Origin: Verrucomicrobiales bacterium
Lineage (GTDB): Bacteria > Verrucomicrobiota > Verrucomicrobiia > Verrucomicrobiales > DEV007
Assembly: GCA_048267005.1 (NCBI GenBank)
Contig: JBLWYI010000013.1
Location: 118,455 to 182,454 of the forward strand
Direction: 5' to 3'
Length of the DNA stretch: 64,000 nt
Part shown: one piece after another, positions 1 to 64,000 of the stretch
Layout of the letters: every line of letters begins with the position of its first letter
How positions within the stretch are numbered: the first letter of the stretch is position 1
Notes under the pieces: model-generated
The model's input: the letters and a program-made list of their open reading frames with translations, nothing else
Databases searched by the model: none
Told to the model about the DNA's origin: nothing
Made by a program: the position numbers and the translations under genes

Positions 1-224
1 TCTTTCTAGACGGCAGCCATAGGTTTTCGGGATGGAATCCAGCAGCCAACGGATTTTTTGTCAGCATTCCAGTGTCAAACTTGACGGAATTAGGGAATCA
101 TTGAAGGTCGAGATGATAAGTGATTGAAATACCGTGAATTTTGTCGTAAATAGATAACTGGGGCATGAAGTGGTATCAATTGATATCAGAGCGGCGTGTT
201 TCACAACTATTGTTCGATCAGTAA

Positions 225-2132
225 ATGTCATTCTTCAATCTGCTTAGTGTCGACAACTTTCGTCCAGCTCGCGATATAGCACCAAAGCAGATTAGCGATG
301 AAGTGCTTGCGACTGTGCGAGAGCTTCATGAGGCGGAACAGATGGAACCCTGGATTCAGGCTATCTTGTTCGATACGAATAATACTCCCCATGGACCGTC
401 TGAGATCGTCGATATCCTGACCCATAAAGTATCTGTGCGCGAACAAGTGGGAATTGCAGCGTTTATTTTAAAGGGCCGTTCGTTTCGGACTGTGCGCCCC
501 TCTCACGTTGGCCACCAGATATTTAGGCTTGAGCGAATTCGAGACCTTCGGTTTGCCTTTTTTGTAGCATCAGGGAATATCCTTGATGAAGTGAAAGAGC
601 AGTTTATTTCAACTGCGCAGAAGTTAGCTGCCGATTACTGCATCATTGATTGTTTCGATCTTGCCAGGTTATTTGTCGCCTTTGGTTATTTATGTCCACG
701 CGACGGCGAAATAATCCGAGGGGGGCAATGTTCATGCGGATATACTCCGGCGAATCGAACGTCTAACATCCTTCAACAGGCAGCGTTGTCTGAATTACAG
801 TGCAGCCACGACCTGGATGAATCGGCAGGCGCCGTCATCCTTCCTACAGCGGCAGGGAAGACGCGGGTAGCAGTATTAGACATTGAGCGATTCGATCCAG
901 GAATGGCTGTGTATGTAGCGCACTCTCATGAAATCCTCGAATCCGCAGAAGCAGAGTTTCTTACAGAATTTTCTCAGTCTGAGGTGATCCGATTTGATTG
1001 TAAGCCGACGTCGACTGCACTTCGTAGAATTAATCTTATCACCATTCAGTCACTGTCACGAAATTTAGATGTGTTTGATGGGTTGTCGGTGGATTATATC
1101 GTCGTCGATGAATTTCATCATGCTGCCGCTCTTAGTTACCGGCGGATGATCAACGCGCTGAGTCCGTCTTTCTTGCTAGGGCTAACCGCAACGCCGTTTC
1201 GAGGTGACCAGCAAGACGTTCTTGAACTGTGCAATGGAAACGTAGTCGTCAACTACGAACTCCGGCAGGGAATCGAGTTCGGTGTACTCTGTCCATACCA
1301 CTATTTTGGATGTTTCGATGACGTCGATTACTCCGACGTTAAGTATAACGGGTCTCGGTACGATGTAGCAGATCTGGAACGCGCTTTGATCATCCCTGAA
1401 CGTGATGCGGCGATTATCAGCAAGTGGAGAGAGAAGGCGGATGGAAAGCCTACCCTGGCATTCTGTGTGTCCCACGCGCATGCGGAGCGAGTGAAGCAAA
1501 GTTTTCGTGATCAGGGTGTTGTGTCCGAGGTCTATCTCGCTACGACGCCGCAAGAAGTGAGATCAGAGCTACGTTCCCAAATGCGCGCGGGTGAGTTAAA
1601 GGTGTTGTGCGTTGTTGACGTTCTCAATGAAGGTGCTGACATGCCTTTCATCGAATGCCTTTTGTTCCTTCGTCCAACCGAATCAAAGCGGGTCTTTTTC
1701 CAGCAATTGGGTCGAGGACTTAGACGATTCTTCGGGAAGGGGCATTGTACGGTCATCGATTTTATCGGCAATTTTAAGAATGCCTATCGAATAGCCGAGG
1801 ATTTAGGTCTTGAACCCTATGACCAAATTGACCCTTCGGCCGAGAATTCCAGAGGACGAACGGGCAAGGAAATTTTGAATCTGCCTACAGGTTGCATTGT
1901 CGAATTCGACGAGCGCGTCATCGACATATTTGGTACGCAGACAATGAATCCTCGTTTTGCTACACGTCAAAACATCGCGCGTATTCTAATATACCAGTAC
2001 AAGCGTATCGAACGGCGTTTGGGACGCCGTCCTACTAAGCGTGATCTTGACCGAAATACTGTCATTGGCAGCCGGTTCTACAAATTGGTATTTGGAAGTT
2101 GGCAAGAGTTTGAACGGCGGATGGAAAAATGA
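225..2132 (+). CDS. Superfamily-2 helicase (type III restriction Res-subunit-like, DExH) with a ~190-aa N-terminal non-helicase domain, possibly a PD-(D/E)xK-like nuclease
   Basis: ATG at 225; 635-aa ORF; Walker A 'PTAAGKT', motif II 'DEFHH', motif III 'TATP', motif VI 'QQLGRGLR'; N-terminal 'ILFDTNN..EIVDILTHK' block resembles a nuclease core (inference); local GC visibly lower than downstream genes. Confidence 0.8.
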   Translation: MSFFNLLSVDNFRPARDIAPKQISDEVLATVRELHEAEQMEPWIQAILFDTNNTPHGPSEIVDILTHKVSVREQVGIAAFILKGRSFRTVRPSHVGHQIFRLERIRDLRFAFFVASGNILDEVKEQFISTAQKLAADYCIIDCFDLARLFVAFGYLCPRDGEIIRGGQCSCGYTPANRTSNILQQAALSELQCSHDLDESAGAVILPTAAGKTRVAVLDIERFDPGMAVYVAHSHEILESAEAEFLTEFSQSEVIRFDCKPTSTALRRINLITIQSLSRNLDVFDGLSVDYIVVDEFHHAAALSYRRMINALSPSFLLGLTATPFRGDQQDVLELCNGNVVVNYELRQGIEFGVLCPYHYFGCFDDVDYSDVKYNGSRYDVADLERALIIPERDAAIISKWREKADGKPTLAFCVSHAHAERVKQSFRDQGVVSEVYLATTPQEVRSELRSQMRAGELKVLCVVDVLNEGADMPFIECLLFLRPTESKRVFFQQLGRGLRRFFGKGHCTVIDFIGNFKNAYRIAEDLGLEPYDQIDPSAENSRGRTGKEILNLPTGCIVEFDERVIDIFGTQTMNPRFATRQNIARILIYQYKRIERRLGRRPTKRDLDRNTVIGSRFYKLVFGSWQEFERRMEK

Positions 2133-2218
2133 GTTGAATTAGGAAGTAGGTTTGAAAGATGGTGAAGTTTCGAGATCAACTGCCGATCTGATAAGGAACC
2201 TAAGAGTTTTATCCATGA

Positions 2219-2262
2219 AAGACCACGTTGGCATCGTCGTTAACCGATGTTCCTAACGTGGT
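2219..2262 (+). terminator. Putative rho-independent terminator (compound hairpin 'gaccacgtt...aacgtggtt' followed by TTTT)
   Basis: 8-bp outer stem with an inner 5-bp stem (catcg/cgatg), then T-run, ~85 bp after the helicase stop. Confidence 0.35.
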
Positions 2263-2313
2263 TTTAAAAAAAAGCTGGACTGAAATAGATGGGATCTTTA
2301 GCATTGCCGGACT

Positions 2314-3018
2314 ATGCCGAGAAACAAAGTAGCTGAAATCTTCACATCTTTTCTCGATGCACCATGGGTCGCTCCTTGCGAGCGCCATGTGCGTGCACTT
2401 GAAGAGGATTGTGCCCATTGCTCATGTCTCCATGCTGGTGAGCAGGATTCAAACATGAGACAATTCATTGAAAAGTTCGTCTCTGAAGTCTCATCGAAAT
2501 ATCGATTGAAGCCTAATTCACTGATTGCCTATGCAATGGGACCAGTGCGAAACGGATCGGGCCCGACTAATCCTCACTTTGAATTTTACGCCTACAGAGG
2601 AGCGTCTTCCTACCCTCGTCCTGTGCCTCACAAATTGCTGAAATCTGATGGAGCATTTAGAAACATGCTGGGACGAGACGATGAGAGAGTCGTCGAAAGT
2701 AAATTGGAAGCAGCGGGCAATCCAGAATTTCCTTTTGTGCTTTCAAAGCTGGATCATGCCATCGGAGGGGATGGCTCAGCGTTTATGTTTTCTCGGGATT
2801 ATAGAGTGTCTCCTCGTCCTCTTGTTTCTCCAGCGTTCTATATTGGTGGTTTTGAAACAATTGGGCATGTATTTGGCGATCGTGGTAAAATACCACTGGC
2901 AGATGTCGTTCATCTCAAAGAGCTCTTCACTGCAAAATTATCCATAATGATGTTTCGGCATTCGACCTGCTGCAACCAGTTTGAGTATGTTGATGAGGAC
3001 CCGCTCACTATCGACTAA
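2314..3018 (+). CDS. Hypothetical protein (234 aa), no recognisable motifs; encoded immediately downstream of the helicase in the low-GC edge segment
   Basis: ATG-initiated 705-nt ORF co-directional with the helicase; low GC. Confidence 0.5.
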   Translation: MPRNKVAEIFTSFLDAPWVAPCERHVRALEEDCAHCSCLHAGEQDSNMRQFIEKFVSEVSSKYRLKPNSLIAYAMGPVRNGSGPTNPHFEFYAYRGASSYPRPVPHKLLKSDGAFRNMLGRDDERVVESKLEAAGNPEFPFVLSKLDHAIGGDGSAFMFSRDYRVSPRPLVSPAFYIGGFETIGHVFGDRGKIPLADVVHLKELFTAKLSIMMFRHSTCCNQFEYVDEDPLTID

Positions 3019-3116
3019 ACCCAACTCCAATTGGCATGCGGATGCGGATTTGATTACGGTTATTCCTACTTCGCCGATCTGGTGCAAACGTGAGTTTTAT
3101 TAAATTTATTGCCATG

Positions 3117-4955
3117 TCACTCACCACCCGTCTTCCGCTCCACATAAACATAATACGCGCCGAGCAATGACTGCCGTTCTGCGTCATCGAACCAGGTGTG
3201 GAGACGGGTGCGGCCGGGTTGCAGGGTGGCGGTGAAGGTGACGGATTGGTCCTTTGGCTTCACGGGCCGGCGCATCATGGGGCCGGTGCCGATCTTCATT
3301 CGGGCGGTGGCGATGGGGAGGGCGACGCCGACGGGGAGCTCGCCGTCGGTGACTTTGGTGTCGGGGTAACCGGCGTTGAGGGGGAGTGCGGTCTCGCGGG
3401 GCCAGCGGCGCAGCTCGAAGGTGTACTCGCCGGCCTCGGCGACTTCGATTTCCCACCAACTGTTCTTGAGGTCGCCACGCCGGGTCTGCTGCTGCTGATC
3501 AATAAAGACGTCGAGCCATTCGCAGGCGGTGAGCATCATGGGGTTCTCGGATTCGTGACCGATGATGGTGGGCTGGGGTTCGTTGGCTGTGTCTTTGACT
3601 GCGTCCCACCAGGTGTCGAGATGCTTGTTGAGCTTTGCGGCGATCATAGCGTGAGCTGCGATGACGTTTTTCTGCTGCATGGGATCGGCCTCGAGATTGT
3701 AGAGGGTGTTGCCTTCGAGAAGTCGCCAGTGTTTCCAGAGGACGGCAGCGCCTTCGCGTCTCATGATGGACGGGCTGTCGGGGGAGGGGTAATCCATCCC
3801 GAAGGGCATGCGGCTGTAGTTGATGACGAGTTTGCGGTCGGGATCGATTTCGGTTTTGCCCTGGAGGACGGAGGCGAGGCTTTCGCCGTCGAATGTGGGT
3901 GGGGTGGCCGGCTTGATACCGGTGAGATCGAGCAGGGTGGGGAGGAGATCCTGGACCTGGCTCAAACCGGCGATGTCTTTCCCGCCGTGGAGTTTTCCCT
4001 CCGGCCAGCGGATGAAGCAGGGGACGCGGTGGCCGCCTTCCCAGAGTTGGGTTTTCTTGCCGCGCATCCCGGCGTCGAAATAGATCTCGCCCATGGTGCT
4101 GCCGTTGTCGGTGAGGAAGACAAGGATGGTGTTGTCGGCGATGCCGGATTCGGTGAGGAAGGTTTCGAGTCGGCCGAAGTTGTCGTCGATGTTTTTGCTC
4201 ATCGCGAGGAAGCGAATGAGGTTCTCCCGTTTGGCGGGCGGGAGTTTGGGGATTTTCCCGGCTTTCTCGGCGGCGATGTAATCTTTCTCCTGGGCGAGGC
4301 GGTCGGCTTCGGGAACCCACCAGGGGGAGTGCGGGGCGTTGGTGGGCAGGTAGGTGAAGAAGGGCTGTTTCTCTGCGGCGCGGGATTTCATCCAGGTGAT
4401 GGCTTCGGAAAAGAAGACGTCGGTGCAGTATCCTTTGTAGGGTTTCAACTCGCCATTGTGGCGGTAGGTGTCGTCGAAGTAGTCGTTGTTCCACACATCG
4501 GGGGTGGAGTTGATGTGGGAGGAGGGGAACCACAGCGTCTCATCGAACCCGCGGTCCTGCGGGCGGTAGGGGTAGTTGTCGCCGAGGTGCCATTTGCCGA
4601 AGATACCGGTGTGGTAACCGGCTTCTTTGAATAAGTCCGCGATGGTCGGCAGCCCGGCGCGGAGCATGGTGCGGCCGGAGCTGACGTTGATAGCGCCGTT
4701 CTTAGCCGGGTCGAGCCCGGTCATGAGCTGGCCGCGGGTCGGCGTGCACATGGGGGAGACGTGGAAATCAGTGAGGCGGATGCTGTCGGCGTGAAGGCGG
4801 TCGAGGTGGGGAGTCTTGAGGACGGGATTGCCGTGAGCGGACAGCTCGGGGTAGCCCTGATCATCGGTGATGAGGACGATGACATTCGGCTGGTCGGCTG
4901 CTTGTACTGAATGAGCCAGCATGAGGATGCCGGCGATGAGGGTGATGAATTTCAT
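3117..4955 (-). CDS. Sulfatase (arylsulfatase family), secreted
   Basis: Signal peptide 'MKFITLIAGILMLAHSVQA'; sulfatase signature 'CTPTRGQLMTG' (C-x-P-x-R). Confidence 0.9.
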   Translation of the reverse strand: MKFITLIAGILMLAHSVQAADQPNVIVLITDDQGYPELSAHGNPVLKTPHLDRLHADSIRLTDFHVSPMCTPTRGQLMTGLDPAKNGAINVSSGRTMLRAGLPTIADLFKEAGYHTGIFGKWHLGDNYPYRPQDRGFDETLWFPSSHINSTPDVWNNDYFDDTYRHNGELKPYKGYCTDVFFSEAITWMKSRAAEKQPFFTYLPTNAPHSPWWVPEADRLAQEKDYIAAEKAGKIPKLPPAKRENLIRFLAMSKNIDDNFGRLETFLTESGIADNTILVFLTDNGSTMGEIYFDAGMRGKKTQLWEGGHRVPCFIRWPEGKLHGGKDIAGLSQVQDLLPTLLDLTGIKPATPPTFDGESLASVLQGKTEIDPDRKLVINYSRMPFGMDYPSPDSPSIMRREGAAVLWKHWRLLEGNTLYNLEADPMQQKNVIAAHAMIAAKLNKHLDTWWDAVKDTANEPQPTIIGHESENPMMLTACEWLDVFIDQQQQTRRGDLKNSWWEIEVAEAGEYTFELRRWPRETALPLNAGYPDTKVTDGELPVGVALPIATARMKIGTGPMMRRPVKPKDQSVTFTATLQPGRTRLHTWFDDAERQSLLGAYYVYVERKTGGE

Positions 4956-4970
4956 GGGACGCTTGTGTCT

Positions 4971-5951
4971 TTATTCTTTGGGAGGGGCGGTCAGCAGGGA
5001 TCCCAGCAACGATTCCAGCCCGGCGGGGGATCCTTTGATGCGAACGTAGGTGTGGGCTTTGGCCCTGTCGGTATTCCAGTAGGTGTGCCCGTCTGAATCA
5101 ACGACGACGCGGCCTTTGGTCACGGAAGACCAGTATTTGTCCTCGATCCCGCGAACGGCGAGGAGGACGGTGGCGAGGTCGTGGTTGGGCTTGCCGAACT
5201 CGAGCGAGTTGGTGCCACGGAAAGGCCGCAGTTCGTAGGCCCGGCGCACGGGGTTCTCTTTGGGGGAATCATTCAGCTCGATGCCGTTGACCATGGCCGC
5301 GCCGACTTCGTAGCCCTGCCAGATGATGGGGGTGGGCCACCCGTTGGTCACGGTGACGGCGGCTGCGGGATCAAGCATGATGTTGGTTTCGGGACGGGCG
5401 GTGCGGGGGAATCCGCCGCCCATGACGAGCAGGGATTTCACCTTGGCTTTCACCAGCTCCGGCTCGGCCTGGAGGAGGTCTTCGAGATTGCTGAGGGCGC
5501 CGACGCTGCAGATCACGACGGAGCCATCGGGCTGGGCGGTGAGGGTTTTCCGATAAACTTCCAGCGCGTCGGGCATTTGATCGTCCGGCTTGCTGTCGTG
5601 CGGGAATTCAGCACTGAGGGCTGCGGTGAAGCTGCTCAATCCTTTCCAGCGGGAGGTCGGTTTGGCGCCGTCTTTGTCGGTGCCGATCAGGATGTCGGGG
5701 CGGTGATACCAGGTATTGATGGCATCGACCGCGGCGGCGGAGGCATTGCTCGGGCATTTGCGATTGGTGACGACGGCGAGGATTTCGGCCTCGCCTTTGT
5801 CAGCCAGAGCATGCAGGACGGCGAGGGCACCGACGTCATCGCAGTCGTTGGCCATGTCGGTATCGAAGATGATTTTTACCGGGTCAGCGGCCATGGCTGA
5901 GAGCCCTATCGAAAGCGCCGCGGCGGTGATGGCTCTATGGAAGATCATCAT
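4971..5951 (-). CDS. Inosine-uridine-preferring nucleoside hydrolase (IUNH)-fold protein with N-terminal signal peptide
   Basis: 'IIFDTDMANDCDDVGALAVLHA' aspartate-cluster motif of the IUNH family; hydrophobic N-terminus 'AALSIGLSAMAADP'. Confidence 0.85.
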   Translation of the reverse strand: MMIFHRAITAAALSIGLSAMAADPVKIIFDTDMANDCDDVGALAVLHALADKGEAEILAVVTNRKCPSNASAAAVDAINTWYHRPDILIGTDKDGAKPTSRWKGLSSFTAALSAEFPHDSKPDDQMPDALEVYRKTLTAQPDGSVVICSVGALSNLEDLLQAEPELVKAKVKSLLVMGGGFPRTARPETNIMLDPAAAVTVTNGWPTPIIWQGYEVGAAMVNGIELNDSPKENPVRRAYELRPFRGTNSLEFGKPNHDLATVLLAVRGIEDKYWSSVTKGRVVVDSDGHTYWNTDRAKAHTYVRIKGSPAGLESLLGSLLTAPPKE

Positions 5952-5965
5952 ACTAAGGAGAGGGG

Positions 5966-7969
5966 TTATTTTGTCTCCACAGGAGGCTCGCTTACGAGTT
6001 GAACAAACGCTTCGATGGTTCGTTCAGCCTGGGTGCCGTTGAAGACCAGGTAGCGGTCTTTGCCGTTCTCTTTGCCTTTGCGATTGGGGCGGAACAGGGT
6101 TGCGCCGTCGTCTTCCACAGTCACTAAACCCGGGGGCGACAAATCGAAATATCCCCGGTCCGGATAAACGGCGTGCAGCACTGCCGTGAGATCCCAGGTG
6201 GGGCGGTCATGCGGTTTGGTGGGGACGTAGGCGAGGTAGCCTTCCCGGATGATGTGTTTGGGATCGTATTGGTAGTCCTGTTGAATGCTTCCCCAGGGAT
6301 AGGCTGCGGCGATTCCGATCTCGTAGCCGCTCCAGATAATGGGAGTGGGCCAGGTCTTTGCGAACGACTGCGCTGACGGGACATCGAGGCGGACGTTGTA
6401 TTCCAGATGACGGGTGTCGAAGCGCACGGTCTGGAAAGCGCCGGCCATGATGATGAGTTCTTTCACCTTGGCTTTGGCAAGAGCCACGCCATCGAGGTCG
6501 GAGTGTTCGTCTGGCTCTGATTCAAGGAGCTGGGCGAGGTTGGTGAAGAATCCGACCTGCGCGATTTTAACCGACTGATCGGGCTGTGCCGCGAGGGTTT
6601 TGCGAAGCAGAGCCACGGCATCTGGGGCATCCTTGCCGCTCTTCAAATCGTGATCATAATTATCGGCAAGTCCGTTGTAGCGTCCGGGCTCGGGAGTGAC
6701 ACCGTTGCGAACGGCACCCACGGGGATGTCGGGCCGACCGTAATAGGTGTTCAGGGCATCGATGAAGGGGGCTGATTTCTCATGATCCTTGGTCGAGGTG
6801 ACTGCCAGTAGCTCGACCGCACCGCGGCGCTCGAGCTGGTGAATCAATGCCAGAGCCATGGCATCATCGATGTCATTCCCCATGTCGGTGTCGAAGATCA
6901 GTTTCACTGGTTTCTCCAGTTTCGGGGCTGCGGCGATGTGGGCTGGGGGCTGAGCCACGAGATGGACGAGGGCTTCCTGGACCCGTGCGGTTTGTCCCGG
7001 GGTCATGGTCAGGAAGCGGTCCCGTTTCTGTGCGGGCTCTTTGCCTCCCGGGCTGAATCGGGTAAAGCCATCGTCTTCTACGGTGACACGCCCCGTCTTG
7101 GAGAAACCGAAGTAGCCCCGCTGCGGGAATACAGCGTAAAGCACGCTGGTTAAGTCCCACGTCGGTCGGTCATGCTCGGGGCCGCTGTGGAGGAGGTAAG
7201 CTTCTTTAACGGGATGCTTTTCCACATAGTTGAAATCGTTCCTGATGCTGGCGCGCGGGTAGGGCGCAGCGATCCCGATCTCGAATCCGCTCCAGACGAC
7301 GGGAATCTCGTTCGGCCATTCCGCTGCGAGGATCTGCATCGACTGGACGTGATTGCGAACATTGGCTTCGAGGTAGCGGTTGTTGTCGTTGATGGTTTCA
7401 AGCGAACCGGCCATCACTGAAAGCTCTTTCACCTTTTGGCGAATGAGTGCAGGGCCGCCTTCTTCCTTGAGAAGGTCAGCGAGGTTGGTGGCCAGTCCGA
7501 CCTGGACGATGGTGACGGATCGATCTTCTGCGGCGGTCAGGGTTTTCTTCAACAGAGAGACGGCATCTTCCGCGTCTTCGTCTTTGAGGTCGTGCGGGAA
7601 TGAATCAGCCAGCTTCAGGTATTTAGAATCACGGTCAGGAGCATTGGGATTGGTCCCGACCGGGATATCGGGGCGTCCGTAAAAAGTGTTCACTGCATCC
7701 ACAAAGGGAGCAGCCTGCGGGTGCTTCTTGGAGACTGTGACGGCGAGCAGCTCGCACTTCCCCCGGTCGGCCAGAGTGTGCAGCATGGCCAGAGCGAGGA
7801 CGTCATCAACATCACCGGTGATATCGGTGTCGAAGATAATGGGGACGGGCTTTTCCTCCGCGTAGGCAGCGATACCGAGGAGACAGGAGAGAGACAGGGC
7901 GACCAAACGAACCAACAGGGTTGGTTTGGTGATCGAACAGGGTTGGTTCGTAAGGAGAGGGGGAGTCAT
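5966..7969 (-). CDS. Tandem-duplicated IUNH-fold protein (two nucleoside-hydrolase-like domains)
   Basis: Two DTD motifs ('IIFDTDITGDVDDVLALAMLH' and 'LIFDTDMGNDIDDAMALALIH'). ATG at 7969 overlaps the permease stop (tcat, ATGA coupling). An alternative TTG start near 7915 would give a clean signal peptide 'MVRLVALSLSCLLGIAAYA' and place the REP-like element outside the CDS. Confidence 0.85.
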   Translation of the reverse strand: MTPPLLTNQPCSITKPTLLVRLVALSLSCLLGIAAYAEEKPVPIIFDTDITGDVDDVLALAMLHTLADRGKCELLAVTVSKKHPQAAPFVDAVNTFYGRPDIPVGTNPNAPDRDSKYLKLADSFPHDLKDEDAEDAVSLLKKTLTAAEDRSVTIVQVGLATNLADLLKEEGGPALIRQKVKELSVMAGSLETINDNNRYLEANVRNHVQSMQILAAEWPNEIPVVWSGFEIGIAAPYPRASIRNDFNYVEKHPVKEAYLLHSGPEHDRPTWDLTSVLYAVFPQRGYFGFSKTGRVTVEDDGFTRFSPGGKEPAQKRDRFLTMTPGQTARVQEALVHLVAQPPAHIAAAPKLEKPVKLIFDTDMGNDIDDAMALALIHQLERRGAVELLAVTSTKDHEKSAPFIDALNTYYGRPDIPVGAVRNGVTPEPGRYNGLADNYDHDLKSGKDAPDAVALLRKTLAAQPDQSVKIAQVGFFTNLAQLLESEPDEHSDLDGVALAKAKVKELIIMAGAFQTVRFDTRHLEYNVRLDVPSAQSFAKTWPTPIIWSGYEIGIAAAYPWGSIQQDYQYDPKHIIREGYLAYVPTKPHDRPTWDLTAVLHAVYPDRGYFDLSPPGLVTVEDDGATLFRPNRKGKENGKDRYLVFNGTQAERTIEAFVQLVSEPPVETK
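7901..7955. repeat. REP-like short repeat, two direct copies of the 'AACAGGGTTGG' core
   Basis: 'cgaaccaacagggttggtttgg' and 'gatcgaacagggttggttcg'; same core recurs at 7 or more other loci in the window. Confidence 0.6.
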
Positions 7970-8928
7970 GATTTTTTCTGTTTCATCCGGCGGATTCGCC
8001 AAGCATCAAAGATTACAGCGATGATGATGACCAGACCGGTCACGAGGAGTTTGGTTGAGTTTTCTGCACCGATGTGGCCAAGGCCCGCTGCGAGTGTGGC
8101 CATGATGAGAACACCGAGGAAACTACCGATGACGGAGCCCCGCCCACCCATGAGACTTGTGCCACCGATGACAACGGCAGCGATGGCGTCGAGCTCCAGC
8201 ATGTTTCCAGCGCCGGGATTTGCCGAGGCGAACCGGCTGGCTTCGAATGACGCTCCCAGGCCAGCCAGGGCTCCGGCGATGATGAATACGACGATCTTGA
8301 TCGGTTGCGTGCTGATCCCGGAAAAGATGGCCGCTTCTTCATTGGCTCCGACGACTTTGGTGTAGCGACCGAAAACGGTTTTCGAAAGTAAGACCTGCCC
8401 CAACGCCACGATCAATACCGCGAAGAGGAATGCCGGGGAGATTCCAAGGTTCGTGATGGGAGCCGAGAGCCATTCAATTTCAGCTCCGATGTATTTGGTC
8501 TGGGAATCGGTGGTGCGTTGCGCCAGGCCGCGGGCGATTTGCATCATGCCAAGGGTGACGATGAAACTCGGGACCCCGAATTTAACAGAGACGAATCCGT
8601 TTCCCGCACCGCAAAGTGCGCCGGTGGCTACGGCGAGGAGAATGGCGGGGATAAACGGCCAGCTCCAGTCGACCATGGCAATCCCGAGGATGGATCCGCT
8701 GAATGCGAGGACTGAACCAACGGACAGATCGATTCCACCAGTCATGATGACCAGTGTCATCCCGACAGCAACCACCGCGAGGGCCGGGACGGAATTGGCG
8801 ACGGAGTTGAATGTCCCGGTTGAGATAAAAGAGCGGTCGACGAATCCAAAGACTGCCACGACAGCGATCAGCACGCCGAGAAGGCCGAGCGACTCACCAA
8901 ACCTCTGGAGCGTGGGGCTTTTGATCAT
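7966..8928 (-). CDS. ABC transporter permease (ribose/CUT2-type, RbsC-like)
   Basis: 320-aa polytopic membrane protein with a typical RbsC-family Gly/Ala-rich TM pattern; directly follows the substrate-binding protein gene. Confidence 0.85.
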   Translation of the reverse strand: MIKSPTLQRFGESLGLLGVLIAVVAVFGFVDRSFISTGTFNSVANSVPALAVVAVGMTLVIMTGGIDLSVGSVLAFSGSILGIAMVDWSWPFIPAILLAVATGALCGAGNGFVSVKFGVPSFIVTLGMMQIARGLAQRTTDSQTKYIGAEIEWLSAPITNLGISPAFLFAVLIVALGQVLLSKTVFGRYTKVVGANEEAAIFSGISTQPIKIVVFIIAGALAGLGASFEASRFASANPGAGNMLELDAIAAVVIGGTSLMGGRGSVIGSFLGVLIMATLAAGLGHIGAENSTKLLVTGLVIIIAVIFDAWRIRRMKQKKS

Positions 8929-8957
8929 CGGGGATTGTTTCGCCGGCTCGTGTTGTC

Positions 8958-9914
8958 TTAAAGGCTGTCTTTGGTGATGAGATCAACAGGAGTTTTCTGA
9001 TCAGCAGGGGTGTTTCCTTTGAGGATTTCCAATGCGGCTTCGATCCCGAACACTGCGAGGTCACCACCGTGTTGGTCAGCCGTTGCAAAGATGCGGCCCT
9101 CTTTGATGAGAGCTTGAACTGCGGAAATATTATCGAACCCGACGACCTTGACCTGATCTGATTTGCCAGCGGCTTTGATTGCTGACACTGCGCCAAGGGC
9201 CATGGAATCATTGCTGGCAAGGATGGCGGCGAGATCGGAGTGTTTCTGCAAGATCGCACTGGTGATCTGGTTGGCTTTATCCATTTCCCATTGCGCGCTC
9301 TGGGTCGATACGATTTCTGCTCCGGCGGCTTTCATGGCGTCTTCGAATCCAGCGCGTCGTTGCTGAGCATTGAACGCGGTGGGGACGCCCTCAAGGATGG
9401 CGACTTTTGCCCCGGCGGGGAGTTCTTTCGCGAGAGCTTCACCGACGATCCTGGCGCCTTCCCGGTTATCCGGACCGACGAAAGGGATCGTGGTCTCCGC
9501 TTGAGCCAGCACTTCCGCGTCGAGTTTGTTGTCGATGTTAATGACGGTGATTCCGGCTGCCCGGGCCCGCTTTAAAACGGTGATGAGAGCTTTGGAATCG
9601 GCTGGTGCGATGACGATGGCGTCGACTTTCTTTGCGATCATCTGCTCAACGAGAGCGACTTGCTGAGAGATGTCGGTCTCGTTCTTAATACCGTTTACGA
9701 TCAGTTTGTATTGTCCGGGGTGTGCTTTGGCGTGGGACTCTGCCCCGTCAGACATGGTTTTGAAGAACTCATTGGCGAGAGATTTCATGATCAGAGCGAC
9801 CTGAGGCGTCTCGTCTGCAGGTGCTGTCGCCGATTCATTGCCAGACCCGCAGGAAACGAGCGTAAGGGCGACAGCAGCGGCGGTCAGCTGTTGGAAAAGG
9901 CGTAAATAATTCAT
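8958..9914 (-). CDS. ABC transporter periplasmic sugar-binding lipoprotein (RbsB / PBP type I family)
   Basis: Lipobox 'LTLVSCGS'; periplasmic-binding-protein fold motifs ('KVDAIVIAP', 'GITVINID'). Confidence 0.85.
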   Translation of the reverse strand: MNYLRLFQQLTAAAVALTLVSCGSGNESATAPADETPQVALIMKSLANEFFKTMSDGAESHAKAHPGQYKLIVNGIKNETDISQQVALVEQMIAKKVDAIVIAPADSKALITVLKRARAAGITVINIDNKLDAEVLAQAETTIPFVGPDNREGARIVGEALAKELPAGAKVAILEGVPTAFNAQQRRAGFEDAMKAAGAEIVSTQSAQWEMDKANQITSAILQKHSDLAAILASNDSMALGAVSAIKAAGKSDQVKVVGFDNISAVQALIKEGRIFATADQHGGDLAVFGIEAALEILKGNTPADQKTPVDLITKDSL

Positions 9915-9930
9915 AGGTTACGTATTTGAA

Positions 9931-9958
9931 CAAACGATTGCGCAATATTGCGGTTTGG
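9931..9958. promoter_or_regulatory. Candidate LacI-family operator: palindrome 'caaac gattg CGCAATATTGCG gtttg'
   Basis: Perfect 12-bp palindrome 9941-9952 with inverted flanks, in the 45-bp gap between the lacI-family gene stop and the SBP gene start. Confidence 0.35.
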
Positions 9959-9959
9959 A

Positions 9960-10994
9960 TCAAGTTTTTTTGTTACGGGGTTGTGTCAGGACTGACCCAC
10001 GGTCGAGAAACTCGGTGGTGACTTCCACGATGAGTCCTTTGTTTTTACCCGGATCAGAAATTTCCTCAAAGGCGATGCGGAGGGCTTCGGTCGCCATTTT
10101 CCCGGTGTCTTGAACGACTGCACTGAGCGGGGTGGCGAGGACGGTGGCGTAGGGCTGGTCATCGAATGACACCAGCGAGATATCTTCGGGAATGCGAACA
10201 CCAGCCTGACCCAGAGCCTGAAGTGCGCCGAGGGCATTCACGTTTCCATAGGAGAAAATCGCGGTCGGGCGAGGGGATTGTTCGAGCAACTGCCGGGTCG
10301 AGTGGTAGCCGTCGGCGACTGAGAACTCGCTCCCTATTGACGTGCACTTCATGTTTCCGATACCGGCCTTGACCCCCCGGGTTCGTTCGAGGCTGGTCGA
10401 GGTACGCGGGTCGCCATGGAGGCACGCGATGTGGGAGTGGCCTTTGCTTTTGAGAACCGCTGCGACGTTTTTTGCCGCTTCAAAGTCAGTCGAAACCACG
10501 GATGGAGCTGAGAGATCAGGGAAATACCGGTCCACAAAGACCAATGGCAGAGCGCTTTTCACCAGATCCGCATAGACCGCGGAGTCATCGCTGACGGGGC
10601 AGGCGATGATGGCATCGACGCGGCGTTCCCGCATAACGTCTAAGGCACGTCTTTCCATTCCGGAGTTATCGCAATCGCAGAGGATCGTGACGTAACCTTT
10701 CTCCTGTGCGGCCCGTTCAACGGATCGGGCGATGGTGGCGAAGAAAGGGTTGGTAATATCGGGGAGCAACAGACCCAGGGTGAGGGTGCGCTTCATGCGC
10801 AAACTCCGGCCGGCAGGGTCGGGACGAACCCCGAACCGGGCCGCGGCATTGGTGATCTTTTCCTGAGTTGCCTTGCCAATTCGGTATTGATTTCCCTGAC
10901 CGCTGAGGGTTCGGGAGACGGTGGAGACAGAAGTGCCCAGATATGTGGCGAGTTCCTGAAGGTTGGATGGATTTGATGAACCTGAGTTCGCCAT
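9960..10994 (-). CDS. LacI family transcriptional regulator
   Basis: N-terminal HTH 'LATYLGTSVSTVSRTLSG' followed by a periplasmic-binding-protein-like effector domain. Confidence 0.9.
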   Translation of the reverse strand: MANSGSSNPSNLQELATYLGTSVSTVSRTLSGQGNQYRIGKATQEKITNAAARFGVRPDPAGRSLRMKRTLTLGLLLPDITNPFFATIARSVERAAQEKGYVTILCDCDNSGMERRALDVMRERRVDAIIACPVSDDSAVYADLVKSALPLVFVDRYFPDLSAPSVVSTDFEAAKNVAAVLKSKGHSHIACLHGDPRTSTSLERTRGVKAGIGNMKCTSIGSEFSVADGYHSTRQLLEQSPRPTAIFSYGNVNALGALQALGQAGVRIPEDISLVSFDDQPYATVLATPLSAVVQDTGKMATEALRIAFEEISDPGKNKGLIVEVTTEFLDRGSVLTQPRNKKT

Positions 10995-11003
10995 AGGTGC
11001 GCC

Positions 11004-12206
11004 TTACGGGTTCAAGAATAAGACTGATGAAGCGGTGTAACCATGAACGAAATTCTGCCCGGCCACCGGACCGATCTCTCCATTGCAGAAAAAGCCACCC
11101 ATGGGGACCTTTCCGAAAACTTCTTCGAAGATCGTGGCGTCATGGTTGGGTTCTTCAAACAGCCGAACACCTCTCCCGGCACAGGTAAACATCAGTGAGC
11201 CAAACGGTTCACCCCAGGATTTCTGTGCTTCCCGGCAGGCGATGCGCAGATCCTCGTCCGCAGTGTCTTTGTCTCGCATTTGGAACTGAACGGTTTGTCC
11301 AACTCTGGGAAGTGCCCCGAGCGCCAGCACACCGGCCTCGGGATCGCCTCCTATGATGTTTCGGACCAGAAAATCTCCACGCTTGAAGTCGTCGACGTAT
11401 TCAGAAATCGCCAGCCCGGCGAAGATATTCCCGCGTGCTTCAGATTGCTCTTCAGCATCGAGTTCCTCGAAGGTTTCCTCCAGAATCTGGTAAGCCTTTT
11501 TGCCTCCGATTTGGAGGATCACGTTTTCGTCGACGCCGGTGATTGTGTAGGGCTCGCCGATAGGACGGCAACCCTGGCTGACGACGCCACCGAATTTGAC
11601 GCCATTTTTGAAATTCACTGCAAGCAATGAGGCATCAGACACCCCTTTCTCAGTGAAGAGAAAAATCTCTTCCGGATTAGGCCCGCCGCTGGCAAGCCCA
11701 CCAAAGCAGGGGACATCGGGATAAGCTGTATTCCAACCGCGCAGCCAGGTGTCTGTGCTCATACGGGTAGGGTTCCCCAAGGTGATCCACCCACCGTTGT
11801 CATCCCCGTTCATTTGTAGACCTGTGATCGCCTGCCAGGGAGTGCCGGATTCGGCGTCATTGAGGTCGGATTCATCAAGGGGGACACAGGTAATGTCCGT
11901 ATTGGGAAGGCGCATAAACACCAGCGACATTCCGCTGACGTTTTCATCTTCCTGCCCAACTCCCACGAGTCCATATCCTGAACAGCCTACGATCAGGGGG
12001 GCGTGACCGTAGATCTGGACGATTTCTGTAAAGTCTTTGAGGTGTTGTTCCCAATCGGAGCTGACGAACGCAAATACGATATCGGGTGCTCCGCCCAGGC
12101 GACTCCGCGCGGCAACCACGGCTTGAGTTACCACTGCCTCATCAAAAGTGGTCCGAATCAGGCAGGAGGTTGCCTGATTCGATTTCAATTCTGTATCCTG
12201 TAGCAT
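11004..12206 (-). CDS. FIST domain sensory protein (FIST-N + FIST-C)
   Basis: Domain-level resemblance to FIST proteins (C-terminal 'GFFCNGEIGP' block). The ORF-track start at 12224 is a TTG; the first ATG is at 12206. Confidence 0.75.
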   Translation of the reverse strand: MLQDTELKSNQATSCLIRTTFDEAVVTQAVVAARSRLGGAPDIVFAFVSSDWEQHLKDFTEIVQIYGHAPLIVGCSGYGLVGVGQEDENVSGMSLVFMRLPNTDITCVPLDESDLNDAESGTPWQAITGLQMNGDDNGGWITLGNPTRMSTDTWLRGWNTAYPDVPCFGGLASGGPNPEEIFLFTEKGVSDASLLAVNFKNGVKFGGVVSQGCRPIGEPYTITGVDENVILQIGGKKAYQILEETFEELDAEEQSEARGNIFAGLAISEYVDDFKRGDFLVRNIIGGDPEAGVLALGALPRVGQTVQFQMRDKDTADEDLRIACREAQKSWGEPFGSLMFTCAGRGVRLFEEPNHDATIFEEVFGKVPMGGFFCNGEIGPVAGQNFVHGYTASSVLFLNP

Positions 12207-12260
12207 TGCTCCTACCGTACCCAAAAACTGCAGGAGCGGGAACTAAAAATGAGGGGAGGA

Positions 12261-13799
12261 TCAATGCAGAAAGTGACGATGACCGGTGAAGACCATTGCA
12301 GCATCGTGTTCGTTCGCGGCTTTAATCACCTCTTCGTCTCGAATTGATCCGCCTGGCTGAATGGCAGCCGTTGCTCCAGCTTCGATTGCGGAGACCAATC
12401 CGTCAGCAAATGGGAACAGCGCATCGCTGGAAACGACGCTGCCTTTGAGGCTCAACCCGGCTTGCTCTGCTTTCCAGACAGCGAGGCGGCATGAATCTAC
12501 CCGGGCCATTTGTCCTGCTCCGATACCGAGGGTGCGATCGGTTCCCGAAAAGACAATCGCGTTGGATTTAACATGTTTTACGACCCGCCAGCCAAAGCGC
12601 ATAGCTTCCATTTCATCCGCTGTCGGAGGGCGTTCCGTAACAACCCGCTTCTCAATGTTGTCGAGTCCGAGTGCTGTTTTGTCGTGATCCATCACCAGCA
12701 AACCACCCGGAGCGGACGCAATAATCGGATCGTCCAGCGTTTCGCGAAACGCTTCGTTCATCTGAATCAACCGCAGATTTTTCTTCTTCTGCAGAAGTGC
12801 TCTGGCATCGGCATCAAAATCAGGTGCAATGATCACATCGGTGAAGATTCCCGAAATCACCCGGGCGAGGCCGACATCGAGCGAGCGGTTGCAGACAATA
12901 ACTCCTCCGAACGGAGCTTGTTTGTCAGTTTCAAAAGCTTTGTCCCATGCCCCGCGAAGGCTGTCGTCATCAACTCCGACGCCACAGGGATTGGTGTGTT
13001 TAAGAATTGCGACAGCCGGACGGCGAAATTCCAGAATCAACTCAGCAGCTCCACCAATGTCGATCACGTTGGTGTAGCTGAGACCTTTGCCCTGGAGTTG
13101 CTTAAAATAGTCACCAAAATTTCCGTAGAGCGAAGCTGCCTGATGGGGGTTTTCCCCATATCGAAGCTCCTGAGAAAGTGGCAGGCACACTGAATAGCTC
13201 GCTTCTGTTTCCTGTTCCTCGTTCAGATAAGTGGAAATGGCGCGGTCGTATTCCGAGGTGCGTTGGAACACCTTGATGGCAAGGCGCTCTCTTGTTTTGA
13301 GCGTTGTATCTCCATCGTGATCGTCCATTTCTGTGATGACCGATTCATAATCGGCGTGATCACAAACCACAGTTACGGCGCTGTGGTTTTTTGCGGCTGA
13401 TCGAAGCATTGAAGGGCCTCCGATATCGATTTTCTCGATTGCTTCTTCCCGTGTGACACCTTCCTGAGCCACCGTCTCCTCAAACGGATACAAGTTTACG
13501 ACGACCAAATCGATCGGGAGAATGTCATTGTCTTCCGCCTGCTGGACGTGTTCCTCGACATCGCGACGGTGGAGGAGTCCTCCGTGAATCTTAGGGTGCA
13601 GTGTCTTTACCCTCCCTTCGAACAGTTCAGGAAATCCTGTGAAGTCTGATACTTCAATGACGGGGATGTCCATATCGGCAATGAACTTTGCAGTTCCTCC
13701 GGTTGATAGAATTTCGACTCCGTGCTTGTAGAGACCTTTGGCGAGAGCCTCGAGGCCGGATTTGTCGGAAACGGAAATAAGGGCGCGTGAAATGCTCAT
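12261..13799 (-). CDS. purH: Bifunctional AICAR transformylase / IMP cyclohydrolase
   Basis: 'MSISRALISVSDKSGLEALAKGLYKHGVEILSTGGTAKF' canonical PurH N-terminus. The ATG at 13799 was chosen; the ORF-track 48-codon upstream extension was rejected. Confidence 0.95.
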   Translation of the reverse strand: MSISRALISVSDKSGLEALAKGLYKHGVEILSTGGTAKFIADMDIPVIEVSDFTGFPELFEGRVKTLHPKIHGGLLHRRDVEEHVQQAEDNDILPIDLVVVNLYPFEETVAQEGVTREEAIEKIDIGGPSMLRSAAKNHSAVTVVCDHADYESVITEMDDHDGDTTLKTRERLAIKVFQRTSEYDRAISTYLNEEQETEASYSVCLPLSQELRYGENPHQAASLYGNFGDYFKQLQGKGLSYTNVIDIGGAAELILEFRRPAVAILKHTNPCGVGVDDDSLRGAWDKAFETDKQAPFGGVIVCNRSLDVGLARVISGIFTDVIIAPDFDADARALLQKKKNLRLIQMNEAFRETLDDPIIASAPGGLLVMDHDKTALGLDNIEKRVVTERPPTADEMEAMRFGWRVVKHVKSNAIVFSGTDRTLGIGAGQMARVDSCRLAVWKAEQAGLSLKGSVVSSDALFPFADGLVSAIEAGATAAIQPGGSIRDEEVIKAANEHDAAMVFTGHRHFLH

Positions 13800-14012
13800 T
13801 ATACTAAGATCCTGCCTAGCAGGTTCGTTCAGACTTAAACTGAGGCCGGATTGAAGCAAGGCAAAGTTTCCTGAAACAGATTCCTTAAAAAAATAACGCG
13901 AAATCGCCTGATATCCTCCTTTGAACCAGTAAAAACACCGCAATAATTTTAAAAAATTATTGCAAATTAGTTAATAGATCCTAAAATTCCTACAAGTTTA
14001 ATAAAACTGGCT

Positions 14013-14453
14013 ATGAAAATCTCGACATCCACTCTTCGATTGATTCTTCCAGCAGTCTGCGGCCTTTTCGCCGTGTCCTGTGGAAAGGATAAAGTTGCGA
14101 ACGCGAATCCATATCAGGATAACCCCTATTACGGACCGCAAAGCTCGACCTACGGAACCACTGCGACGGACACTGCTGCACCGGCAGCGCCTACCAGCAG
14201 TTACCCGACCTATACGGACAACAGCTACACTCCTCCTGCTCCGGCACCTGCTGCGCCAGCGCCTGTTGCCAATGATTCTTATGCTGCGAACACCTACTCA
14301 GGTGGAGGCTCTTCACACACTGTTCAGCAGGGAGACACGCTTTACAGCTTGAGCCGAAAGTATGGAACATCAGTTTCTGCTATCCAAAGTGCAAATGGTC
14401 TCAGTGGCGACCTGATCCGCAAGGGCCAGACGCTGACGATTCCAAGCAGCTAG
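14013..14453 (+). CDS. LysM-domain lipoprotein with Pro/Ala-rich linker
   Basis: Lipobox 'LFAVSCG'; C-terminal LysM 'HTVQQGDTLYSLSRKYGTSVSAIQSANGL'. Confidence 0.8.
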   Translation: MKISTSTLRLILPAVCGLFAVSCGKDKVANANPYQDNPYYGPQSSTYGTTATDTAAPAAPTSSYPTYTDNSYTPPAPAPAAPAPVANDSYAANTYSGGGSSHTVQQGDTLYSLSRKYGTSVSAIQSANGLSGDLIRKGQTLTIPSS

Positions 14454-14483
14454 TAAATTCGGTAGGACAGCCAAATTTCTATA

Positions 14484-14513
14484 ACCCGCATCGGTTCGCC
14501 GTTGCGGGTTTTT
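14484..14513 (+). terminator. Rho-independent terminator (stem acccgca/tgcgggt, 12-nt loop, TTTTT)
   Basis: Hairpin plus a 5-T run 30 bp after the LysM gene stop. Confidence 0.55.
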
Positions 14514-14536
14514 GCGTTCTGGTAAAGCTGTTACGC

Positions 14537-14860
14537 TCAGGCTACCGCTTCGAAGTCGGCAGAATCACTGTCAGCACAGCGTCGAATCAGGCCCAGGCTT
14601 TCCGGAGTCAACCAAACGCCGAGAATATCCACCATCACCGGGTTCCCGTCGGAATCGCGGTGTTCGCTTTCAACGGAATCCCGCAGCGCCACACTGACGT
14701 TTCCATCAGCCGTATCGTCGGCAAACATGGTACTGGCAGGAGCGCCTGACACCTCAAATGGGGATTGCAGTTTCCAGCGTAACTTTTTTCCATCCAGGTC
14801 GGAGGCAGTGAATTCGCAAGGACCGTTGACAGGGGAAGTAGCAAGGTGGGGAGTGCTCAT
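14537..14860 (-). CDS. Hypothetical protein (107 aa)
   Basis: ATG ORF downstream of and co-directional with trpG/pabA; no recognisable motifs. Confidence 0.4.
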   Translation of the reverse strand: MSTPHLATSPVNGPCEFTASDLDGKKLRWKLQSPFEVSGAPASTMFADDTADGNVSVALRDSVESEHRDSDGNPVMVDILGVWLTPESLGLIRRCADSDSADFEAVA

Positions 14861-14896
14861 CTTATGTCGGCAAATTGGATGTAACGTCGAGGACTT

Positions 14897-15460
14897 TCAC
14901 ATCTCCAGGAAATTCCGGAGCAGCTTCTTTCCTTCGCCTGTCAGTATTGATTCAGGGTGAAACTGAACCCCGTGAATCGGCAGGTCGCGATGACGCAATC
15001 CCATGATCTCGCCCTCTTCGGTTTCGGCCGTGATCTCGAGACAATCGGGGACTGTGTCACGCTTAACGATCAGTGAATGATAGCGGGTCGCTTCAAATGG
15101 ATTCTCCAACCCCGCAAAGAGACCCTCTCCGTTGTGTTTGATCGGAGATGTCTTGCCGTGCATAAGCCGGTCGGCGCGAATCACATCGCCACCATAGACT
15201 TCTCCGATACTCTGATGACCCAGACAGACACCGAAAATTGGAACAGTCCCGCCAAATTCGCGGATAACATCACAACTGATCCCTGCTTCAGCCGGGGTCT
15301 TCGGTCCCGGGGAAATACAAATCCTTCCGGGAGCCTTTTCACGAATCTCATCGAGCGTGATTTTGTCGTTTCGATAAATCTCCATCTCCGCCCCCAACTC
15401 GCCGAAATACTGGACGAGATTGTAGGTGAACGAATCGTAGTTATCGATGACCAACAGCAT
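14897..15460 (-). CDS. Anthranilate / aminodeoxychorismate synthase component II (glutamine amidotransferase, TrpG/PabA)
   Basis: '[23 protein letters not shown]' and '[10 protein letters not shown]' class-I GATase motifs; TrpG and PabA cannot be distinguished by eye. Confidence 0.9.
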
Positions 15461-15523
15461 AGTGAATCGAACGTAAGCTGAATCACATTAGGGTCAACAA
15501 TCCGCAATCTGGCGTGATCAAAT

Positions 15524-17113
15524 CTACCGGACCTTATCGAGGAGAAATCCCAGCAGTTCTGAAATCGGCATGCGGGTCTGCTCCATCGAATCACGTTCGC
15601 GAAGTGTCACCGTGTCTTTGAGCTCATCGCCACTCTCACCGAGCGTGTCGAAATCAATCGTGACACCAAATGGAGTTCCGATTTCGTCCTGACGACGGTA
15701 ACGGCGACCGATGGCTGCCGTTTCGTCATAAAACACGTTCATGTGCTTCACCAGCATGGCCTGAACTTCCCGTGCTTTCTCAACAAGCTCCGGCTTGTTC
15801 TTCAAAAGCGGGAAAACCCCGACCTTGATGGGTGCCATCTTGGGATCGAAACGCATCACTTTACGCACGGCTTCTTTACCTTTTTCGTCTGTGATCGTCT
15901 CCTCATCATACGCTTCACAAATCATTGCGAGGACCGTCCGGTCACATCCGGCACTCGGCTCAACCACGTGAGGAATCATCTTCTGGCCACCATTTTCCTG
16001 ATCGATGTAGTCGATTGGCTTCTTGGAGTGCTCTTTGTGGGCCTTGAGGTCGTGGTCGGTCCGGTAGGCAACCCCTTCGAGCTCCTGAATCCCAAACGGA
16101 AATTCATACTCAATGTCGTAGGTCTTCGAAGAGTAGTGGGCACGCTCGCCGTCAGGGATATCAACCACATGCAGCTTCTCACGCGGAACACCGATCTCAT
16201 CGTAAAACTTAAGCCGCAGCTCAAGCCACTCGTCCGTTAGACGAAGGCCGTCTTCTTCACGGCAGAAGTATTCTACCTCCATCTGTTCGAATTCACGGGA
16301 GCGAAACGTAAAGTTACGTGGATTGATCTCGTTGCGGAACGATTTTCCGATCTGAGCAATACCGAACGGCAACTTCACCCGGTTGGTATCGAGCACGTTC
16401 TTGAACTGCACAAAGATCGACTGCGCCGTTTCCGGGCGGAGATAAGCTTCAGCATTCGGGTCGGACTCAACACTGGATGCACCCATCTGGGTCTTGAACA
16501 TCAGGTTGAACTCACGCTCTTCAGTCAATAGCGATCCGTTCTCCGGATTGAACCGTGTCGTGTCTGTCACTTGCTCAGTCCGCTCGCCCTGAAGCTCCAG
16601 CTTCTTGGGTGAAATCTGTTTGTCGCTGAGAAATTTCGCGTAGAAAAGCCGCGCCGTCTTGCGCGCTTTATTCTCGTCCTGACCTTCCTGCAAAAGGACG
16701 CCGTAGTCACGCTCAGTCGTCCAGTCACTCTCCGCATGGCTGGCACCCGTGTACCAGTATACGGTTCCCGATTGCGGTTCGATCTGGTCAGCTCGAAGCC
16801 GGGCGTTCGAGAGCAGACAGTCACACATGGGGTCAGAGAATCCACCCAGGTGGCCTGATGCTTCCAGCACCGAGCGGTGTGTCAGGATCGATCCGTCCAT
16901 TCCGAGAATATCATCACGCTCCTGCACATTCTTGCGCCACCAGTAATCCTTCAAATTACGCTTCAGCTCCGCACCGAGCGGACCGTAGTCCCAGCACCCG
17001 TTCAAGCCGCCGTAGATCTCGGCTGATTGAAAGATGAATCCGCATTCTTTGCAGTGACTGACGATGGTTTTCATCAGCTCTGCATTCTTTTCTGAGATTT
17101 CCTGATCGCTCAT
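15524..17113 (-). CDS. glyQS: Glycine--tRNA ligase (dimeric alpha2 type)
   Basis: 'MSDQEISEKNAELMKTIVSHCKECGFIFQSAEIYGG...NLKDYWW' canonical GlyQS N-terminus; ATG at 17113 (ORF-track extension rejected). Confidence 0.95.
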   Translation of the reverse strand: MSDQEISEKNAELMKTIVSHCKECGFIFQSAEIYGGLNGCWDYGPLGAELKRNLKDYWWRKNVQERDDILGMDGSILTHRSVLEASGHLGGFSDPMCDCLLSNARLRADQIEPQSGTVYWYTGASHAESDWTTERDYGVLLQEGQDENKARKTARLFYAKFLSDKQISPKKLELQGERTEQVTDTTRFNPENGSLLTEEREFNLMFKTQMGASSVESDPNAEAYLRPETAQSIFVQFKNVLDTNRVKLPFGIAQIGKSFRNEINPRNFTFRSREFEQMEVEYFCREEDGLRLTDEWLELRLKFYDEIGVPREKLHVVDIPDGERAHYSSKTYDIEYEFPFGIQELEGVAYRTDHDLKAHKEHSKKPIDYIDQENGGQKMIPHVVEPSAGCDRTVLAMICEAYDEETITDEKGKEAVRKVMRFDPKMAPIKVGVFPLLKNKPELVEKAREVQAMLVKHMNVFYDETAAIGRRYRRQDEIGTPFGVTIDFDTLGESGDELKDTVTLRERDSMEQTRMPISELLGFLLDKVR

Positions 17114-17195
17114 ATATTCGTCTCCGTTTTCGGAGGGCGGCAAAGAAACGCCGTGCGGCATTTATCCGCAAGGGGAAAGTGGTATCAGTCAGGAC

Positions 17196-20100
17196 TCAGC
17201 GTTTCGTGATCGATTCGTCGAAATTCATCAGCGTGGATACCAGCACGTTGACTGCGGCGAGGCGGGCCGGATCATCAACCACTTCGACCTTTTTCTCACC
17301 GATCTTGAATAATTCAGCCGCTTTCTCCGGAGCTGCCTGAAACTCCGCCAGTTGCTCATCAAGCAGGGCTTTCAGGATCTTCGATTCCTCCGCGTCGGGC
17401 ATCCGACTCGTGAAAAGCCGGAACGCGTCGTGCAAAATCGCCTGCTCATCGTCACCGTGCTTCGCGATCAATTTCTGCGCCGTAACTCGCGCCGCTTCGA
17501 CAAATTGCGGGCCGTTCATTAGCACTAAACTCTGTAGCGGAGAAGCCGTTTCCTCCCGTTTCACGCGGCACACTTCACGCTTCGAGGCATCCAGCGTCAT
17601 CATCACCGGCGATGCCGCCGTTTGCTTCCAAAACGTATAGACGCTCCGGCGATAGAGGCTCTCTCCGCTCGAGGGCTTGATCGGCTTGAATGAAACCGCG
17701 AGATCGTAGGGATTCACCGATGCCCCTCCGACCTTGGCTGAAAGCAGACCGCTGACAGCCAGCGCGTTGTCGCGAATCATTTCGGCGGCGATTTTCCCGC
17801 TGGGTGACCGGGCCAGATAGATATTCTCAGGATCACGCTCCCGCAGGTCAGATGTCACATCACTCACCTGACGGTAAGTTGCGGAAAGCGCCATCTTCTT
17901 CAGCAGTTGGTGCAGATCCCAGCCGCCTGCGACAAAATCCCGCGACAGCCAGTCGAGCAACTCAGGGTGTGATGGCGGTTTGCCCTGGCTTCCGAAGTCC
18001 TCTGATGTGGAAACCAGCCCCCGCCCAAACATCATCTGCCAATAACGATTCACCGCGACCCGAGCCGTGAGAGGATGGTTGGGATCAGTCAGCCACCTGG
18101 CCAAATCCAGACGATCGGCATCTTTCCTGTCGGGCAGGGCAGGGAGAACCGCGGGAATATCGGGCGTCACTTTTTCGGCGCGAGCCTCATAGCTTCCCCG
18201 ATCCAGGATATAAGCTTCAGCTGGCCCGGGCTTGTCCTGCATCACCATGATTTCCTTGATTCCCTTCTGCACCGCACTCCGTTTCTCACGGGCAGCTTTC
18301 AACTGGTCGAGCCACTTCGCGACCTTTTCGTTGTCCGTCAGGTAGTGATGCTCAAGGTCCGACTTTACCTCCTTGTCGGGATTCGCCAGCTTCTCCACCT
18401 CCCGCTCCGACAACTGACGGTCAAAGACATAAAACTCATCCACCAGCCCGTTCTTAAAGCCATTGTCACGCATCCGCTGCCCCAGCCCGACAAAGTCATC
18501 GCCGCCACCGACAATCTCACGGGTCAGCTTGTCCCGAACAATCTCCGTGTCCGCAGGTTTGCCATTGAGGAACAACTTCAACCCCGCAGCCCGGCTCGAG
18601 CCATCGTAGTTCACCATCACATGCTGCCATTCCCCAACTGGTAGAGCCTCTTTCATTTGCACCCGGATCGAATTCCCCGGCTCGAAATGGACCAGCGCTG
18701 CGCTCAGCTTGCCTTCAAGGAGAATTAACTCGTAGCCCCGGCTCGCGGCGTCCGTCCACGCCTTCGATCTCCGGACAATGACTCCCCGTTCTTTCACATC
18801 CGGAGTCTGGATCCACAAGGCATATGAGAACGGTTGATCCCGCGTAAAGTTCCCGACCCCTTTTGGCAGATTGATGGCGTCGTCGCCTGTCAGCTTGACG
18901 GCATTCCCGACCTTTCCGGGCACCACCTTGTTATTGGCGTTGGTTGAAGCCGGACTCTTCTCGTCAGCCCTGTTGGCGAACTTATTTTTCTCCAATGCCT
19001 CAAAGTCCAGATGCACGATCTGCCCGGCTTTAGGAATATCGACCGGTGCGGGTTCAAATTTGCCCGCCATCTCCGGCTTTTCGCCTGCCAGTTCATCGAT
19101 TGCTTTCTCAGCTTCAGCCAATGCCTTTTCCTGTGCCTCCGTAGGCAGCTCCAGCGTCGGAGTCGGAACCGACGAGGTGAAGAACGAATACAACCCCGCT
19201 TCATCGATATTCGAGAAGAAAGCGGACAACGAATAGTAATCATGCTGCGTCAAAGGATCATACTTGTGATCGTGACACCGGGTGCATTCCATAGTTAGCC
19301 CGAGGAAAGCCGTTCCAAAGGTGTGAACCCGGTCTGCAATATATTCGATTCGAAATTCCTCGGGCACACTGCCGCCTTCCACCTTCTGCCCGTGGAGCCG
19401 GTTAAAAGTCGTTGCCAGAATCTGATCCCGCGTTGCGTTCGGCAGCAGATCACCAGCCACCTGGTGCGTCATAAACTCATCATAGCCCAGGTTCTTGCGG
19501 AAAGCCCCGATCACCCAGTCTCTCCACGGCCAGACCTCCCTGTTGCGATCCACCTGGAACCCATACGTGTCAGAATATCGTGCCACATCCAGCCACTCAC
19601 TCGTCATCCGTTCCGCATAGGCATCCGTGTTCAGAAGCCGGTCGACCACTTTTTCATAGGCAGCAGTGGATGAGTCATCCAGAAAGGCATCAACCTCCGC
19701 CAAAGTCGGGGGCAGGCCCGTCAGATCAAAGGTCACCCGGCGAATCCATTTCTCTTTCGTGGTCTCCGGCGATGGCTCCAGCTTGTGCTCCGTTATCTTC
19801 TCCAGAATAAATGCATCGATCTCATTGCGCCCCCAATTCTTATTGCCGGTCTCAGGAACCTCCACCTTCTCCGGCAACGGGTTGAGCGACCAGTGTTTCG
19901 CAAATTTCCCTCCCTGTAGAATCCATTGATCAATGATGTCTTTCTCCTCATCCGTCAGCTTCATCTTCGATTTCGGAGTCGGCATCATTTCATCGGGATC
20001 ATCCGAACGGATCCGCCAGTGTACTTCGCTCTCCTTCAAATCCCCCGGCACAATTCCCTTCACTCCGTCGAGATCTTCCGTGGCGTGATCAAACGTATCG

Positions 20101-20258
20101 ATGCGAAACTCCGACTTCTGGTTCTTGGCATCCGGTCCGTGGCACTTGAAGCACTTGTCCGAAATGATGGGGCGCACATCCCGATTGAAATCGATCTTCT
20201 TCTCTGCTGCAAAGCCGGGCAGAGTAAAGATGAGGAGGCATAGGAAAACTCGGATCAT
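17196..20258 (-). CDS. Planctomycete PSD1-type protein (PSCyt1 cytochrome-like + DUF1549 + LamG-like insert + DUF1553)
   Basis: Signal peptide; 'CFKCHGPD' heme-like motif; 'CTRCHDHKYDP' DUF1549 signature; 1020 aa. Confidence 0.9.
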   Translation of the reverse strand: MIRVFLCLLIFTLPGFAAEKKIDFNRDVRPIISDKCFKCHGPDAKNQKSEFRIDTFDHATEDLDGVKGIVPGDLKESEVHWRIRSDDPDEMMPTPKSKMKLTDEEKDIIDQWILQGGKFAKHWSLNPLPEKVEVPETGNKNWGRNEIDAFILEKITEHKLEPSPETTKEKWIRRVTFDLTGLPPTLAEVDAFLDDSSTAAYEKVVDRLLNTDAYAERMTSEWLDVARYSDTYGFQVDRNREVWPWRDWVIGAFRKNLGYDEFMTHQVAGDLLPNATRDQILATTFNRLHGQKVEGGSVPEEFRIEYIADRVHTFGTAFLGLTMECTRCHDHKYDPLTQHDYYSLSAFFSNIDEAGLYSFFTSSVPTPTLELPTEAQEKALAEAEKAIDELAGEKPEMAGKFEPAPVDIPKAGQIVHLDFEALEKNKFANRADEKSPASTNANNKVVPGKVGNAVKLTGDDAINLPKGVGNFTRDQPFSYALWIQTPDVKERGVIVRRSKAWTDAASRGYELILLEGKLSAALVHFEPGNSIRVQMKEALPVGEWQHVMVNYDGSSRAAGLKLFLNGKPADTEIVRDKLTREIVGGGDDFVGLGQRMRDNGFKNGLVDEFYVFDRQLSEREVEKLANPDKEVKSDLEHHYLTDNEKVAKWLDQLKAAREKRSAVQKGIKEIMVMQDKPGPAEAYILDRGSYEARAEKVTPDIPAVLPALPDRKDADRLDLARWLTDPNHPLTARVAVNRYWQMMFGRGLVSTSEDFGSQGKPPSHPELLDWLSRDFVAGGWDLHQLLKKMALSATYRQVSDVTSDLRERDPENIYLARSPSGKIAAEMIRDNALAVSGLLSAKVGGASVNPYDLAVSFKPIKPSSGESLYRRSVYTFWKQTAASPVMMTLDASKREVCRVKREETASPLQSLVLMNGPQFVEAARVTAQKLIAKHGDDEQAILHDAFRLFTSRMPDAEESKILKALLDEQLAEFQAAPEKAAELFKIGEKKVEVVDDPARLAAVNVLVSTLMNFDESITKR

Positions 20259-20374
20259 TGAGGTCAGTATATGCCGGATTCCCCCATAATATTACTGCCT
20301 TAAACAGGTGAGATGAAAGAATCGCGGAAGGCCAAAAGACAATCCCGCCCTTTTCATTTACCCGATCTTCAGGA

Positions 20375-21871
20375 ATGATCCCGTTCACACCTATGAAAAC
20401 CTCCCTTTCTTTTCTCTTACTCTTTTGCCTGATCGGATTGCGGGCAAACGCCGCTGACACCCCCAACATCGTTCTCATCATGGCCGATGATCTGGGCTGG
20501 GCCGATATCGGCTGCAACGGCAACGACTTTATCGAAACCCCCAACATCGACAAGCTCGCCACCGACGGTATGCGCTTCACAAACTTCTACGCCGCCGGAG
20601 CCGTTTGTTCCCCGACCCGCTGCGCCATCCAGTCCGGGCAGAATCAGGCCCGTATCGGTATCACCGCCCATATCCCCGGGCACTGGCGCCCCTTCGAGCG
20701 GGTGCAAACACCGCTCACGACGATGGCGCTCCCACTCGACACCGTCACCATCGCAGAATCTTTCAAAAAAGCGGGTTACACCACCGGTTACATCGGTAAA
20801 TGGCATCTGGGGAACGCTCCGCAGTTTCAGCCGGAACATCAGGGCTACGACTGGACGGCCGTGGTGGGTGGGCCGCACCTGCCGGGTAAATTCCGGGTCC
20901 AGTACGGGGCAAAAGATATCAAGCCAAAGCCCGGACAGTTCCGGACCGAGTTTGAAGCCGACCTCTCTGACCAGTTTGTCACGGCGAATAAAGACAAGCC
21001 CTTCTTCCTCATGGTGTCGCCCTATGCTGTTCATATTCCGCTGGCAGGAGAATCCGGGCTCGTTGCCAAATATGAGGAGAAAGCCGCAGCCACCAAGCGC
21101 GAGCTTCCTCATCCCGTTTATGCTTCCATGACCGAGCAGCTCGATACCATGGTCGGCCGGATCATTGATTCCATTGAAGCCAATGGCCTCACCGGAAAGA
21201 CCATGATCGTCTTCACCTCCGACAATGGAGGTCTTTATCGCCGCTACGACTACACCCCCGAAGCCGATGACAACGTCACCTCCAACGCCCCGCTGCGGGG
21301 AGAGAAAGGACAGCTTTACGAAGGCGGAATCAGAGTGCCGCTTGTGGTGAAATACCCGCCCATGGTGAAAGCCGGCACCACCTCCGAAGCCATCACCATC
21401 AGTCACGACTTCTACCCGACCTTTGTCGAAATGGCCGGGGGCACACTTCCTTCCACCCAGACGATAGACGGCGTTAGCTTTCTCCCTGCCCTGAAAGACG
21501 GCGGGGCCAAGCTGGCCCGCAATGCGATCCACTTTCATTACCCGCACTACCATCATCATCGTCCCGCCGGAGCCATCCGCGAGGGTGACTGGAAGCTGAT
21601 CCAGTATCTGGATAACACCGGGGAAGTGGAACTCTACAACCTCGCTACCGACATCGGCGAAACCAAAGACCTCAGCAAAGAGAAGGCTGGGCGCGCAGCT
21701 GATCTGACAAAGAAGCTGAAAGCCTGGCAGACTGATGTGTCCGCCCGCATGCCGATCATCAATCCGCACTATGACGAAAGCCGTGCCGCTGAGTGGTGGA
21801 GTCTACGCACCGGTCAGCCAATCGACAGCACTTCCCGCAAACGGTTTCCGCCCACCGAGAAAGACCTCTAG
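20375..21871 (+). CDS. Sulfatase (secreted)
   Basis: Signal peptide; 'CSPTRCAIQSGQ' sulfatase motif. Confidence 0.9.
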   Translation: MIPFTPMKTSLSFLLLFCLIGLRANAADTPNIVLIMADDLGWADIGCNGNDFIETPNIDKLATDGMRFTNFYAAGAVCSPTRCAIQSGQNQARIGITAHIPGHWRPFERVQTPLTTMALPLDTVTIAESFKKAGYTTGYIGKWHLGNAPQFQPEHQGYDWTAVVGGPHLPGKFRVQYGAKDIKPKPGQFRTEFEADLSDQFVTANKDKPFFLMVSPYAVHIPLAGESGLVAKYEEKAAATKRELPHPVYASMTEQLDTMVGRIIDSIEANGLTGKTMIVFTSDNGGLYRRYDYTPEADDNVTSNAPLRGEKGQLYEGGIRVPLVVKYPPMVKAGTTSEAITISHDFYPTFVEMAGGTLPSTQTIDGVSFLPALKDGGAKLARNAIHFHYPHYHHHRPAGAIREGDWKLIQYLDNTGEVELYNLATDIGETKDLSKEKAGRAADLTKKLKAWQTDVSARMPIINPHYDESRAAEWWSLRTGQPIDSTSRKRFPPTEKDL

Positions 21872-21989
21872 GAAACCAAAACAGAGAACCAAAGTAGAGC
21901 GGGGGCATCCTCCGCTCCGCAGTTTGCGCATCTTGTATTCGAAGGCACCTCGCCGGACCGCGAGTTGCCCACTCGCGTCAATGCCAAAA

Positions 21990-22032
21990 CGATCAGACCC
22001 TGTTCGTTCATCGGTCAGACCCTGTTGGATCG
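21990..22032. repeat. REP-like repeat, two copies in reverse orientation ('cagaccctgttcg', 'cagaccctgttggatcg')
   Basis: Lies between convergent sulfatase and DUF1501 genes. Confidence 0.6.
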
Positions 22033-22043
22033 TAAAGCCTCGA

Positions 22044-23285
22044 TCACTCCAGCCCTGTCATGGTCCCGGTCCCGGAGGCGAACTCACCGGTTTCCAACCC
22101 CAGGTTCTGCATCATGCTGACGAACAGATTCGGTAGCGGGTAGTTCTTTCTCGCATCGAAGGCGAGGTGCTGACCGTGTTTGAAACCTCCGCCGGCCAGA
22201 AGCACGGGCAGGTTGGTTGTGATGTGGCCACTGGCATTGCCGAGGTTGCTGCCCATGAGCACCTGGGTGTTATCGAGCAAGGTCCCGGCGCCATCCGCCG
22301 TCTCTTTGAGGCTTTCGATAAATTCTACCCATGCCTGAATCACACCGCGGTCAATCACTTCGAGCTGACGCATCATGTCCGGGTTCTTGCCGTGATGAGA
22401 CAACCCGTGATACCCCATGGATACGCCCGGTAGCGGCGGGACAAGTCCATGACTGGGGCCGCCGAAAGCCACGACCCTGGTGGAGTCTGTCGCGAGGGCC
22501 AGACGGATGACTTCGAAGTGCGACTGCATCCAGGTGACAATATCGCCGGAGCCAACATTGGCTGGCGGTTTGGCATCGACGACCGGCTTCGGTGTCTCAA
22601 GCCAGCGCTCGGATTTGGTCAGGCGATTCTCGGTCTCACGGACTGCGGTGAAGAACTGATCGAGCTTCTCACGGTCGGCACGGGAGATCTTCTTCTGCAT
22701 CGAGTTGGCCTCTTCCAGTACGGTGTCGAGGATGCTGTGCCCGTCATTGATTTGCTGCTTCTGCTCACTGAGATCTTTCTCGGTGCCGGACATAAACAGC
22801 TTCTCAAATACTTTAGCGGGTGACTTTTCCTGCGGAATTGAAACGCCGTTTGCGGTCCATGAAAGGCTGCGGTCGCCCACCGTGAGTGATGAAAAACGTG
22901 TCGCGTCTCCGATCGATTTGGCGACCACTTGATCCATCGATATCGTATTCTTAAACCCGCGTGCTCCGGGATGGGGAGCGGCCGTGAGAAAAGATTTCTC
23001 GGCTGCGTGACCGCCATCGACAAGCGGATGGCTCACACCCGAAATCACTGTGAAATCATCGCGCAGGTGATCAGCGGCTTTCAAATAAGCACTCGTCTCG
23101 TAGCCGCGTCCGGCGGTCTTCGGGAAGAACGGCTCCGGCAGAAAACCAAGCGGGATATTGACAGCGACCATCCGCTTGGTGGCAGAGGCGGCTGCGCCGA
23201 AGGATTCCAGTGCGGGCAATGCCATGCTGACACCTACCCCCCGGAGGAATTGGCGACGGTCGAGACTGGAGAGTTTCTGTTTCAT
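22044..23285 (-). CDS. DUF1501 family protein (Tat-secreted; sulfatase-like fold)
   Basis: Twin-arginine signal 'LDRRQFLRGVGVSMALPAL'; ATGA overlap with the upstream PSD gene. Confidence 0.9.
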   Translation of the reverse strand: MKQKLSSLDRRQFLRGVGVSMALPALESFGAAASATKRMVAVNIPLGFLPEPFFPKTAGRGYETSAYLKAADHLRDDFTVISGVSHPLVDGGHAAEKSFLTAAPHPGARGFKNTISMDQVVAKSIGDATRFSSLTVGDRSLSWTANGVSIPQEKSPAKVFEKLFMSGTEKDLSEQKQQINDGHSILDTVLEEANSMQKKISRADREKLDQFFTAVRETENRLTKSERWLETPKPVVDAKPPANVGSGDIVTWMQSHFEVIRLALATDSTRVVAFGGPSHGLVPPLPGVSMGYHGLSHHGKNPDMMRQLEVIDRGVIQAWVEFIESLKETADGAGTLLDNTQVLMGSNLGNASGHITTNLPVLLAGGGFKHGQHLAFDARKNYPLPNLFVSMMQNLGLETGEFASGTGTMTGLE

Positions 23286-25648
23286 GGCTGTGAGAAAAGC
23301 GGGCTGGTGATGATGTTGGAAATCAAGGTTCGCAGACCGCTGCCGTCGGCTTTGGTTTTTTCGACGATGGCTGCGATGGCGGGACGATCAGAAAAACCAA
23401 GTTCACGGCCGAGGGCATAGGTGGCGATCCGTTCGGTCAAACATTTGGCAAATTGATCTGAATCAGCCATCAGGAGAGCTTTGAAGTCTTCGATGGTGGT
23501 GAATGCCTCCCCGGTCGAGAGATTTCCCGAAGCATCCACCGGCTTGGCTTTGATAACCTTCCCCCATCCCTTTTCCGGGTGCTCGGCATGGACTTTAAAC
23601 TGTAAATAATTCTCCCGATACCCCCCGATCGGATCGAAGCTTTCCAGGGCAAAACCGGGCGGATCGATGTATTGATGACAGCCCGCGCAGCTTTCGGAGT
23701 CCCGGTGCAAATCCAACTGCTCACGAATAGTCGTGGCTTCGCGGATATCGGGTTCGATGCCTGCGATGTTTGGCGGTGGCGGTGGAATGTGTTTCCCGAG
23801 AATGTTTTCCAAAACCCAGACACCGCGAATCACGGGGGAGGTGTTGGTTCCGTTGGCTGTCACTTTTAAAACTGCGGCCTGCGTCAGAACGCCGCCTCTC
23901 ACACTGTCCTCAGGCAGTTTGACTGGCTGCATCTCGATCCCGCGGGTTTTATCCATCCCGTAGTGCTCCGCCAGGCGGCGATTCAGCATCACGAAATCGG
24001 AATCAATAAAATTTGTAATCGGAAGGTCGTCAGTCAGCAGCTTGGTGAAGAATGAGCGCGATTCATTGACCATGCTGATTTGCAAAAGCTCATCGAATTC
24101 CGCATACAGCTTTCGGTCAGGTGTGGTGTCGTCAATTTCGCGAAGCTTGAGCCATTGATCCGTGAAGTTCTCAATAAAGCGGTCAGTTTTAGGATCGCGC
24201 AACATGCGCTCCGCTTCGCCGGCCAGCGTAGGCGGATCGAGCAGTTTCCCGGCGTCCGCCACGGTCAGCAGAGCTTCGTCCGGCATCGAGTTCCACAAGA
24301 AATACGACAACCGCGAGGCCAGTTCATGATTAGAGATCTGATGGTGGGCCGGAGTTGTATTTGGTTCGTCAGAAGAGCCATTCCGTCCGACAGAGGATTC
24401 CTCCCTCAGATACAGAAAGTTCGGCGAGCACAAGACTGCCTCAAGGCCAACCCGGAGACTGTCGATGAAAGGCCTGTCATTGGAGAGGGCGTTTTCCACC
24501 AGCGAAAGGGGACGGGCAACTTCTTCATCAAAAACCGGTCGGCGATAGGCGCGGGGCATTAACTTTCGCAAGACACGCTCCGCATCCGCCAGTGTGCCGT
24601 TTTCCAGATTCACGCCGCCCAACAGTTGCGTGTGACTTTTCGGAGGCCAGGTGTCAACAAGGGGGCCGGTGATTTCGACCTCGCTGAAACCAACGCCGGG
24701 GTGCGAACTCTTGTCTGCGTCTTTGATCCACGTCGGCAATCCCTGAGCAAAGAATTGGATCGCGAATTTTTCGTCGAGCACCGCTTCAATCTCAAAAGTC
24801 CGGGGTTCAGTCGTGGCATCGAAATAGCCGAGTGTTTTATGAATCGCACCGACTGAGTTAAAATCCGAGGCATCGATAGAAAAGGTGATCGGCTCGTCCG
24901 TATTGACCGCTGCGGCGGAAAATTTGAATCGATAGCGCCCGCGCTCGGGCAGTCTTGCCTTTCGGGTCGAAATTTTGCTGTATTGCCCTTTGTCACTGAG
25001 GAAAGCGGTCACCCGGCCATCGATCAGCGCGTATTGTTTGCCAAGGTACTGGTTCACTTCGTAAAGCGAATCGGTCGTAACGGTCTTGGTCTCCGGTTTC
25101 GGCCCGGTTTGAATCGCCTCATCGAGGGCGCGCCGCGCCGCTTCCAGATAGCGCTCGAAAAGCTCCGCCGAAATGGCCAGAGCCGCACCGTTGTTGTCAA
25201 AACCGCCTGCGGATTGGTCTTCCGGGAGCAAGTCCTTCAGTTCCACCTCGATGCCGAGCAAATCGTGCATCGTGTTCTCGTATTCGACGCGATTGAGCCG
25301 CCGTTGGACCACTTCGCGCCGGGCGGAGTCCGCTTCGGCCAATTTCGGGCGAATCCATTCCAGAAATGCACTCTTTTCCGCCGATTCGGGGCGTTTTTTC
25401 TTTTTCGGGGGCATCTCCCCGTGATCGACCCGGTCAAATATGGCCGTCCATTGGTCCACATCTTTTGCGCCGGCGATCTCCGCCTTCACCGCAGAATAAA
25501 GGTCCAGTCCGCCTTTTGCCGTCACATCGTCATGGCACTCCACGCAGTGTTTTTCCAAAAAAGGCCAGGCCGTGTCGTCAAAGTCAGCTGCGCTCACGCA
25601 AGGGGCTGCGATGCAGGCGATGAGGACTGGTATTGAGAGACATTTCAC
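23282..25648 (-). CDS. Planctomycete DUF1592/DUF1595/DUF1587/DUF1588-type protein with N-terminal cytochrome-like domain
   Basis: Signal peptide; 'CVECHDD' motif; 788 aa; classic partner of DUF1501. GTG start at 25648 (no in-frame ATG upstream of the signal peptide). Confidence 0.85.
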   Translation of the reverse strand: MKCLSIPVLIACIAAPCVSAADFDDTAWPFLEKHCVECHDDVTAKGGLDLYSAVKAEIAGAKDVDQWTAIFDRVDHGEMPPKKKKRPESAEKSAFLEWIRPKLAEADSARREVVQRRLNRVEYENTMHDLLGIEVELKDLLPEDQSAGGFDNNGAALAISAELFERYLEAARRALDEAIQTGPKPETKTVTTDSLYEVNQYLGKQYALIDGRVTAFLSDKGQYSKISTRKARLPERGRYRFKFSAAAVNTDEPITFSIDASDFNSVGAIHKTLGYFDATTEPRTFEIEAVLDEKFAIQFFAQGLPTWIKDADKSSHPGVGFSEVEITGPLVDTWPPKSHTQLLGGVNLENGTLADAERVLRKLMPRAYRRPVFDEEVARPLSLVENALSNDRPFIDSLRVGLEAVLCSPNFLYLREESSVGRNGSSDEPNTTPAHHQISNHELASRLSYFLWNSMPDEALLTVADAGKLLDPPTLAGEAERMLRDPKTDRFIENFTDQWLKLREIDDTTPDRKLYAEFDELLQISMVNESRSFFTKLLTDDLPITNFIDSDFVMLNRRLAEHYGMDKTRGIEMQPVKLPEDSVRGGVLTQAAVLKVTANGTNTSPVIRGVWVLENILGKHIPPPPPNIAGIEPDIREATTIREQLDLHRDSESCAGCHQYIDPPGFALESFDPIGGYRENYLQFKVHAEHPEKGWGKVIKAKPVDASGNLSTGEAFTTIEDFKALLMADSDQFAKCLTERIATYALGRELGFSDRPAIAAIVEKTKADGSGLRTLISNIITSPLFSQP

Positions 25649-25717
25649 AGATTGAATCGTCTCTCAGGCCGCAATTTTCGTCAAGATCGTGAAATGGCTC
25701 AATCGGGCTGGCTGGAC

Positions 25718-26070
25718 GTGAATGGTCGTGACGGCAACCCGCTTCTGCTGCGGAAGAAGTGAATGGTCATGGTGGCAACTCGCTTCTGCTGCGGAAGAAG
25801 CGAATGGTCACGGTGGCAACTCGCTTCTGCTGCGGAAGAAGTGAATGGTCGTGGTGGCAACTCGCTTCTGCTGCGGAAGAAGCGAATGGTCATGGTGGCA
25901 ACTCGCTTCTGCTGCGGAAGAAGTGAATGGTCATGGTGGCAACTCGCTTCTGCTGCGGAAGAAGTGAATGGTCATGGTGGCAACTCGCTTCTGCTGCGGA
26001 AGAAGCGAATGGTCATGACGGCAACTCGCCTCTGCTGCGGAAGAAGTGAATGGTCATGATGGCAACTCGT
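25718..26070. repeat. Tandem array, 41-bp unit, ~8.6 contiguous copies ('gtgaatggtcatggtggcaactcgcttctgctgcggaagaa')
   Basis: Directly visible; units abut with no spacers, with a few point variants (c/t, a/g) between copies; sits in a divergent intergenic region. Confidence 0.95.
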
Positions 26071-26595
26071 TAGTAATGAGCCTTTTGTGTGTTGAGAGCC
26101 TGAACAGACGGGCTGGCTTGGACTTTTTCCTATGGTCCGACGCAGTTAAAGTTGAATTCGTTGAAAAACAGAACGGATTTTGGTGGTTAATGCGTTAATC
26201 AAAAGCAGGTTATAACCTTTGTTGAGTCTGTCTTGATTCCCCCTCAAACCAACCTGTTGCTGCGGTGAGTCGCCGTCCTCTCCCGCCGATATCACTTACG
26301 TAATTGTCCCGGCCGCCTCCCAAACAGGTGATTTGGCTGTGATATTTCTGGAAAATGGCTGTTTTCGGAGGCTGAAAGTCAAAATCGGCCCGTTGTGGCT
26401 ATTCGGATTTCCTTGCCAAAAGGGAGCGATTTCGTCATTCTGGCGTCATTACGTGGCACTTGTTTCCGCAGGGGTCCCTCTTGCTTAACCGCGCTTCGTA
26501 ACTATGTTTCTACTGGGTTGGTGTAATCTCGAGGCACCCATGCATTCCGAGATTTGTTCTGATCCTGTAAACTGTTTCAAGTTCCCTTCGACGTC

Positions 26596-29500
26596 ATGAA
26601 AAATCGTCCCACTCGCTCCTGCCTCAGCATTGCCGTATCCATATTAACGATTGGAGCCGTCCAGGCTGCGGATGACAAAAAAGCTGCGGCTGAAAAAATC
26701 ACTTATCAGGATCATGTGCTTCCTATTCTGGAAAACCGCTGCCTGAACTGCCACAACCCGGATGAAGCCAAGGGCGGACTCGACCTGTCTTCCTATGGCG
26801 CAACCATGAATGGTGGTTCCGGTGGTGAAGTGGTCATTTCCGAAGATGCAAACAGTTCGCGTCTCTACACGCTGACAGCTCATATTGAGACACCCAAGAT
26901 GCCGCCAGAGAAGCCAAAGTCTCCAGACAAAGAGCTCGAGACGATCAAGAAATGGATCGATGGCGGTCTGCTGGAAACGGCAAGTTCGAAAGCGAAGAAG
27001 TCGGACAAGCCCAAGCTGGATATGAATTTGATCACTTCGGTTGGTAAGCCGGAGAACCCCGCGATGCCGGAGCACTTGATTCTCGAGCCTGCGTTGGTGA
27101 CGGATCGTCCAAACTCGGTTCCGGCCATTGCGCACAGCCCGTGGGCTCCGATCCTTGCGGTGGCGGGTCAGAAGCAGGTGTTGCTCTATCACTCTGAAGA
27201 TTTCGATCTGCTGGGCGTTCTCCCTTACCCGGAAGGATTTCCGCAGTCGCTGAACTTTTCATCAAACGGATCGCTCCTCTCATGTGGTGGCGGTCGCGGT
27301 GGCAAATCGGGATCGGTTGTCGCCTGGGATGTAAAAACCGGTGAGCGGGTTATCGAAGTGGGAAAAGAATTCGATATTGTTTTGGGATCTGACATCTCAG
27401 CTGATCATCGCCGCGTGGTCATGGGGGGACCGGGCAAGAATATTAAGATTTGGGATACCGTTGCCGGCGAGCAGGTCAGCACGATTAAGAAGCACCCGGA
27501 CTGGATGTTGACGGCTGATATTTCTCCGGACGGAGTCCTTTTTGCGACAGGTGGTCGGAATTCGGGCCTTTATATATGGGAGACAGCAACCGGGCTGGAA
27601 TTTTACACCCTGAAGGGACACACCGGGGCCGTGACGGACCTGGCCTGGCGTCCGGACGGAAACGTTCTTGCATCGGTTTCCGAAGATGGACAGGCGATAC
27701 TCTGGGAAATGAATGAGGGCAAGCAGGTCAAAAAGTGGGCAGCCCACAGTGGCGGTGCGCTTGCGGTCGATATCGCCCCGGATGGAACGATTGCGACGGT
27801 GGGGCGTGATAAGAACCTGAAACTCTGGAAGGCCGATGGTGCGGCATTGAAAACGGTCGCGGCGAGTGATGACATTGTGATGAGCGTTGCTTTCTCTCAG
27901 GACAGCAAGCGGGTGATTACCGGTGATTACTCAGGAAACATCAAGGTTTGGAACATTGCGGACGGGGTGGAGCTGGCCAAGCTGGATTCGAATCCGCCAA
28001 CGATCGATCAGCAGCTTGCCTACTCGACGAAGCGGATTGCAGAAGTCCGCGGCAACCTTCCGAAGTTGCAGGAAGGCATCAAGGCGGCCGGCACGGAATT
28101 GACCGCTGCCACCGCCAAGGCAGGAGAAGTGAATAAGGCTTTTTCAGAGGCTGCCGGCAAAAAAGGGGCCGCAGAAAAGTTGGTCGCGACTCTGGATGGA
28201 CAGGTCAAGACTTACACGGCGCAGGTTCAGGCTGCGCAGAAGAACGTGGCGGCCAAAGCGGCTGATGCGAAGGCGAAGACAGATGCTTACAACGCCACGG
28301 TGACCGCACAGACAGAGGCGAAGAATGAGGTCACTAAGTGGACCGGGGCTTTCCAGAAAGCAGAAGCAGCCGCGAAACAGGCGGCGACGAATTTAGCAGC
28401 CGCCAAAGCTGCGGCTGAAAAACCCATGCTGGATGCGGCGACGCAAAAAGCGTTAACGGATGCCGTGAACGGCTACAACGCAGCGGATGCCGCCAAAAAG
28501 CAGGCAGATGCGAAGGTTGCTCAGGCAAAAGCGGCTGATGATGCCGCGAATCAAAAGCTGGCTGCGGCGAACAAGGCCAAGGCTGATAATGCCGCCAAGG
28601 TCACTGCGGCGACGGCAGCGGCAAAGAAAGCGGCTGATGCGCTGGCTGCCGCTTCCCAAAACGGTGCTGTTCCCCCTGCTCCGGTTGTTCAAGCTGATGC
28701 CGCTGCGAAGAAAGCCCTGCAGCAATCCCAGGCGGCATTGAACACGGCTTCTCAAGCGCAAGTGGCGGCACAAAATGCCAGGAACGCGACAGCGAAACAA
28801 CTCGCTGATGCCACTGCACTTCAGGCACCGGCTGCGAAGAAGCTGGCTGATGCGGGCGCGGCTCTGAAGCCGTTGCGCGAGAAAGAGGCGGCGGCAAAAG
28901 CGGTGCTTGATAAGGCGAAGGCTCTTTTGGCCCAGCGCACGACTGAGAATGCGGCTGCGGCGAAGGCACTGGCTGATAACAAAGCGCAACTGGACAATGC
29001 GAATAAGAATATCGCGGCCGCAGACGCCAAAGTGAAGTCGGCTCTGGGTGCCCGTGATGCGGCGAATGTCGCATCAAAAGCTGCCAGCGATGATCTGGCT
29101 GCGAAGAATAAGACTTTGGCGGATGCCAATACCAAACTGAAGACTTCAAAAGAGGAAGTCGCAAAGCTTACCGCTCTGGTTGATAATTTGACGAAGCAGA
29201 AAGAAGCCAGCGCAAAACTGGTCGCTGCAATCCAGAAGAAAGAGGCGGACGCCAAGAAGTCTGTCGAAGTCGCTCAGATGGAAGTTCAGACGAACGAGTT
29301 TCTGGTTAAGAAGTTCACTGCAGCAGCCATCAATCTGGATGCGAAGGAGCAGGCTGAAGAACTCGTGGAAATGACCGAGGAACTTGAGGAGAAAGTCGTG
29401 GAAGTGGCTGAAGCGAGTGAGGAATTCAAGAAAGCGGCTCAATCCCGTGCCGCTGCCGAGAAGACGCTCGCGGATGCGAAGAAGACCGTTGATGAAGGGA

Positions 29501-30090
29501 AGAAAGAGCTTTCGATGACTTCTTCCAACGTTCTCGAGAAAGCGATGCGACTTGCCGCGGCCCGTGCGGTGGCTGAAGTTCGTGCGGATGTGATTGGTGA
29601 AGTGGCCAGCGATGTTGAGCCGGACACCGACGCGAATCCTGAAACTGCAAATGCGGTTGCTGAAGGGGACATGCCGAAGGCCGACACAGAGGAGGAGGCA
29701 CCTATGGATCCCGATGAAGCCGAGGTGGTTGCCGTGGCTGCGGATGCGCTCTTGACTAAGAAATCACGTGAAGAGATCGAGAAAGAAATCGACGACTTGC
29801 GTGCCCGTCTCCAGACGCTGGAGGGTGTGATTCGTGAATCCTATGACAAGGCGGATAAGACTCATGAAACCGTGATGAAAGCCTCTGACGTCGCGGCGAA
29901 GACTCCGAAAGTGATTGAAGAGCGTGCCAGAATTGAGTCCATGAAAGCTCAGGAGAAACAAAAGATTGAGCAGGCAAAAGCACAGCAGGAAAAGGCTGTG
30001 GGCGATCAGAAGTCTAAGATTGAGTCATTGAAGAAGAAATATCTCGAGTCGGTTCCCAAGCGGGATGAGATCAAAAAGCCGGTCGAATAA
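26596..30090 (+). CDS. Large secreted protein: planctomycete cytochrome c-like domain + WD40 beta-propeller + ~700-aa Ala/Lys-rich coiled coil
   Basis: Signal peptide; 'CLNCHNPDEAKGGLDLSSY'; WD40-type repeats ('ILWEMNEG', 'KLWKADG', 'IKVWNIADG'); long AAKA/EAAK low-complexity helical region. Confidence 0.85.
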   Translation: MKNRPTRSCLSIAVSILTIGAVQAADDKKAAAEKITYQDHVLPILENRCLNCHNPDEAKGGLDLSSYGATMNGGSGGEVVISEDANSSRLYTLTAHIETPKMPPEKPKSPDKELETIKKWIDGGLLETASSKAKKSDKPKLDMNLITSVGKPENPAMPEHLILEPALVTDRPNSVPAIAHSPWAPILAVAGQKQVLLYHSEDFDLLGVLPYPEGFPQSLNFSSNGSLLSCGGGRGGKSGSVVAWDVKTGERVIEVGKEFDIVLGSDISADHRRVVMGGPGKNIKIWDTVAGEQVSTIKKHPDWMLTADISPDGVLFATGGRNSGLYIWETATGLEFYTLKGHTGAVTDLAWRPDGNVLASVSEDGQAILWEMNEGKQVKKWAAHSGGALAVDIAPDGTIATVGRDKNLKLWKADGAALKTVAASDDIVMSVAFSQDSKRVITGDYSGNIKVWNIADGVELAKLDSNPPTIDQQLAYSTKRIAEVRGNLPKLQEGIKAAGTELTAATAKAGEVNKAFSEAAGKKGAAEKLVATLDGQVKTYTAQVQAAQKNVAAKAADAKAKTDAYNATVTAQTEAKNEVTKWTGAFQKAEAAAKQAATNLAAAKAAAEKPMLDAATQKALTDAVNGYNAADAAKKQADAKVAQAKAADDAANQKLAAANKAKADNAAKVTAATAAAKKAADALAAASQNGAVPPAPVVQADAAAKKALQQSQAALNTASQAQVAAQNARNATAKQLADATALQAPAAKKLADAGAALKPLREKEAAAKAVLDKAKALLAQRTTENAAAAKALADNKAQLDNANKNIAAADAKVKSALGARDAANVASKAASDDLAAKNKTLADANTKLKTSKEEVAKLTALVDNLTKQKEASAKLVAAIQKKEADAKKSVEVAQMEVQTNEFLVKKFTAAAINLDAKEQAEELVEMTEELEEKVVEVAEASEEFKKAAQSRAAAEKTLADAKKTVDEGKKELSMTSSNVLEKAMRLAAARAVAEVRADVIGEVASDVEPDTDANPETANAVAEGDMPKADTEEEAPMDPDEAEVVAVAADALLTKKSREEIEKEIDDLRARLQTLEGVIRESYDKADKTHETVMKASDVAAKTPKVIEERARIESMKAQEKQKIEQAKAQQEKAVGDQKSKIESLKKKYLESVPKRDEIKKPVE

Positions 30091-30096
30091 GCGGCC

Positions 30097-30135
30097 GGAT
30101 CGACAGGGCAACAGGGTGTGATCGTAAAACGATCG
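30097..30135. repeat. REP-like repeat ('ggatcgacagggcaacagggtgtgatcg')
   Basis: Core CAACAGGGT in the short gap after the WD40 gene stop. Confidence 0.5.
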
Positions 30136-31647
30136 CGCCCTGAAAAAAGTCCGGCAGGGGAGTTGCGGCGTAGTAGTCTTACGTCGTTGAAATTTCTCTT
30201 CATATTACTTATCCCGATCCTTTTCGGAGGGAGTCTGGCAACAGGGCAGGAGTTGCCCGTTGCGGCGCGGATTCATTGTTCCGGTTGCCATCAGCCTCCC
30301 CGCCCCGGTTCCATGACCCGGGAGGCTTGGTTTCCTACGATCGCCATCATGCTCGAACTGATGGAGGAACAAAAGTTCCCCCTTCCGACCCGGAGCCAGT
30401 TTATTGAGATCACTGACTTTTACGTGAAGAACAGCCCGGTCGATTACGAACCGGCGAAGGACGACCTGGAGCCGTCGAAGATTCCTTTTGAAAAGGTAAC
30501 GGTGGGGGATAAGCCGGTCAATGAGCGGCCGCAGGTCACTAACGTGAGAGTTTGTGACCTGGACGGGGATGGGCAATCCGATGATGTGGTGGTCTGCGAC
30601 AATGAGTTTGGAACGGTCAGTTGGCTGCGATTGCTGGACGATGGAAAGACCTGGAAAGAAACCGTCATTGCGGAGGCGCCGGCTCCGGTGCGGTCGACTG
30701 TCTTCGATTTTGATGGCGATGGGGATATGGACATCGCGGTATCAGCGATGGGATTCATGCACCCTAACGATCGGTTGATCGGTGAGTTCCATTTGCTGCT
30801 GAACCGGGGAGATCAGACATTCGAGCAGAAAGTTCTGCTGAAGGGCACGCCACGCATTGCAGATATCGCCCCGGGGGATTTCGACGGGGATGGCGACTTT
30901 GATTTCGTGATCGCGATGTTCGGATGGCGGACGACCGGCGGGATCGGGCTGTTGACTCAGGAGGCAAACGGGAAGTTTAAATTTGATACGGTCTTCAAGA
31001 TCAACGGAACGATGCGGGTGACCCCTGCGGACCTGAACGGAGATGATAAGCTCGACTTTCTGGCACTGATCACGCAGGAGCACGAGACTATCGGGGGGTT
31101 TATGAATCAGGGGGACGGGAAGTTTGCAGATACGGTCGTCGCGAGAGCGAATCACCCGGTGTTCGGCTCATCGGGGATCGAGTGGGCCGACCTCGATGGT
31201 GACGGGGACATGGATATCGTCTACTCGAACGGCGATATGATGGATGAAAACCCTGAGCCGAAGCCGTATCACGGGATACGATGGTTTGAGAACAGAGACG
31301 GTAAGTGGATCTTGCACCAGATCGCCCAGATGCCGGGCTGCTTTTCGGGTTCGGTCCGTGATATGGATGGGGACGGCGACCTCGATATCGTTGCCTCAGC
31401 TCTGTACTTTCATTGGGATGTGCACGACTTTCCCAGCTTGATCTGGCTGGAGAATACCGGAGGCGCGAAGTCCTTCATACGCCGGAGGATTGCCTATGCC
31501 CCGTCAAACCTGGCGAGCACAGACGTGGGAGACCTGAACGGAGACGGTCTCCTCGATATTGTGGGCGGCGGGATGCATGTTCCCGGGCCGACGGGCCGCA
31601 AGGGACGCCTGACCCTATGGTTACAAAAGCCGGCGGAAACCGACTGA
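30118..31647 (+). CDS. FG-GAP / VCBS repeat beta-propeller protein (integrin-alpha-like), secreted
   Basis: Repeated 'DxDGDGDxD' loops ('DLDGDGQSDDVVV', 'FDFDGDGDMDIAV', 'DFDGDGDFDFV', 'DLDGDGDMDIV'). Start uncertain: GTG at 30118 lies inside the REP-like element; TTG at 30187 would yield signal peptide 'MKFLFILLIPILFGGSLA'. Confidence 0.75.
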   Translation: MIVKRSRPEKSPAGELRRSSLTSLKFLFILLIPILFGGSLATGQELPVAARIHCSGCHQPPRPGSMTREAWFPTIAIMLELMEEQKFPLPTRSQFIEITDFYVKNSPVDYEPAKDDLEPSKIPFEKVTVGDKPVNERPQVTNVRVCDLDGDGQSDDVVVCDNEFGTVSWLRLLDDGKTWKETVIAEAPAPVRSTVFDFDGDGDMDIAVSAMGFMHPNDRLIGEFHLLLNRGDQTFEQKVLLKGTPRIADIAPGDFDGDGDFDFVIAMFGWRTTGGIGLLTQEANGKFKFDTVFKINGTMRVTPADLNGDDKLDFLALITQEHETIGGFMNQGDGKFADTVVARANHPVFGSSGIEWADLDGDGDMDIVYSNGDMMDENPEPKPYHGIRWFENRDGKWILHQIAQMPGCFSGSVRDMDGDGDLDIVASALYFHWDVHDFPSLIWLENTGGAKSFIRRRIAYAPSNLASTDVGDLNGDGLLDIVGGGMHVPGPTGRKGRLTLWLQKPAETD

Positions 31648-31655
31648 AAACAGAC

Positions 31656-32135
31656 TCAGTTTGTACCCAGGTCTTTCTGGATCTGTTCGAAATCTCCCTC
31701 TTCGCAGCAGCGGACGAATCCTTCAATGAAGGCTTTCAGCTTATCCCATACGAGTCGGATCTGAGCGGACTCTTCGGGGGTGATGGTATTATCAAGGGCT
31801 GCCTGTGAAACTACAGTGAGGAGTCCGGCGAACTGCTGGACGATTTCGTGGGTGGCTGGAACCACTTCATATCCCTCCTGGCAGGAGCTTTTCGGGTTGT
31901 TGACGAAATAGCCGCCGGCCTGCTGGCTGAGCCATTCGACAATGGCCGGTTCTTTGGTCAGCTGAATGAGCTGTGAGACCCGATCGAGCGGGTTCTTACT
32001 GCCGGAACCGTTTTCCGAGTTGGGTTGGGCCCACTTATAAACGAGCGAAAGAGAGACCCCCATTTCAGAGGCGATTTCTTTCGGGCTGGTCGTTGGGCTT
32101 TCGAAGGCAGTCTTGAGGACCTCGTGCGATTCCAT
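31656..32135 (-). CDS. Small HTH DNA-binding protein (putative transcriptional regulator), divergent from the NfeD-flotillin operon
   Basis: ATG at 32135 ('MESHEVLKT...'); HTH-like 'SPKEIASEMGVSLSLVYKWAQ'; ORF-track 70-codon upstream extension rejected. Confidence 0.6.
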   Translation of the reverse strand: MESHEVLKTAFESPTTSPKEIASEMGVSLSLVYKWAQPNSENGSGSKNPLDRVSQLIQLTKEPAIVEWLSQQAGGYFVNNPKSSCQEGYEVVPATHEIVQQFAGLLTVVSQAALDNTITPEESAQIRLVWDKLKAFIEGFVRCCEEGDFEQIQKDLGTN

Positions 32136-32420
32136 AGGCGTAGATTTTGGTTTAATTAGTGGGATAAAACAAGCTTCGGTTTTCTGAAGTTGAGACGATT
32201 TCATCAGAACAGCCCGGGATCGTCCGTTATAAACGCCTGTCTGTATTGTAACGGGAGTGATGACATCGTCGAAACTTACAAAAGTATCGACCAATTGTAA
32301 TGGGCAAAGGACGGGCAACGGGGCAACATCCTCACATGCGGTCAAAATAAGAGTAAGCCAGCTTGACGAACCTCATTTGAATTTTACACACTACCCACCA
32401 AGAACCACAGACCACAAGCC

Positions 32421-33167
32421 ATGCCAGAAATCATCCAGGAAGCGTTCAGGGGAATCAACCTTCCGATCACCATCGCACTTGGTGTCATTCTACTTTACTG
32501 GATAATCGCCATGTTGGGTATGATCGACCTGGATGCCATCGACGGATTTCTGGGGCTTGATACGGACGTTCACGTTGATGTGGACGGGCACGGGCACGGG
32601 CAAGGGGGCGACTCCGTAGATGGACACGGTGATGTTGAAGGACACGGCGAGGGGGCAACTCCTGAATCCCATTCGCCGAATGCCTTTCAGGCTGTTGCAA
32701 AGTTCATGGGCGCACAAGATGCGCCCATCATGTTTGTGCTGAGCACCTTCACGCTCATTCTCTGGGCGGGGAATTTGATCGGGAACTATTATTTCAACAA
32801 AGGTGACTCCACCTTTCTCGCCAACTGCATTCTGGGAGCCAGTCTGGTGGGCGCTTTCCTGCTCACCAAGCTTACGGTGCGCCCGCTCCGGCCTTTGATG
32901 AAAATGATGCGAACCGCATCGAACAATGAGCCTGTGATCGGAATGGCGGGAACGGTCCGCTCCAAAGAATTAACCATCGAATCAGGACAGGTAGAGGTGA
33001 TACAGGATGGCGCGTCCATTTTGTTGAATGCCCGGCTCTCCGAAGGTGCGTCCCGGCAGGTTGATCGAGGTGCTCAGGTATTGATCGTTGCGCGCGACGA
33101 TGACGGTAAGCGCTACGTGGCCAGGCCTCTCACACCCATTTCACAGAAAGAAACCAATAACAATTAA
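32421..33167 (+). CDS. NfeD-like membrane protein (short form, C-terminal OB-fold) with His/Asp/Gly-rich insert
   Basis: N-terminal TM helices, His-rich loop 'HVDVDGHGHGQGGDSVDGHGDVEGHGEG', C-terminal beta-rich NfeD-type domain; immediately upstream of an SPFH gene (canonical pairing). Confidence 0.75.
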   Translation: MPEIIQEAFRGINLPITIALGVILLYWIIAMLGMIDLDAIDGFLGLDTDVHVDVDGHGHGQGGDSVDGHGDVEGHGEGATPESHSPNAFQAVAKFMGAQDAPIMFVLSTFTLILWAGNLIGNYYFNKGDSTFLANCILGASLVGAFLLTKLTVRPLRPLMKMMRTASNNEPVIGMAGTVRSKELTIESGQVEVIQDGASILLNARLSEGASRQVDRGAQVLIVARDDDGKRYVARPLTPISQKETNNN

Positions 33168-33192
33168 CTGAAAACCGGAACCCTAAGAAACT

Positions 33193-35283
33193 ATGATACT
33201 AGCAGATATACCATTTTGGGCTCAGATCCTTGGATTCGCGATAGTCGCGGTCGTTGTGATTCTGTTCGCCACCGGCATCGTCTATGCCAGCCTCTTTAAA
33301 AAGGTTAAGAAAGGAACCGCTCTGGTCGTGACCGGTTCGGGAGGAACAAAAGTCTCCTTTAACGGGATCTTTGTTATTCCGATCTTTCATCGTGTTGAAG
33401 AGATCGACCTGTCTGTAAAGCGGATGGAGGTCGACCGGACCGGAGCGAACGGCTTGATCTGTAAGGACAACATGCGGGCGGACATCAAAGTTGCCTTCTT
33501 TGTCCGGGTGAATCCAACCAAAGACGATGTCATCCGCGTTGCGAATTCAATCGGGTGTGAGCGGGCTTCGAGTCTCGCTGAGGTTGAGCATCTGTTTGAT
33601 GCGAAGTTTTCTGAAGCCTTGAAGACTGTTGGTAAGCGCTTCAACTTCATTGAGCTTTATGAGGAACGGGACACCTTCCGTGATGAGATGATCAAGTTGA
33701 TCGGGACAGACCTCAATGGGTTCTCTCTTGAAGATGCGGCGATCGATTTCCTTGAGCAAACTCCACTGAGTTCGATGGATCCGGACAACATTCTCGATTC
33801 AGAAGGTATCAAGAAGATTACCGAACTGACCGCTACCCAGGCAAAGCTGGCGAACAATATTCAACGTGACAAGGAAAAGGTCATAAAGCAGCAGGACGTC
33901 GAGGCGAAGGAAGCAATTCTTGAGCTGGAACGACAGCAGGAAGAAGCGGTGTCCAAGCAGGCCCGCGAAGTGGCCAACGTTCGTGCCCGTGAGGAGGCGG
34001 AGTCTGCGAAAGTCATGCAGGAAGAAAAGCTGAAGTCCGAGCGTGCCCGGATTCAGACTGAAGAGGAAGTCGAGATCGCGACTCAGAACAAAGAGCGTGA
34101 GGTGATCGTTGCCCAGCGTAACAAGGAACGGACTGATGCCGTGGAACTTGAGCGGGTGAAGCGTGATCAGGAGCTTGAGGCGATCGAGCGGGACCGTGTT
34201 ACAACTCTGAAAGAGATCGAGAAGGAGAAGGCGGTTGAGATCGAGAAGAAGGAGATCCAGGACGTGATCAAGGAGCGCGTCGCAGTTGAAAAGCTGGTGG
34301 TTGAAGAGCAGCAGAAGATTCTCGATACCGAGGCCTTTGCCGGAGCTGATCGTGAGAAGCAGGTTGCCGTGACACTTGCGGAGAAGACAGCGCAGGAAGG
34401 CTTGATTCAGAAGATCAAAGAAGCCGAGGCAGCCAAGGAAGCGGCCCAGCTCAAGGCGGATCAGGACCTTTACGAGGTTGTGAAAAGAGCAGATGCCAGC
34501 AAGCAGGCTGCTGAATTGAAAGCTGAGGAAGTGGTCGTGGCCGCGGAAGCAGAGCAGACCGCATCAGAGAAACTCTCTGTGGCGAAGAAAACTCTCGCTG
34601 AAGGTGTCAAAGCTGAGATGGCGGCTCCCGGGTTGGGTGAAGCTGATGTGGTTGCTGCCCGCGGTAAAGCGGAAGCGTCTGCGGTTCAGGCGAAAGGCCT
34701 GGCGGAAGCTGAGGCAATCAGAGCGCATGGTTTGAGTGAAGCTGAAGGTATCGATGCGAAAGCGGATGCGATGAAGAAATACAACGACGCCGGTAAAGAG
34801 CATGAAGAATTCAAGCTCAACCTTGAGAAAGCGAAGGCGGTTGAACTCGCTGAGATCGAAGTTCGTGCCAAGGTTGCGGCGAAGCATTCTGAGGTCATGG
34901 CTGAAGCGCTTAAGTCTGCCAATATCGACATTGTCGGTGGTGAGACTGAGTTCTTCGACAAGATCACGAGTGCCATCACTCAGGGGAAAGCGGTTGACCG
35001 TCTGGTCGATAACAGCCACACCCTGACTACGGTTCGCGACACGTTCTTCACGGGTGATCCTGAAGATTTCCAGATTCAGATTCGCGAGTTCGTGGATCGG
35101 TTTGGAGTCTCCAGTGATGACCTGAAGAATCTCTCGATTGCCGCACTTCTCACCAGCATGATTGACCAGGCAGGTGACGATGGTGATACCAAGGGTAAGC
35201 TTGGCAGCATGTTAGGTGCCGTGAAGCGCTTCGGTATCAGCGACGAAAATGCCGGAAAAGTAATCAAGCGATTGACCAGTTAA
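33193..35283 (+). CDS. Flotillin / SPFH (band 7) family protein with extended E/A/K-rich coiled coil
   Basis: N-terminal TM anchor; SPFH core 'FIVPIFHRVEEIDLSVKRMEV...DIKVAFFVRV'; 696 aa, longer than typical FloT/YqiK. Confidence 0.9.
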   Translation: MILADIPFWAQILGFAIVAVVVILFATGIVYASLFKKVKKGTALVVTGSGGTKVSFNGIFVIPIFHRVEEIDLSVKRMEVDRTGANGLICKDNMRADIKVAFFVRVNPTKDDVIRVANSIGCERASSLAEVEHLFDAKFSEALKTVGKRFNFIELYEERDTFRDEMIKLIGTDLNGFSLEDAAIDFLEQTPLSSMDPDNILDSEGIKKITELTATQAKLANNIQRDKEKVIKQQDVEAKEAILELERQQEEAVSKQAREVANVRAREEAESAKVMQEEKLKSERARIQTEEEVEIATQNKEREVIVAQRNKERTDAVELERVKRDQELEAIERDRVTTLKEIEKEKAVEIEKKEIQDVIKERVAVEKLVVEEQQKILDTEAFAGADREKQVAVTLAEKTAQEGLIQKIKEAEAAKEAAQLKADQDLYEVVKRADASKQAAELKAEEVVVAAEAEQTASEKLSVAKKTLAEGVKAEMAAPGLGEADVVAARGKAEASAVQAKGLAEAEAIRAHGLSEAEGIDAKADAMKKYNDAGKEHEEFKLNLEKAKAVELAEIEVRAKVAAKHSEVMAEALKSANIDIVGGETEFFDKITSAITQGKAVDRLVDNSHTLTTVRDTFFTGDPEDFQIQIREFVDRFGVSSDDLKNLSIAALLTSMIDQAGDDGDTKGKLGSMLGAVKRFGISDENAGKVIKRLTS

Positions 35284-35465
35284 ATTAACAAGGCGGGTCC
35301 ACCGGTTGCGACAATTCCTCGTTGCACCGTGGACCGACGCCGTATTTGAGGGCCGTTTGGCTTTGCCTGAACGCTACCTTCCAAGAGGTATCGAACGAGG
35401 AAGACAAATTATAGAGAACCACGGGAGGACGAGAGATCGTTGATGTCCTTGGAGCTGAAAACAAC

Positions 35466-38400
35466 ATGCCCGAAGAACCAATAGAAAAAAACACTGACGC
35501 CGGGGCGTCAGGAGCGGAGCAGCAACTCGAAGGCGGTGCCTACGAGATCATCCGGAACCGCCTCACGCAGCACGGTTCGGATCTGCGAACCCGGCTTGGG
35601 AAACTCAACTCGGAACGGCAGGCCGTCTTTGGTGCCGTTGAGCCTGCCTTAATCGCGACCGAGCGGGTAACGACCGACAATAATTGTGAAGCCCGTGACA
35701 TCATCGCTGTCGGCGATAACAAGTTCATCTTTGGTTACAATGTTCACATCGGTCTTAAGTCGATAACTGATCTTGCAGATGTGTTTGCGGCTTATGAATA
35801 TGATCCTGACACGCACACATTTTCGGATGTGGGATTGGATATTCTGAACAAGGGCACTTTTGCCGAGGACTTTCTTTACCTGTATAAATACTATCGGGAA
35901 ACAGTCTTCGTGAAGTTTATGAAGATCGGGCCGCACCTCTACATGGCGTTCCGGGTGGGCAAAAAGGTGGATGACATCAAATGCTTCAAGTGGCTCATCA
36001 AAGAGGGTGGTGTTCTGGAATACATTGGCAACCGGTTCGATCATGAATACAGGTTTCCGCCTCAGCAGGAGTTTGAGTGGGTGCGCGCACATCGCGGGAT
36101 GTACCGCGAGGGGATGCACCCGCATGTTTCGATCGACGACCGGCTTTTTGTTGAGACCGTGGGAGGCGACCTGACTGTAAAGGTCGAGGACAACACAGAG
36201 TCAGGGGAGGGGATTTACGAAGAGCAGGTGACCAATGAGGATCAGACTCTGGATGACGCCGAGATCTTTTATGCCATTGTCGGCAGCCTCATTTTGTTGA
36301 AGGTCCTGCCTTATCAGGAAAAGGATTACCGCTACCTCGTCTACAATGAGAAAGTCAAGTCGGTCACCAGGATTGATTCGATCGCAAACTCCTGTGTGTT
36401 GCTTCCGGAAGATCACGGGATCATCTTTTCCGACGGCTTTCACCTTCAGACAGGGGATACCAAGCGTTTCGATTCAGGACTGAGAGATATGCTCTTTGAG
36501 CGACGGGTCGCTTCGCCCAATGGAGAGGATTTCCTTTACGTGTTTTACAACCGGCTGTCAGGGACCTATGTCCTGATGTCGTACAATCTCATCGATCAGA
36601 AGGTTGATAACCCGATTGTTTGCAACGGTTACACCGTTTTTAAAAACGGGGAGTTGATCTACTTCCGCACGGATGAAGAACCGAAGAAACACCATGCTCT
36701 TCAAGTCTGGACAACGCCCTACATGGAGGGCGAGTTCCGTGTCGATGAGAAGACGGACAGCTACCTTTTCAAGATCGGGAACGCAGAGGTGGTGCGTGCC
36801 ATGGCGGAGTGCCATGAGATATTAAATCTGATCTCCCGGGATGATTCTTACGCCGACTTGTATGTGGATCTGACCAAGAAAGCTGGTGACCTGATTGATA
36901 CTTACTTCTGGATTGGCCAGGAAGCTGCGTTCAACTTGAAAGCTGCCCTTGGTGAAATCAAGGGAGCTGCAGAGGCAGCAATATCCGAGTTTGACAAGGT
37001 TCAACGCCTTCGCAAATCAACGGCTGACGAGTCAAAACGGGTTTCCGATTCAGCGAAACAAATCGCTAAGGCGGCGCGTAATACACGCCCCGATGACATC
37101 ATGGGTTTCGTCCACCGGTTATCGGAATTGCGGACCGTTCGTGGAGAAATTATTTCCCTGAAGGATCTGCGTTACGTTGACTCTGATACGGTTGAATCTC
37201 TCGAAGCTGAGGTGGTCGAGGCTACCGAAATGGTGTCGCAGAACTGTGTGGAGTTTCTTCTGGAGCCTGTTGCACTTGATCCTTACCGAGAGCAGGTCTC
37301 AGTTCAGGAGAAACGGGTTCCTGAAGTGGCGAAAGTAACTGAGGCGGATCAGGTTGAGGAGGAACTCGACAAGGCCGGAGCGGAGTTGGAGATGCTGATT
37401 GAGATCGTCACGAACTTAAAGATTGAAGACGCGACGCAGACCACGCAGATCATTGATGATATATCGGCCATCTACGCGACGCTGAATGCGGTTCGTGCTT
37501 CGCTAAGGAATCGCCGCAAGGCACTTTCGAAAACCGAAGGCGCGGCTCAGTTCGGGGCGCAGGTAAAGCTGATCAACCAGGCCGTGATCAATTATCTGGA
37601 TTTGTGTGAGACGCCGGAAAAGACCGACGAGTATCTCTCCAAGGTCATGGTCCAGCTCGAGGAACTTGAGGGGAACTTTTCGGACTTCGAAGATTATGTT
37701 GATGAACTGACCGAAAAGCGGGACGAGATCTACAACGCGTTTGAATCAAAGAAAGTCGCTCTTGTCGAAGCGCGAAACAAACGGGCTGGATCGCTCGTGA
37801 AGTCAGCCGAGCGGGTTCTCACTACAATTCAGCATCGACTTTCCAGTCTCGATTCAATCCCGGATATCAATGGCTATCTTGCTGGCGATTTGATGGTCGA
37901 GAAAGTGCGGGATATCATTGAACAGCTCAATTTGGTCGGGGATTCCGTCAAAGCCGACGACATTCAGACACGGCTGAAAACGCTGAGGGATGATTCAGTT
38001 CGTCAGCTAAAAGACCGCCAGGAGCTGTTTGTCGACGGAAAGAATATTATCCAGTTCGGGAACAATAAGTTTTCCGTCAATTCACAGGAGTTGGAGCTCT
38101 CAATTGTTCCGCACAATGAGAAGATGTGTTTTCACCTGAGCGGGACAGATTTCTTTGAAGCTGTAACCGATGAAGAATTTCTATCGACAAAATCGGTCTG
38201 GAATCAGGAAGTGCTTTCAGAAAACCGAACCGTTTATCGTGCTGAATATCTGGCGTGGAAGTGTTTGCAAGCCGGTGTGGAGCCGACTCTCGAAGCCGTT
38301 CAGAAATTCATGGCTCCGCGATACGCGGAGGGTTATACCAAAGGAGTTCACGACCGCGATGGATTTGCCATCTACGAAAAGCTGCATTCGGTTCACAGCC

Positions 38401-40661
38401 AGGTTGGGTTGCTTCGTTTTGCTCCTGAAGACCGGGCGCTTGCGTTGCTGTTCCTTCACCAGTGGAAAACAGATGGGGGGCATGATCAACTCGCGAAGAA
38501 GATTCGTGGCCTTGGAATTCTAAGAGAGAGTTATGCTTCGGATGCGGTGGCTGAAATTTACGTTGGGGAAATCAAAGACGAGCTCAATCATTTTCTCGAA
38601 ACCAGTGCGAGAAACTGCCCTCGCCTTAAAGCGGCAAATATTGATCAAGCGGCTGAGTATTTGTTTTTCGAATTACTCGATGCAAAGAAGTTTGCGATAT
38701 CGCCTCAAGCTGGCGAGGTCGTGAAACAGTTTCAGCATACGTTAACCGCGAAGCGGCTTGAGAAGCAGTTCGCGGCCGCGGTGGAAGGTTTCAATGGTGA
38801 TGCCACGGGACGCTTCGAAGTCACTCGCGACTGGATCGAGGGAATCTGTGGAGCTGAGATTGAGAAGAATGAGGTTTCCCCTGATCAACTGTCAACGGAC
38901 GGAGAGAAGCAGGAACGATCCAACACTGTAAGTTCGTTGAACGTACCCTATTGGATCGAAGCGGCGGTTCATCTGGTTCGGGGAGGGTTTGAATTGACGG
39001 CGATTCAGCAGATTGAAATGTCAGCCGCTTTGGAGGGGATTACCGGGTCGCACTCACTTGTGGAAGACGGGGTTTACCAGTTCGATTATATCAATTTCAC
39101 TCAGAGGTTGCGTCGTTTTGAAACCGAGGACGCTCCGCGCTTCGCTGCGTATCAGCATCGCAAAACCGATTTGATCGAATCCAAGCGCGAGGAGATGCGT
39201 TTGGAAGAGTTTAAGCCCAAGGTGATGTCTGCATTTGTGCGGAATAAATTACTGAACCGAATCTATCTCCCGTTGATCGGTGACAATCTGGCGAAGCAAA
39301 TGGGAACTGCCGGTGCGGATACCCGGACAGACCGAATGGGAATGTTGCTTCTGATTTCTCCGCCCGGATACGGAAAGACGACTTTGATGGAATACGTCGC
39401 CAACCGGTTGGGGATCACATTCATGAAGATCAACGGGCCGGCCATCGGGCATGATGTGACTTCCCTGGATCCGGAAGAAGCGCCCAATGCAAGCGCCCGC
39501 GAGGAGGTCAACAAGCTGAACCTGTCGCTTGAGATGGGGGACAATGTCATGATTTATCTCGATGACATTCAGCACTGCAACCCTGAGTTTTTGCAGAAGT
39601 TTATTTCGCTATGTGATGCTCAGCGGAAGATCGAGGGCGTCTGGAAAGGCAAGCCGCGCACTTATGACTTGAGGGGAAAAAAGGTCTGCGTCGTGATGGC
39701 TGGAAACCCTTACACCGAGAGCGGTGGCAAGTTTCAGATTCCCGACATGCTCGCGAACCGGGCGGACACTTATAATCTGGGGGATATCATCGGGGCTCAT
39801 TCCGGTGACTTCGAGGCGAGTTACGTCGAGAACTGCCTCACTTCGAACTCTGTCCTGAGTCAACTCGCCAGTCGCAGTCAGTCGGATGTCTATTCGGTGA
39901 TGAAGATTGCGGAAACGGGCAGCCACGAAGGAGTCGACTTTGAAGGGAACTATTCGATGGAAGAGATTGAAGACTTGGTCTCGGTGATGAAGAAGTTGAT
40001 GCGGGTTCGCGATACGATCCTGCGGGTAAATATGGAATACATCCGTTCCGCCGCGATGGAAGATGACTACCGCACCGAGCCACCATTTAGAATGCAGGGC
40101 TCATACCGGAACATGAACCGGATCGCTGAGAAGATCTTACCGATCATGACGGATGCCGAGGTCGAGCAAGTGATTATGGATCACTATGAAAATGAATCGC
40201 AGACGCTGACGGCCGGAGCGGAGGCAAATTTGCTGAAATTCCGGGAGCTGGAAGGGATTCAGACTGATGAGGAGAAAGTGCGGTGGGATGAGATTAAATC
40301 GAAGTTCAATCGCAATCAGTTGATGGGCGGACGTGGTGAAAACGATCCTGTCTCACGGGTGGTTGGCACGCTGGCGAGTATTCATGAAACTCTGGCAAAA
40401 GCGGCAACGCACCAGATGCAGCCTGCTACGTTGGCTGATGTAACGGTTGAGAGGTTGGCTGAAATTATTGCAAACCTGCGAGCGGTTCCGGTGGATGTAG
40501 AGATCAAGGTGGTTCCCGTTCACGAAGGCGAAGAAGAGGGGCCTCCTAAGAAGGTATCGAAAAAGAAGTCAGCTAAAACGAAAAAGATCTCAGGCAAGGA
40601 GATCAACCTTCCCGTGGATGTTGAGGCTGTCGTCGACCAAAAAGATGGTAATTCGGACTAG
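35466..40661 (+). CDS. Giant (1731 aa) protein of unknown function with a single MoxR/AAA_5-like P-loop ATPase module near the C-terminus
   Basis: ATG at 35466; Walker A 'SPPGYGKTT' (~aa 1290), Walker B 'VMIYLDDIQH', sensor-1-like 'VVMAGNP', Arg-finger-like 'DMLANRADTY'; ~1250 aa upstream with no motifs I recognise; Lys-rich C-terminal tail. Confidence 0.85.
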   Translation: MPEEPIEKNTDAGASGAEQQLEGGAYEIIRNRLTQHGSDLRTRLGKLNSERQAVFGAVEPALIATERVTTDNNCEARDIIAVGDNKFIFGYNVHIGLKSITDLADVFAAYEYDPDTHTFSDVGLDILNKGTFAEDFLYLYKYYRETVFVKFMKIGPHLYMAFRVGKKVDDIKCFKWLIKEGGVLEYIGNRFDHEYRFPPQQEFEWVRAHRGMYREGMHPHVSIDDRLFVETVGGDLTVKVEDNTESGEGIYEEQVTNEDQTLDDAEIFYAIVGSLILLKVLPYQEKDYRYLVYNEKVKSVTRIDSIANSCVLLPEDHGIIFSDGFHLQTGDTKRFDSGLRDMLFERRVASPNGEDFLYVFYNRLSGTYVLMSYNLIDQKVDNPIVCNGYTVFKNGELIYFRTDEEPKKHHALQVWTTPYMEGEFRVDEKTDSYLFKIGNAEVVRAMAECHEILNLISRDDSYADLYVDLTKKAGDLIDTYFWIGQEAAFNLKAALGEIKGAAEAAISEFDKVQRLRKSTADESKRVSDSAKQIAKAARNTRPDDIMGFVHRLSELRTVRGEIISLKDLRYVDSDTVESLEAEVVEATEMVSQNCVEFLLEPVALDPYREQVSVQEKRVPEVAKVTEADQVEEELDKAGAELEMLIEIVTNLKIEDATQTTQIIDDISAIYATLNAVRASLRNRRKALSKTEGAAQFGAQVKLINQAVINYLDLCETPEKTDEYLSKVMVQLEELEGNFSDFEDYVDELTEKRDEIYNAFESKKVALVEARNKRAGSLVKSAERVLTTIQHRLSSLDSIPDINGYLAGDLMVEKVRDIIEQLNLVGDSVKADDIQTRLKTLRDDSVRQLKDRQELFVDGKNIIQFGNNKFSVNSQELELSIVPHNEKMCFHLSGTDFFEAVTDEEFLSTKSVWNQEVLSENRTVYRAEYLAWKCLQAGVEPTLEAVQKFMAPRYAEGYTKGVHDRDGFAIYEKLHSVHSQVGLLRFAPEDRALALLFLHQWKTDGGHDQLAKKIRGLGILRESYASDAVAEIYVGEIKDELNHFLETSARNCPRLKAANIDQAAEYLFFELLDAKKFAISPQAGEVVKQFQHTLTAKRLEKQFAAAVEGFNGDATGRFEVTRDWIEGICGAEIEKNEVSPDQLSTDGEKQERSNTVSSLNVPYWIEAAVHLVRGGFELTAIQQIEMSAALEGITGSHSLVEDGVYQFDYINFTQRLRRFETEDAPRFAAYQHRKTDLIESKREEMRLEEFKPKVMSAFVRNKLLNRIYLPLIGDNLAKQMGTAGADTRTDRMGMLLLISPPGYGKTTLMEYVANRLGITFMKINGPAIGHDVTSLDPEEAPNASAREEVNKLNLSLEMGDNVMIYLDDIQHCNPEFLQKFISLCDAQRKIEGVWKGKPRTYDLRGKKVCVVMAGNPYTESGGKFQIPDMLANRADTYNLGDIIGAHSGDFEASYVENCLTSNSVLSQLASRSQSDVYSVMKIAETGSHEGVDFEGNYSMEEIEDLVSVMKKLMRVRDTILRVNMEYIRSAAMEDDYRTEPPFRMQGSYRNMNRIAEKILPIMTDAEVEQVIMDHYENESQTLTAGAEANLLKFRELEGIQTDEEKVRWDEIKSKFNRNQLMGGRGENDPVSRVVGTLASIHETLAKAATHQMQPATLADVTVERLAEIIANLRAVPVDVEIKVVPVHEGEEEGPPKKVSKKKSAKTKKISGKEINLPVDVEAVVDQKDGNSD

Positions 40662-40703
40662 ACCGAATTATCCACCTTCGTAGCCTCCCAAGCGCGCCAC
40701 TTA

Positions 40704-40726
40704 GGCGGTTGCTACGCCGCCTTTTT
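40704..40726 (+). terminator. Possible terminator hairpin (ggcgg..gccgcc + TTTTT) overlapping the 3' end of the convergent sulfatase gene
   Basis: Short GC stem with a T-run ~45 bp after the giant gene stop; weak. Confidence 0.3.
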
Positions 40727-42295
40727 CTTCTGGTCTGCTTTAGGTTTGGCTTTCCCCTTGTTTTTCATTCTCTGATCACGTCGACTTGGAGGGTCCTGTG
40801 CCGGGAGCTGATAAACTTCGCGCAGACGTTTCAGCTCAGCTTCGAGCGCCTTCTGAATTTCTGCGTATTCCGGCTTGCCGTGAACAGAGACAAGTTCGTT
40901 GGGATCTTTTTGGATATCGAAAAGCTCGAATTCGGCGGGTTCAAGATTGTAATAATGAATCAGCTTATGTTTTCCATCAGTGACGCCGTAGTGGCGGGCC
41001 ACGGAGTGCGCTCCGGGGAACTCATAGTAGTGATAGTAAAAAGAAGTCCGCCAGTCTTCGGGGGTGTTTCCTTTAAAGATAGGAACGAGGCTCTTGCCTT
41101 GCATATCGGCCGGTACTTCGACGCCTGCGAGATCCAAAAAGGTTTCTGCAAAGTCGAGGTTCGAGACAATGTCGTTGTTGACCGAACCGGGCTTGATGAC
41201 GCCGGGCCAGCGGGCGAGAAGTGGTGTCTTGAGTGATTCTTCATACATCCAGCGTTTGTCGAACCATCCATGTTCACCAAGATACCAGCCTTGGTCACTG
41301 GAATAAATAACGATGGTGTTCTCAGCCAGCCCGGCTTCCTCAAGGTAGTCAAGAACGTCGCCGATTGCGTCATCTACAGACTTCACACAGCGGAGGTAGT
41401 CCTTCACGTAGCGCTGATATTTCCATTTGATGATTTCCTTCTCCGTCATGGAGTCACGCTTTGCGAGATAGGCTTCATTCTTCGGCTTGTAGGCTGCGTC
41501 CCATGCCGCCCGCTGCTCAGACGTCAGGTTTCCTGGGGCTTTTAGTTTCAAGTCGGCTTCGGTAAGATGCCGTTTGATTTCCATGGTCTGCTTTCCCGCG
41601 GGGCTCGCCCGGTTGGCGTAGTCGTCAAACAGTGTTTGGGGTTCGGCGATCGTTTCATCGTCCAGCCAGGTCAGGTATTTCGGCCCGGGTTGCCAGTTGC
41701 GGTGCGGGGCTTTGTGCTGAAACATCAGCATGAATGGTTTGTCGTCCTTGCGCTGGTTCTTCAGCCAATCGAGGGCTTTATCGCGGATGATATCAGTGGT
41801 GTATCCGATATGTTCCCGCTTGGTTGCTTTTGCTTCAATGCCACCGTGGAGCATGGGTGGATTGTAATAGGGGCCCTGTCCAACAAGAACGTCGAAGTAA
41901 TCGTAACCCTGTGGAGTCGATCCAAGGTGCCACTTACCGACGACGGCAGTCTGATACCCGGCGGCGTGGAGCAGTTTAGGAAAGGTCTGTTGATCTCCGT
42001 TGAAGGTATTCCCGTTGGTCATGAAACCGTTGAGATGACTGTACTTTCCGGTTTGAATGACGGCGCGACTTGGGCCGCAAATACCGTTCGTGACATAACA
42101 GCGTTTGAATTTCATGCCTTCATTAGCAATGCGATCCATATGAGGCGTGATGATTCGGGAATCATCATAGGCGCTCAGTGCCTGCTCACAGTGATCGTCC
42201 GTGAAGATAAAAACGATATTTGGCCGGTCAGCAGATCGGGCGACGCCGGCCAGCAGCAAACTGCAGAGCAGGATTACAGGGGTGAAATTCTTCAT
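40712..42295 (-). CDS. Sulfatase (secreted)
   Basis: ATG at 42295 gives signal peptide '[22 protein letters not shown]'; '[15 protein letters not shown]' sulfatase motif. Confidence 0.9.
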
Positions 42296-42435
42296 GGCGA
42301 TAAAGTGACTGAAATTGAGGTGAGCGGCAATCCCACGAATGGGCCTCTTTCTTCGGAACAAGGTTGAAGTGTTTGCTTTTTCATGCAAAATCGACTGATC
42401 GATTCGTCAAACTCGTATCGTTATCTGATCCTAAG

Positions 42436-43056
42436 ATGAAAAATCTTCTTCGTTCCTCTCCCGTTTTCGCACTCTTTGCTGCTGTGTTCCAGGTCTGTGG
42501 CCCTGAGTTATTTGCTGTCGACTTTGATGAGGATGTTGAGCCCATTCTCCGGAAGAAGTGCTTCAAGTGCCACTCCGGTCCCCGTGCCAAGGGTGGCTTG
42601 CGGATGGATAACAAAACGTATTTTCAGAAGAAGATCGCGGAAGAGGATGGAATCCCGATTTTCCCCGGCCACCCTGAAAAGAGTTTGATGGTTAGAAAGA
42701 CATCGTTGCCCCGTACCGACACGGACGCCATGCCGCCGCCAACGCGTGGCGAGCCTTTGTCTGCTGTTGAGCTTGGAACAATCAAGAAATGGATCACCGA
42801 AGGTGCAAAGCTGGAAAAAACGGAGGGGACTGATGCTCCCACCACTCCCGACACTGATCCAAAACCTGCTGCGGACATGACCAAGCTTCACACTTGGACC
42901 AACACGGAAGGAAATTCGCTGAAAGCTGCGTTCGTAAAGCTTGATGGACGAAATGTGGTGTTGAAGAAAGAGGACGGAAGCGAGTTCTCCTACCCAATGT
43001 CGAGTCTTGCGGCTGAGAGTCGAAAGCTCGCAACTGACTTGTCTACTGCTCAGTAA
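42436..43056 (+). CDS. Secreted planctomycete cytochrome c-like domain protein with C-terminal SHD1-like domain
   Basis: ATG at 42436 ('MKNLLRSSPVFALFAAVF'); 'CFKCHSGPRAKGGLRMD'. Confidence 0.75.
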   Translation: MKNLLRSSPVFALFAAVFQVCGPELFAVDFDEDVEPILRKKCFKCHSGPRAKGGLRMDNKTYFQKKIAEEDGIPIFPGHPEKSLMVRKTSLPRTDTDAMPPPTRGEPLSAVELGTIKKWITEGAKLEKTEGTDAPTTPDTDPKPAADMTKLHTWTNTEGNSLKAAFVKLDGRNVVLKKEDGSEFSYPMSSLAAESRKLATDLSTAQ

Positions 43057-43076
43057 AAGTATCGTGTCTGACTGAC

Positions 43077-44081
43077 ATGGCCGCTGCGGATTCGCTTACT
43101 ACCGGTCTTGTCTTGCAGGATCTGGGCGGAGTCATTCTCGTGACACTGGCTTTTGGCCTGGTGTTCCATGGCATCCGCCGATCAATCTTTGGAGGGAAAT
43201 CAAGGGGTGAGCCCAGCCCTGCTATAGGAATTCCCGGACCGCTGAATGCGGAAGTCCCCCCGCTTCCGGGGCAGAAGCGGCAGGCGGGAGTCGATTCAAG
43301 TCACTTCACGTGGTGGGATTTACTGATTTGCAGTGTGGTCCTCTTCTTCTTTGTGATTCCCATCATATTGATCGATTCCGATGCGGTTCAAGATTCATTG
43401 AAGGCTGTGGATGGGGCTGCTGAAAACGCTGATTCCGTTAAGATGAAGACGTTTTTCGCACAGATCTTCATGTATATCATGCTCACGACCATGATCATCA
43501 CGATGATCCAGTGGGTGGGGATGCGGAATCCCGTGGTTGTCCTGGGATTGAAGAATCAAAGCTTTCGTTCCGTGCTGATCTGGGTGGCACTGGCGTCGGT
43601 GGTGGCCGTTTACAGCGTGAACTGGGTGAGTGGATTTTCCAGTGCTTACACTCAAAGTCTCTTTGGGGAAATGGAGTTACAGGCTCCTGTGAAGAGTCTG
43701 CAGAACTCTGAATCACTGACTAGCCAGATAATGATGGTTTTTACTGCTGTGATTCTCGCACCTCTCTTCGAGGAACTCGTCTTCCGTGGTTACTTCTATG
43801 GTATCCTGAAGAAATTTACCGACCCCATGTTCGCGGCGTTTACCAGTGGAGCGGTGTTCGCACTTATTCACATGAACCTCCCGGCCGTTTTACCGCTGTG
43901 GTTCTTCGCCATTTTCCTAACATTGACTTATGAAGCCAGTCGCAGTTTGTGGGTGCCGATAGGAATTCATGCGGTCTTCAATGCCGTGACCGTCACCATG
44001 ATTTTTCTCTCGAAGAACGAGGAGGTTGCACCGATCGAAGATGCCGTCACCTCATTTGGCGGCTATCTTATTCGCGGATGA
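43077..44081 (+). CDS. CPBP family intramembrane metalloprotease (CAAX protease / Abi-like)
   Basis: 'APLFEELVFRGYFYG' and 'FALIHM' CPBP motifs; multiple TM helices. Confidence 0.85.
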   Translation: MAAADSLTTGLVLQDLGGVILVTLAFGLVFHGIRRSIFGGKSRGEPSPAIGIPGPLNAEVPPLPGQKRQAGVDSSHFTWWDLLICSVVLFFFVIPIILIDSDAVQDSLKAVDGAAENADSVKMKTFFAQIFMYIMLTTMIITMIQWVGMRNPVVVLGLKNQSFRSVLIWVALASVVAVYSVNWVSGFSSAYTQSLFGEMELQAPVKSLQNSESLTSQIMMVFTAVILAPLFEELVFRGYFYGILKKFTDPMFAAFTSGAVFALIHMNLPAVLPLWFFAIFLTLTYEASRSLWVPIGIHAVFNAVTVTMIFLSKNEEVAPIEDAVTSFGGYLIRG

Positions 44082-44947
44082 GCGACAGCCTTTCAGATAT
44101 CGGGGAAGATGGTTTGATTGACCGTATCACGCGTGAACTGCCACTCGACCCAAAGTGGGTGATCGTTGGGCCGGGGGACGATTGCGCAGTACTTCGCACC
44201 GCAGATCCCCGGGTCTATCAATTGCAGAAGACAGATTGTGTCGTTGAAGGCATACACTTTCTACGGGAGACCCCTCCTTCGAAAATCGGATGGAAAGCGA
44301 TGGCCCGGGCAGTGAGTGACATTGCGTCCATGGGTAGTAAGGCCCGGCCAATATCAGCAATGGTCACTGTTGCGTTTGGTAAAGACCGGTCCGTCTCCGA
44401 TATCGAAGGGTGGTATACAGGGATGAGAAAATGCGCCGAAGCATATAAATTTTCGATCGTGGGCGGTGAAACCACATCACTCCCCCCAGGGGCTTCCACG
44501 ATGATCTCTGTAGCAATGATAGGGGAAGTGCCGCACAACAATTGCGTGTTGAGAAGCGGTGCGAAAACGGGAGACTTTATCGGTGTTTCAGGAAACCTGG
44601 GAGGCTCGTTTGAAAGTGAACGGCATCTCAGTTTCGAACCGCGGATCGGTTTCGGGGTGAATCTCAGCCCGACCGCAATGATGGATCTCAGCGATGGATT
44701 GGCGAAAGATCTTCCCCGACTCGCACGGGCCAGTGGCGTGGGATTTGCACTGGACTTAGATTCCATTCCGCGGCATGACGGCTGCGATTTGAAGGCTGCT
44801 CTGACGGATGGAGAAGACTACGAATTGCTGATGACACTTCCGGAAAGACCTCCTGCAGATTCAGGGGTTACGGTGATTGGTCGTATCACTGAAACGATAG
44901 AAACACCGCTTGATGGTGGATGGGATCACTTTACTCCAACTTCTTAA
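44078..44947 (+). CDS. thiL: Thiamine-monophosphate kinase (PurM-like fold)
   Basis: ATG at 44078 overlaps the CPBP stop (ATGA); 'GEDGLIDRITRELPLDPKWVIVGPGDDCAVL' ThiL-like N-terminus. Confidence 0.75.
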   Translation: MSDSLSDIGEDGLIDRITRELPLDPKWVIVGPGDDCAVLRTADPRVYQLQKTDCVVEGIHFLRETPPSKIGWKAMARAVSDIASMGSKARPISAMVTVAFGKDRSVSDIEGWYTGMRKCAEAYKFSIVGGETTSLPPGASTMISVAMIGEVPHNNCVLRSGAKTGDFIGVSGNLGGSFESERHLSFEPRIGFGVNLSPTAMMDLSDGLAKDLPRLARASGVGFALDLDSIPRHDGCDLKAALTDGEDYELLMTLPERPPADSGVTVIGRITETIETPLDGGWDHFTPTS

Positions 44948-46130
44948 AGACCTCGGGCAATCCTTTCCCGGCTTCCCGTTGATTGGCAATGGTGAACGGC
45001 CGACCGTTCGGAGAGAACGCCGTTTTAAAAGGATCCACACCCATGGCCGCAGCGATGATTCCATTGAAGGTCTTTGCGGATACACGTCCTTCTTCCAGTG
45101 CAATTGCTTTGTCCGAGGTATTGCCAATGACCTTGCCTTTGGATAGTCCGCCACCAGCCATGACGGCGCAGGAATGTCTCAAACTGAATTGTCGTTGGGT
45201 GTCTTTTATTTTCCACCGGCCCACATCTGTTGCAATGACCACCAGTGTTGAATCCAGTAGGTTCCGCTTTTCCAGATCGAGAATTAGAGAGGAGAATCCG
45301 TCGTCGAGCTGTCCGCAAAGCTTCCTCGTCTCTTCCATGAACACAGTGCTTTCTTTATCCCATCCCGGTAATGCGACTTCGACAAAAAGGGCATCTGCTT
45401 TCTCCACCAGTCTCCTGGCTAAAAGACAACCCTTTCCAAAGTCGTGATCTCCATAGTCGGCTTGCAATTCTACAGGCTCATCTTCCCAGGCCATCGCATC
45501 AGTGGCCAATTCAGTGCTGAAGAACCGGGCCGCAGTTGATGACTTCTCACGCGGCTCCAGTGCTTCGGAATTGAGTAACGAAAGCATACGACTTCTCGCC
45601 GTCCAGCGCTCCGGGGCGCCTTTGAATTTTGCTGCCATGTTAGGATTTGGAATGACGATGGGCTCGCAGATATGATTCGGGAAAAATCCAGAGCCTGTGT
45701 AAAGACTCCCGCTGATCCGAAAGTAGGGGCCGGCATTGGGAACTTGCATCGAAAGCCAGGCCCCAATACCGGGGTGGGAGATCGTCGTTCGCCTCTGATA
45801 GCCGGTCAGTCGGAAGTGCTGAGCGTCTTCAGTGACGTGAGTGAATCCGGACTCCACATTGCGAAAGACAACGCAACGGTCCAGCACTTTTGCCGTCTTC
45901 GGTAACAGTGATGAGATACGGCAATCCGGAATACTGGATTCGATGGCTTCGTAAGGTCCGGAGAGCCCATCCAAGTCCGGTTTCGGATCGAATGTCTCAA
46001 ACTGACTCATTCCACCGACCATATTCAGATAGATGACGTGCTTCGCATCGCCGCGATTTTCCTGACCAAAGCCGGCTGTGCTGAAAGCCACCCAGAAAGC
46101 GATCAGGCTATGGAACGGTTTGAAATTCAT
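44931..46130 (-). CDS. DUF1501 family protein (secreted)
   Basis: 'MNFKPFHSLIAFWVAFSTAGF' signal peptide; DUF1501 fold; follows a DUF1549-type gene. Confidence 0.85.
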   Translation of the reverse strand: MNFKPFHSLIAFWVAFSTAGFGQENRGDAKHVIYLNMVGGMSQFETFDPKPDLDGLSGPYEAIESSIPDCRISSLLPKTAKVLDRCVVFRNVESGFTHVTEDAQHFRLTGYQRRTTISHPGIGAWLSMQVPNAGPYFRISGSLYTGSGFFPNHICEPIVIPNPNMAAKFKGAPERWTARSRMLSLLNSEALEPREKSSTAARFFSTELATDAMAWEDEPVELQADYGDHDFGKGCLLARRLVEKADALFVEVALPGWDKESTVFMEETRKLCGQLDDGFSSLILDLEKRNLLDSTLVVIATDVGRWKIKDTQRQFSLRHSCAVMAGGGLSKGKVIGNTSDKAIALEEGRVSAKTFNGIIAAAMGVDPFKTAFSPNGRPFTIANQREAGKGLPEVFKKLE

Positions 46131-47421
46131 CAGATAGAAAGATAGTTCCATAAAGGTCCCGGGTGCCTTCAGGGGAAGCCGCACGCATTTTTTCGGCGTG
46201 CCCCACCTCATTGGGGCGGGGTGGTCGTGTCAGGGTTGCCAGCCAGATGTTCAAGGTTTGTTGGTCTTCCGGGAGGTCATGAGTCGCCAGTAGCGTATCT
46301 ACAAATTGGGCCTGCGAGAGGAACGGATCAAGAGGGGCCGGCGATTCGTCACGATTCGAGATTGATACTCCAAGCGCTGATTCGATTGAATCCAGCCATT
46401 GTTCACGCGTCATCAGAGTGCTTCTAATTTCTCCTTTAGCTGACGCTCTCTGGGCAAAGGTTGGTCCGTTGACAAAAGATTGGATCAATCTCAGCTCATC
46501 ATATTTGCTCAGCTTCAAAGTCCTGGTCATGGGCTGTAACTCACGCAATAGCTGGCTGGAATCGTCCCGATTCTTCCAGACCTCCGCCACCAGATCGGAG
46601 CGCCCCGTCAACCATTCCCCATAGCGCGCTCCCAGGATTTCGAGCGGCACGGAATTCGCCCGGAAGTTCGTCAGCCAGTTTCCGAAACTCCGGCGCGCTC
46701 TACCATTTTCCGGCCATGGATCGCCAGCTTTGACCTTTTTCAGGTCAGAGGGCGGTAGTGTCATCTTGAACTTCGCTCCGAATGGAGTTTCAGCAGAAAT
46801 GACATCCCCGGACTTTGCATCGGTGTAGAGGTAATTAGGAGGCAGAGTCACGAGTCCAGCGTTGTTCATGAAGCCAGCCAGTTGCATGAAATCCATCATC
46901 TTCCACTTCTCGAAGGGATGATCGTGGCATTGCGCGCATTCCAGATTGATTCCCAAAACTGAAGGCCCGACTTCGGCCAGGGCCGCTATTGAAGACTCCG
47001 AATCCGGTGAGCCGGGCCTCTGCGTGGCAAACCACACTTTCAGCCGCCCATCGACAGGAGTGTTGTTCGTGATCTCGTCACGAAGCCACGCGATGTCCTG
47101 CGGGTTTGTGATTTTCAGGTAGCTTGCCCAAAACCTCTCGCGTGATTTCAGGAAATCATCATGAGCCAGGAGTCGCCCTGTGAGTGCTTCGATATCACCC
47201 TCACGGATGAACTGATTCACTTCCTCAATATTGGGCGTCCGGTCAGCCAGCCGGAGATAAATTCGGCGCAGGAATTGAAATGCATCAGCTCCTTCTTCCT
47301 GAGAAATTCCCGCAGGTTGGAAAAGAGTCAGTCCCAAAAAAATAATGGCAGCCAGTCGCTTCACTGCAAAAATGATAGCCGGAAAACGGATTCTCGCGCA
47401 AGTTCCATCGAAGTTATTCAT
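46108..47421 (-). CDS. DUF1549/DUF1553-type protein lacking the N-terminal cytochrome-like domain
   Basis: 'LECAQCHDHPFEKW' DUF1549 signature; start taken at ATG 47421 ('MNNFDG...AIIFLGLTLF'); start uncertain. Confidence 0.7.
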   Translation of the reverse strand: MNNFDGTCARIRFPAIIFAVKRLAAIIFLGLTLFQPAGISQEEGADAFQFLRRIYLRLADRTPNIEEVNQFIREGDIEALTGRLLAHDDFLKSRERFWASYLKITNPQDIAWLRDEITNNTPVDGRLKVWFATQRPGSPDSESSIAALAEVGPSVLGINLECAQCHDHPFEKWKMMDFMQLAGFMNNAGLVTLPPNYLYTDAKSGDVISAETPFGAKFKMTLPPSDLKKVKAGDPWPENGRARRSFGNWLTNFRANSVPLEILGARYGEWLTGRSDLVAEVWKNRDDSSQLLRELQPMTRTLKLSKYDELRLIQSFVNGPTFAQRASAKGEIRSTLMTREQWLDSIESALGVSISNRDESPAPLDPFLSQAQFVDTLLATHDLPEDQQTLNIWLATLTRPPRPNEVGHAEKMRAASPEGTRDLYGTIFLSDEFQTVP

Positions 47422-47428
47422 TCCAGCA

Positions 47429-47860
47429 ATGCCAACAGATTTACGCAGCCTCACTTCCGAACAAGACACACACGACTTTGGTGCCGAAGTCGCAGTCGGC
47501 CTGAAATCTGGCAGCGTCATCGGGCTGATCGGTCAGCTTGGAGCCGGGAAAACCCACTTCACTCAGGGAATCGTTAATGCTCTAGGATCAGAGGAATCAG
47601 TCACCAGCCCGACTTTTACGCTGGTTAACGAATACCATGACGGTCGGCTTCCGGTCTTCCACTTTGACTTTTACCGGATGGATACCCGCGACGAAGTCCT
47701 CAAGATTGGGTGGGACGAATTCCTCGACGAGCCGGGTATCGTCATTGTCGAGTGGGCCGATAAATTTGCCGAATTGATGCCCGAAGAAACATCCTGGTTC
47801 ACATTCAAGATCCAACCGGACGGCACCCGAACGATCGAACAGGGTCTGTCCGACAAGTGA
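47429..47860 (+). CDS. tsaE: tRNA threonylcarbamoyladenosine biosynthesis protein TsaE
   Basis: ATG at 47429; P-loop 'GQLGAGKT' and 'SPTFTLVNEY' TsaE motifs. Confidence 0.9.
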   Translation: MPTDLRSLTSEQDTHDFGAEVAVGLKSGSVIGLIGQLGAGKTHFTQGIVNALGSEESVTSPTFTLVNEYHDGRLPVFHFDFYRMDTRDEVLKIGWDEFLDEPGIVIVEWADKFAELMPEETSWFTFKIQPDGTRTIEQGLSDK

Positions 47861-47874
47861 ACAGGGTTGGATCG
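47831..47874. repeat. REP-like repeat pair ('cgatcgaacagggtctg' + 'gaacagggttggatcg') spanning the tsaE stop codon
   Basis: First copy encodes the last residues of TsaE (..EQGLSDK*), second copy lies in the convergent intergenic gap. Confidence 0.65.
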
Positions 47875-47879
47875 AAAAC

Positions 47880-48860
47880 CTAGACCGTTTGGCTGGTCTT
47901 TCGCTTTGCCCAGGCCGCTGCGCCCATCACTCCCGCATCATCTTCGAGGCTGGCTGCCACCACCTTGAAGCTGTTCTTGTAAGTCGCGATGAGATGCTTG
48001 TTGGCTGATTTGTGAACGTTCTTCACGTAAAGGTCAGGCAGAGCTTCGACTAAGCCACCACCGAGAACAATCAGGTCCGGTGCCAGGAGATGCACCACGG
48101 TGGCCACGCCGGCTCCCAGAGTTTTTGCCGCCTCCTTCACAATCTTTTCGATCGCTTTGTCGCCTTTCTCAATTGAGGCCGCGAGCTTTCCGCTGGTGAT
48201 TTTAGAAATATCAGTACCGCACAGTTTCAATAAATGGGGAGCCTGTCCACGGTAGGCCGCGCGGGCCGCTTCGATTGCAATTTTCAATCGGCTGCACTCA
48301 GTTTCCAGAGACGGGCCACCGTTCCCCAGAGGGATGTGTCCCAGCTCCATACAGGAAAGCTTGCCGCCCTGAAGCAACTGGCCATCCAGAACCGCACCCG
48401 CACCAATCCCGGTTCCGGGGAAAATTCCCACCACACAGTCCACACCTTTGGCGACACCCATTTGGTATTCGGCATAGATCCCGGCATCGACGTCATTGCA
48501 AATCCAGGTCGGAGCCCCGAACTCAGCAGTCAGATGCTCAGAGACCGGTACGTTTTTCCAGCCCAGATTCGGGGCTTCCACGAGGATGCCCGTCTTCGGG
48601 TTGATTGGACCGGGGCAACCCACTCCAATCGTTTCGATCTGATCCGCAGTTACTCCCGCGTTGTCGAGGGCTTCGCGAATAGTCAGTGCCATTCTCTTCA
48701 AGCCGGAGCTGACTCCGCGATGGCCTTCCGTTTTCGTCTTGGCACGTCCCAGCTCTTCGAAATTGTCATCGAAAATCTTAGCCAGCATTTTCGTGCCGCC
48801 GAGATCGAATCCGACGATGACTGAACCAGTATGAGATGGGGGGGATTGTTCTTTGCTCAT
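47880..48860 (-). CDS. ROK family sugar kinase (glucokinase-like)
   Basis: 'VIVGFDLGGTKM' and 'GCPGPIN' ROK motifs; ATG overlaps the dxr stop. Confidence 0.9.
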   Translation of the reverse strand: MSKEQSPPSHTGSVIVGFDLGGTKMLAKIFDDNFEELGRAKTKTEGHRGVSSGLKRMALTIREALDNAGVTADQIETIGVGCPGPINPKTGILVEAPNLGWKNVPVSEHLTAEFGAPTWICNDVDAGIYAEYQMGVAKGVDCVVGIFPGTGIGAGAVLDGQLLQGGKLSCMELGHIPLGNGGPSLETECSRLKIAIEAARAAYRGQAPHLLKLCGTDISKITSGKLAASIEKGDKAIEKIVKEAAKTLGAGVATVVHLLAPDLIVLGGGLVEALPDLYVKNVHKSANKHLIATYKNSFKVVAASLEDDAGVMGAAAWAKRKTSQTV

Positions 48861-50029
48861 GACGCAACGATTGAGGTGGCTGTCTCACGGGCCCATGTAT
48901 CTGCAGCGATAATTTCGTCCAGAGTCGGATGCGCTGTCACGGAGTGATCGGCCATTACCTGACCCACCGTTTCCCAGATTTGGGGAAAACCCAACGATTT
49001 TTCCAGAAAAGCGGCCACTGCAATCTCATTGGCAGCATTCATCACTGCCGGAAGCGTTCCTCCTTCTTTGCCCGCCCGCTTGGCGAGATTCAGAGCCGGG
49101 AAGTCATCAAACCTGGGTTTCTCAAAATCGAGCTGCGCCAGTTCGGCGAAATCAAGCGGTGGCAATGTGTTTGGAACCCGCTCCGGCCAGGTCACTGCGT
49201 ATTGAATCGGGAAACACATGTCCGTGGTGCTGAGCTGCGCCAGAATGGAGCCATCAATAAATTCCACCATGCTGTGGACGATACTCTGTGGGTGGACGAT
49301 GACATCGACGCGATCCATTTCGACATCGAAGAGCCATCGTGCCTCTATCATTTCCAGGCCTTTGTTGAAAAGGGTCGCAGAGTCGATCGTGATCTTCCGG
49401 CCCATTTCCCATGTGGGGTGTTTCAAGGCCTGCTCCACGGTGACAGCATCCAGTTCCTCCTTCGGTGACTGGCGAAAAGGCCCACCGGACGCCGTCAGGA
49501 TAAGTCGGGAAACATCGGTCGATTTCTTTCCCTCAAGACACTGGAAGATCGCATTGTGCTCCGAGTCGACCGGCAACACATTGACTCCTTTTTCGCGGGC
49601 AGCGGTCATCACCGCTTCGCCGGCCATGACCAGAATCTCCTTGCTGGCTACGGCAATGTCTTTCCCGGCCTCGATAGCTGCCAGCGCAGGGCGGAGCCCG
49701 TCCGTGCCGACAATCGCGATGAGAACCATGTCAGCTTCAGGCAGCGTGGCCAGCTCGATCATGCCCTCTTCGCCGACACCGGTCTTTATATCGATCCCGT
49801 TTAAGCCACTCTTCAATTCGCCATGGCAGGATTCGTCCGTCAGCGAGCAATGTTTGACTGAGAATTCCGCACACTGTTCAGCGAGACGCTTCGCACTGCG
49901 ATTCGCGGCGAGAGCGATGACCTCCATTCTCTCCGGAATATCGCGAGCCACTTTAAGCGCGCTTTCCCCGATGGAACCGGTGGATCCAAGAATAACGAGT
50001 TTTTTCGGGGGAGGGGAGTCTTCAGGCAT
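48857..50029 (-). CDS. dxr: 1-deoxy-D-xylulose 5-phosphate reductoisomerase
   Basis: 'KKLVILGSTGSIGESAL' NADPH-binding motif; ATG at 50029 preferred over GTG at 50038. Confidence 0.95.
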   Translation of the reverse strand: MPEDSPPPKKLVILGSTGSIGESALKVARDIPERMEVIALAANRSAKRLAEQCAEFSVKHCSLTDESCHGELKSGLNGIDIKTGVGEEGMIELATLPEADMVLIAIVGTDGLRPALAAIEAGKDIAVASKEILVMAGEAVMTAAREKGVNVLPVDSEHNAIFQCLEGKKSTDVSRLILTASGGPFRQSPKEELDAVTVEQALKHPTWEMGRKITIDSATLFNKGLEMIEARWLFDVEMDRVDVIVHPQSIVHSMVEFIDGSILAQLSTTDMCFPIQYAVTWPERVPNTLPPLDFAELAQLDFEKPRFDDFPALNLAKRAGKEGGTLPAVMNAANEIAVAAFLEKSLGFPQIWETVGQVMADHSVTAHPTLDEIIAADTWARETATSIVAS

Positions 50030-50034
50030 GTGGG

Positions 50035-50940
50035 TCACGAAATAAACAGCAAATACAGATACAGAACAGGAGCGGTAAACAGCACTGAATCAATCAGATC
50101 CAGCACCCCACCAATGCCGGGCATTTTGCGGCCGGAATCTTTGGCTTCCAGGCTTCGCTTCAGGATTGATTCCGCCAAATCTCCCAAAACCGCGACCAGC
50201 GCCAGCGCTACCGCCAGTATGGCGGCATGAAGCGGAGTGATCAGGGGAATCTTGTCCCCGAAGAGAAAATACGCTCCGAAACTCGCAATGAATCCAAAGA
50301 GAATGGCCCCGCCGAAGCCCTGCCAGGTCTTACCGGGGCTGACATGCGGTACCATTTTGTCGCGACCGATCAGTGAGCCCACCGCGTAGGCACCCATATC
50401 GGTGAACTTGGTGACCATCAGCAGGAAAAGAACGTAAAAATGAGCAGAATCGTTTCCGGACGTATCTTTCAGATCGAGCAGCAGGATCTTCGGCACAAAA
50501 GCGAAAAGAATCACGATGTAGATAAAACCAAAGATGGTCGTCGATATTTCATCCAGTGTCCGGAACCCTTCAATCGGGGCGCGCAACCGTTCCAGCACAA
50601 CACAGATCACCAGCGCTGCGACGGCCAGGCTGTCCAGATCAACAAGCCAGTCCGGCGAGAAACCCCAGTGCCGGGCAAAAAGCAACCCGAGGTAGGCTGC
50701 AGTGACCCCATAGGTCTGCCATTGAAACCGGCGAAAGCCCCGCAGGGGGAACAGTCCGAAGTATTCAAACAACGCCAGAAACGCGATGGCCCCGGCGATG
50801 GTGAAAAACAACCAGTCGATCGCCAACCAGAACGCCACGACGAAAAAGGCCCACAAAAAAAGCGTGCTGACGAGGCGGCTGCCGAAAACTTGTTTTTTCG
50901 AAGGCTTAGGGGCGGTTTTTTCTGAAGAATCGTCGGACAT
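50035..50940 (-). CDS. cdsA: Phosphatidate cytidylyltransferase (CDP-diglyceride synthase)
   Basis: C-terminal signature 'ESILKRSLEAKDSGRKMPGIGGVLDLIDS'; ATG at 50940. Confidence 0.9.
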   Translation of the reverse strand: MSDDSSEKTAPKPSKKQVFGSRLVSTLFLWAFFVVAFWLAIDWLFFTIAGAIAFLALFEYFGLFPLRGFRRFQWQTYGVTAAYLGLLFARHWGFSPDWLVDLDSLAVAALVICVVLERLRAPIEGFRTLDEISTTIFGFIYIVILFAFVPKILLLDLKDTSGNDSAHFYVLFLLMVTKFTDMGAYAVGSLIGRDKMVPHVSPGKTWQGFGGAILFGFIASFGAYFLFGDKIPLITPLHAAILAVALALVAVLGDLAESILKRSLEAKDSGRKMPGIGGVLDLIDSVLFTAPVLYLYLLFIS

Positions 50941-51036
50941 GCAAGCGGGCAATTCGCCGCCAAGGAAACAGGGTCACGACCGAGTTGGCAATGACGAAGT
51001 TGCGCAAATTCACCACTTAAAGCGTTAGTTCCGGTT

Positions 51037-51381
51037 TCAATCAGGTTCTCCCCGCTTCGCATCACCCACCCCATCAAGGAAGAATTCGAGGTGACCGCAT
51101 TCCGGGCAGTGGTAAATGTCGAACCGCTCCGATCGCGAGCCGAGTTGGAACCCCATCAGGTGAATTTCAAGTGAGTCATCCTCTTTAAACCTGCGGGTGC
51201 CGTCATAAACGAGCTGCTTGTTGCAGCGAAGACAGCTCATGAAGCGTTTGATTTTCTTCGCATGAGCTTGTCGCTCCAGGGCCAACTCATCCGGCTTTGC
51301 TCCTTTGTCAGAAGAGCAGCGCCAGCAAGTTTCCCACGAATCTTCGTCGATTTCGGCTTCGCATACCAGGCAGGTCCACAT
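51037..51381 (-). CDS. Small double zinc-ribbon protein (hypothetical)
   Basis: Two CxxC..CxxC pairs ('CLVCEAE..CWRCSS', 'CLRCNK..CPECGH'). Confidence 0.6.
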   Translation of the reverse strand: MWTCLVCEAEIDEDSWETCWRCSSDKGAKPDELALERQAHAKKIKRFMSCLRCNKQLVYDGTRRFKEDDSLEIHLMGFQLGSRSERFDIYHCPECGHLEFFLDGVGDAKRGEPD

Positions 51382-51407
51382 CCGTTGTTTCTATCAGAAA
51401 TCTACGG

Positions 51408-52250
51408 TTACGGCCTCCCTTTTCCTTTTGAGCCTTTACCTTTGCCCCCTTTATCCCCGCCTTTGCCCCCGCCGCTGTCGATTTTGCCATCGCCATCACG
51501 ATCCTCGCCGTAGGGCATTTCGTTCTCGAAAAAGATTCGCTCGCGGCGGCCCGTGTCGACGTGTTCGCTGTAGACTTTGCGTTCTTCAGTGAGGGAAAAC
51601 CCTGTATTGGCTTTCAAAAGCGCAGTCTTGATTTCTTCGGCGCTGGCTGTGAGTGGCAATTGCTCGACCACCCGTCCCGATTGACCAAATGGATCGGCAT
51701 GGACGATGACGAGCCCGGATTTGCCCCGTGTCCGTTCAATGTTTTCGGCCCAGGCGGCATCTTTGGCCGTATCGGCGAAGTCGAGATGAAATTTCCCGAT
51801 GACCTCGTCATCCGCGAAAACCGGTTTGAGGGTTTGCTTTACCTTGGCCTGATCATCATCAGCTGCGGCGACAAAGAGCAGCAATCGTTGGTCTCCAGCC
51901 GCCACATTCAGGGCCTGCCGAAAGGTGTGAAAGTCTTGCAGCGTCGCGTCCTTTTCATCACCACGGGGGCGATAGGACATTGCGATGTTTTCCAGCGCTT
52001 TGATCACTTCTTCGGCCGACGGTTCATTATCCGGGCCGGGGCGACCGGCGGAAAGCCCGTGCTCAGGACCGCGACCGGTGCGGGAGAGCCGTTCCTTTCC
52101 GTCAGGTGCCAGAATGCAGAACGCGGTGTTGGCGAATCGACCGTTTAAAAGGGACCGGACCAAATCCTGGTGTTCCTGGCTTTCATATGATTCGAGACGG
52201 ACACAGACAAATTTACGTGAAGCTTCGATGAATTCTTTTTGTGAGAACAA
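51408..52250 (-). CDS. Hypothetical protein with Gly/Lys-rich C-terminal tail
   Basis: 280-aa ORF with TTG start (no in-frame ATG near the N-terminus); tail 'GGGKGGDKGGKGKGSKGKGRP'. Confidence 0.55.
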   Translation of the reverse strand: MFSQKEFIEASRKFVCVRLESYESQEHQDLVRSLLNGRFANTAFCILAPDGKERLSRTGRGPEHGLSAGRPGPDNEPSAEEVIKALENIAMSYRPRGDEKDATLQDFHTFRQALNVAAGDQRLLLFVAAADDDQAKVKQTLKPVFADDEVIGKFHLDFADTAKDAAWAENIERTRGKSGLVIVHADPFGQSGRVVEQLPLTASAEEIKTALLKANTGFSLTEERKVYSEHVDTGRRERIFFENEMPYGEDRDGDGKIDSGGGKGGDKGGKGKGSKGKGRP

Positions 52251-52277
52251 ACTGTTCTGCGTTTTGGTGTAACCGGG

Positions 52278-52505
52278 TCAGAACACTCCGGAGATGCCGG
52301 AGCAGGTAGCGGCGGCTGCCATGAAGAAAATAGGTCGATTGGAGCGGGCTGCTTCTGCGAGAGCGGTGTCCCAGGTCGTGTACCACATAATGCCGGCATC
52401 ACCGACTGGTTGAGGGCTCGCCGCGATGTCGGTCGGGCGGGTTCCCTGTGAGTATACTGCAGTTGCCCCGAGGGTTGCTACCATAAGTGTTTTCAGGATA
52501 TTCAT
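52278..52505 (-). CDS. Small putative secreted protein (75 aa)
   Basis: ATG; signal-peptide-like 'MNILKTLMVATLGATAVYSQG'; directly upstream of the preceding hypothetical gene. Confidence 0.35.
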   Translation of the reverse strand: MNILKTLMVATLGATAVYSQGTRPTDIAASPQPVGDAGIMWYTTWDTALAEAARSNRPIFFMAAAATCSGISGVF

Positions 52506-52594
52506 AGGAAGATGAACAAAGCATGAATAAAGTGGTTGCAGAATTTTCTGATTTTCGAATGAAGGCGAACAGATCTTCCTTCCAAATGCGTGAA

Positions 52595-52637
52595 CGATCC
52601 AACAGGGTCTGATCGACGAGGCAACCCTGTTGTCTCG
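52595..52637. repeat. REP-like repeat, inverted pair forming a hairpin ('ccaacagggtctg ... caaccctgttg')
   Basis: 8-bp perfect inverted cores separated by ~15 nt. Confidence 0.6.
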
Positions 52638-52727
52638 TGCGTCTTTTCAGCTAGGGAAAACCGACTGCTTCCTGTCTTTTAATGCCAACTTTGAAGCATG
52701 AGTTTGACCTGGAAAAAGTACCCAATT

Positions 52728-52990
52728 TGCGGGTCCGCACGAACGGTACCCTGCCGTCAGGACGTCCTGACGGGCAGGTACCACACGGATATGGGCAAAA
52801 GTGCGTCCTGACGGGCAGGTACCACACGGATATGGGCAAAAGTGCGCCCTGACGGGCATAAATCGCACGGACATGGGCAAAAGGACGTCCTGACGGTCAT
52901 AAATCGTACGGACATGAGCAAAAGGACGTCCTGACGGTCATAAATCGTACGGACATGAGCAAAAGGACGTCCTGACGGTGGGTGCCGTCC
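52728..52990. repeat. Tandem array, 41-bp unit, ~6 copies ('gacgggcaggtaccacacggatatgggcaaaagtgcgtcct'; later units diverged to 'gacggtcataaatcgtacggacatgagcaaaaggacgtcct')
   Basis: Contiguous units without spacers; first unit contains a GACGTC-centred palindrome. Confidence 0.9.
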
Positions 52991-53086
52991 GCGAAATGGC
53001 GAAAATGGTGCCTGAACGCGGGAGTTTCGATTGGTGTATCGGCGCTGAACTTTTTGAGAGCACCCGGTTTGTAAACGGGGCGCAGT

Positions 53087-55003
53087 TTGCTACGTTCGCG
53101 CGTGTCATCTCCTGAAAAACGCAAAATTGCCTACCTGTTTTCCCGTTATCCGGTTGTTTCGCAGACTTTTTGCGATTCGGAAATGCTGGCTCTGGAATCC
53201 CGTGGCTTTGATCTCGACATCGCATCGATCAATCCACCGCCAAATCCGTTTCGTCACGAGAGGTTTGAGCAATTCGAGGCAGATGCTTTTTACCCGCCGT
53301 CTTCGTCCGTGCTGTCTCAACTGAAGAAGAACGCCCAGGCGGACGGAACGTGGCAGGAGCGCTTCGGGGACATGATTGCCCGTCATAACACGGAATACGG
53401 GCCGGGTTTCAAGGCTGATATCCGGGCGAGGAATGCGCTCTATTTTGCTGAACTCTTCAAGAAGCGCGGGATTCAGCATTTCCACGTCCATTTCGCCAAC
53501 CGGGCGACACACACGGCTCTTTTCATCAAACAATGGTCCGGGATTCCGTTCAGTTTCACGCCTCATGCCCAGGATTTCATGATCGATCTGGGCAGCGACG
53601 ATTTGTTGCGGGAGATGTGTCGTGAAGCTGAGTTTGTCATCGGGGTGAGCGATTTTTCCTGTGATCTGCTGCGCGAGACCTGCCCCGACTCCGCAGAAAA
53701 GATCAGCCGGATTTACAACGGGATCGACATGAGTCAGTTCCCGCAGGCACCCATCAATGACACGGGACCACTGCGGATTGTTTCGATTGGCCGGTTGATC
53801 GACTTCAAAGGGTTCAATCATTTGATCGCCGCCTGCGCTCTCCTCAAGGAACGCGGCGTAGAGTTTTCCCTGACGATTGTGGGGGACGGTCCGTTGCGGG
53901 AGCCGTTGCAAAATCAAATCGCAGAGCTCGGGTTGGAAGCTGAAGTCACGCTTGCCGGGGTGATGAGCCAGGAGCAGGTGAAATCCACGCTCCAGAACAG
54001 TGAGGTGTTTGCTCTGGCCTGTGTGGTCGATTCCAAGGGAGCGAGTGACATTTTACCGACGGTGATTACCGAGGCGATGGGTTGCCGGTTGCCGATTGTG
54101 TCGACGAGGCTCGTTGGAGTTCCTGAGATGGTTGATCATGAGAAGACAGGTCTTCTTGTCGAGCCCGGAAACGAAGCTGAACTGGCGGACGCCCTGGCTG
54201 TTTTTGCTGAGGATCGTGGAAAGGCCCGCGCTATGGGACTGGCTGGTCGCGAGCGGTCGGAATCGATCTTCGAGTTGAAGATCACGGCGGATCAATTGAT
54301 CTCCAAATTTGAGTCAGTCATGGCGCCACCGGCGGAGGTGCCGCAAAATCCACCGATACTGTTTTTGGTGGATGAATTCCCGCTTTCAACATCAGCCAAC
54401 GAATGGCATCGCGAATCGATCCTGAATGAGCTGGCGTTTGCCGCCAAACATCACGCGGAGGCCATTGAGATCATGGCGGCCCGTTCGGCGCGTCGTTTTG
54501 ATAAGGAGCGAACGGCTGAGATCTTCCCGAACTGGGCGGAGACGGTTGAGTTTTTCCCGGACGGGCTGGTTTTGGAAGCGGAGTGGCACAACCAACCGGA
54601 GGCCGTTTCAAGAATTCTCGAATTGCGGGGCAAGTTGGGGACGGGGCTTGATACCGAATTTTACTTTGCCCAGGCGAGGCGGGCTTTACATCTCGCGCGG
54701 GTGATTCGGAAACGTGGCACAGCACGACTCCACGCGGTCCGGAGTGACATGGCGGTGTGTGCGTGGCTCGTCTTTAAATTGACGGGAGTTCCGTTTTCGT
54801 TTTCGGCGGAGCCGGATTCATCAATAGGATCGGACACGCTGGATAAACTTGCCAGTGATGCGGTCGAAATCGCGAAGCTGGATTTGGCAGAGCCGGATCG
54901 CACCAAGCGCCTCAAACTGGGACCGCTGAAACTGAAGTTGCCCGGTGAATCAGACCTGCCTGAACGCAGCGGAGCTCTGGAGGCCTGGTTCGGCAATCTG
55001 TAA
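53087..55003 (+). CDS. Glycosyltransferase family 4 (GT-B, group 1) with ~230-aa C-terminal extension of unknown function
   Basis: 'EAMGCRLPIVSTRLVGVPEMVDHEKTGLLVEPGN' GT4 motif; start is TTG (53087) or GTG (53102), no ATG near the N-terminus. Confidence 0.8.
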   Translation: MLRSRVSSPEKRKIAYLFSRYPVVSQTFCDSEMLALESRGFDLDIASINPPPNPFRHERFEQFEADAFYPPSSSVLSQLKKNAQADGTWQERFGDMIARHNTEYGPGFKADIRARNALYFAELFKKRGIQHFHVHFANRATHTALFIKQWSGIPFSFTPHAQDFMIDLGSDDLLREMCREAEFVIGVSDFSCDLLRETCPDSAEKISRIYNGIDMSQFPQAPINDTGPLRIVSIGRLIDFKGFNHLIAACALLKERGVEFSLTIVGDGPLREPLQNQIAELGLEAEVTLAGVMSQEQVKSTLQNSEVFALACVVDSKGASDILPTVITEAMGCRLPIVSTRLVGVPEMVDHEKTGLLVEPGNEAELADALAVFAEDRGKARAMGLAGRERSESIFELKITADQLISKFESVMAPPAEVPQNPPILFLVDEFPLSTSANEWHRESILNELAFAAKHHAEAIEIMAARSARRFDKERTAEIFPNWAETVEFFPDGLVLEAEWHNQPEAVSRILELRGKLGTGLDTEFYFAQARRALHLARVIRKRGTARLHAVRSDMAVCAWLVFKLTGVPFSFSAEPDSSIGSDTLDKLASDAVEIAKLDLAEPDRTKRLKLGPLKLKLPGESDLPERSGALEAWFGNL

Positions 55004-55013
55004 AAATGAAAAT

Positions 55014-55044
55014 GCCGGAGTTGAAAACAACTCCGGCATTTCTT
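55014..55044. terminator. Bidirectional rho-independent terminator (gccggagtt / aactccggc hairpin with T-rich flanks on both strands)
   Basis: 9-bp stem, 6-nt loop, between the convergent GT4 and fasciclin genes. Confidence 0.55.
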
Positions 55045-55092
55045 CCCGGGCGCTAAAAGGAGGGAATCGCCCGGGAGTAAAGATTTTCAGGA

Positions 55093-55626
55093 TTAGCTCT
55101 TCGGCATAATCACTGCATCGATGACGTGAATGACACCGTTTGATGCTTTGACGTCAGTGGCGGTAACGTTTGCACCGTCGATCATGACTTTACCGTCTTC
55201 GACTTTCACGCTGGCTTCAGTTCCGTTTACGGTAGGGGCCATCATGGTTTTTACATCAGCTGCCATTACTTTCGCAGGCACAACGTGGTAGGTGAGAATG
55301 GCAACGAGCTTCTCTTTGTTTTCCGGCTTGAGCAGCATTTCGACGGTTCCTTCAGGAAGTTTTTCGAAGGCTTCGTTGGTGGGCGCAAAAACAGTGAACG
55401 GACCTTCACCGGAGAGTGTTTCAACAAGGTCGGCTGCTTTGACTGCGGCAACGAGGGTTGAGAAGTCCTTATTTCCGGCTGCAACTTCCACGATGTTCTT
55501 TTCCTCGTGGTTATCAGCAAGGGCTGAAAGGGTAAGACCTGCGGTCACGATGATCGCGAGTGCTGAAGTGGTGATTTTGGTAGTGAGTTTCATTCTGTTA
55601 TTTCTGGTTGCCCGTGAATTCTTCAT
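55093..55626 (-). CDS. Fasciclin (FAS1) domain protein, secreted
   Basis: '[18 protein letters not shown]' and '[10 protein letters not shown]' FAS1 motifs; start at ATG 55626 or 55593. Confidence 0.8.
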
Positions 55627-55811
55627 GAATGCGGGTTGATCAGTGATTCGGGCGAGATGAATCATTGGATCTACTTTTTTCAGAAAAGAATTTCCGGGCT
55701 CAGAATAAGACGGCGAATGGCCGGCTCATCAGCCCTTGTCGCGAACGGGAAACCGAACAGATCGGGAGACTGAGCGTTTGGCCTCAAACGGGGGCTGATC
55801 GTGGAACGTGA

Positions 55812-56555
55812 TCAAAGGGCTCCGACAAGGACCATGGGACCTTCAGCAACCGGCACACCGCCCTTTTTCTCGAGGCTTACAGCGAAGGCTTTGACCTCGT
55901 CGATCTTCTGCTTTGGTGTGAATGTGATGGTGGCAGCACCATCGTCGTCGACTTGAAAGACTCCGCCATCGACAGGAGTTTTGTATTTCGGATCAACAAT
56001 CCACAACTGGTAGTCCTTTCCGGCTTCGAGCTTTGGGATACGCGAAACCTGAAGAAGTCCGCGCCCGTTTTGGCCGTCCCACACGGCCGCTCCGAAGTAT
56101 GCCGAATTAATTTCGGACTGAAGGGAAACAATTTTCAGACGATCGAGCTTCTGGTTCTCTTCGAATTCCGCAATGCTGGCCAGAAGACGTTTTTGCTCAC
56201 CGGCAAGTTCATCGATGTGTGCTTCCTTCACATCGATGACTTCAGTGAGGGTTGAGTTCTTTTCCCAGAGCATGATGGCAGCGACTGCCAATGCGGCGGC
56301 GGCAGCCCACGGAATGAAAACCGGGAAACTCGAAGGCCGAGTCTCCGGGGCGGGTAGCGAAGTGATGTCCTGTGAGGGGAGGGCATCAAAGGTCCGGTCT
56401 TTCAGTGAGTCCGGCGCTTCAACAGAAGGCGTGTCGGCCCAGGCCAGAGTTTCGACAACCCGGTCGAATTCTTCCGGGCTTAAGTCACGAGCTGCCTCAC
56501 CAAGATCCGCTTTCAGCCGATCCAGGTCGTCGTCAGTTGGATTGTTTGGATTCAT
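55812..56555 (-). CDS. Anti-sigma factor (RskA-like C-terminal domain), single-pass membrane
   Basis: TM 'PWAAAAALAVAAIMLW'; C-terminal 'YQLWIVDPKYKTPVDGGVF' RskA-type domain; 4-nt overlap with the sigma gene. Confidence 0.8.
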   Translation of the reverse strand: MNPNNPTDDDLDRLKADLGEAARDLSPEEFDRVVETLAWADTPSVEAPDSLKDRTFDALPSQDITSLPAPETRPSSFPVFIPWAAAAALAVAAIMLWEKNSTLTEVIDVKEAHIDELAGEQKRLLASIAEFEENQKLDRLKIVSLQSEINSAYFGAAVWDGQNGRGLLQVSRIPKLEAGKDYQLWIVDPKYKTPVDGGVFQVDDDGAATITFTPKQKIDEVKAFAVSLEKKGGVPVAEGPMVLVGAL

Positions 56556-57136
56556 GATGACGCGTAGCGGTTCCTGAGTTTTTCCAGGCCATATCGGATT
56601 CTGGCTTTCACAGTGCCCAGGCTCAAATCTCTTCTCTCGGCGATTTCGGAATGAGTCCAGCCTGACAGAAAAGCCAGCTCCAGAACATCCTTCTGTTCTC
56701 CGGGAAGTTCGAGTAGCGCATTCAGTAATTCGTTGGCTTCTTCCTTTCGCATCAAACGAGCCACAGCGCTCTCTTCAGGCCCTGCTTCAACCTCCCGTTT
56801 GGGCAATCTTACATTGTCTTCCGCCGGAAAGTTTTCACTGGTGGCGATTCTCGATCCCCGGGCGCGCAGTCGATCGATACAGCGGTTTCGGGTCATGGCC
56901 GTCATCCATGTGAATAACCCCGCCCGACTGGAATCGAATGTGCCTGCCTTTTTCCATACTGAGCAGAAGACATCCTGAATAACTTCTTCGGCATCGTTGC
57001 GATTGCCGAGGATTTTCAGTGCCAGTGAGAACAGGGGATTCGAGAAACGGTCGTAAATTTCAGAGAAGGCCGCACGGTCTCCTGTTGCTGCCCTTGTGAG
57101 AAGCTGAGTTTCGTATGCTTTGTTCCACGTCGACAT
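56552..57136 (-). CDS. ECF (sigma-70 family) RNA polymerase sigma factor
   Basis: Region 2 'EEVIQDVFCSVWKK', region 4 'LSGWTHSEIAERRDLSLGTVKARIRYGLEKLR'; ATG at 57136. Confidence 0.9.
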   Translation of the reverse strand: MSTWNKAYETQLLTRAATGDRAAFSEIYDRFSNPLFSLALKILGNRNDAEEVIQDVFCSVWKKAGTFDSSRAGLFTWMTAMTRNRCIDRLRARGSRIATSENFPAEDNVRLPKREVEAGPEESAVARLMRKEEANELLNALLELPGEQKDVLELAFLSGWTHSEIAERRDLSLGTVKARIRYGLEKLRNRYASS

Positions 57137-57278
57137 CTGGGGCTCGGACTCGGTAAGAAAGAGGAGGTTAAACTGTAGGCTACGCTGCACACCTGTTTTT
57201 CGGATGTCACGTGAGATTGGATCTATATTGTAGACGGGTATTCCCCCGCTTCCTTCCCTGCATTTTCAATATAATCCC

Positions 57279-59330
57279 TCACACCTGCCCCAGCAGATCA
57301 ACCAGGGCTACGATGCCCAGTAGTTTTTCATCTTCATCGATGATCAACGTTTTGCTGGCGCCGGCCCGAATCATCTGTTCGAGCATATCGGAAACCGGAG
57401 CTGTCGGCAGAGCCGTCGGCAGGGTAGCCAGCATGAGATCCTTGAGCTTGGTCTTTGCGCTGTAAGTGTCGCTCTTCAGGATATCATAAACGCTGCTTCG
57501 GCGTAGCACGCCGTCCAGCTTTCCGGTGTCGGGTTCCACCACTGGATAGGTGCTGTGGGGTTCATCGCGCAGTCTTTGCATGGCGTCAGCGAGTGTTTCA
57601 TCACCTGAGAGGGAACAGATCTCTGAGCACATCACGTCAGCAGCGGTCTTGCTGCGGCGATCGACCGGAACGCGCGCCACGACGGTATTGATTTCTTCGG
57701 ACGTGGCGTAGGCTTTTGCGGTGGTGGAGAATAGCTGCGAGATATCAGTGGAACCCGCCACCAGCTGTTTGAACACATTTTCACCCAGAGCGACCAGTGT
57801 GGACGCTTCGCTGGCGACTGCGTTGTATCGCCAGATGTGATCTTCCAAAAGCGCCCGCTCGCCGAAGTGATCACCTTCGTGGATGGTCCGCACGATGTTG
57901 CCTTCGTCGTCGGTGATGTTGATGGACCCCGCTTTCACGAAGTAAAACGAGAAGGCCGGTTCACCGCTCTGGAAGAGGACGTCTCCCGCTTCGAGGTGGG
58001 CTTCTTTCAGAGCTGATGTGTATTTCGGCGTCAGCAGGCTGATGTCTTTGGAGAAGAAAATATCGAGGGTCCATTCGGCCATCACCCGGATTTTACGATC
58101 GAGTCCCGGAAGTTTGCTGAGGTAAACCGAGCGCCACATCCACCAGGCGATAAAGCCTGAGAAGTTCATCCCGAAGGCGTGGGCGACGGCTTTGTTGTGA
58201 CCGATCGCGGCCATTTCACCGAGGCCTTTGAAGTCGAATGTCTTCAGCCCGCGGTCCGATGCCTGCAAAGTTGCCGCCATATTCGTTCCCGCTGTGGTGC
58301 CCTGCCGCTGGGCGAACTGGGCCGTAGGCGGGCAGAAGTCGTTGCCCTCTCCCGCGAATGGAACGGCGGCGCAATCGCCGGCGGCCCACACATTTTCAAA
58401 ATCATCACTGATGACGCGGAGAAAAGGATCGGTCACGACTTTTCCGTAGGCGCTTTCAAGCTCGTGCTGTGCGATCACCGATGTAATCAGCGGGTTCGGT
58501 GCGTTGCCCACGGTGGAAACCACGGTTGACGCGGGGAGCTTGGTGCCGTCGTCGAGAACGACCTGTCGGGCGGTGACGGATTTCACACGATGGTTCAGGA
58601 CAACATTAACACCCTGATCTTCGAGGCATTTTCGGGTGTATTCGCCGAGATTCGGGGCCAGCGTCGGCAGGAGCACCCCGCGACTGTGAATTAAGCTCAC
58701 GGTAAAATCATCGTGATCCACATTCCCGTAGAATTTGTGGACTTCGTTCAGCAAATCGATGATCTGGCCGGCCGTTTCCACCCCGGAGTATCCACCGCCG
58801 ACAATCACAAAGTTTAAGAGGAGACGTCGACGCGGTTTGTCCGAGATCAGGTTCGCCTCCTCGACCCGGCCGATAATGGTGGCGCGGAGTTTCATGGCGT
58901 CACCCACGTTCTGCATGAGATAGGCATGTTCCGCCATGCCGGGGATCCGGCTCAGATTCACAACCGATCCCGTTGCCAGCAGGAGATGCCTGCAATGGAA
59001 AGTGATGTCCGGCGAGAACGATCCCGCGGACGCCCGCAGCGTCCGGTTAGCCAGGTCGATTTCAGTGATGCTGCATTTGTAAACAAGCGCTCCTTTTGCC
59101 AGACGACGGATGGGATTGACCACATGCCTCGGGGCGAGCGATCCGCCGGCGACCTCCGGCAGCATGGGCTGAAATGTCATGTGGTTCTCATCAGCAATCA
59201 CCCCGACCCGCTTTCCCGAGGTGTGCTTCATCAATGCCTTGGCCGCGTAGACGCCGGCAAAGCCTCCGCCGATGATGGCACAGTCGAGATCGATTTTTTC
59301 GCGGTATTCTTTCGGGTTGGCGGTCGGCAT
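57279..59330 (-). CDS. NDH-2-like FAD/NAD(P)H oxidoreductase fused to a cyclic-nucleotide-binding domain and a CBS pair
   Basis: 'IIGGGFAGVYAAKAL' Rossmann; 'FQSGEPAFSFYFVKAGSI...GDHFGERALL' cNMP-binding; C-terminal CBS segments. Confidence 0.9.
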   Translation of the reverse strand: MPTANPKEYREKIDLDCAIIGGGFAGVYAAKALMKHTSGKRVGVIADENHMTFQPMLPEVAGGSLAPRHVVNPIRRLAKGALVYKCSITEIDLANRTLRASAGSFSPDITFHCRHLLLATGSVVNLSRIPGMAEHAYLMQNVGDAMKLRATIIGRVEEANLISDKPRRRLLLNFVIVGGGYSGVETAGQIIDLLNEVHKFYGNVDHDDFTVSLIHSRGVLLPTLAPNLGEYTRKCLEDQGVNVVLNHRVKSVTARQVVLDDGTKLPASTVVSTVGNAPNPLITSVIAQHELESAYGKVVTDPFLRVISDDFENVWAAGDCAAVPFAGEGNDFCPPTAQFAQRQGTTAGTNMAATLQASDRGLKTFDFKGLGEMAAIGHNKAVAHAFGMNFSGFIAWWMWRSVYLSKLPGLDRKIRVMAEWTLDIFFSKDISLLTPKYTSALKEAHLEAGDVLFQSGEPAFSFYFVKAGSINITDDEGNIVRTIHEGDHFGERALLEDHIWRYNAVASEASTLVALGENVFKQLVAGSTDISQLFSTTAKAYATSEEINTVVARVPVDRRSKTAADVMCSEICSLSGDETLADAMQRLRDEPHSTYPVVEPDTGKLDGVLRRSSVYDILKSDTYSAKTKLKDLMLATLPTALPTAPVSDMLEQMIRAGASKTLIIDEDEKLLGIVALVDLLGQV

Positions 59331-59474
59331 AGTGGAAGAGGATGCAATTAGTATGCCTTAGACTCCGTTGTCAGATATATTTCGAGCAAAATTTGGGGGA
59401 ACTTTTGACAGATAGCTCCGAAACGGGGGCGCAAAAACGAATGCGGTTGGTTTGTATCTGTTTATAATCAACCA

Positions 59475-60878
59475 ATGGGGAGTCCAATTCGAAGGAGAAA
59501 CTTTATCAGCCGTTCCGCGCAGTTCGCAGCGGGAAGCCTTGCCGCCCGGACCGTGCAAACGGGATTCGCAGCCGGAGACAGCACACCTGATTATTACATC
59601 CCGGGGCAGCGGGGGTATGAAACGGCGCGGCGGCCTTTCAACACCGAGGTGGGATTGAAGCCCGGGGTGATTGCCGCCTGCGAGAACGATGCCCATGTGG
59701 TCACGGCCGTGAATCGGGCGAGGGCAGAAGGGCTGCCGATATCGGTTAAAAGCCGTGGCCACAGCTTCGAGGGATTTTCGCTGAACGAAGACGGGCTGGT
59801 GATTGAGCTGTCACGCCTTTCGCAACCTGTCCTGACGGCGGATCAGCGTTTCATTTCAGGGCCCGGCATCACCCTGGGGGATGTGTATGGTTTTCTCCTG
59901 CCCAAAGGACGACTGCTTCCGGCTGGCTCCTGCTCCGGCGTGGGGTTGGGCGGGCTGACTCTCGGTGGAGGCTATGGTCTCTTTGCCCGGCAGTTTGGAT
60001 TGACCTGTGATCTCCTGGAGCGGGTTCGCATGGTGGATGGCAGGGGGCAGGTTGTGGATTCCCGTGATGATCCCGATCTGCTGTGGGCCTGTCGCGGTGG
60101 TGGCAACGGCAATTTTGGAGCGATCACATCGATGGAGTTCAGAACGGTGGAAGCTCCACCAATGTTGTCTGCCCAACGGTTTAAGTCAGGAACGGTCTCG
60201 GTGGCCGAAGCCAATCGCAAAGCTGAGCTGTGGTTTGCCATGGCAAAAGAGTTGCCTGATGCGATTTTCTCCGGATTCATCGTGAACGGCAAAAACATCA
60301 CCGTCCTGATCACGTCGACCTACTCCCATTCCGGCCCGGCTTTTCAGCGGGCAGTCGCAGCGATGAAAGCGGCGGGATTCACCAGCAATGGTCCCTCTCA
60401 GACCGCGACCCAACAGGCCATCAAACGATACTACGGCGCGCAGTCCCCGCTTCCGTTTAGAAATTTCTGTGGGGGGATGGCTGACAGCTTCGCTGATTAT
60501 GCTCCGGCCATGCCGGCTGTGATGGAGGAAATACAGCGCTCGAATGTGATGATTCAGTTCAACACGCTGGGCGGTATGATCTCCCGGGCCGCCAGTGGTG
60601 CCTATCCGCATCGGAAGCGCCAATTTCTCTCGGAAGTTCAGGCCTACTGGAGCAAACCGGATCAGCGGGATGCGAAAGTGGCGGCGACACAACGTATCCG
60701 TGAACATTTGGCCCGGGTTGTCAGTGCTCATTACCGGAATTACCCGAGCATTGATTTCCCCAACTGGGAGGAGGCGTATTATGGGAAGAGTTACGCGAAG
60801 CTGCAGGAGTTGAAGCTTCGCTACGATCCCGAAAACCTGTTTCGTCATCCGCAAAGTGTCCGGCTCCCCGGGCAATAG
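59475..60878 (+). CDS. FAD-linked oxidase (berberine-bridge-enzyme-like), Tat-secreted
   Basis: 'RRNFISRSAQFAAGSLAA' Tat signal; C-terminal BBE motif 'YRNYPSIDFPNWEEAYYGKSYAKLQELKLRYDPENLF'. Confidence 0.9.
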   Translation: MGSPIRRRNFISRSAQFAAGSLAARTVQTGFAAGDSTPDYYIPGQRGYETARRPFNTEVGLKPGVIAACENDAHVVTAVNRARAEGLPISVKSRGHSFEGFSLNEDGLVIELSRLSQPVLTADQRFISGPGITLGDVYGFLLPKGRLLPAGSCSGVGLGGLTLGGGYGLFARQFGLTCDLLERVRMVDGRGQVVDSRDDPDLLWACRGGGNGNFGAITSMEFRTVEAPPMLSAQRFKSGTVSVAEANRKAELWFAMAKELPDAIFSGFIVNGKNITVLITSTYSHSGPAFQRAVAAMKAAGFTSNGPSQTATQQAIKRYYGAQSPLPFRNFCGGMADSFADYAPAMPAVMEEIQRSNVMIQFNTLGGMISRAASGAYPHRKRQFLSEVQAYWSKPDQRDAKVAATQRIREHLARVVSAHYRNYPSIDFPNWEEAYYGKSYAKLQELKLRYDPENLFRHPQSVRLPGQ

Positions 60879-60882
60879 ATTT

Positions 60883-62562
60883 ATGCCGCCATCGCTCCCG
60901 ACATCCAGTTCCGCCCGTCTCCATGATCTGGATGCGTTGCGGGCCTTTGCGATGTTGCTGGGCATTATTCTACACGCCGCCATCGCCTTCGTTCCGTTTC
61001 CCGGTTGGCTCGTGCAGGATGTGGAGAGACCGATGTGGAACACCCCTGAATTTCTCCACCAGCTGGGCCTCACCCTGCCGGAGACGTTCAGCCCGATGGC
61101 TCTGTTGCTCAACCTCATCCACGCCTTCCGGATGCAGTTGTTCTTTGTCGTGAGTGGATTCTTTGCGGCCATGCTCTGGAAAAAGCGCGGGCTGCGGGCA
61201 TTGCTCAAGCATCGCGCAAAACGCATCCTCCTGCCGCTCGTTCCGGCCACGATACTTATCTGGCCGCTCGTCGCACTCGCGGGGCTTATGGTGGCAGGGA
61301 CAAAGCCGGATTCTCTCTGGGTGGCGGCGAAGGAGGGGCGGATCGAGGTGGTGAAAGCGCAGCTTGAGGCAGGAGTCGACCCGAACGAACTCGATCCGTC
61401 AGCCGGTGTTTCGGCCCTGACCTGGTCGGCATGCGCCGGGCATCTGGAGGTCGCTGAATGGTTGATTGCCAGCGGAGCCGAGGTGGAACGGCGGGATCGG
61501 GACGGGGGAACACCTCTCCATGCCGCGGTGTTCTTCGCCCATCCAGAGGTGGTCAACTTGCTGGTGGCGAATGGCGCTGACGTACAGGTCAAGAATCAGC
61601 GGGGCGAATCGGCCCTTGATGTGGTTGAGGCTGACTACGGAACCACAAAATTCATTGGCAGGCTGATCGGGGTTCCTGTCAAAGAAGAGGCAGCCTTCGC
61701 TGATAGCCGTGAGCAAATAGGAAAACGCTTGGGGAAACTCGAAGGGGAAGTTGAGAGCGATTCAACGTGGGAGATTTGGAAGATGATTCTCGGTGTCTAC
61801 ATGGCAGCGGCGATGGCTCCGGTCTTTCTGCACCTGTGGTTTCTGCACTATCTCTTTTGGCTTGTCCTGTTGTTTGCCTTCGCGGCCTGGAGGTATGAAA
61901 AATCGGGCCGCAAATTTCGTCCCCGGATTGCCTGGTTGATTCCATTGGCGGTTATTCCGCAGCTGTTCATGGTCCTGGATTTTGGTCCCGACACCGCTCC
62001 GGGATTGATCCTGTGGCTGCCCAAGCTTGCCTACTACGCGGTGTTCTTCGGAGTCGGGGCCCTGTTTTATGGGCGGCCGGATTTTGGTGAGAAGCTCAAG
62101 CTTCGATGGCCTGTGCTCTTTGCCGTGGCTCTGCCGGTCGGCTGCATCGCCCTGTATTTCAATTTCCTGAGAGACGTGACCTTTGAAGCCGGCTTTGATG
62201 AGAATCAGGTGCCGGTATTTGGCTTTCACATCATCTATTGCATCGGCGCGGTGGCATTCGCCTGGCTTATGGTCTTCGGGATGATTGGAGTCTTCCGCCG
62301 GTTTTTTCCCGCAGAAGACCCGCGGATTCGCTACATTTCAGACGCGAGCTACTGGCTCTACATCGCGCATTTGCCGCTGCTGTTTTTCATCCAAATCGCC
62401 ATGACCGGCTGGGAGTTTCCCGCGCTGTTGAAACTGTTGATCGCCTGCGTTGCCACGATTGGAATTCTCCTTCTCGCCTACGAGTGGTTCGTTCGATACA
62501 CTTTTATCGGCACATTGCTGAATGGGAAAAAAGTGAAGCCGTCACGAACCAACAGGGTCTGA
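60883..62562 (+). CDS. Acyltransferase family 3 (OafA-like) membrane protein with internal ankyrin-repeat insert
   Basis: 'LDALRAFAMLLGIILHAAIAF' AT3 N-terminus; ankyrin repeats ('GGTPLHAAVFFAHPEVVNLLVANGADV'); ATG at 60883 just after the upstream stop. Confidence 0.85.
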   Translation: MPPSLPTSSSARLHDLDALRAFAMLLGIILHAAIAFVPFPGWLVQDVERPMWNTPEFLHQLGLTLPETFSPMALLLNLIHAFRMQLFFVVSGFFAAMLWKKRGLRALLKHRAKRILLPLVPATILIWPLVALAGLMVAGTKPDSLWVAAKEGRIEVVKAQLEAGVDPNELDPSAGVSALTWSACAGHLEVAEWLIASGAEVERRDRDGGTPLHAAVFFAHPEVVNLLVANGADVQVKNQRGESALDVVEADYGTTKFIGRLIGVPVKEEAAFADSREQIGKRLGKLEGEVESDSTWEIWKMILGVYMAAAMAPVFLHLWFLHYLFWLVLLFAFAAWRYEKSGRKFRPRIAWLIPLAVIPQLFMVLDFGPDTAPGLILWLPKLAYYAVFFGVGALFYGRPDFGEKLKLRWPVLFAVALPVGCIALYFNFLRDVTFEAGFDENQVPVFGFHIIYCIGAVAFAWLMVFGMIGVFRRFFPAEDPRIRYISDASYWLYIAHLPLLFFIQIAMTGWEFPALLKLLIACVATIGILLLAYEWFVRYTFIGTLLNGKKVKPSRTNRV

Positions 62563-62587
62563 CCGGTGAGGCAACAGGGTTGGATCG
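62543..62587. repeat. REP-like repeat pair ('cgaaccaacagggtctgaccg' + 'gaggcaacagggttggatcg') spanning the acyltransferase stop codon
   Basis: Same two-unit arrangement as at the tsaE 3' end. Confidence 0.65.
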
Positions 62588-62597
62588 TATAATACCA

Positions 62598-63002
62598 CTA
62601 AGACTTAGTGATAATTTCATCGGCCAGTTTATCGGTGATCCCTTCTCGAGCGTCCACCCACTTCAGGCTTTTAATTTCATCAGGGATGTCACAATCATGA
62701 AGGAGAATGGGAACAACTCTGGCCAAAGTATTCATAGGGTCGTTGAATAAATGTAACCATACCTCGAAATTAGCCCATTTTGATTCTACAAAAGAAGGGG
62801 ATAGTAAAATGAGAGCCCGTCGCGAATTCTTCATTCCTGCAACAACTTCTATTCCAATATTTGCCCCATAATTTAGATCGTCGTCAAACCAGCACGGACG
62901 ACCTTTGGATGTGAAAATATCTCGAAGTAGTTTTGCTTCAATCTTGTCGTCCGAAGAATGGGAGAGAAAGAAGCTAAATTGGTATTTGTCGATTTTGCTC
63001 AT
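62598..63002 (-). CDS. Minimal TIR-domain protein (134 aa)
   Basis: 'FSFFLSHSSDD' beta-A motif, 'ALILLSPSFVESKWANFEVW' with Glu in the catalytic-Glu position; ATG overlaps the upstream gene stop (ATGA); region GC ~40%. Confidence 0.85.
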   Translation of the reverse strand: MSKIDKYQFSFFLSHSSDDKIEAKLLRDIFTSKGRPCWFDDDLNYGANIGIEVVAGMKNSRRALILLSPSFVESKWANFEVWLHLFNDPMNTLARVVPILLHDCDIPDEIKSLKWVDAREGITDKLADEIITKS

Positions 63003-63574
63003 GCTGCTTTCGCCAATGACATCGAAAGTTCTTTCCCCCGATCAGTCAGTTCAAATAGCTTTTCTTTGTGGCCCGCTTTCTCAATATTGCTTTCAACAAA
63101 GCAGCCTTGGCTAATTAAGGAATTTACTTGCGCCGTCGCGTTTGTAGATGAAGCGCCATATTCGCTTTTTAGCCGAACCGTGAGAATTGACGTGCGTAGG
63201 TATACTTCAGGCACTTCCAACTCTTGCAGCCACCCCATCAGAAGAAGCTTATCTTTGAATTGATTTAACCTGTGAATCGCATCTTTGGCACTGTATTCAA
63301 CAGACCCGTTTCGCTTAATTCGCTTCCGTTTAAATTGGTGCAAAACAAGCCGTCTAAGGTGTCGAGGGCTCACTTCCAAGAGTTCGCTCAAGAGACCAAG
63401 CGATATCCGATCAAGGGGTTCCTCGTCCGCTAAATGAATGAAATTTGGAAGATAGTAATCATCTTCAAGTCCAATTTCGATAAGGATTTCCTGCATTGCA
63501 AGGTCACGCTGCTCTCCCTTAATCTGCAAAAACGTATTCAACGCTTGCAAATAGTTATTCGTTTCGGGCCCCAT
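62999..63574 (-). CDS. HTH/winged-helix domain protein (191 aa), translationally coupled partner of the TIR gene
   Basis: HTH-like 'LGLLSELLEVSPRHLRRLV' and C-terminal winged-helix-like 'AQVNSLISQGCFVESNIEKAGHKEKLFELTDRGKEL'; low GC. Confidence 0.75.
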   Translation of the reverse strand: MGPETNNYLQALNTFLQIKGEQRDLAMQEILIEIGLEDDYYLPNFIHLADEEPLDRISLGLLSELLEVSPRHLRRLVLHQFKRKRIKRNGSVEYSAKDAIHRLNQFKDKLLLMGWLQELEVPEVYLRTSILTVRLKSEYGASSTNATAQVNSLISQGCFVESNIEKAGHKEKLFELTDRGKELSMSLAKAA

Positions 63575-63861
63575 TTAGGGGGCAATTTAGCAAGCGGCAC
63601 ATAAAACTCAATGAAAATCGGACTGAAATTAGTGCAATTTGCAAAATACAGCTGATTTCTTCTGTTCGCAAGCGGTATTTTGGATTTATTAACTAAATCG
63701 TTTAGTTGGAATTCTGTTTTGCCATGAAATGGTTTAGGACGAATTAACATTTGGTCGGTCGTAATCATTGTTGTGCTGAAAACCTCGGTGAGCGTTTTCT
63801 GGGAAATCACATGAATGGCCGCTTCATTACTAATTTTGCCCCTTGTTCGACCAAACGGCAA
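63538..63861 (-). CDS. Hypothetical small Lys-rich protein, possible third gene of the low-GC islet
   Basis: 107-aa ORF in AT-rich DNA (where random ORFs are rarer); TTG start or an internal ATG; overlaps the partner-gene start by 37 nt out of frame. Confidence 0.25.
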   Translation of the reverse strand: MPFGRTRGKISNEAAIHVISQKTLTEVFSTTMITTDQMLIRPKPFHGKTEFQLNDLVNKSKIPLANRRNQLYFANCTNFSPIFIEFYVPLAKLPPKWGPKRITICKR

Positions 63862-63868
63862 GAGGAGC

Positions 63869-64000
63869 GACCTTCCGAACGTTCAGACACGGGGTTGTGA
63901 AAAACGTACGACCTTCCGAATGCTCAGACACGGGGTTGTGAAAAACAAACGACCTTCCGAACGTTCAGATACGAGGTTGTGAAAAACAAATGACCTTCCG
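63869..64000. repeat. Tandem array, 41-bp unit, at least 3.2 copies, truncated by window end ('gaccttccgaacgttcagacacggggttgtgaaaaacgtac')
   Basis: Contiguous units with point variants; runs to the last base of the window. Confidence 0.9.

Follow-up and report, generated by a model that had tools for sequence, protein, structure and literature searches.

The REP and BIME elements of enterobacteria and the MIRU elements of mycobacteria are short extragenic repeats that lie at gene ends and are sometimes arranged in tandem, and the sopC-type centromere of F consists of 12 units of 43 bp, each of which contains an inverted repeat. Intergenic minisatellites, or VNTR loci, are also found in bacteria and are used in MLVA typing (VNTRDB, PMC1781188). 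In Streptococcus pneumoniae, the 45-bp boxB subunit of the BOX elements is tandemly repeated at many loci (PMC1315331), and the BrickBuilt MITE of Porphyromonas gingivalis, of which there are 19 copies per genome, consists of a 23-nt minisatellite plus leader and tail subunits (PMC4596501). Here, we compare with these systems a 41-bp tandem array (array 3) that lies next to a low-GC islet encoding a TIR protein, together with two further arrays of the same period (arrays 1 and 2), all located in one stretch of 64,000 nucleotides of Verrucomicrobiales chromosomal DNA, which is referred to below as the window. The window contains purH, dxr, cdsA and class II tRNA synthetase genes, is rich in PSCyt/PSD/DUF1501 and sulfatase genes, and encodes proteins whose nearest named homologues are those of Verrucomicrobiales MAGs. 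Its plus strand also encodes, at 32421-40661, two proteins without a Pfam match (248 and 696 aa) followed by a 1,731-aa DUF3686 / DUF7902 / AAA ATPase, which may together form an operon of a defence type or of a DNA-repair type. The features on which the comparison turns are as follows:

25718 to 26069, no strand assigned: array 1, a 41-bp tandem array of 8.6 copies (Tandem Repeats Finder)
52594 to 52638, plus strand: REP-like element beside array 2, with inverted, not direct, arms
52759 to 52978, no strand assigned: array 2, a 41-bp tandem array of 5.4 copies with two unit subtypes (Tandem Repeats Finder, copy table)
62544 to 62588, plus strand: REP-like element (two 22-bp units, core AACAGGGT) that extends over the acyltransferase stop codon (gene 60856-62562)
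62598 to 63002, minus strand: second gene of the cassette, encoding a 134-aa TIR_2 protein (Pfam PF13676, E = 6.6e-18)
62999 to 63574, minus strand: first gene of the cassette, encoding an orphan protein of 191 aa whose C-terminal part resembles a winged helix
63575 to 63867, minus strand: upstream region of the cassette, 293 bp, AT-rich (GC about 0.39), non-coding
63868 to 64000, no strand assigned: array 3, a 41-bp tandem array of 3.2 copies, cut by the window end (Tandem Repeats Finder, copy table, pattern search, Rfam, fold)

The arrays come closest to VNTR loci, with which they share head-to-tail, spacer-less units of tens of base pairs, an intergenic location, high identity between copies, edge copies that are the most diverged and absence from relatives; unlike VNTR loci, three of them lie within 64 kb and have one exact period without a common sequence. 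BOX elements are similar in that many intergenic arrays with one unit length occur in a single genome. The boxB units of different loci are homologous, however, with boxA and boxC on their flanks, whereas the window units are unrelated and no flanking modules common to the window arrays were seen. The BrickBuilt element is likewise spacer-less and always intergenic, and array 1 also has a tail and flanking direct repeats; however, BrickBuilt is one dispersed family with inverted-repeat ends, and neither a second copy of any window unit nor terminal inverted repeats were found in the DNA searched. The description of REP/BIME and MIRU elements fits the 22-bp AACAGGGT element of the window well, but not the 41-bp arrays, which are not genome-wide consensus copies and merely adjoin the REP family. 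With sopC and iterons, the arrays have in common a unit of about 41-43 bp, a head-to-tail order and a dyad in each unit, but they are chromosomal, differ from one another in sequence at all three loci, and no genes for partition or replication lie in their vicinity. The best classification for array 3 is that of an intergenic bacterial minisatellite, a known category to which it adds one more case; a literature search for 41-bp arrays or for minisatellites of Verrucomicrobia returned nothing relevant.

Tandem Repeats Finder describes array 3 as a repeat of period 41 with 90% matches, 0% indels and a score of 217, in which the number of 3.2 copies is a lower bound, as the window end cuts the array. 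Full copies begin at 63868, 63909 and 63950, an incomplete fourth copy of 10 nt starts at 63991, and every full copy agrees with the consensus CGACCTTCCGAACGTTCAGACACGGGGTTGTGAAAAACAAA at 39 of 41 positions (95%). The units follow one another head to tail without gaps or spacers, their substitutions show a transition:transversion ratio of 5:1, and the left edge of the array is sharp, the three 41-nt blocks leftward of it matching at only 9-13 of 41 positions. A 37-nt degenerate pattern of the unit had three matches in the window and none in 100 dinucleotide shuffles. The array of at least 3.2 copies running to the window end, which the initial annotation had described from position 63869, is thus confirmed by Tandem Repeats Finder and by the shuffles, with a start one base off. 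A pattern for the array 3 junction found no match in genome, metagenome or viral contig collections.

Several assignments were tried for array 3 and rejected. A coding repeat is excluded, since 41 is not divisible by 3 and an open frame across the array is lacking; the ORFs that overlap it are only short, mechanical ones. A CRISPR array was rejected, the units abutting without spacers and no Cas domains being present among the window proteins scanned. A known structured RNA family was rejected as well: Rfam 15 returned no family for the array either at the gathering score or at E ≤ 1, the sole weak match being a chance snoRNA (E = 0.94) outside it, and the RNA fold was not better than that of shuffled sequences (z = -1.6 on the plus strand and -0.06 on the minus strand). 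The unit contains an internal dyad, TCCGAACGTTCAGA, with 6 of 10 possible pairs, the best over 82 possible centres, which we judged, by an estimate made without a shuffle control, to be at chance level for a random 41-mer; with such a dyad, and with TIR, winged-helix and acyltransferase genes as neighbours, a sopC-like centromere or iteron array was dismissed. A plasmid or phage origin of the islet and array 3 was set aside, since blastn against PLSDB gave no match and the 191-aa protein of the islet had no viral relative.

Within the 64-kb window, Tandem Repeats Finder reported only three arrays with units longer than 21 bp, all of period 41. We asked whether these arrays form one family, and compared them also with the unit of a fourth 41-bp array, found in a related locus (L046, contig CAYTNL010000086.1). 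The best rotated, strand-aware identity among the three window units was 15-20 of 41 positions (shuffle p = 0.06 to 1), local alignment of dimerised units gave p = 0.3-0.95, and a four-way best-register search that included the L046 unit reached 103 of 246 against 96.9 ± 3.2 in shuffles, a value attained in 11 of 200. The weakest p-values for homology between arrays, 0.04-0.06, are uncorrected, and homology was rejected, as identity, local alignment and four-way register all lie within shuffle expectation. It had been proposed that arrays 2 and 3 constitute a loose family on account of short shared blocks. These blocks, ACACGG and G..AAAA, do exist in both arrays, but they stand in different registers and within chance; the best register of the two units matches at 19 of 41 positions (shuffle p = 0.19) and their local alignment gives p = 0.3-0.5, so that a family relationship was not upheld. 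What arrays 2 and 3 have in common is the exact period. When the window and some 0.9 Mb from related loci were searched with nhmmer profiles of the three units, each profile matched only its own array, and no solitary or dispersed copy of any unit was found in this DNA, which favours a local origin over a mobile family. Each unit appears to be locus-specific, unlike REP, BOX, MIRU and BrickBuilt elements. A half-period of 20 or 21 bp was not found inside the 41-bp units.

In all three window arrays, the copies carry distinct, ordered variants. All 12 substitutions of array 1 are transitions (12:0), and its end copies are the most diverged. Its unit has a strong internal dyad, to the extent that its own reverse strand matches in a profile search at E = 4e-5, and the RNA fold of the array beats shuffled sequences on both strands (z = -6.2 on the plus strand and -3.5 on the minus strand). 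A direct repeat of 13/14 bp, GGGCTGGCT(T)GGAC, encloses the array together with a 40-bp non-repeat tail (25705-25717 and 26110-26123) and resembles a target-site duplication or the trace of a microhomology-mediated insertion; terminal inverted repeats are absent from array 1, and no REP lies within 3.7 kb of it. Array 2 lies 118 bp from a REP (52594-52638), and its two unit subtypes, which are 78% identical, are arranged in two blocks of neighbouring subtypes. The subtypes differ mainly in one 8-bp block, GGTACCAC versus TAAATCGT, a difference that looks like a block replacement and not like scattered point changes. Its unit carries the dyad AGGACGTCCT, and its fold, like that of array 3, is no better than shuffles (z between -1.6 and +0.6). 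A nearly perfect 38-bp palindrome with GACGTC at its centre spans 52745-52782, formed by the first unit of array 2 together with the sequence to its left.

Relatives of the window that were reached via Dxr allowed the age of array 2 to be considered. The divergent gene pair flanking this array, a 280-aa gene and a GT4 glycosyltransferase gene, is kept in two related loci, L001 (Dxr 84% identical) and L002 (Dxr 90% identical), in which the spacer measures 156-160 bp as against about 620 bp in the window and contains no array, no REP and not even a single unit from which an array could have started. Because the spacer lacks the array in two relatives with the same flanking genes, array 2 is a young, lineage-specific gain; the absence from relatives covers this array only. 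We also observed that the cdsA-dxr-ROK block (window 47880-55665) is inverted and lies on the other side of the 280-aa/GT4 pair relative to both L001 and L002; a breakpoint of this local rearrangement lies near 51.0-51.3 kb.

The REP-like element next to the islet, noted in the initial annotation, is real. Further copies are present in the window at 7913-7957, 21997-22041 (minus strand) and 47837-47881, with a partial copy at 30109, which brings the window count to at least five; they lie generally at gene 3' ends and usually consist of two 22-bp units in tandem. A degenerate REP pattern matched at least 91 blocks in genome contigs, and among the matches listed, all came from Verrucomicrobiales or Akkermansiaceae MAGs with a GC content of 0.51-0.69 and showed forms of 2-6 tandem units; a stricter pattern matched 10 metagenome contigs. 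The family with the 22-bp unit is, to judge from these matches, kept across the order, and its conservation over differing base composition hints at a function, such as a binding site or an RNA-end element, and not at a purely selfish repeat. Since the family is order-wide and located at gene ends, the presence of a REP beside the islet is unremarkable in itself.

In 8-kb blocks chosen for containing a REP, all eight non-REP tandem arrays were situated 45-643 bp from the REP, five of them within 150 bp, and seven of the eight lay on its 3' side when the REP is read as AACAGGGT; this comparison was made without a null restricted to long intergenic spacers. One of the eight is the L046 array (7047-7470), which has a 41-bp period and at least 8 copies, contains a scaffold gap of 100 N and lies 87 bp from a REP, apparently in a convergent 3'-3' spacer. 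Four others have mutually unrelated units, and some of them may be coding, 21 and 42 being multiples of 3:

L036, 3761 to 4067: REP-adjacent array of period 135
L075, 3311 to 3668: REP-adjacent array of period 167
L098, 1794 to 2108: REP-adjacent array of period 42 (21 sub-period)
L090, 6487 to 6729: REP-adjacent array of period 21

Related MAGs contain non-coding arrays of periods 22, 41 and 43 (probably also 21, 42, 135 and 167), nearly always in a spacer with a REP. In the window, array 3 is separated from its REP by 1,277 bp, with the cassette filling the gap. On the simplest reading, REPs, arrays and the cassette probably collect in shared permissive spacers; it is conceivable that the link is causal, for instance through replication stalling at REPs that would seed local duplications.

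The low-GC islet (GC 0.39-0.46, compared with about 0.54-0.63 in its flanks) is a two-gene operon on the minus strand, 62598-63574, in which the orphan winged-helix protein is followed by the TIR protein. The 191-aa orphan retrieved only itself among 5.8 billion clusters and two relatives among 1.84 billion representatives, and no viral relative was found. Its AlphaFold (AF2) model (pLDDT 77) contains a C-terminal winged-helix-like unit, for which the best, but weak, Foldseek matches were F-93, PadR and MarR (E = 0.013-0.1). PADLOC returned only PDC-S66 and ThsB-like matches for the 134-aa protein, and neither a Pfam nor a PADLOC family for a mechanical 107-aa TTG ORF at 63538-63861. The predicted pair may represent an undescribed TIR defence system. 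In the public protein space searched, the only other clear instance of the cassette is in L099 (6001-6958), where the two proteins are 46% (orphan) and 58% (TIR, about 133 aa) identical to those of the window and are preceded by an upstream spacer of 291 bp, equivalent to the 293 bp of the window. This second cassette is also a low-GC islet in a high-GC genome, in a different neighbourhood, and it has no tandem array, no AACAGGGT element, no convincing flanking repeats and no border duplication. Since the L099 cassette lacks an array, array 3 is not a component of the cassette. Where other genomes encode an acyltransferase of 52% identity, the gene is not followed by the cassette, and no copy of the array 3 unit was found at the other end of the cassette.

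The initial annotation had further suggested that the REP and array 3 bracket the islet and that such repeats mark or create an insertion hotspot. The bracketing is correct: the REP, whose last base is 62588, is 9 bp away from the TIR stop codon at 62598, and array 3, from 63868 onwards, directly adjoins the AT-rich upstream region of the cassette. The hotspot holds only in part, in that spacers with a REP and an array recur, but only one of the three window arrays borders an islet. For the repeats creating insertions, we found no supporting evidence; the REP in question is one of at least five in the window and is located at an acyltransferase stop codon. A fixed tie between the islet and its flanking repeats is contradicted by the sole other copy of the cassette, L099, which is repeat-free (n = 1). 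It is reasonable to suppose that the cassette landed in a REP-array spacer, because the proximity of REPs and arrays recurs in eight related loci.

We favour, with moderate confidence, the explanation that array 3 is a non-coding, VNTR-type minisatellite that is young and confined to its locus and that the cassette is an independent, horizontally acquired insert in the same spacer. This explanation comprises the following points: (i) a single 41-bp stretch of the locus would have been doubled; (ii) the resulting array would have grown and been homogenised by replication slippage or unequal recombination; (iii) this took place in a long, insertion-tolerant spacer that also holds the REP at the 3' end of the acyltransferase gene; (iv) the winged-helix and TIR cassette would have arrived in that spacer separately, by horizontal transfer; and (v) changes in the copy number of array 3 would at most alter how far upstream sequences lie from the cassette or from the right-hand gene. 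The slippage mechanism, the neutrality and the order of events are what we infer. Gap-free copies of 95% identity, a sharp edge, a transition bias and, in array 1, diverged end copies amount to the usual signature of a homogenised satellite, as would be left by growth and homogenisation through slippage or unequal exchange, and a sequence-specific function of array 3 was not demonstrable in our analysis. Three observations speak against the minisatellite explanation: (i) slippage does not predict that three unrelated window arrays and the L046 array should all have a period of exactly 41 bp; (ii) the window arrays all lie upstream of genes, as regulatory elements also would; and (iii) array 1 has the strong dyad and fold described above.

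The shared period, 41 bp being about four helical turns, is the only feature that plain slippage leaves unexplained. The periods of the arrays that are certainly non-coding and not REPs are 41, 41 and 41 (window), 41 (L046), 43 (L077) and 22 (L086), none of the six being more than 1.5 bp away from a multiple of 10.5. We estimated post hoc that a third of integer periods would come as close, which for six arrays, not fully independent of one another, gives a probability of roughly 1e-3; this hints at helical phasing (two or four turns) or at a ruler behind the period. One way to account for it is to regard the arrays as regulatory or architectural elements, in which units of about four turns, in phase with the helix, serve as protein-binding sites or curve the DNA ahead of promoters; array 3 would then act on the TIR cassette or on the right-hand gene, and the common period would result from selection for helical phase. 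In addition to the periods themselves, this would fit the position of all three window arrays upstream of genes, arrays 1 and 2 in divergent 5'-5' spacers, a sub-period of about 10 bp in the L046 unit (20 of 41 matches at shift 10), and the presence of some dyad in each unit, as exemplified above for arrays 2 and 3. However, a separate binding protein would be required for each of the three unrelated sequences, the dyads other than that of array 1 (6-7 of 10 pairs, 82 centres) are at chance level by the estimate made without a shuffle control, and the L046 array sits in what is apparently a convergent spacer. Array 2 is, moreover, missing in close relatives with the same flanking genes, the L099 cassette does without an array, and a consensus scan of 62400-64000 found no promoter-like site, including the sigma-70-like type, and no terminator-like site. 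We regard a regulatory role as unlikely.

More generally, the unit length might be set by a factor other than sequence, either a ruler that duplicates a fixed 41 bp beside REPs or a strong filter by which only arrays of whole helical turns (about 21 or 41-43 bp) persist in these spacers, a notion to which we would give only a small chance. If true, it would mean that REP-adjacent spacers turn unrelated sequences into arrays of equal period and receive cassettes of the winged-helix/TIR type. As a dedicated mechanism, an enzyme or mobile element acting at or near REPs would duplicate a fixed 41 bp of any target, in the manner of a very long target-site duplication, and repeated cycles would build the arrays, which would then mark true insertion hotspots. 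Such a dedicated ruler agrees with the identical period of four unrelated arrays, with the proximity and polarity of arrays relative to REPs (seven of eight on the 3' side), with the position of the cassette exactly between REP and array, and with the direct repeat around array 1 and its tail. Against it, no transposase, integrase or Cas1-like protein appeared among the window proteins scanned, the array 3 unit is missing at the other end of the cassette, the remaining REP-adjacent arrays have periods of 21, 22, 42, 43, 135 and 167, array 1 has no REP inside 3.7 kb, and the borders of the L099 cassette are without duplication; we therefore hold a dedicated ruler to be quite improbable.

Transcription of the array into a repetitive, structured or processed RNA, as tandem small-RNA units, appears very unlikely: array 1 does fold far better than its shuffles, but arrays 2 and 3 behave like theirs, Rfam is empty at both thresholds, promoter-like and terminator-like sites are lacking in the region scanned, and the array is not conserved in relatives, an absence seen for array 2. 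That array 3 is a collapsed or mis-built repeat of a short-read assembly is the least credible of all, since, although such arrays are hard to assemble and that of L046 is broken by a gap, the copies of all three arrays hold distinct variants in order, an independent assembly of another genome (L046) shows a like array, the unique flanks are continuous, and an artefact would alter mainly the copy number and not the existence of the array. In this respect, short-read assembly may under-count array copies, as the L046 case illustrates, and if the genome of the window was assembled from short reads, the copy numbers given here may be too low.

To conclude, the preferred explanation of array 3 as a young minisatellite makes the locus a likely VNTR marker beside a small and rare TIR cassette, which is a minor finding when taken alone. 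If the equal periods and the one-sided clustering with REPs were to hold genome-wide, they would point to a sequence-independent process that shapes the intergenic DNA of Verrucomicrobiales, and the spacers that combine a REP with an array would be a place in which to seek newly acquired defence cassettes.
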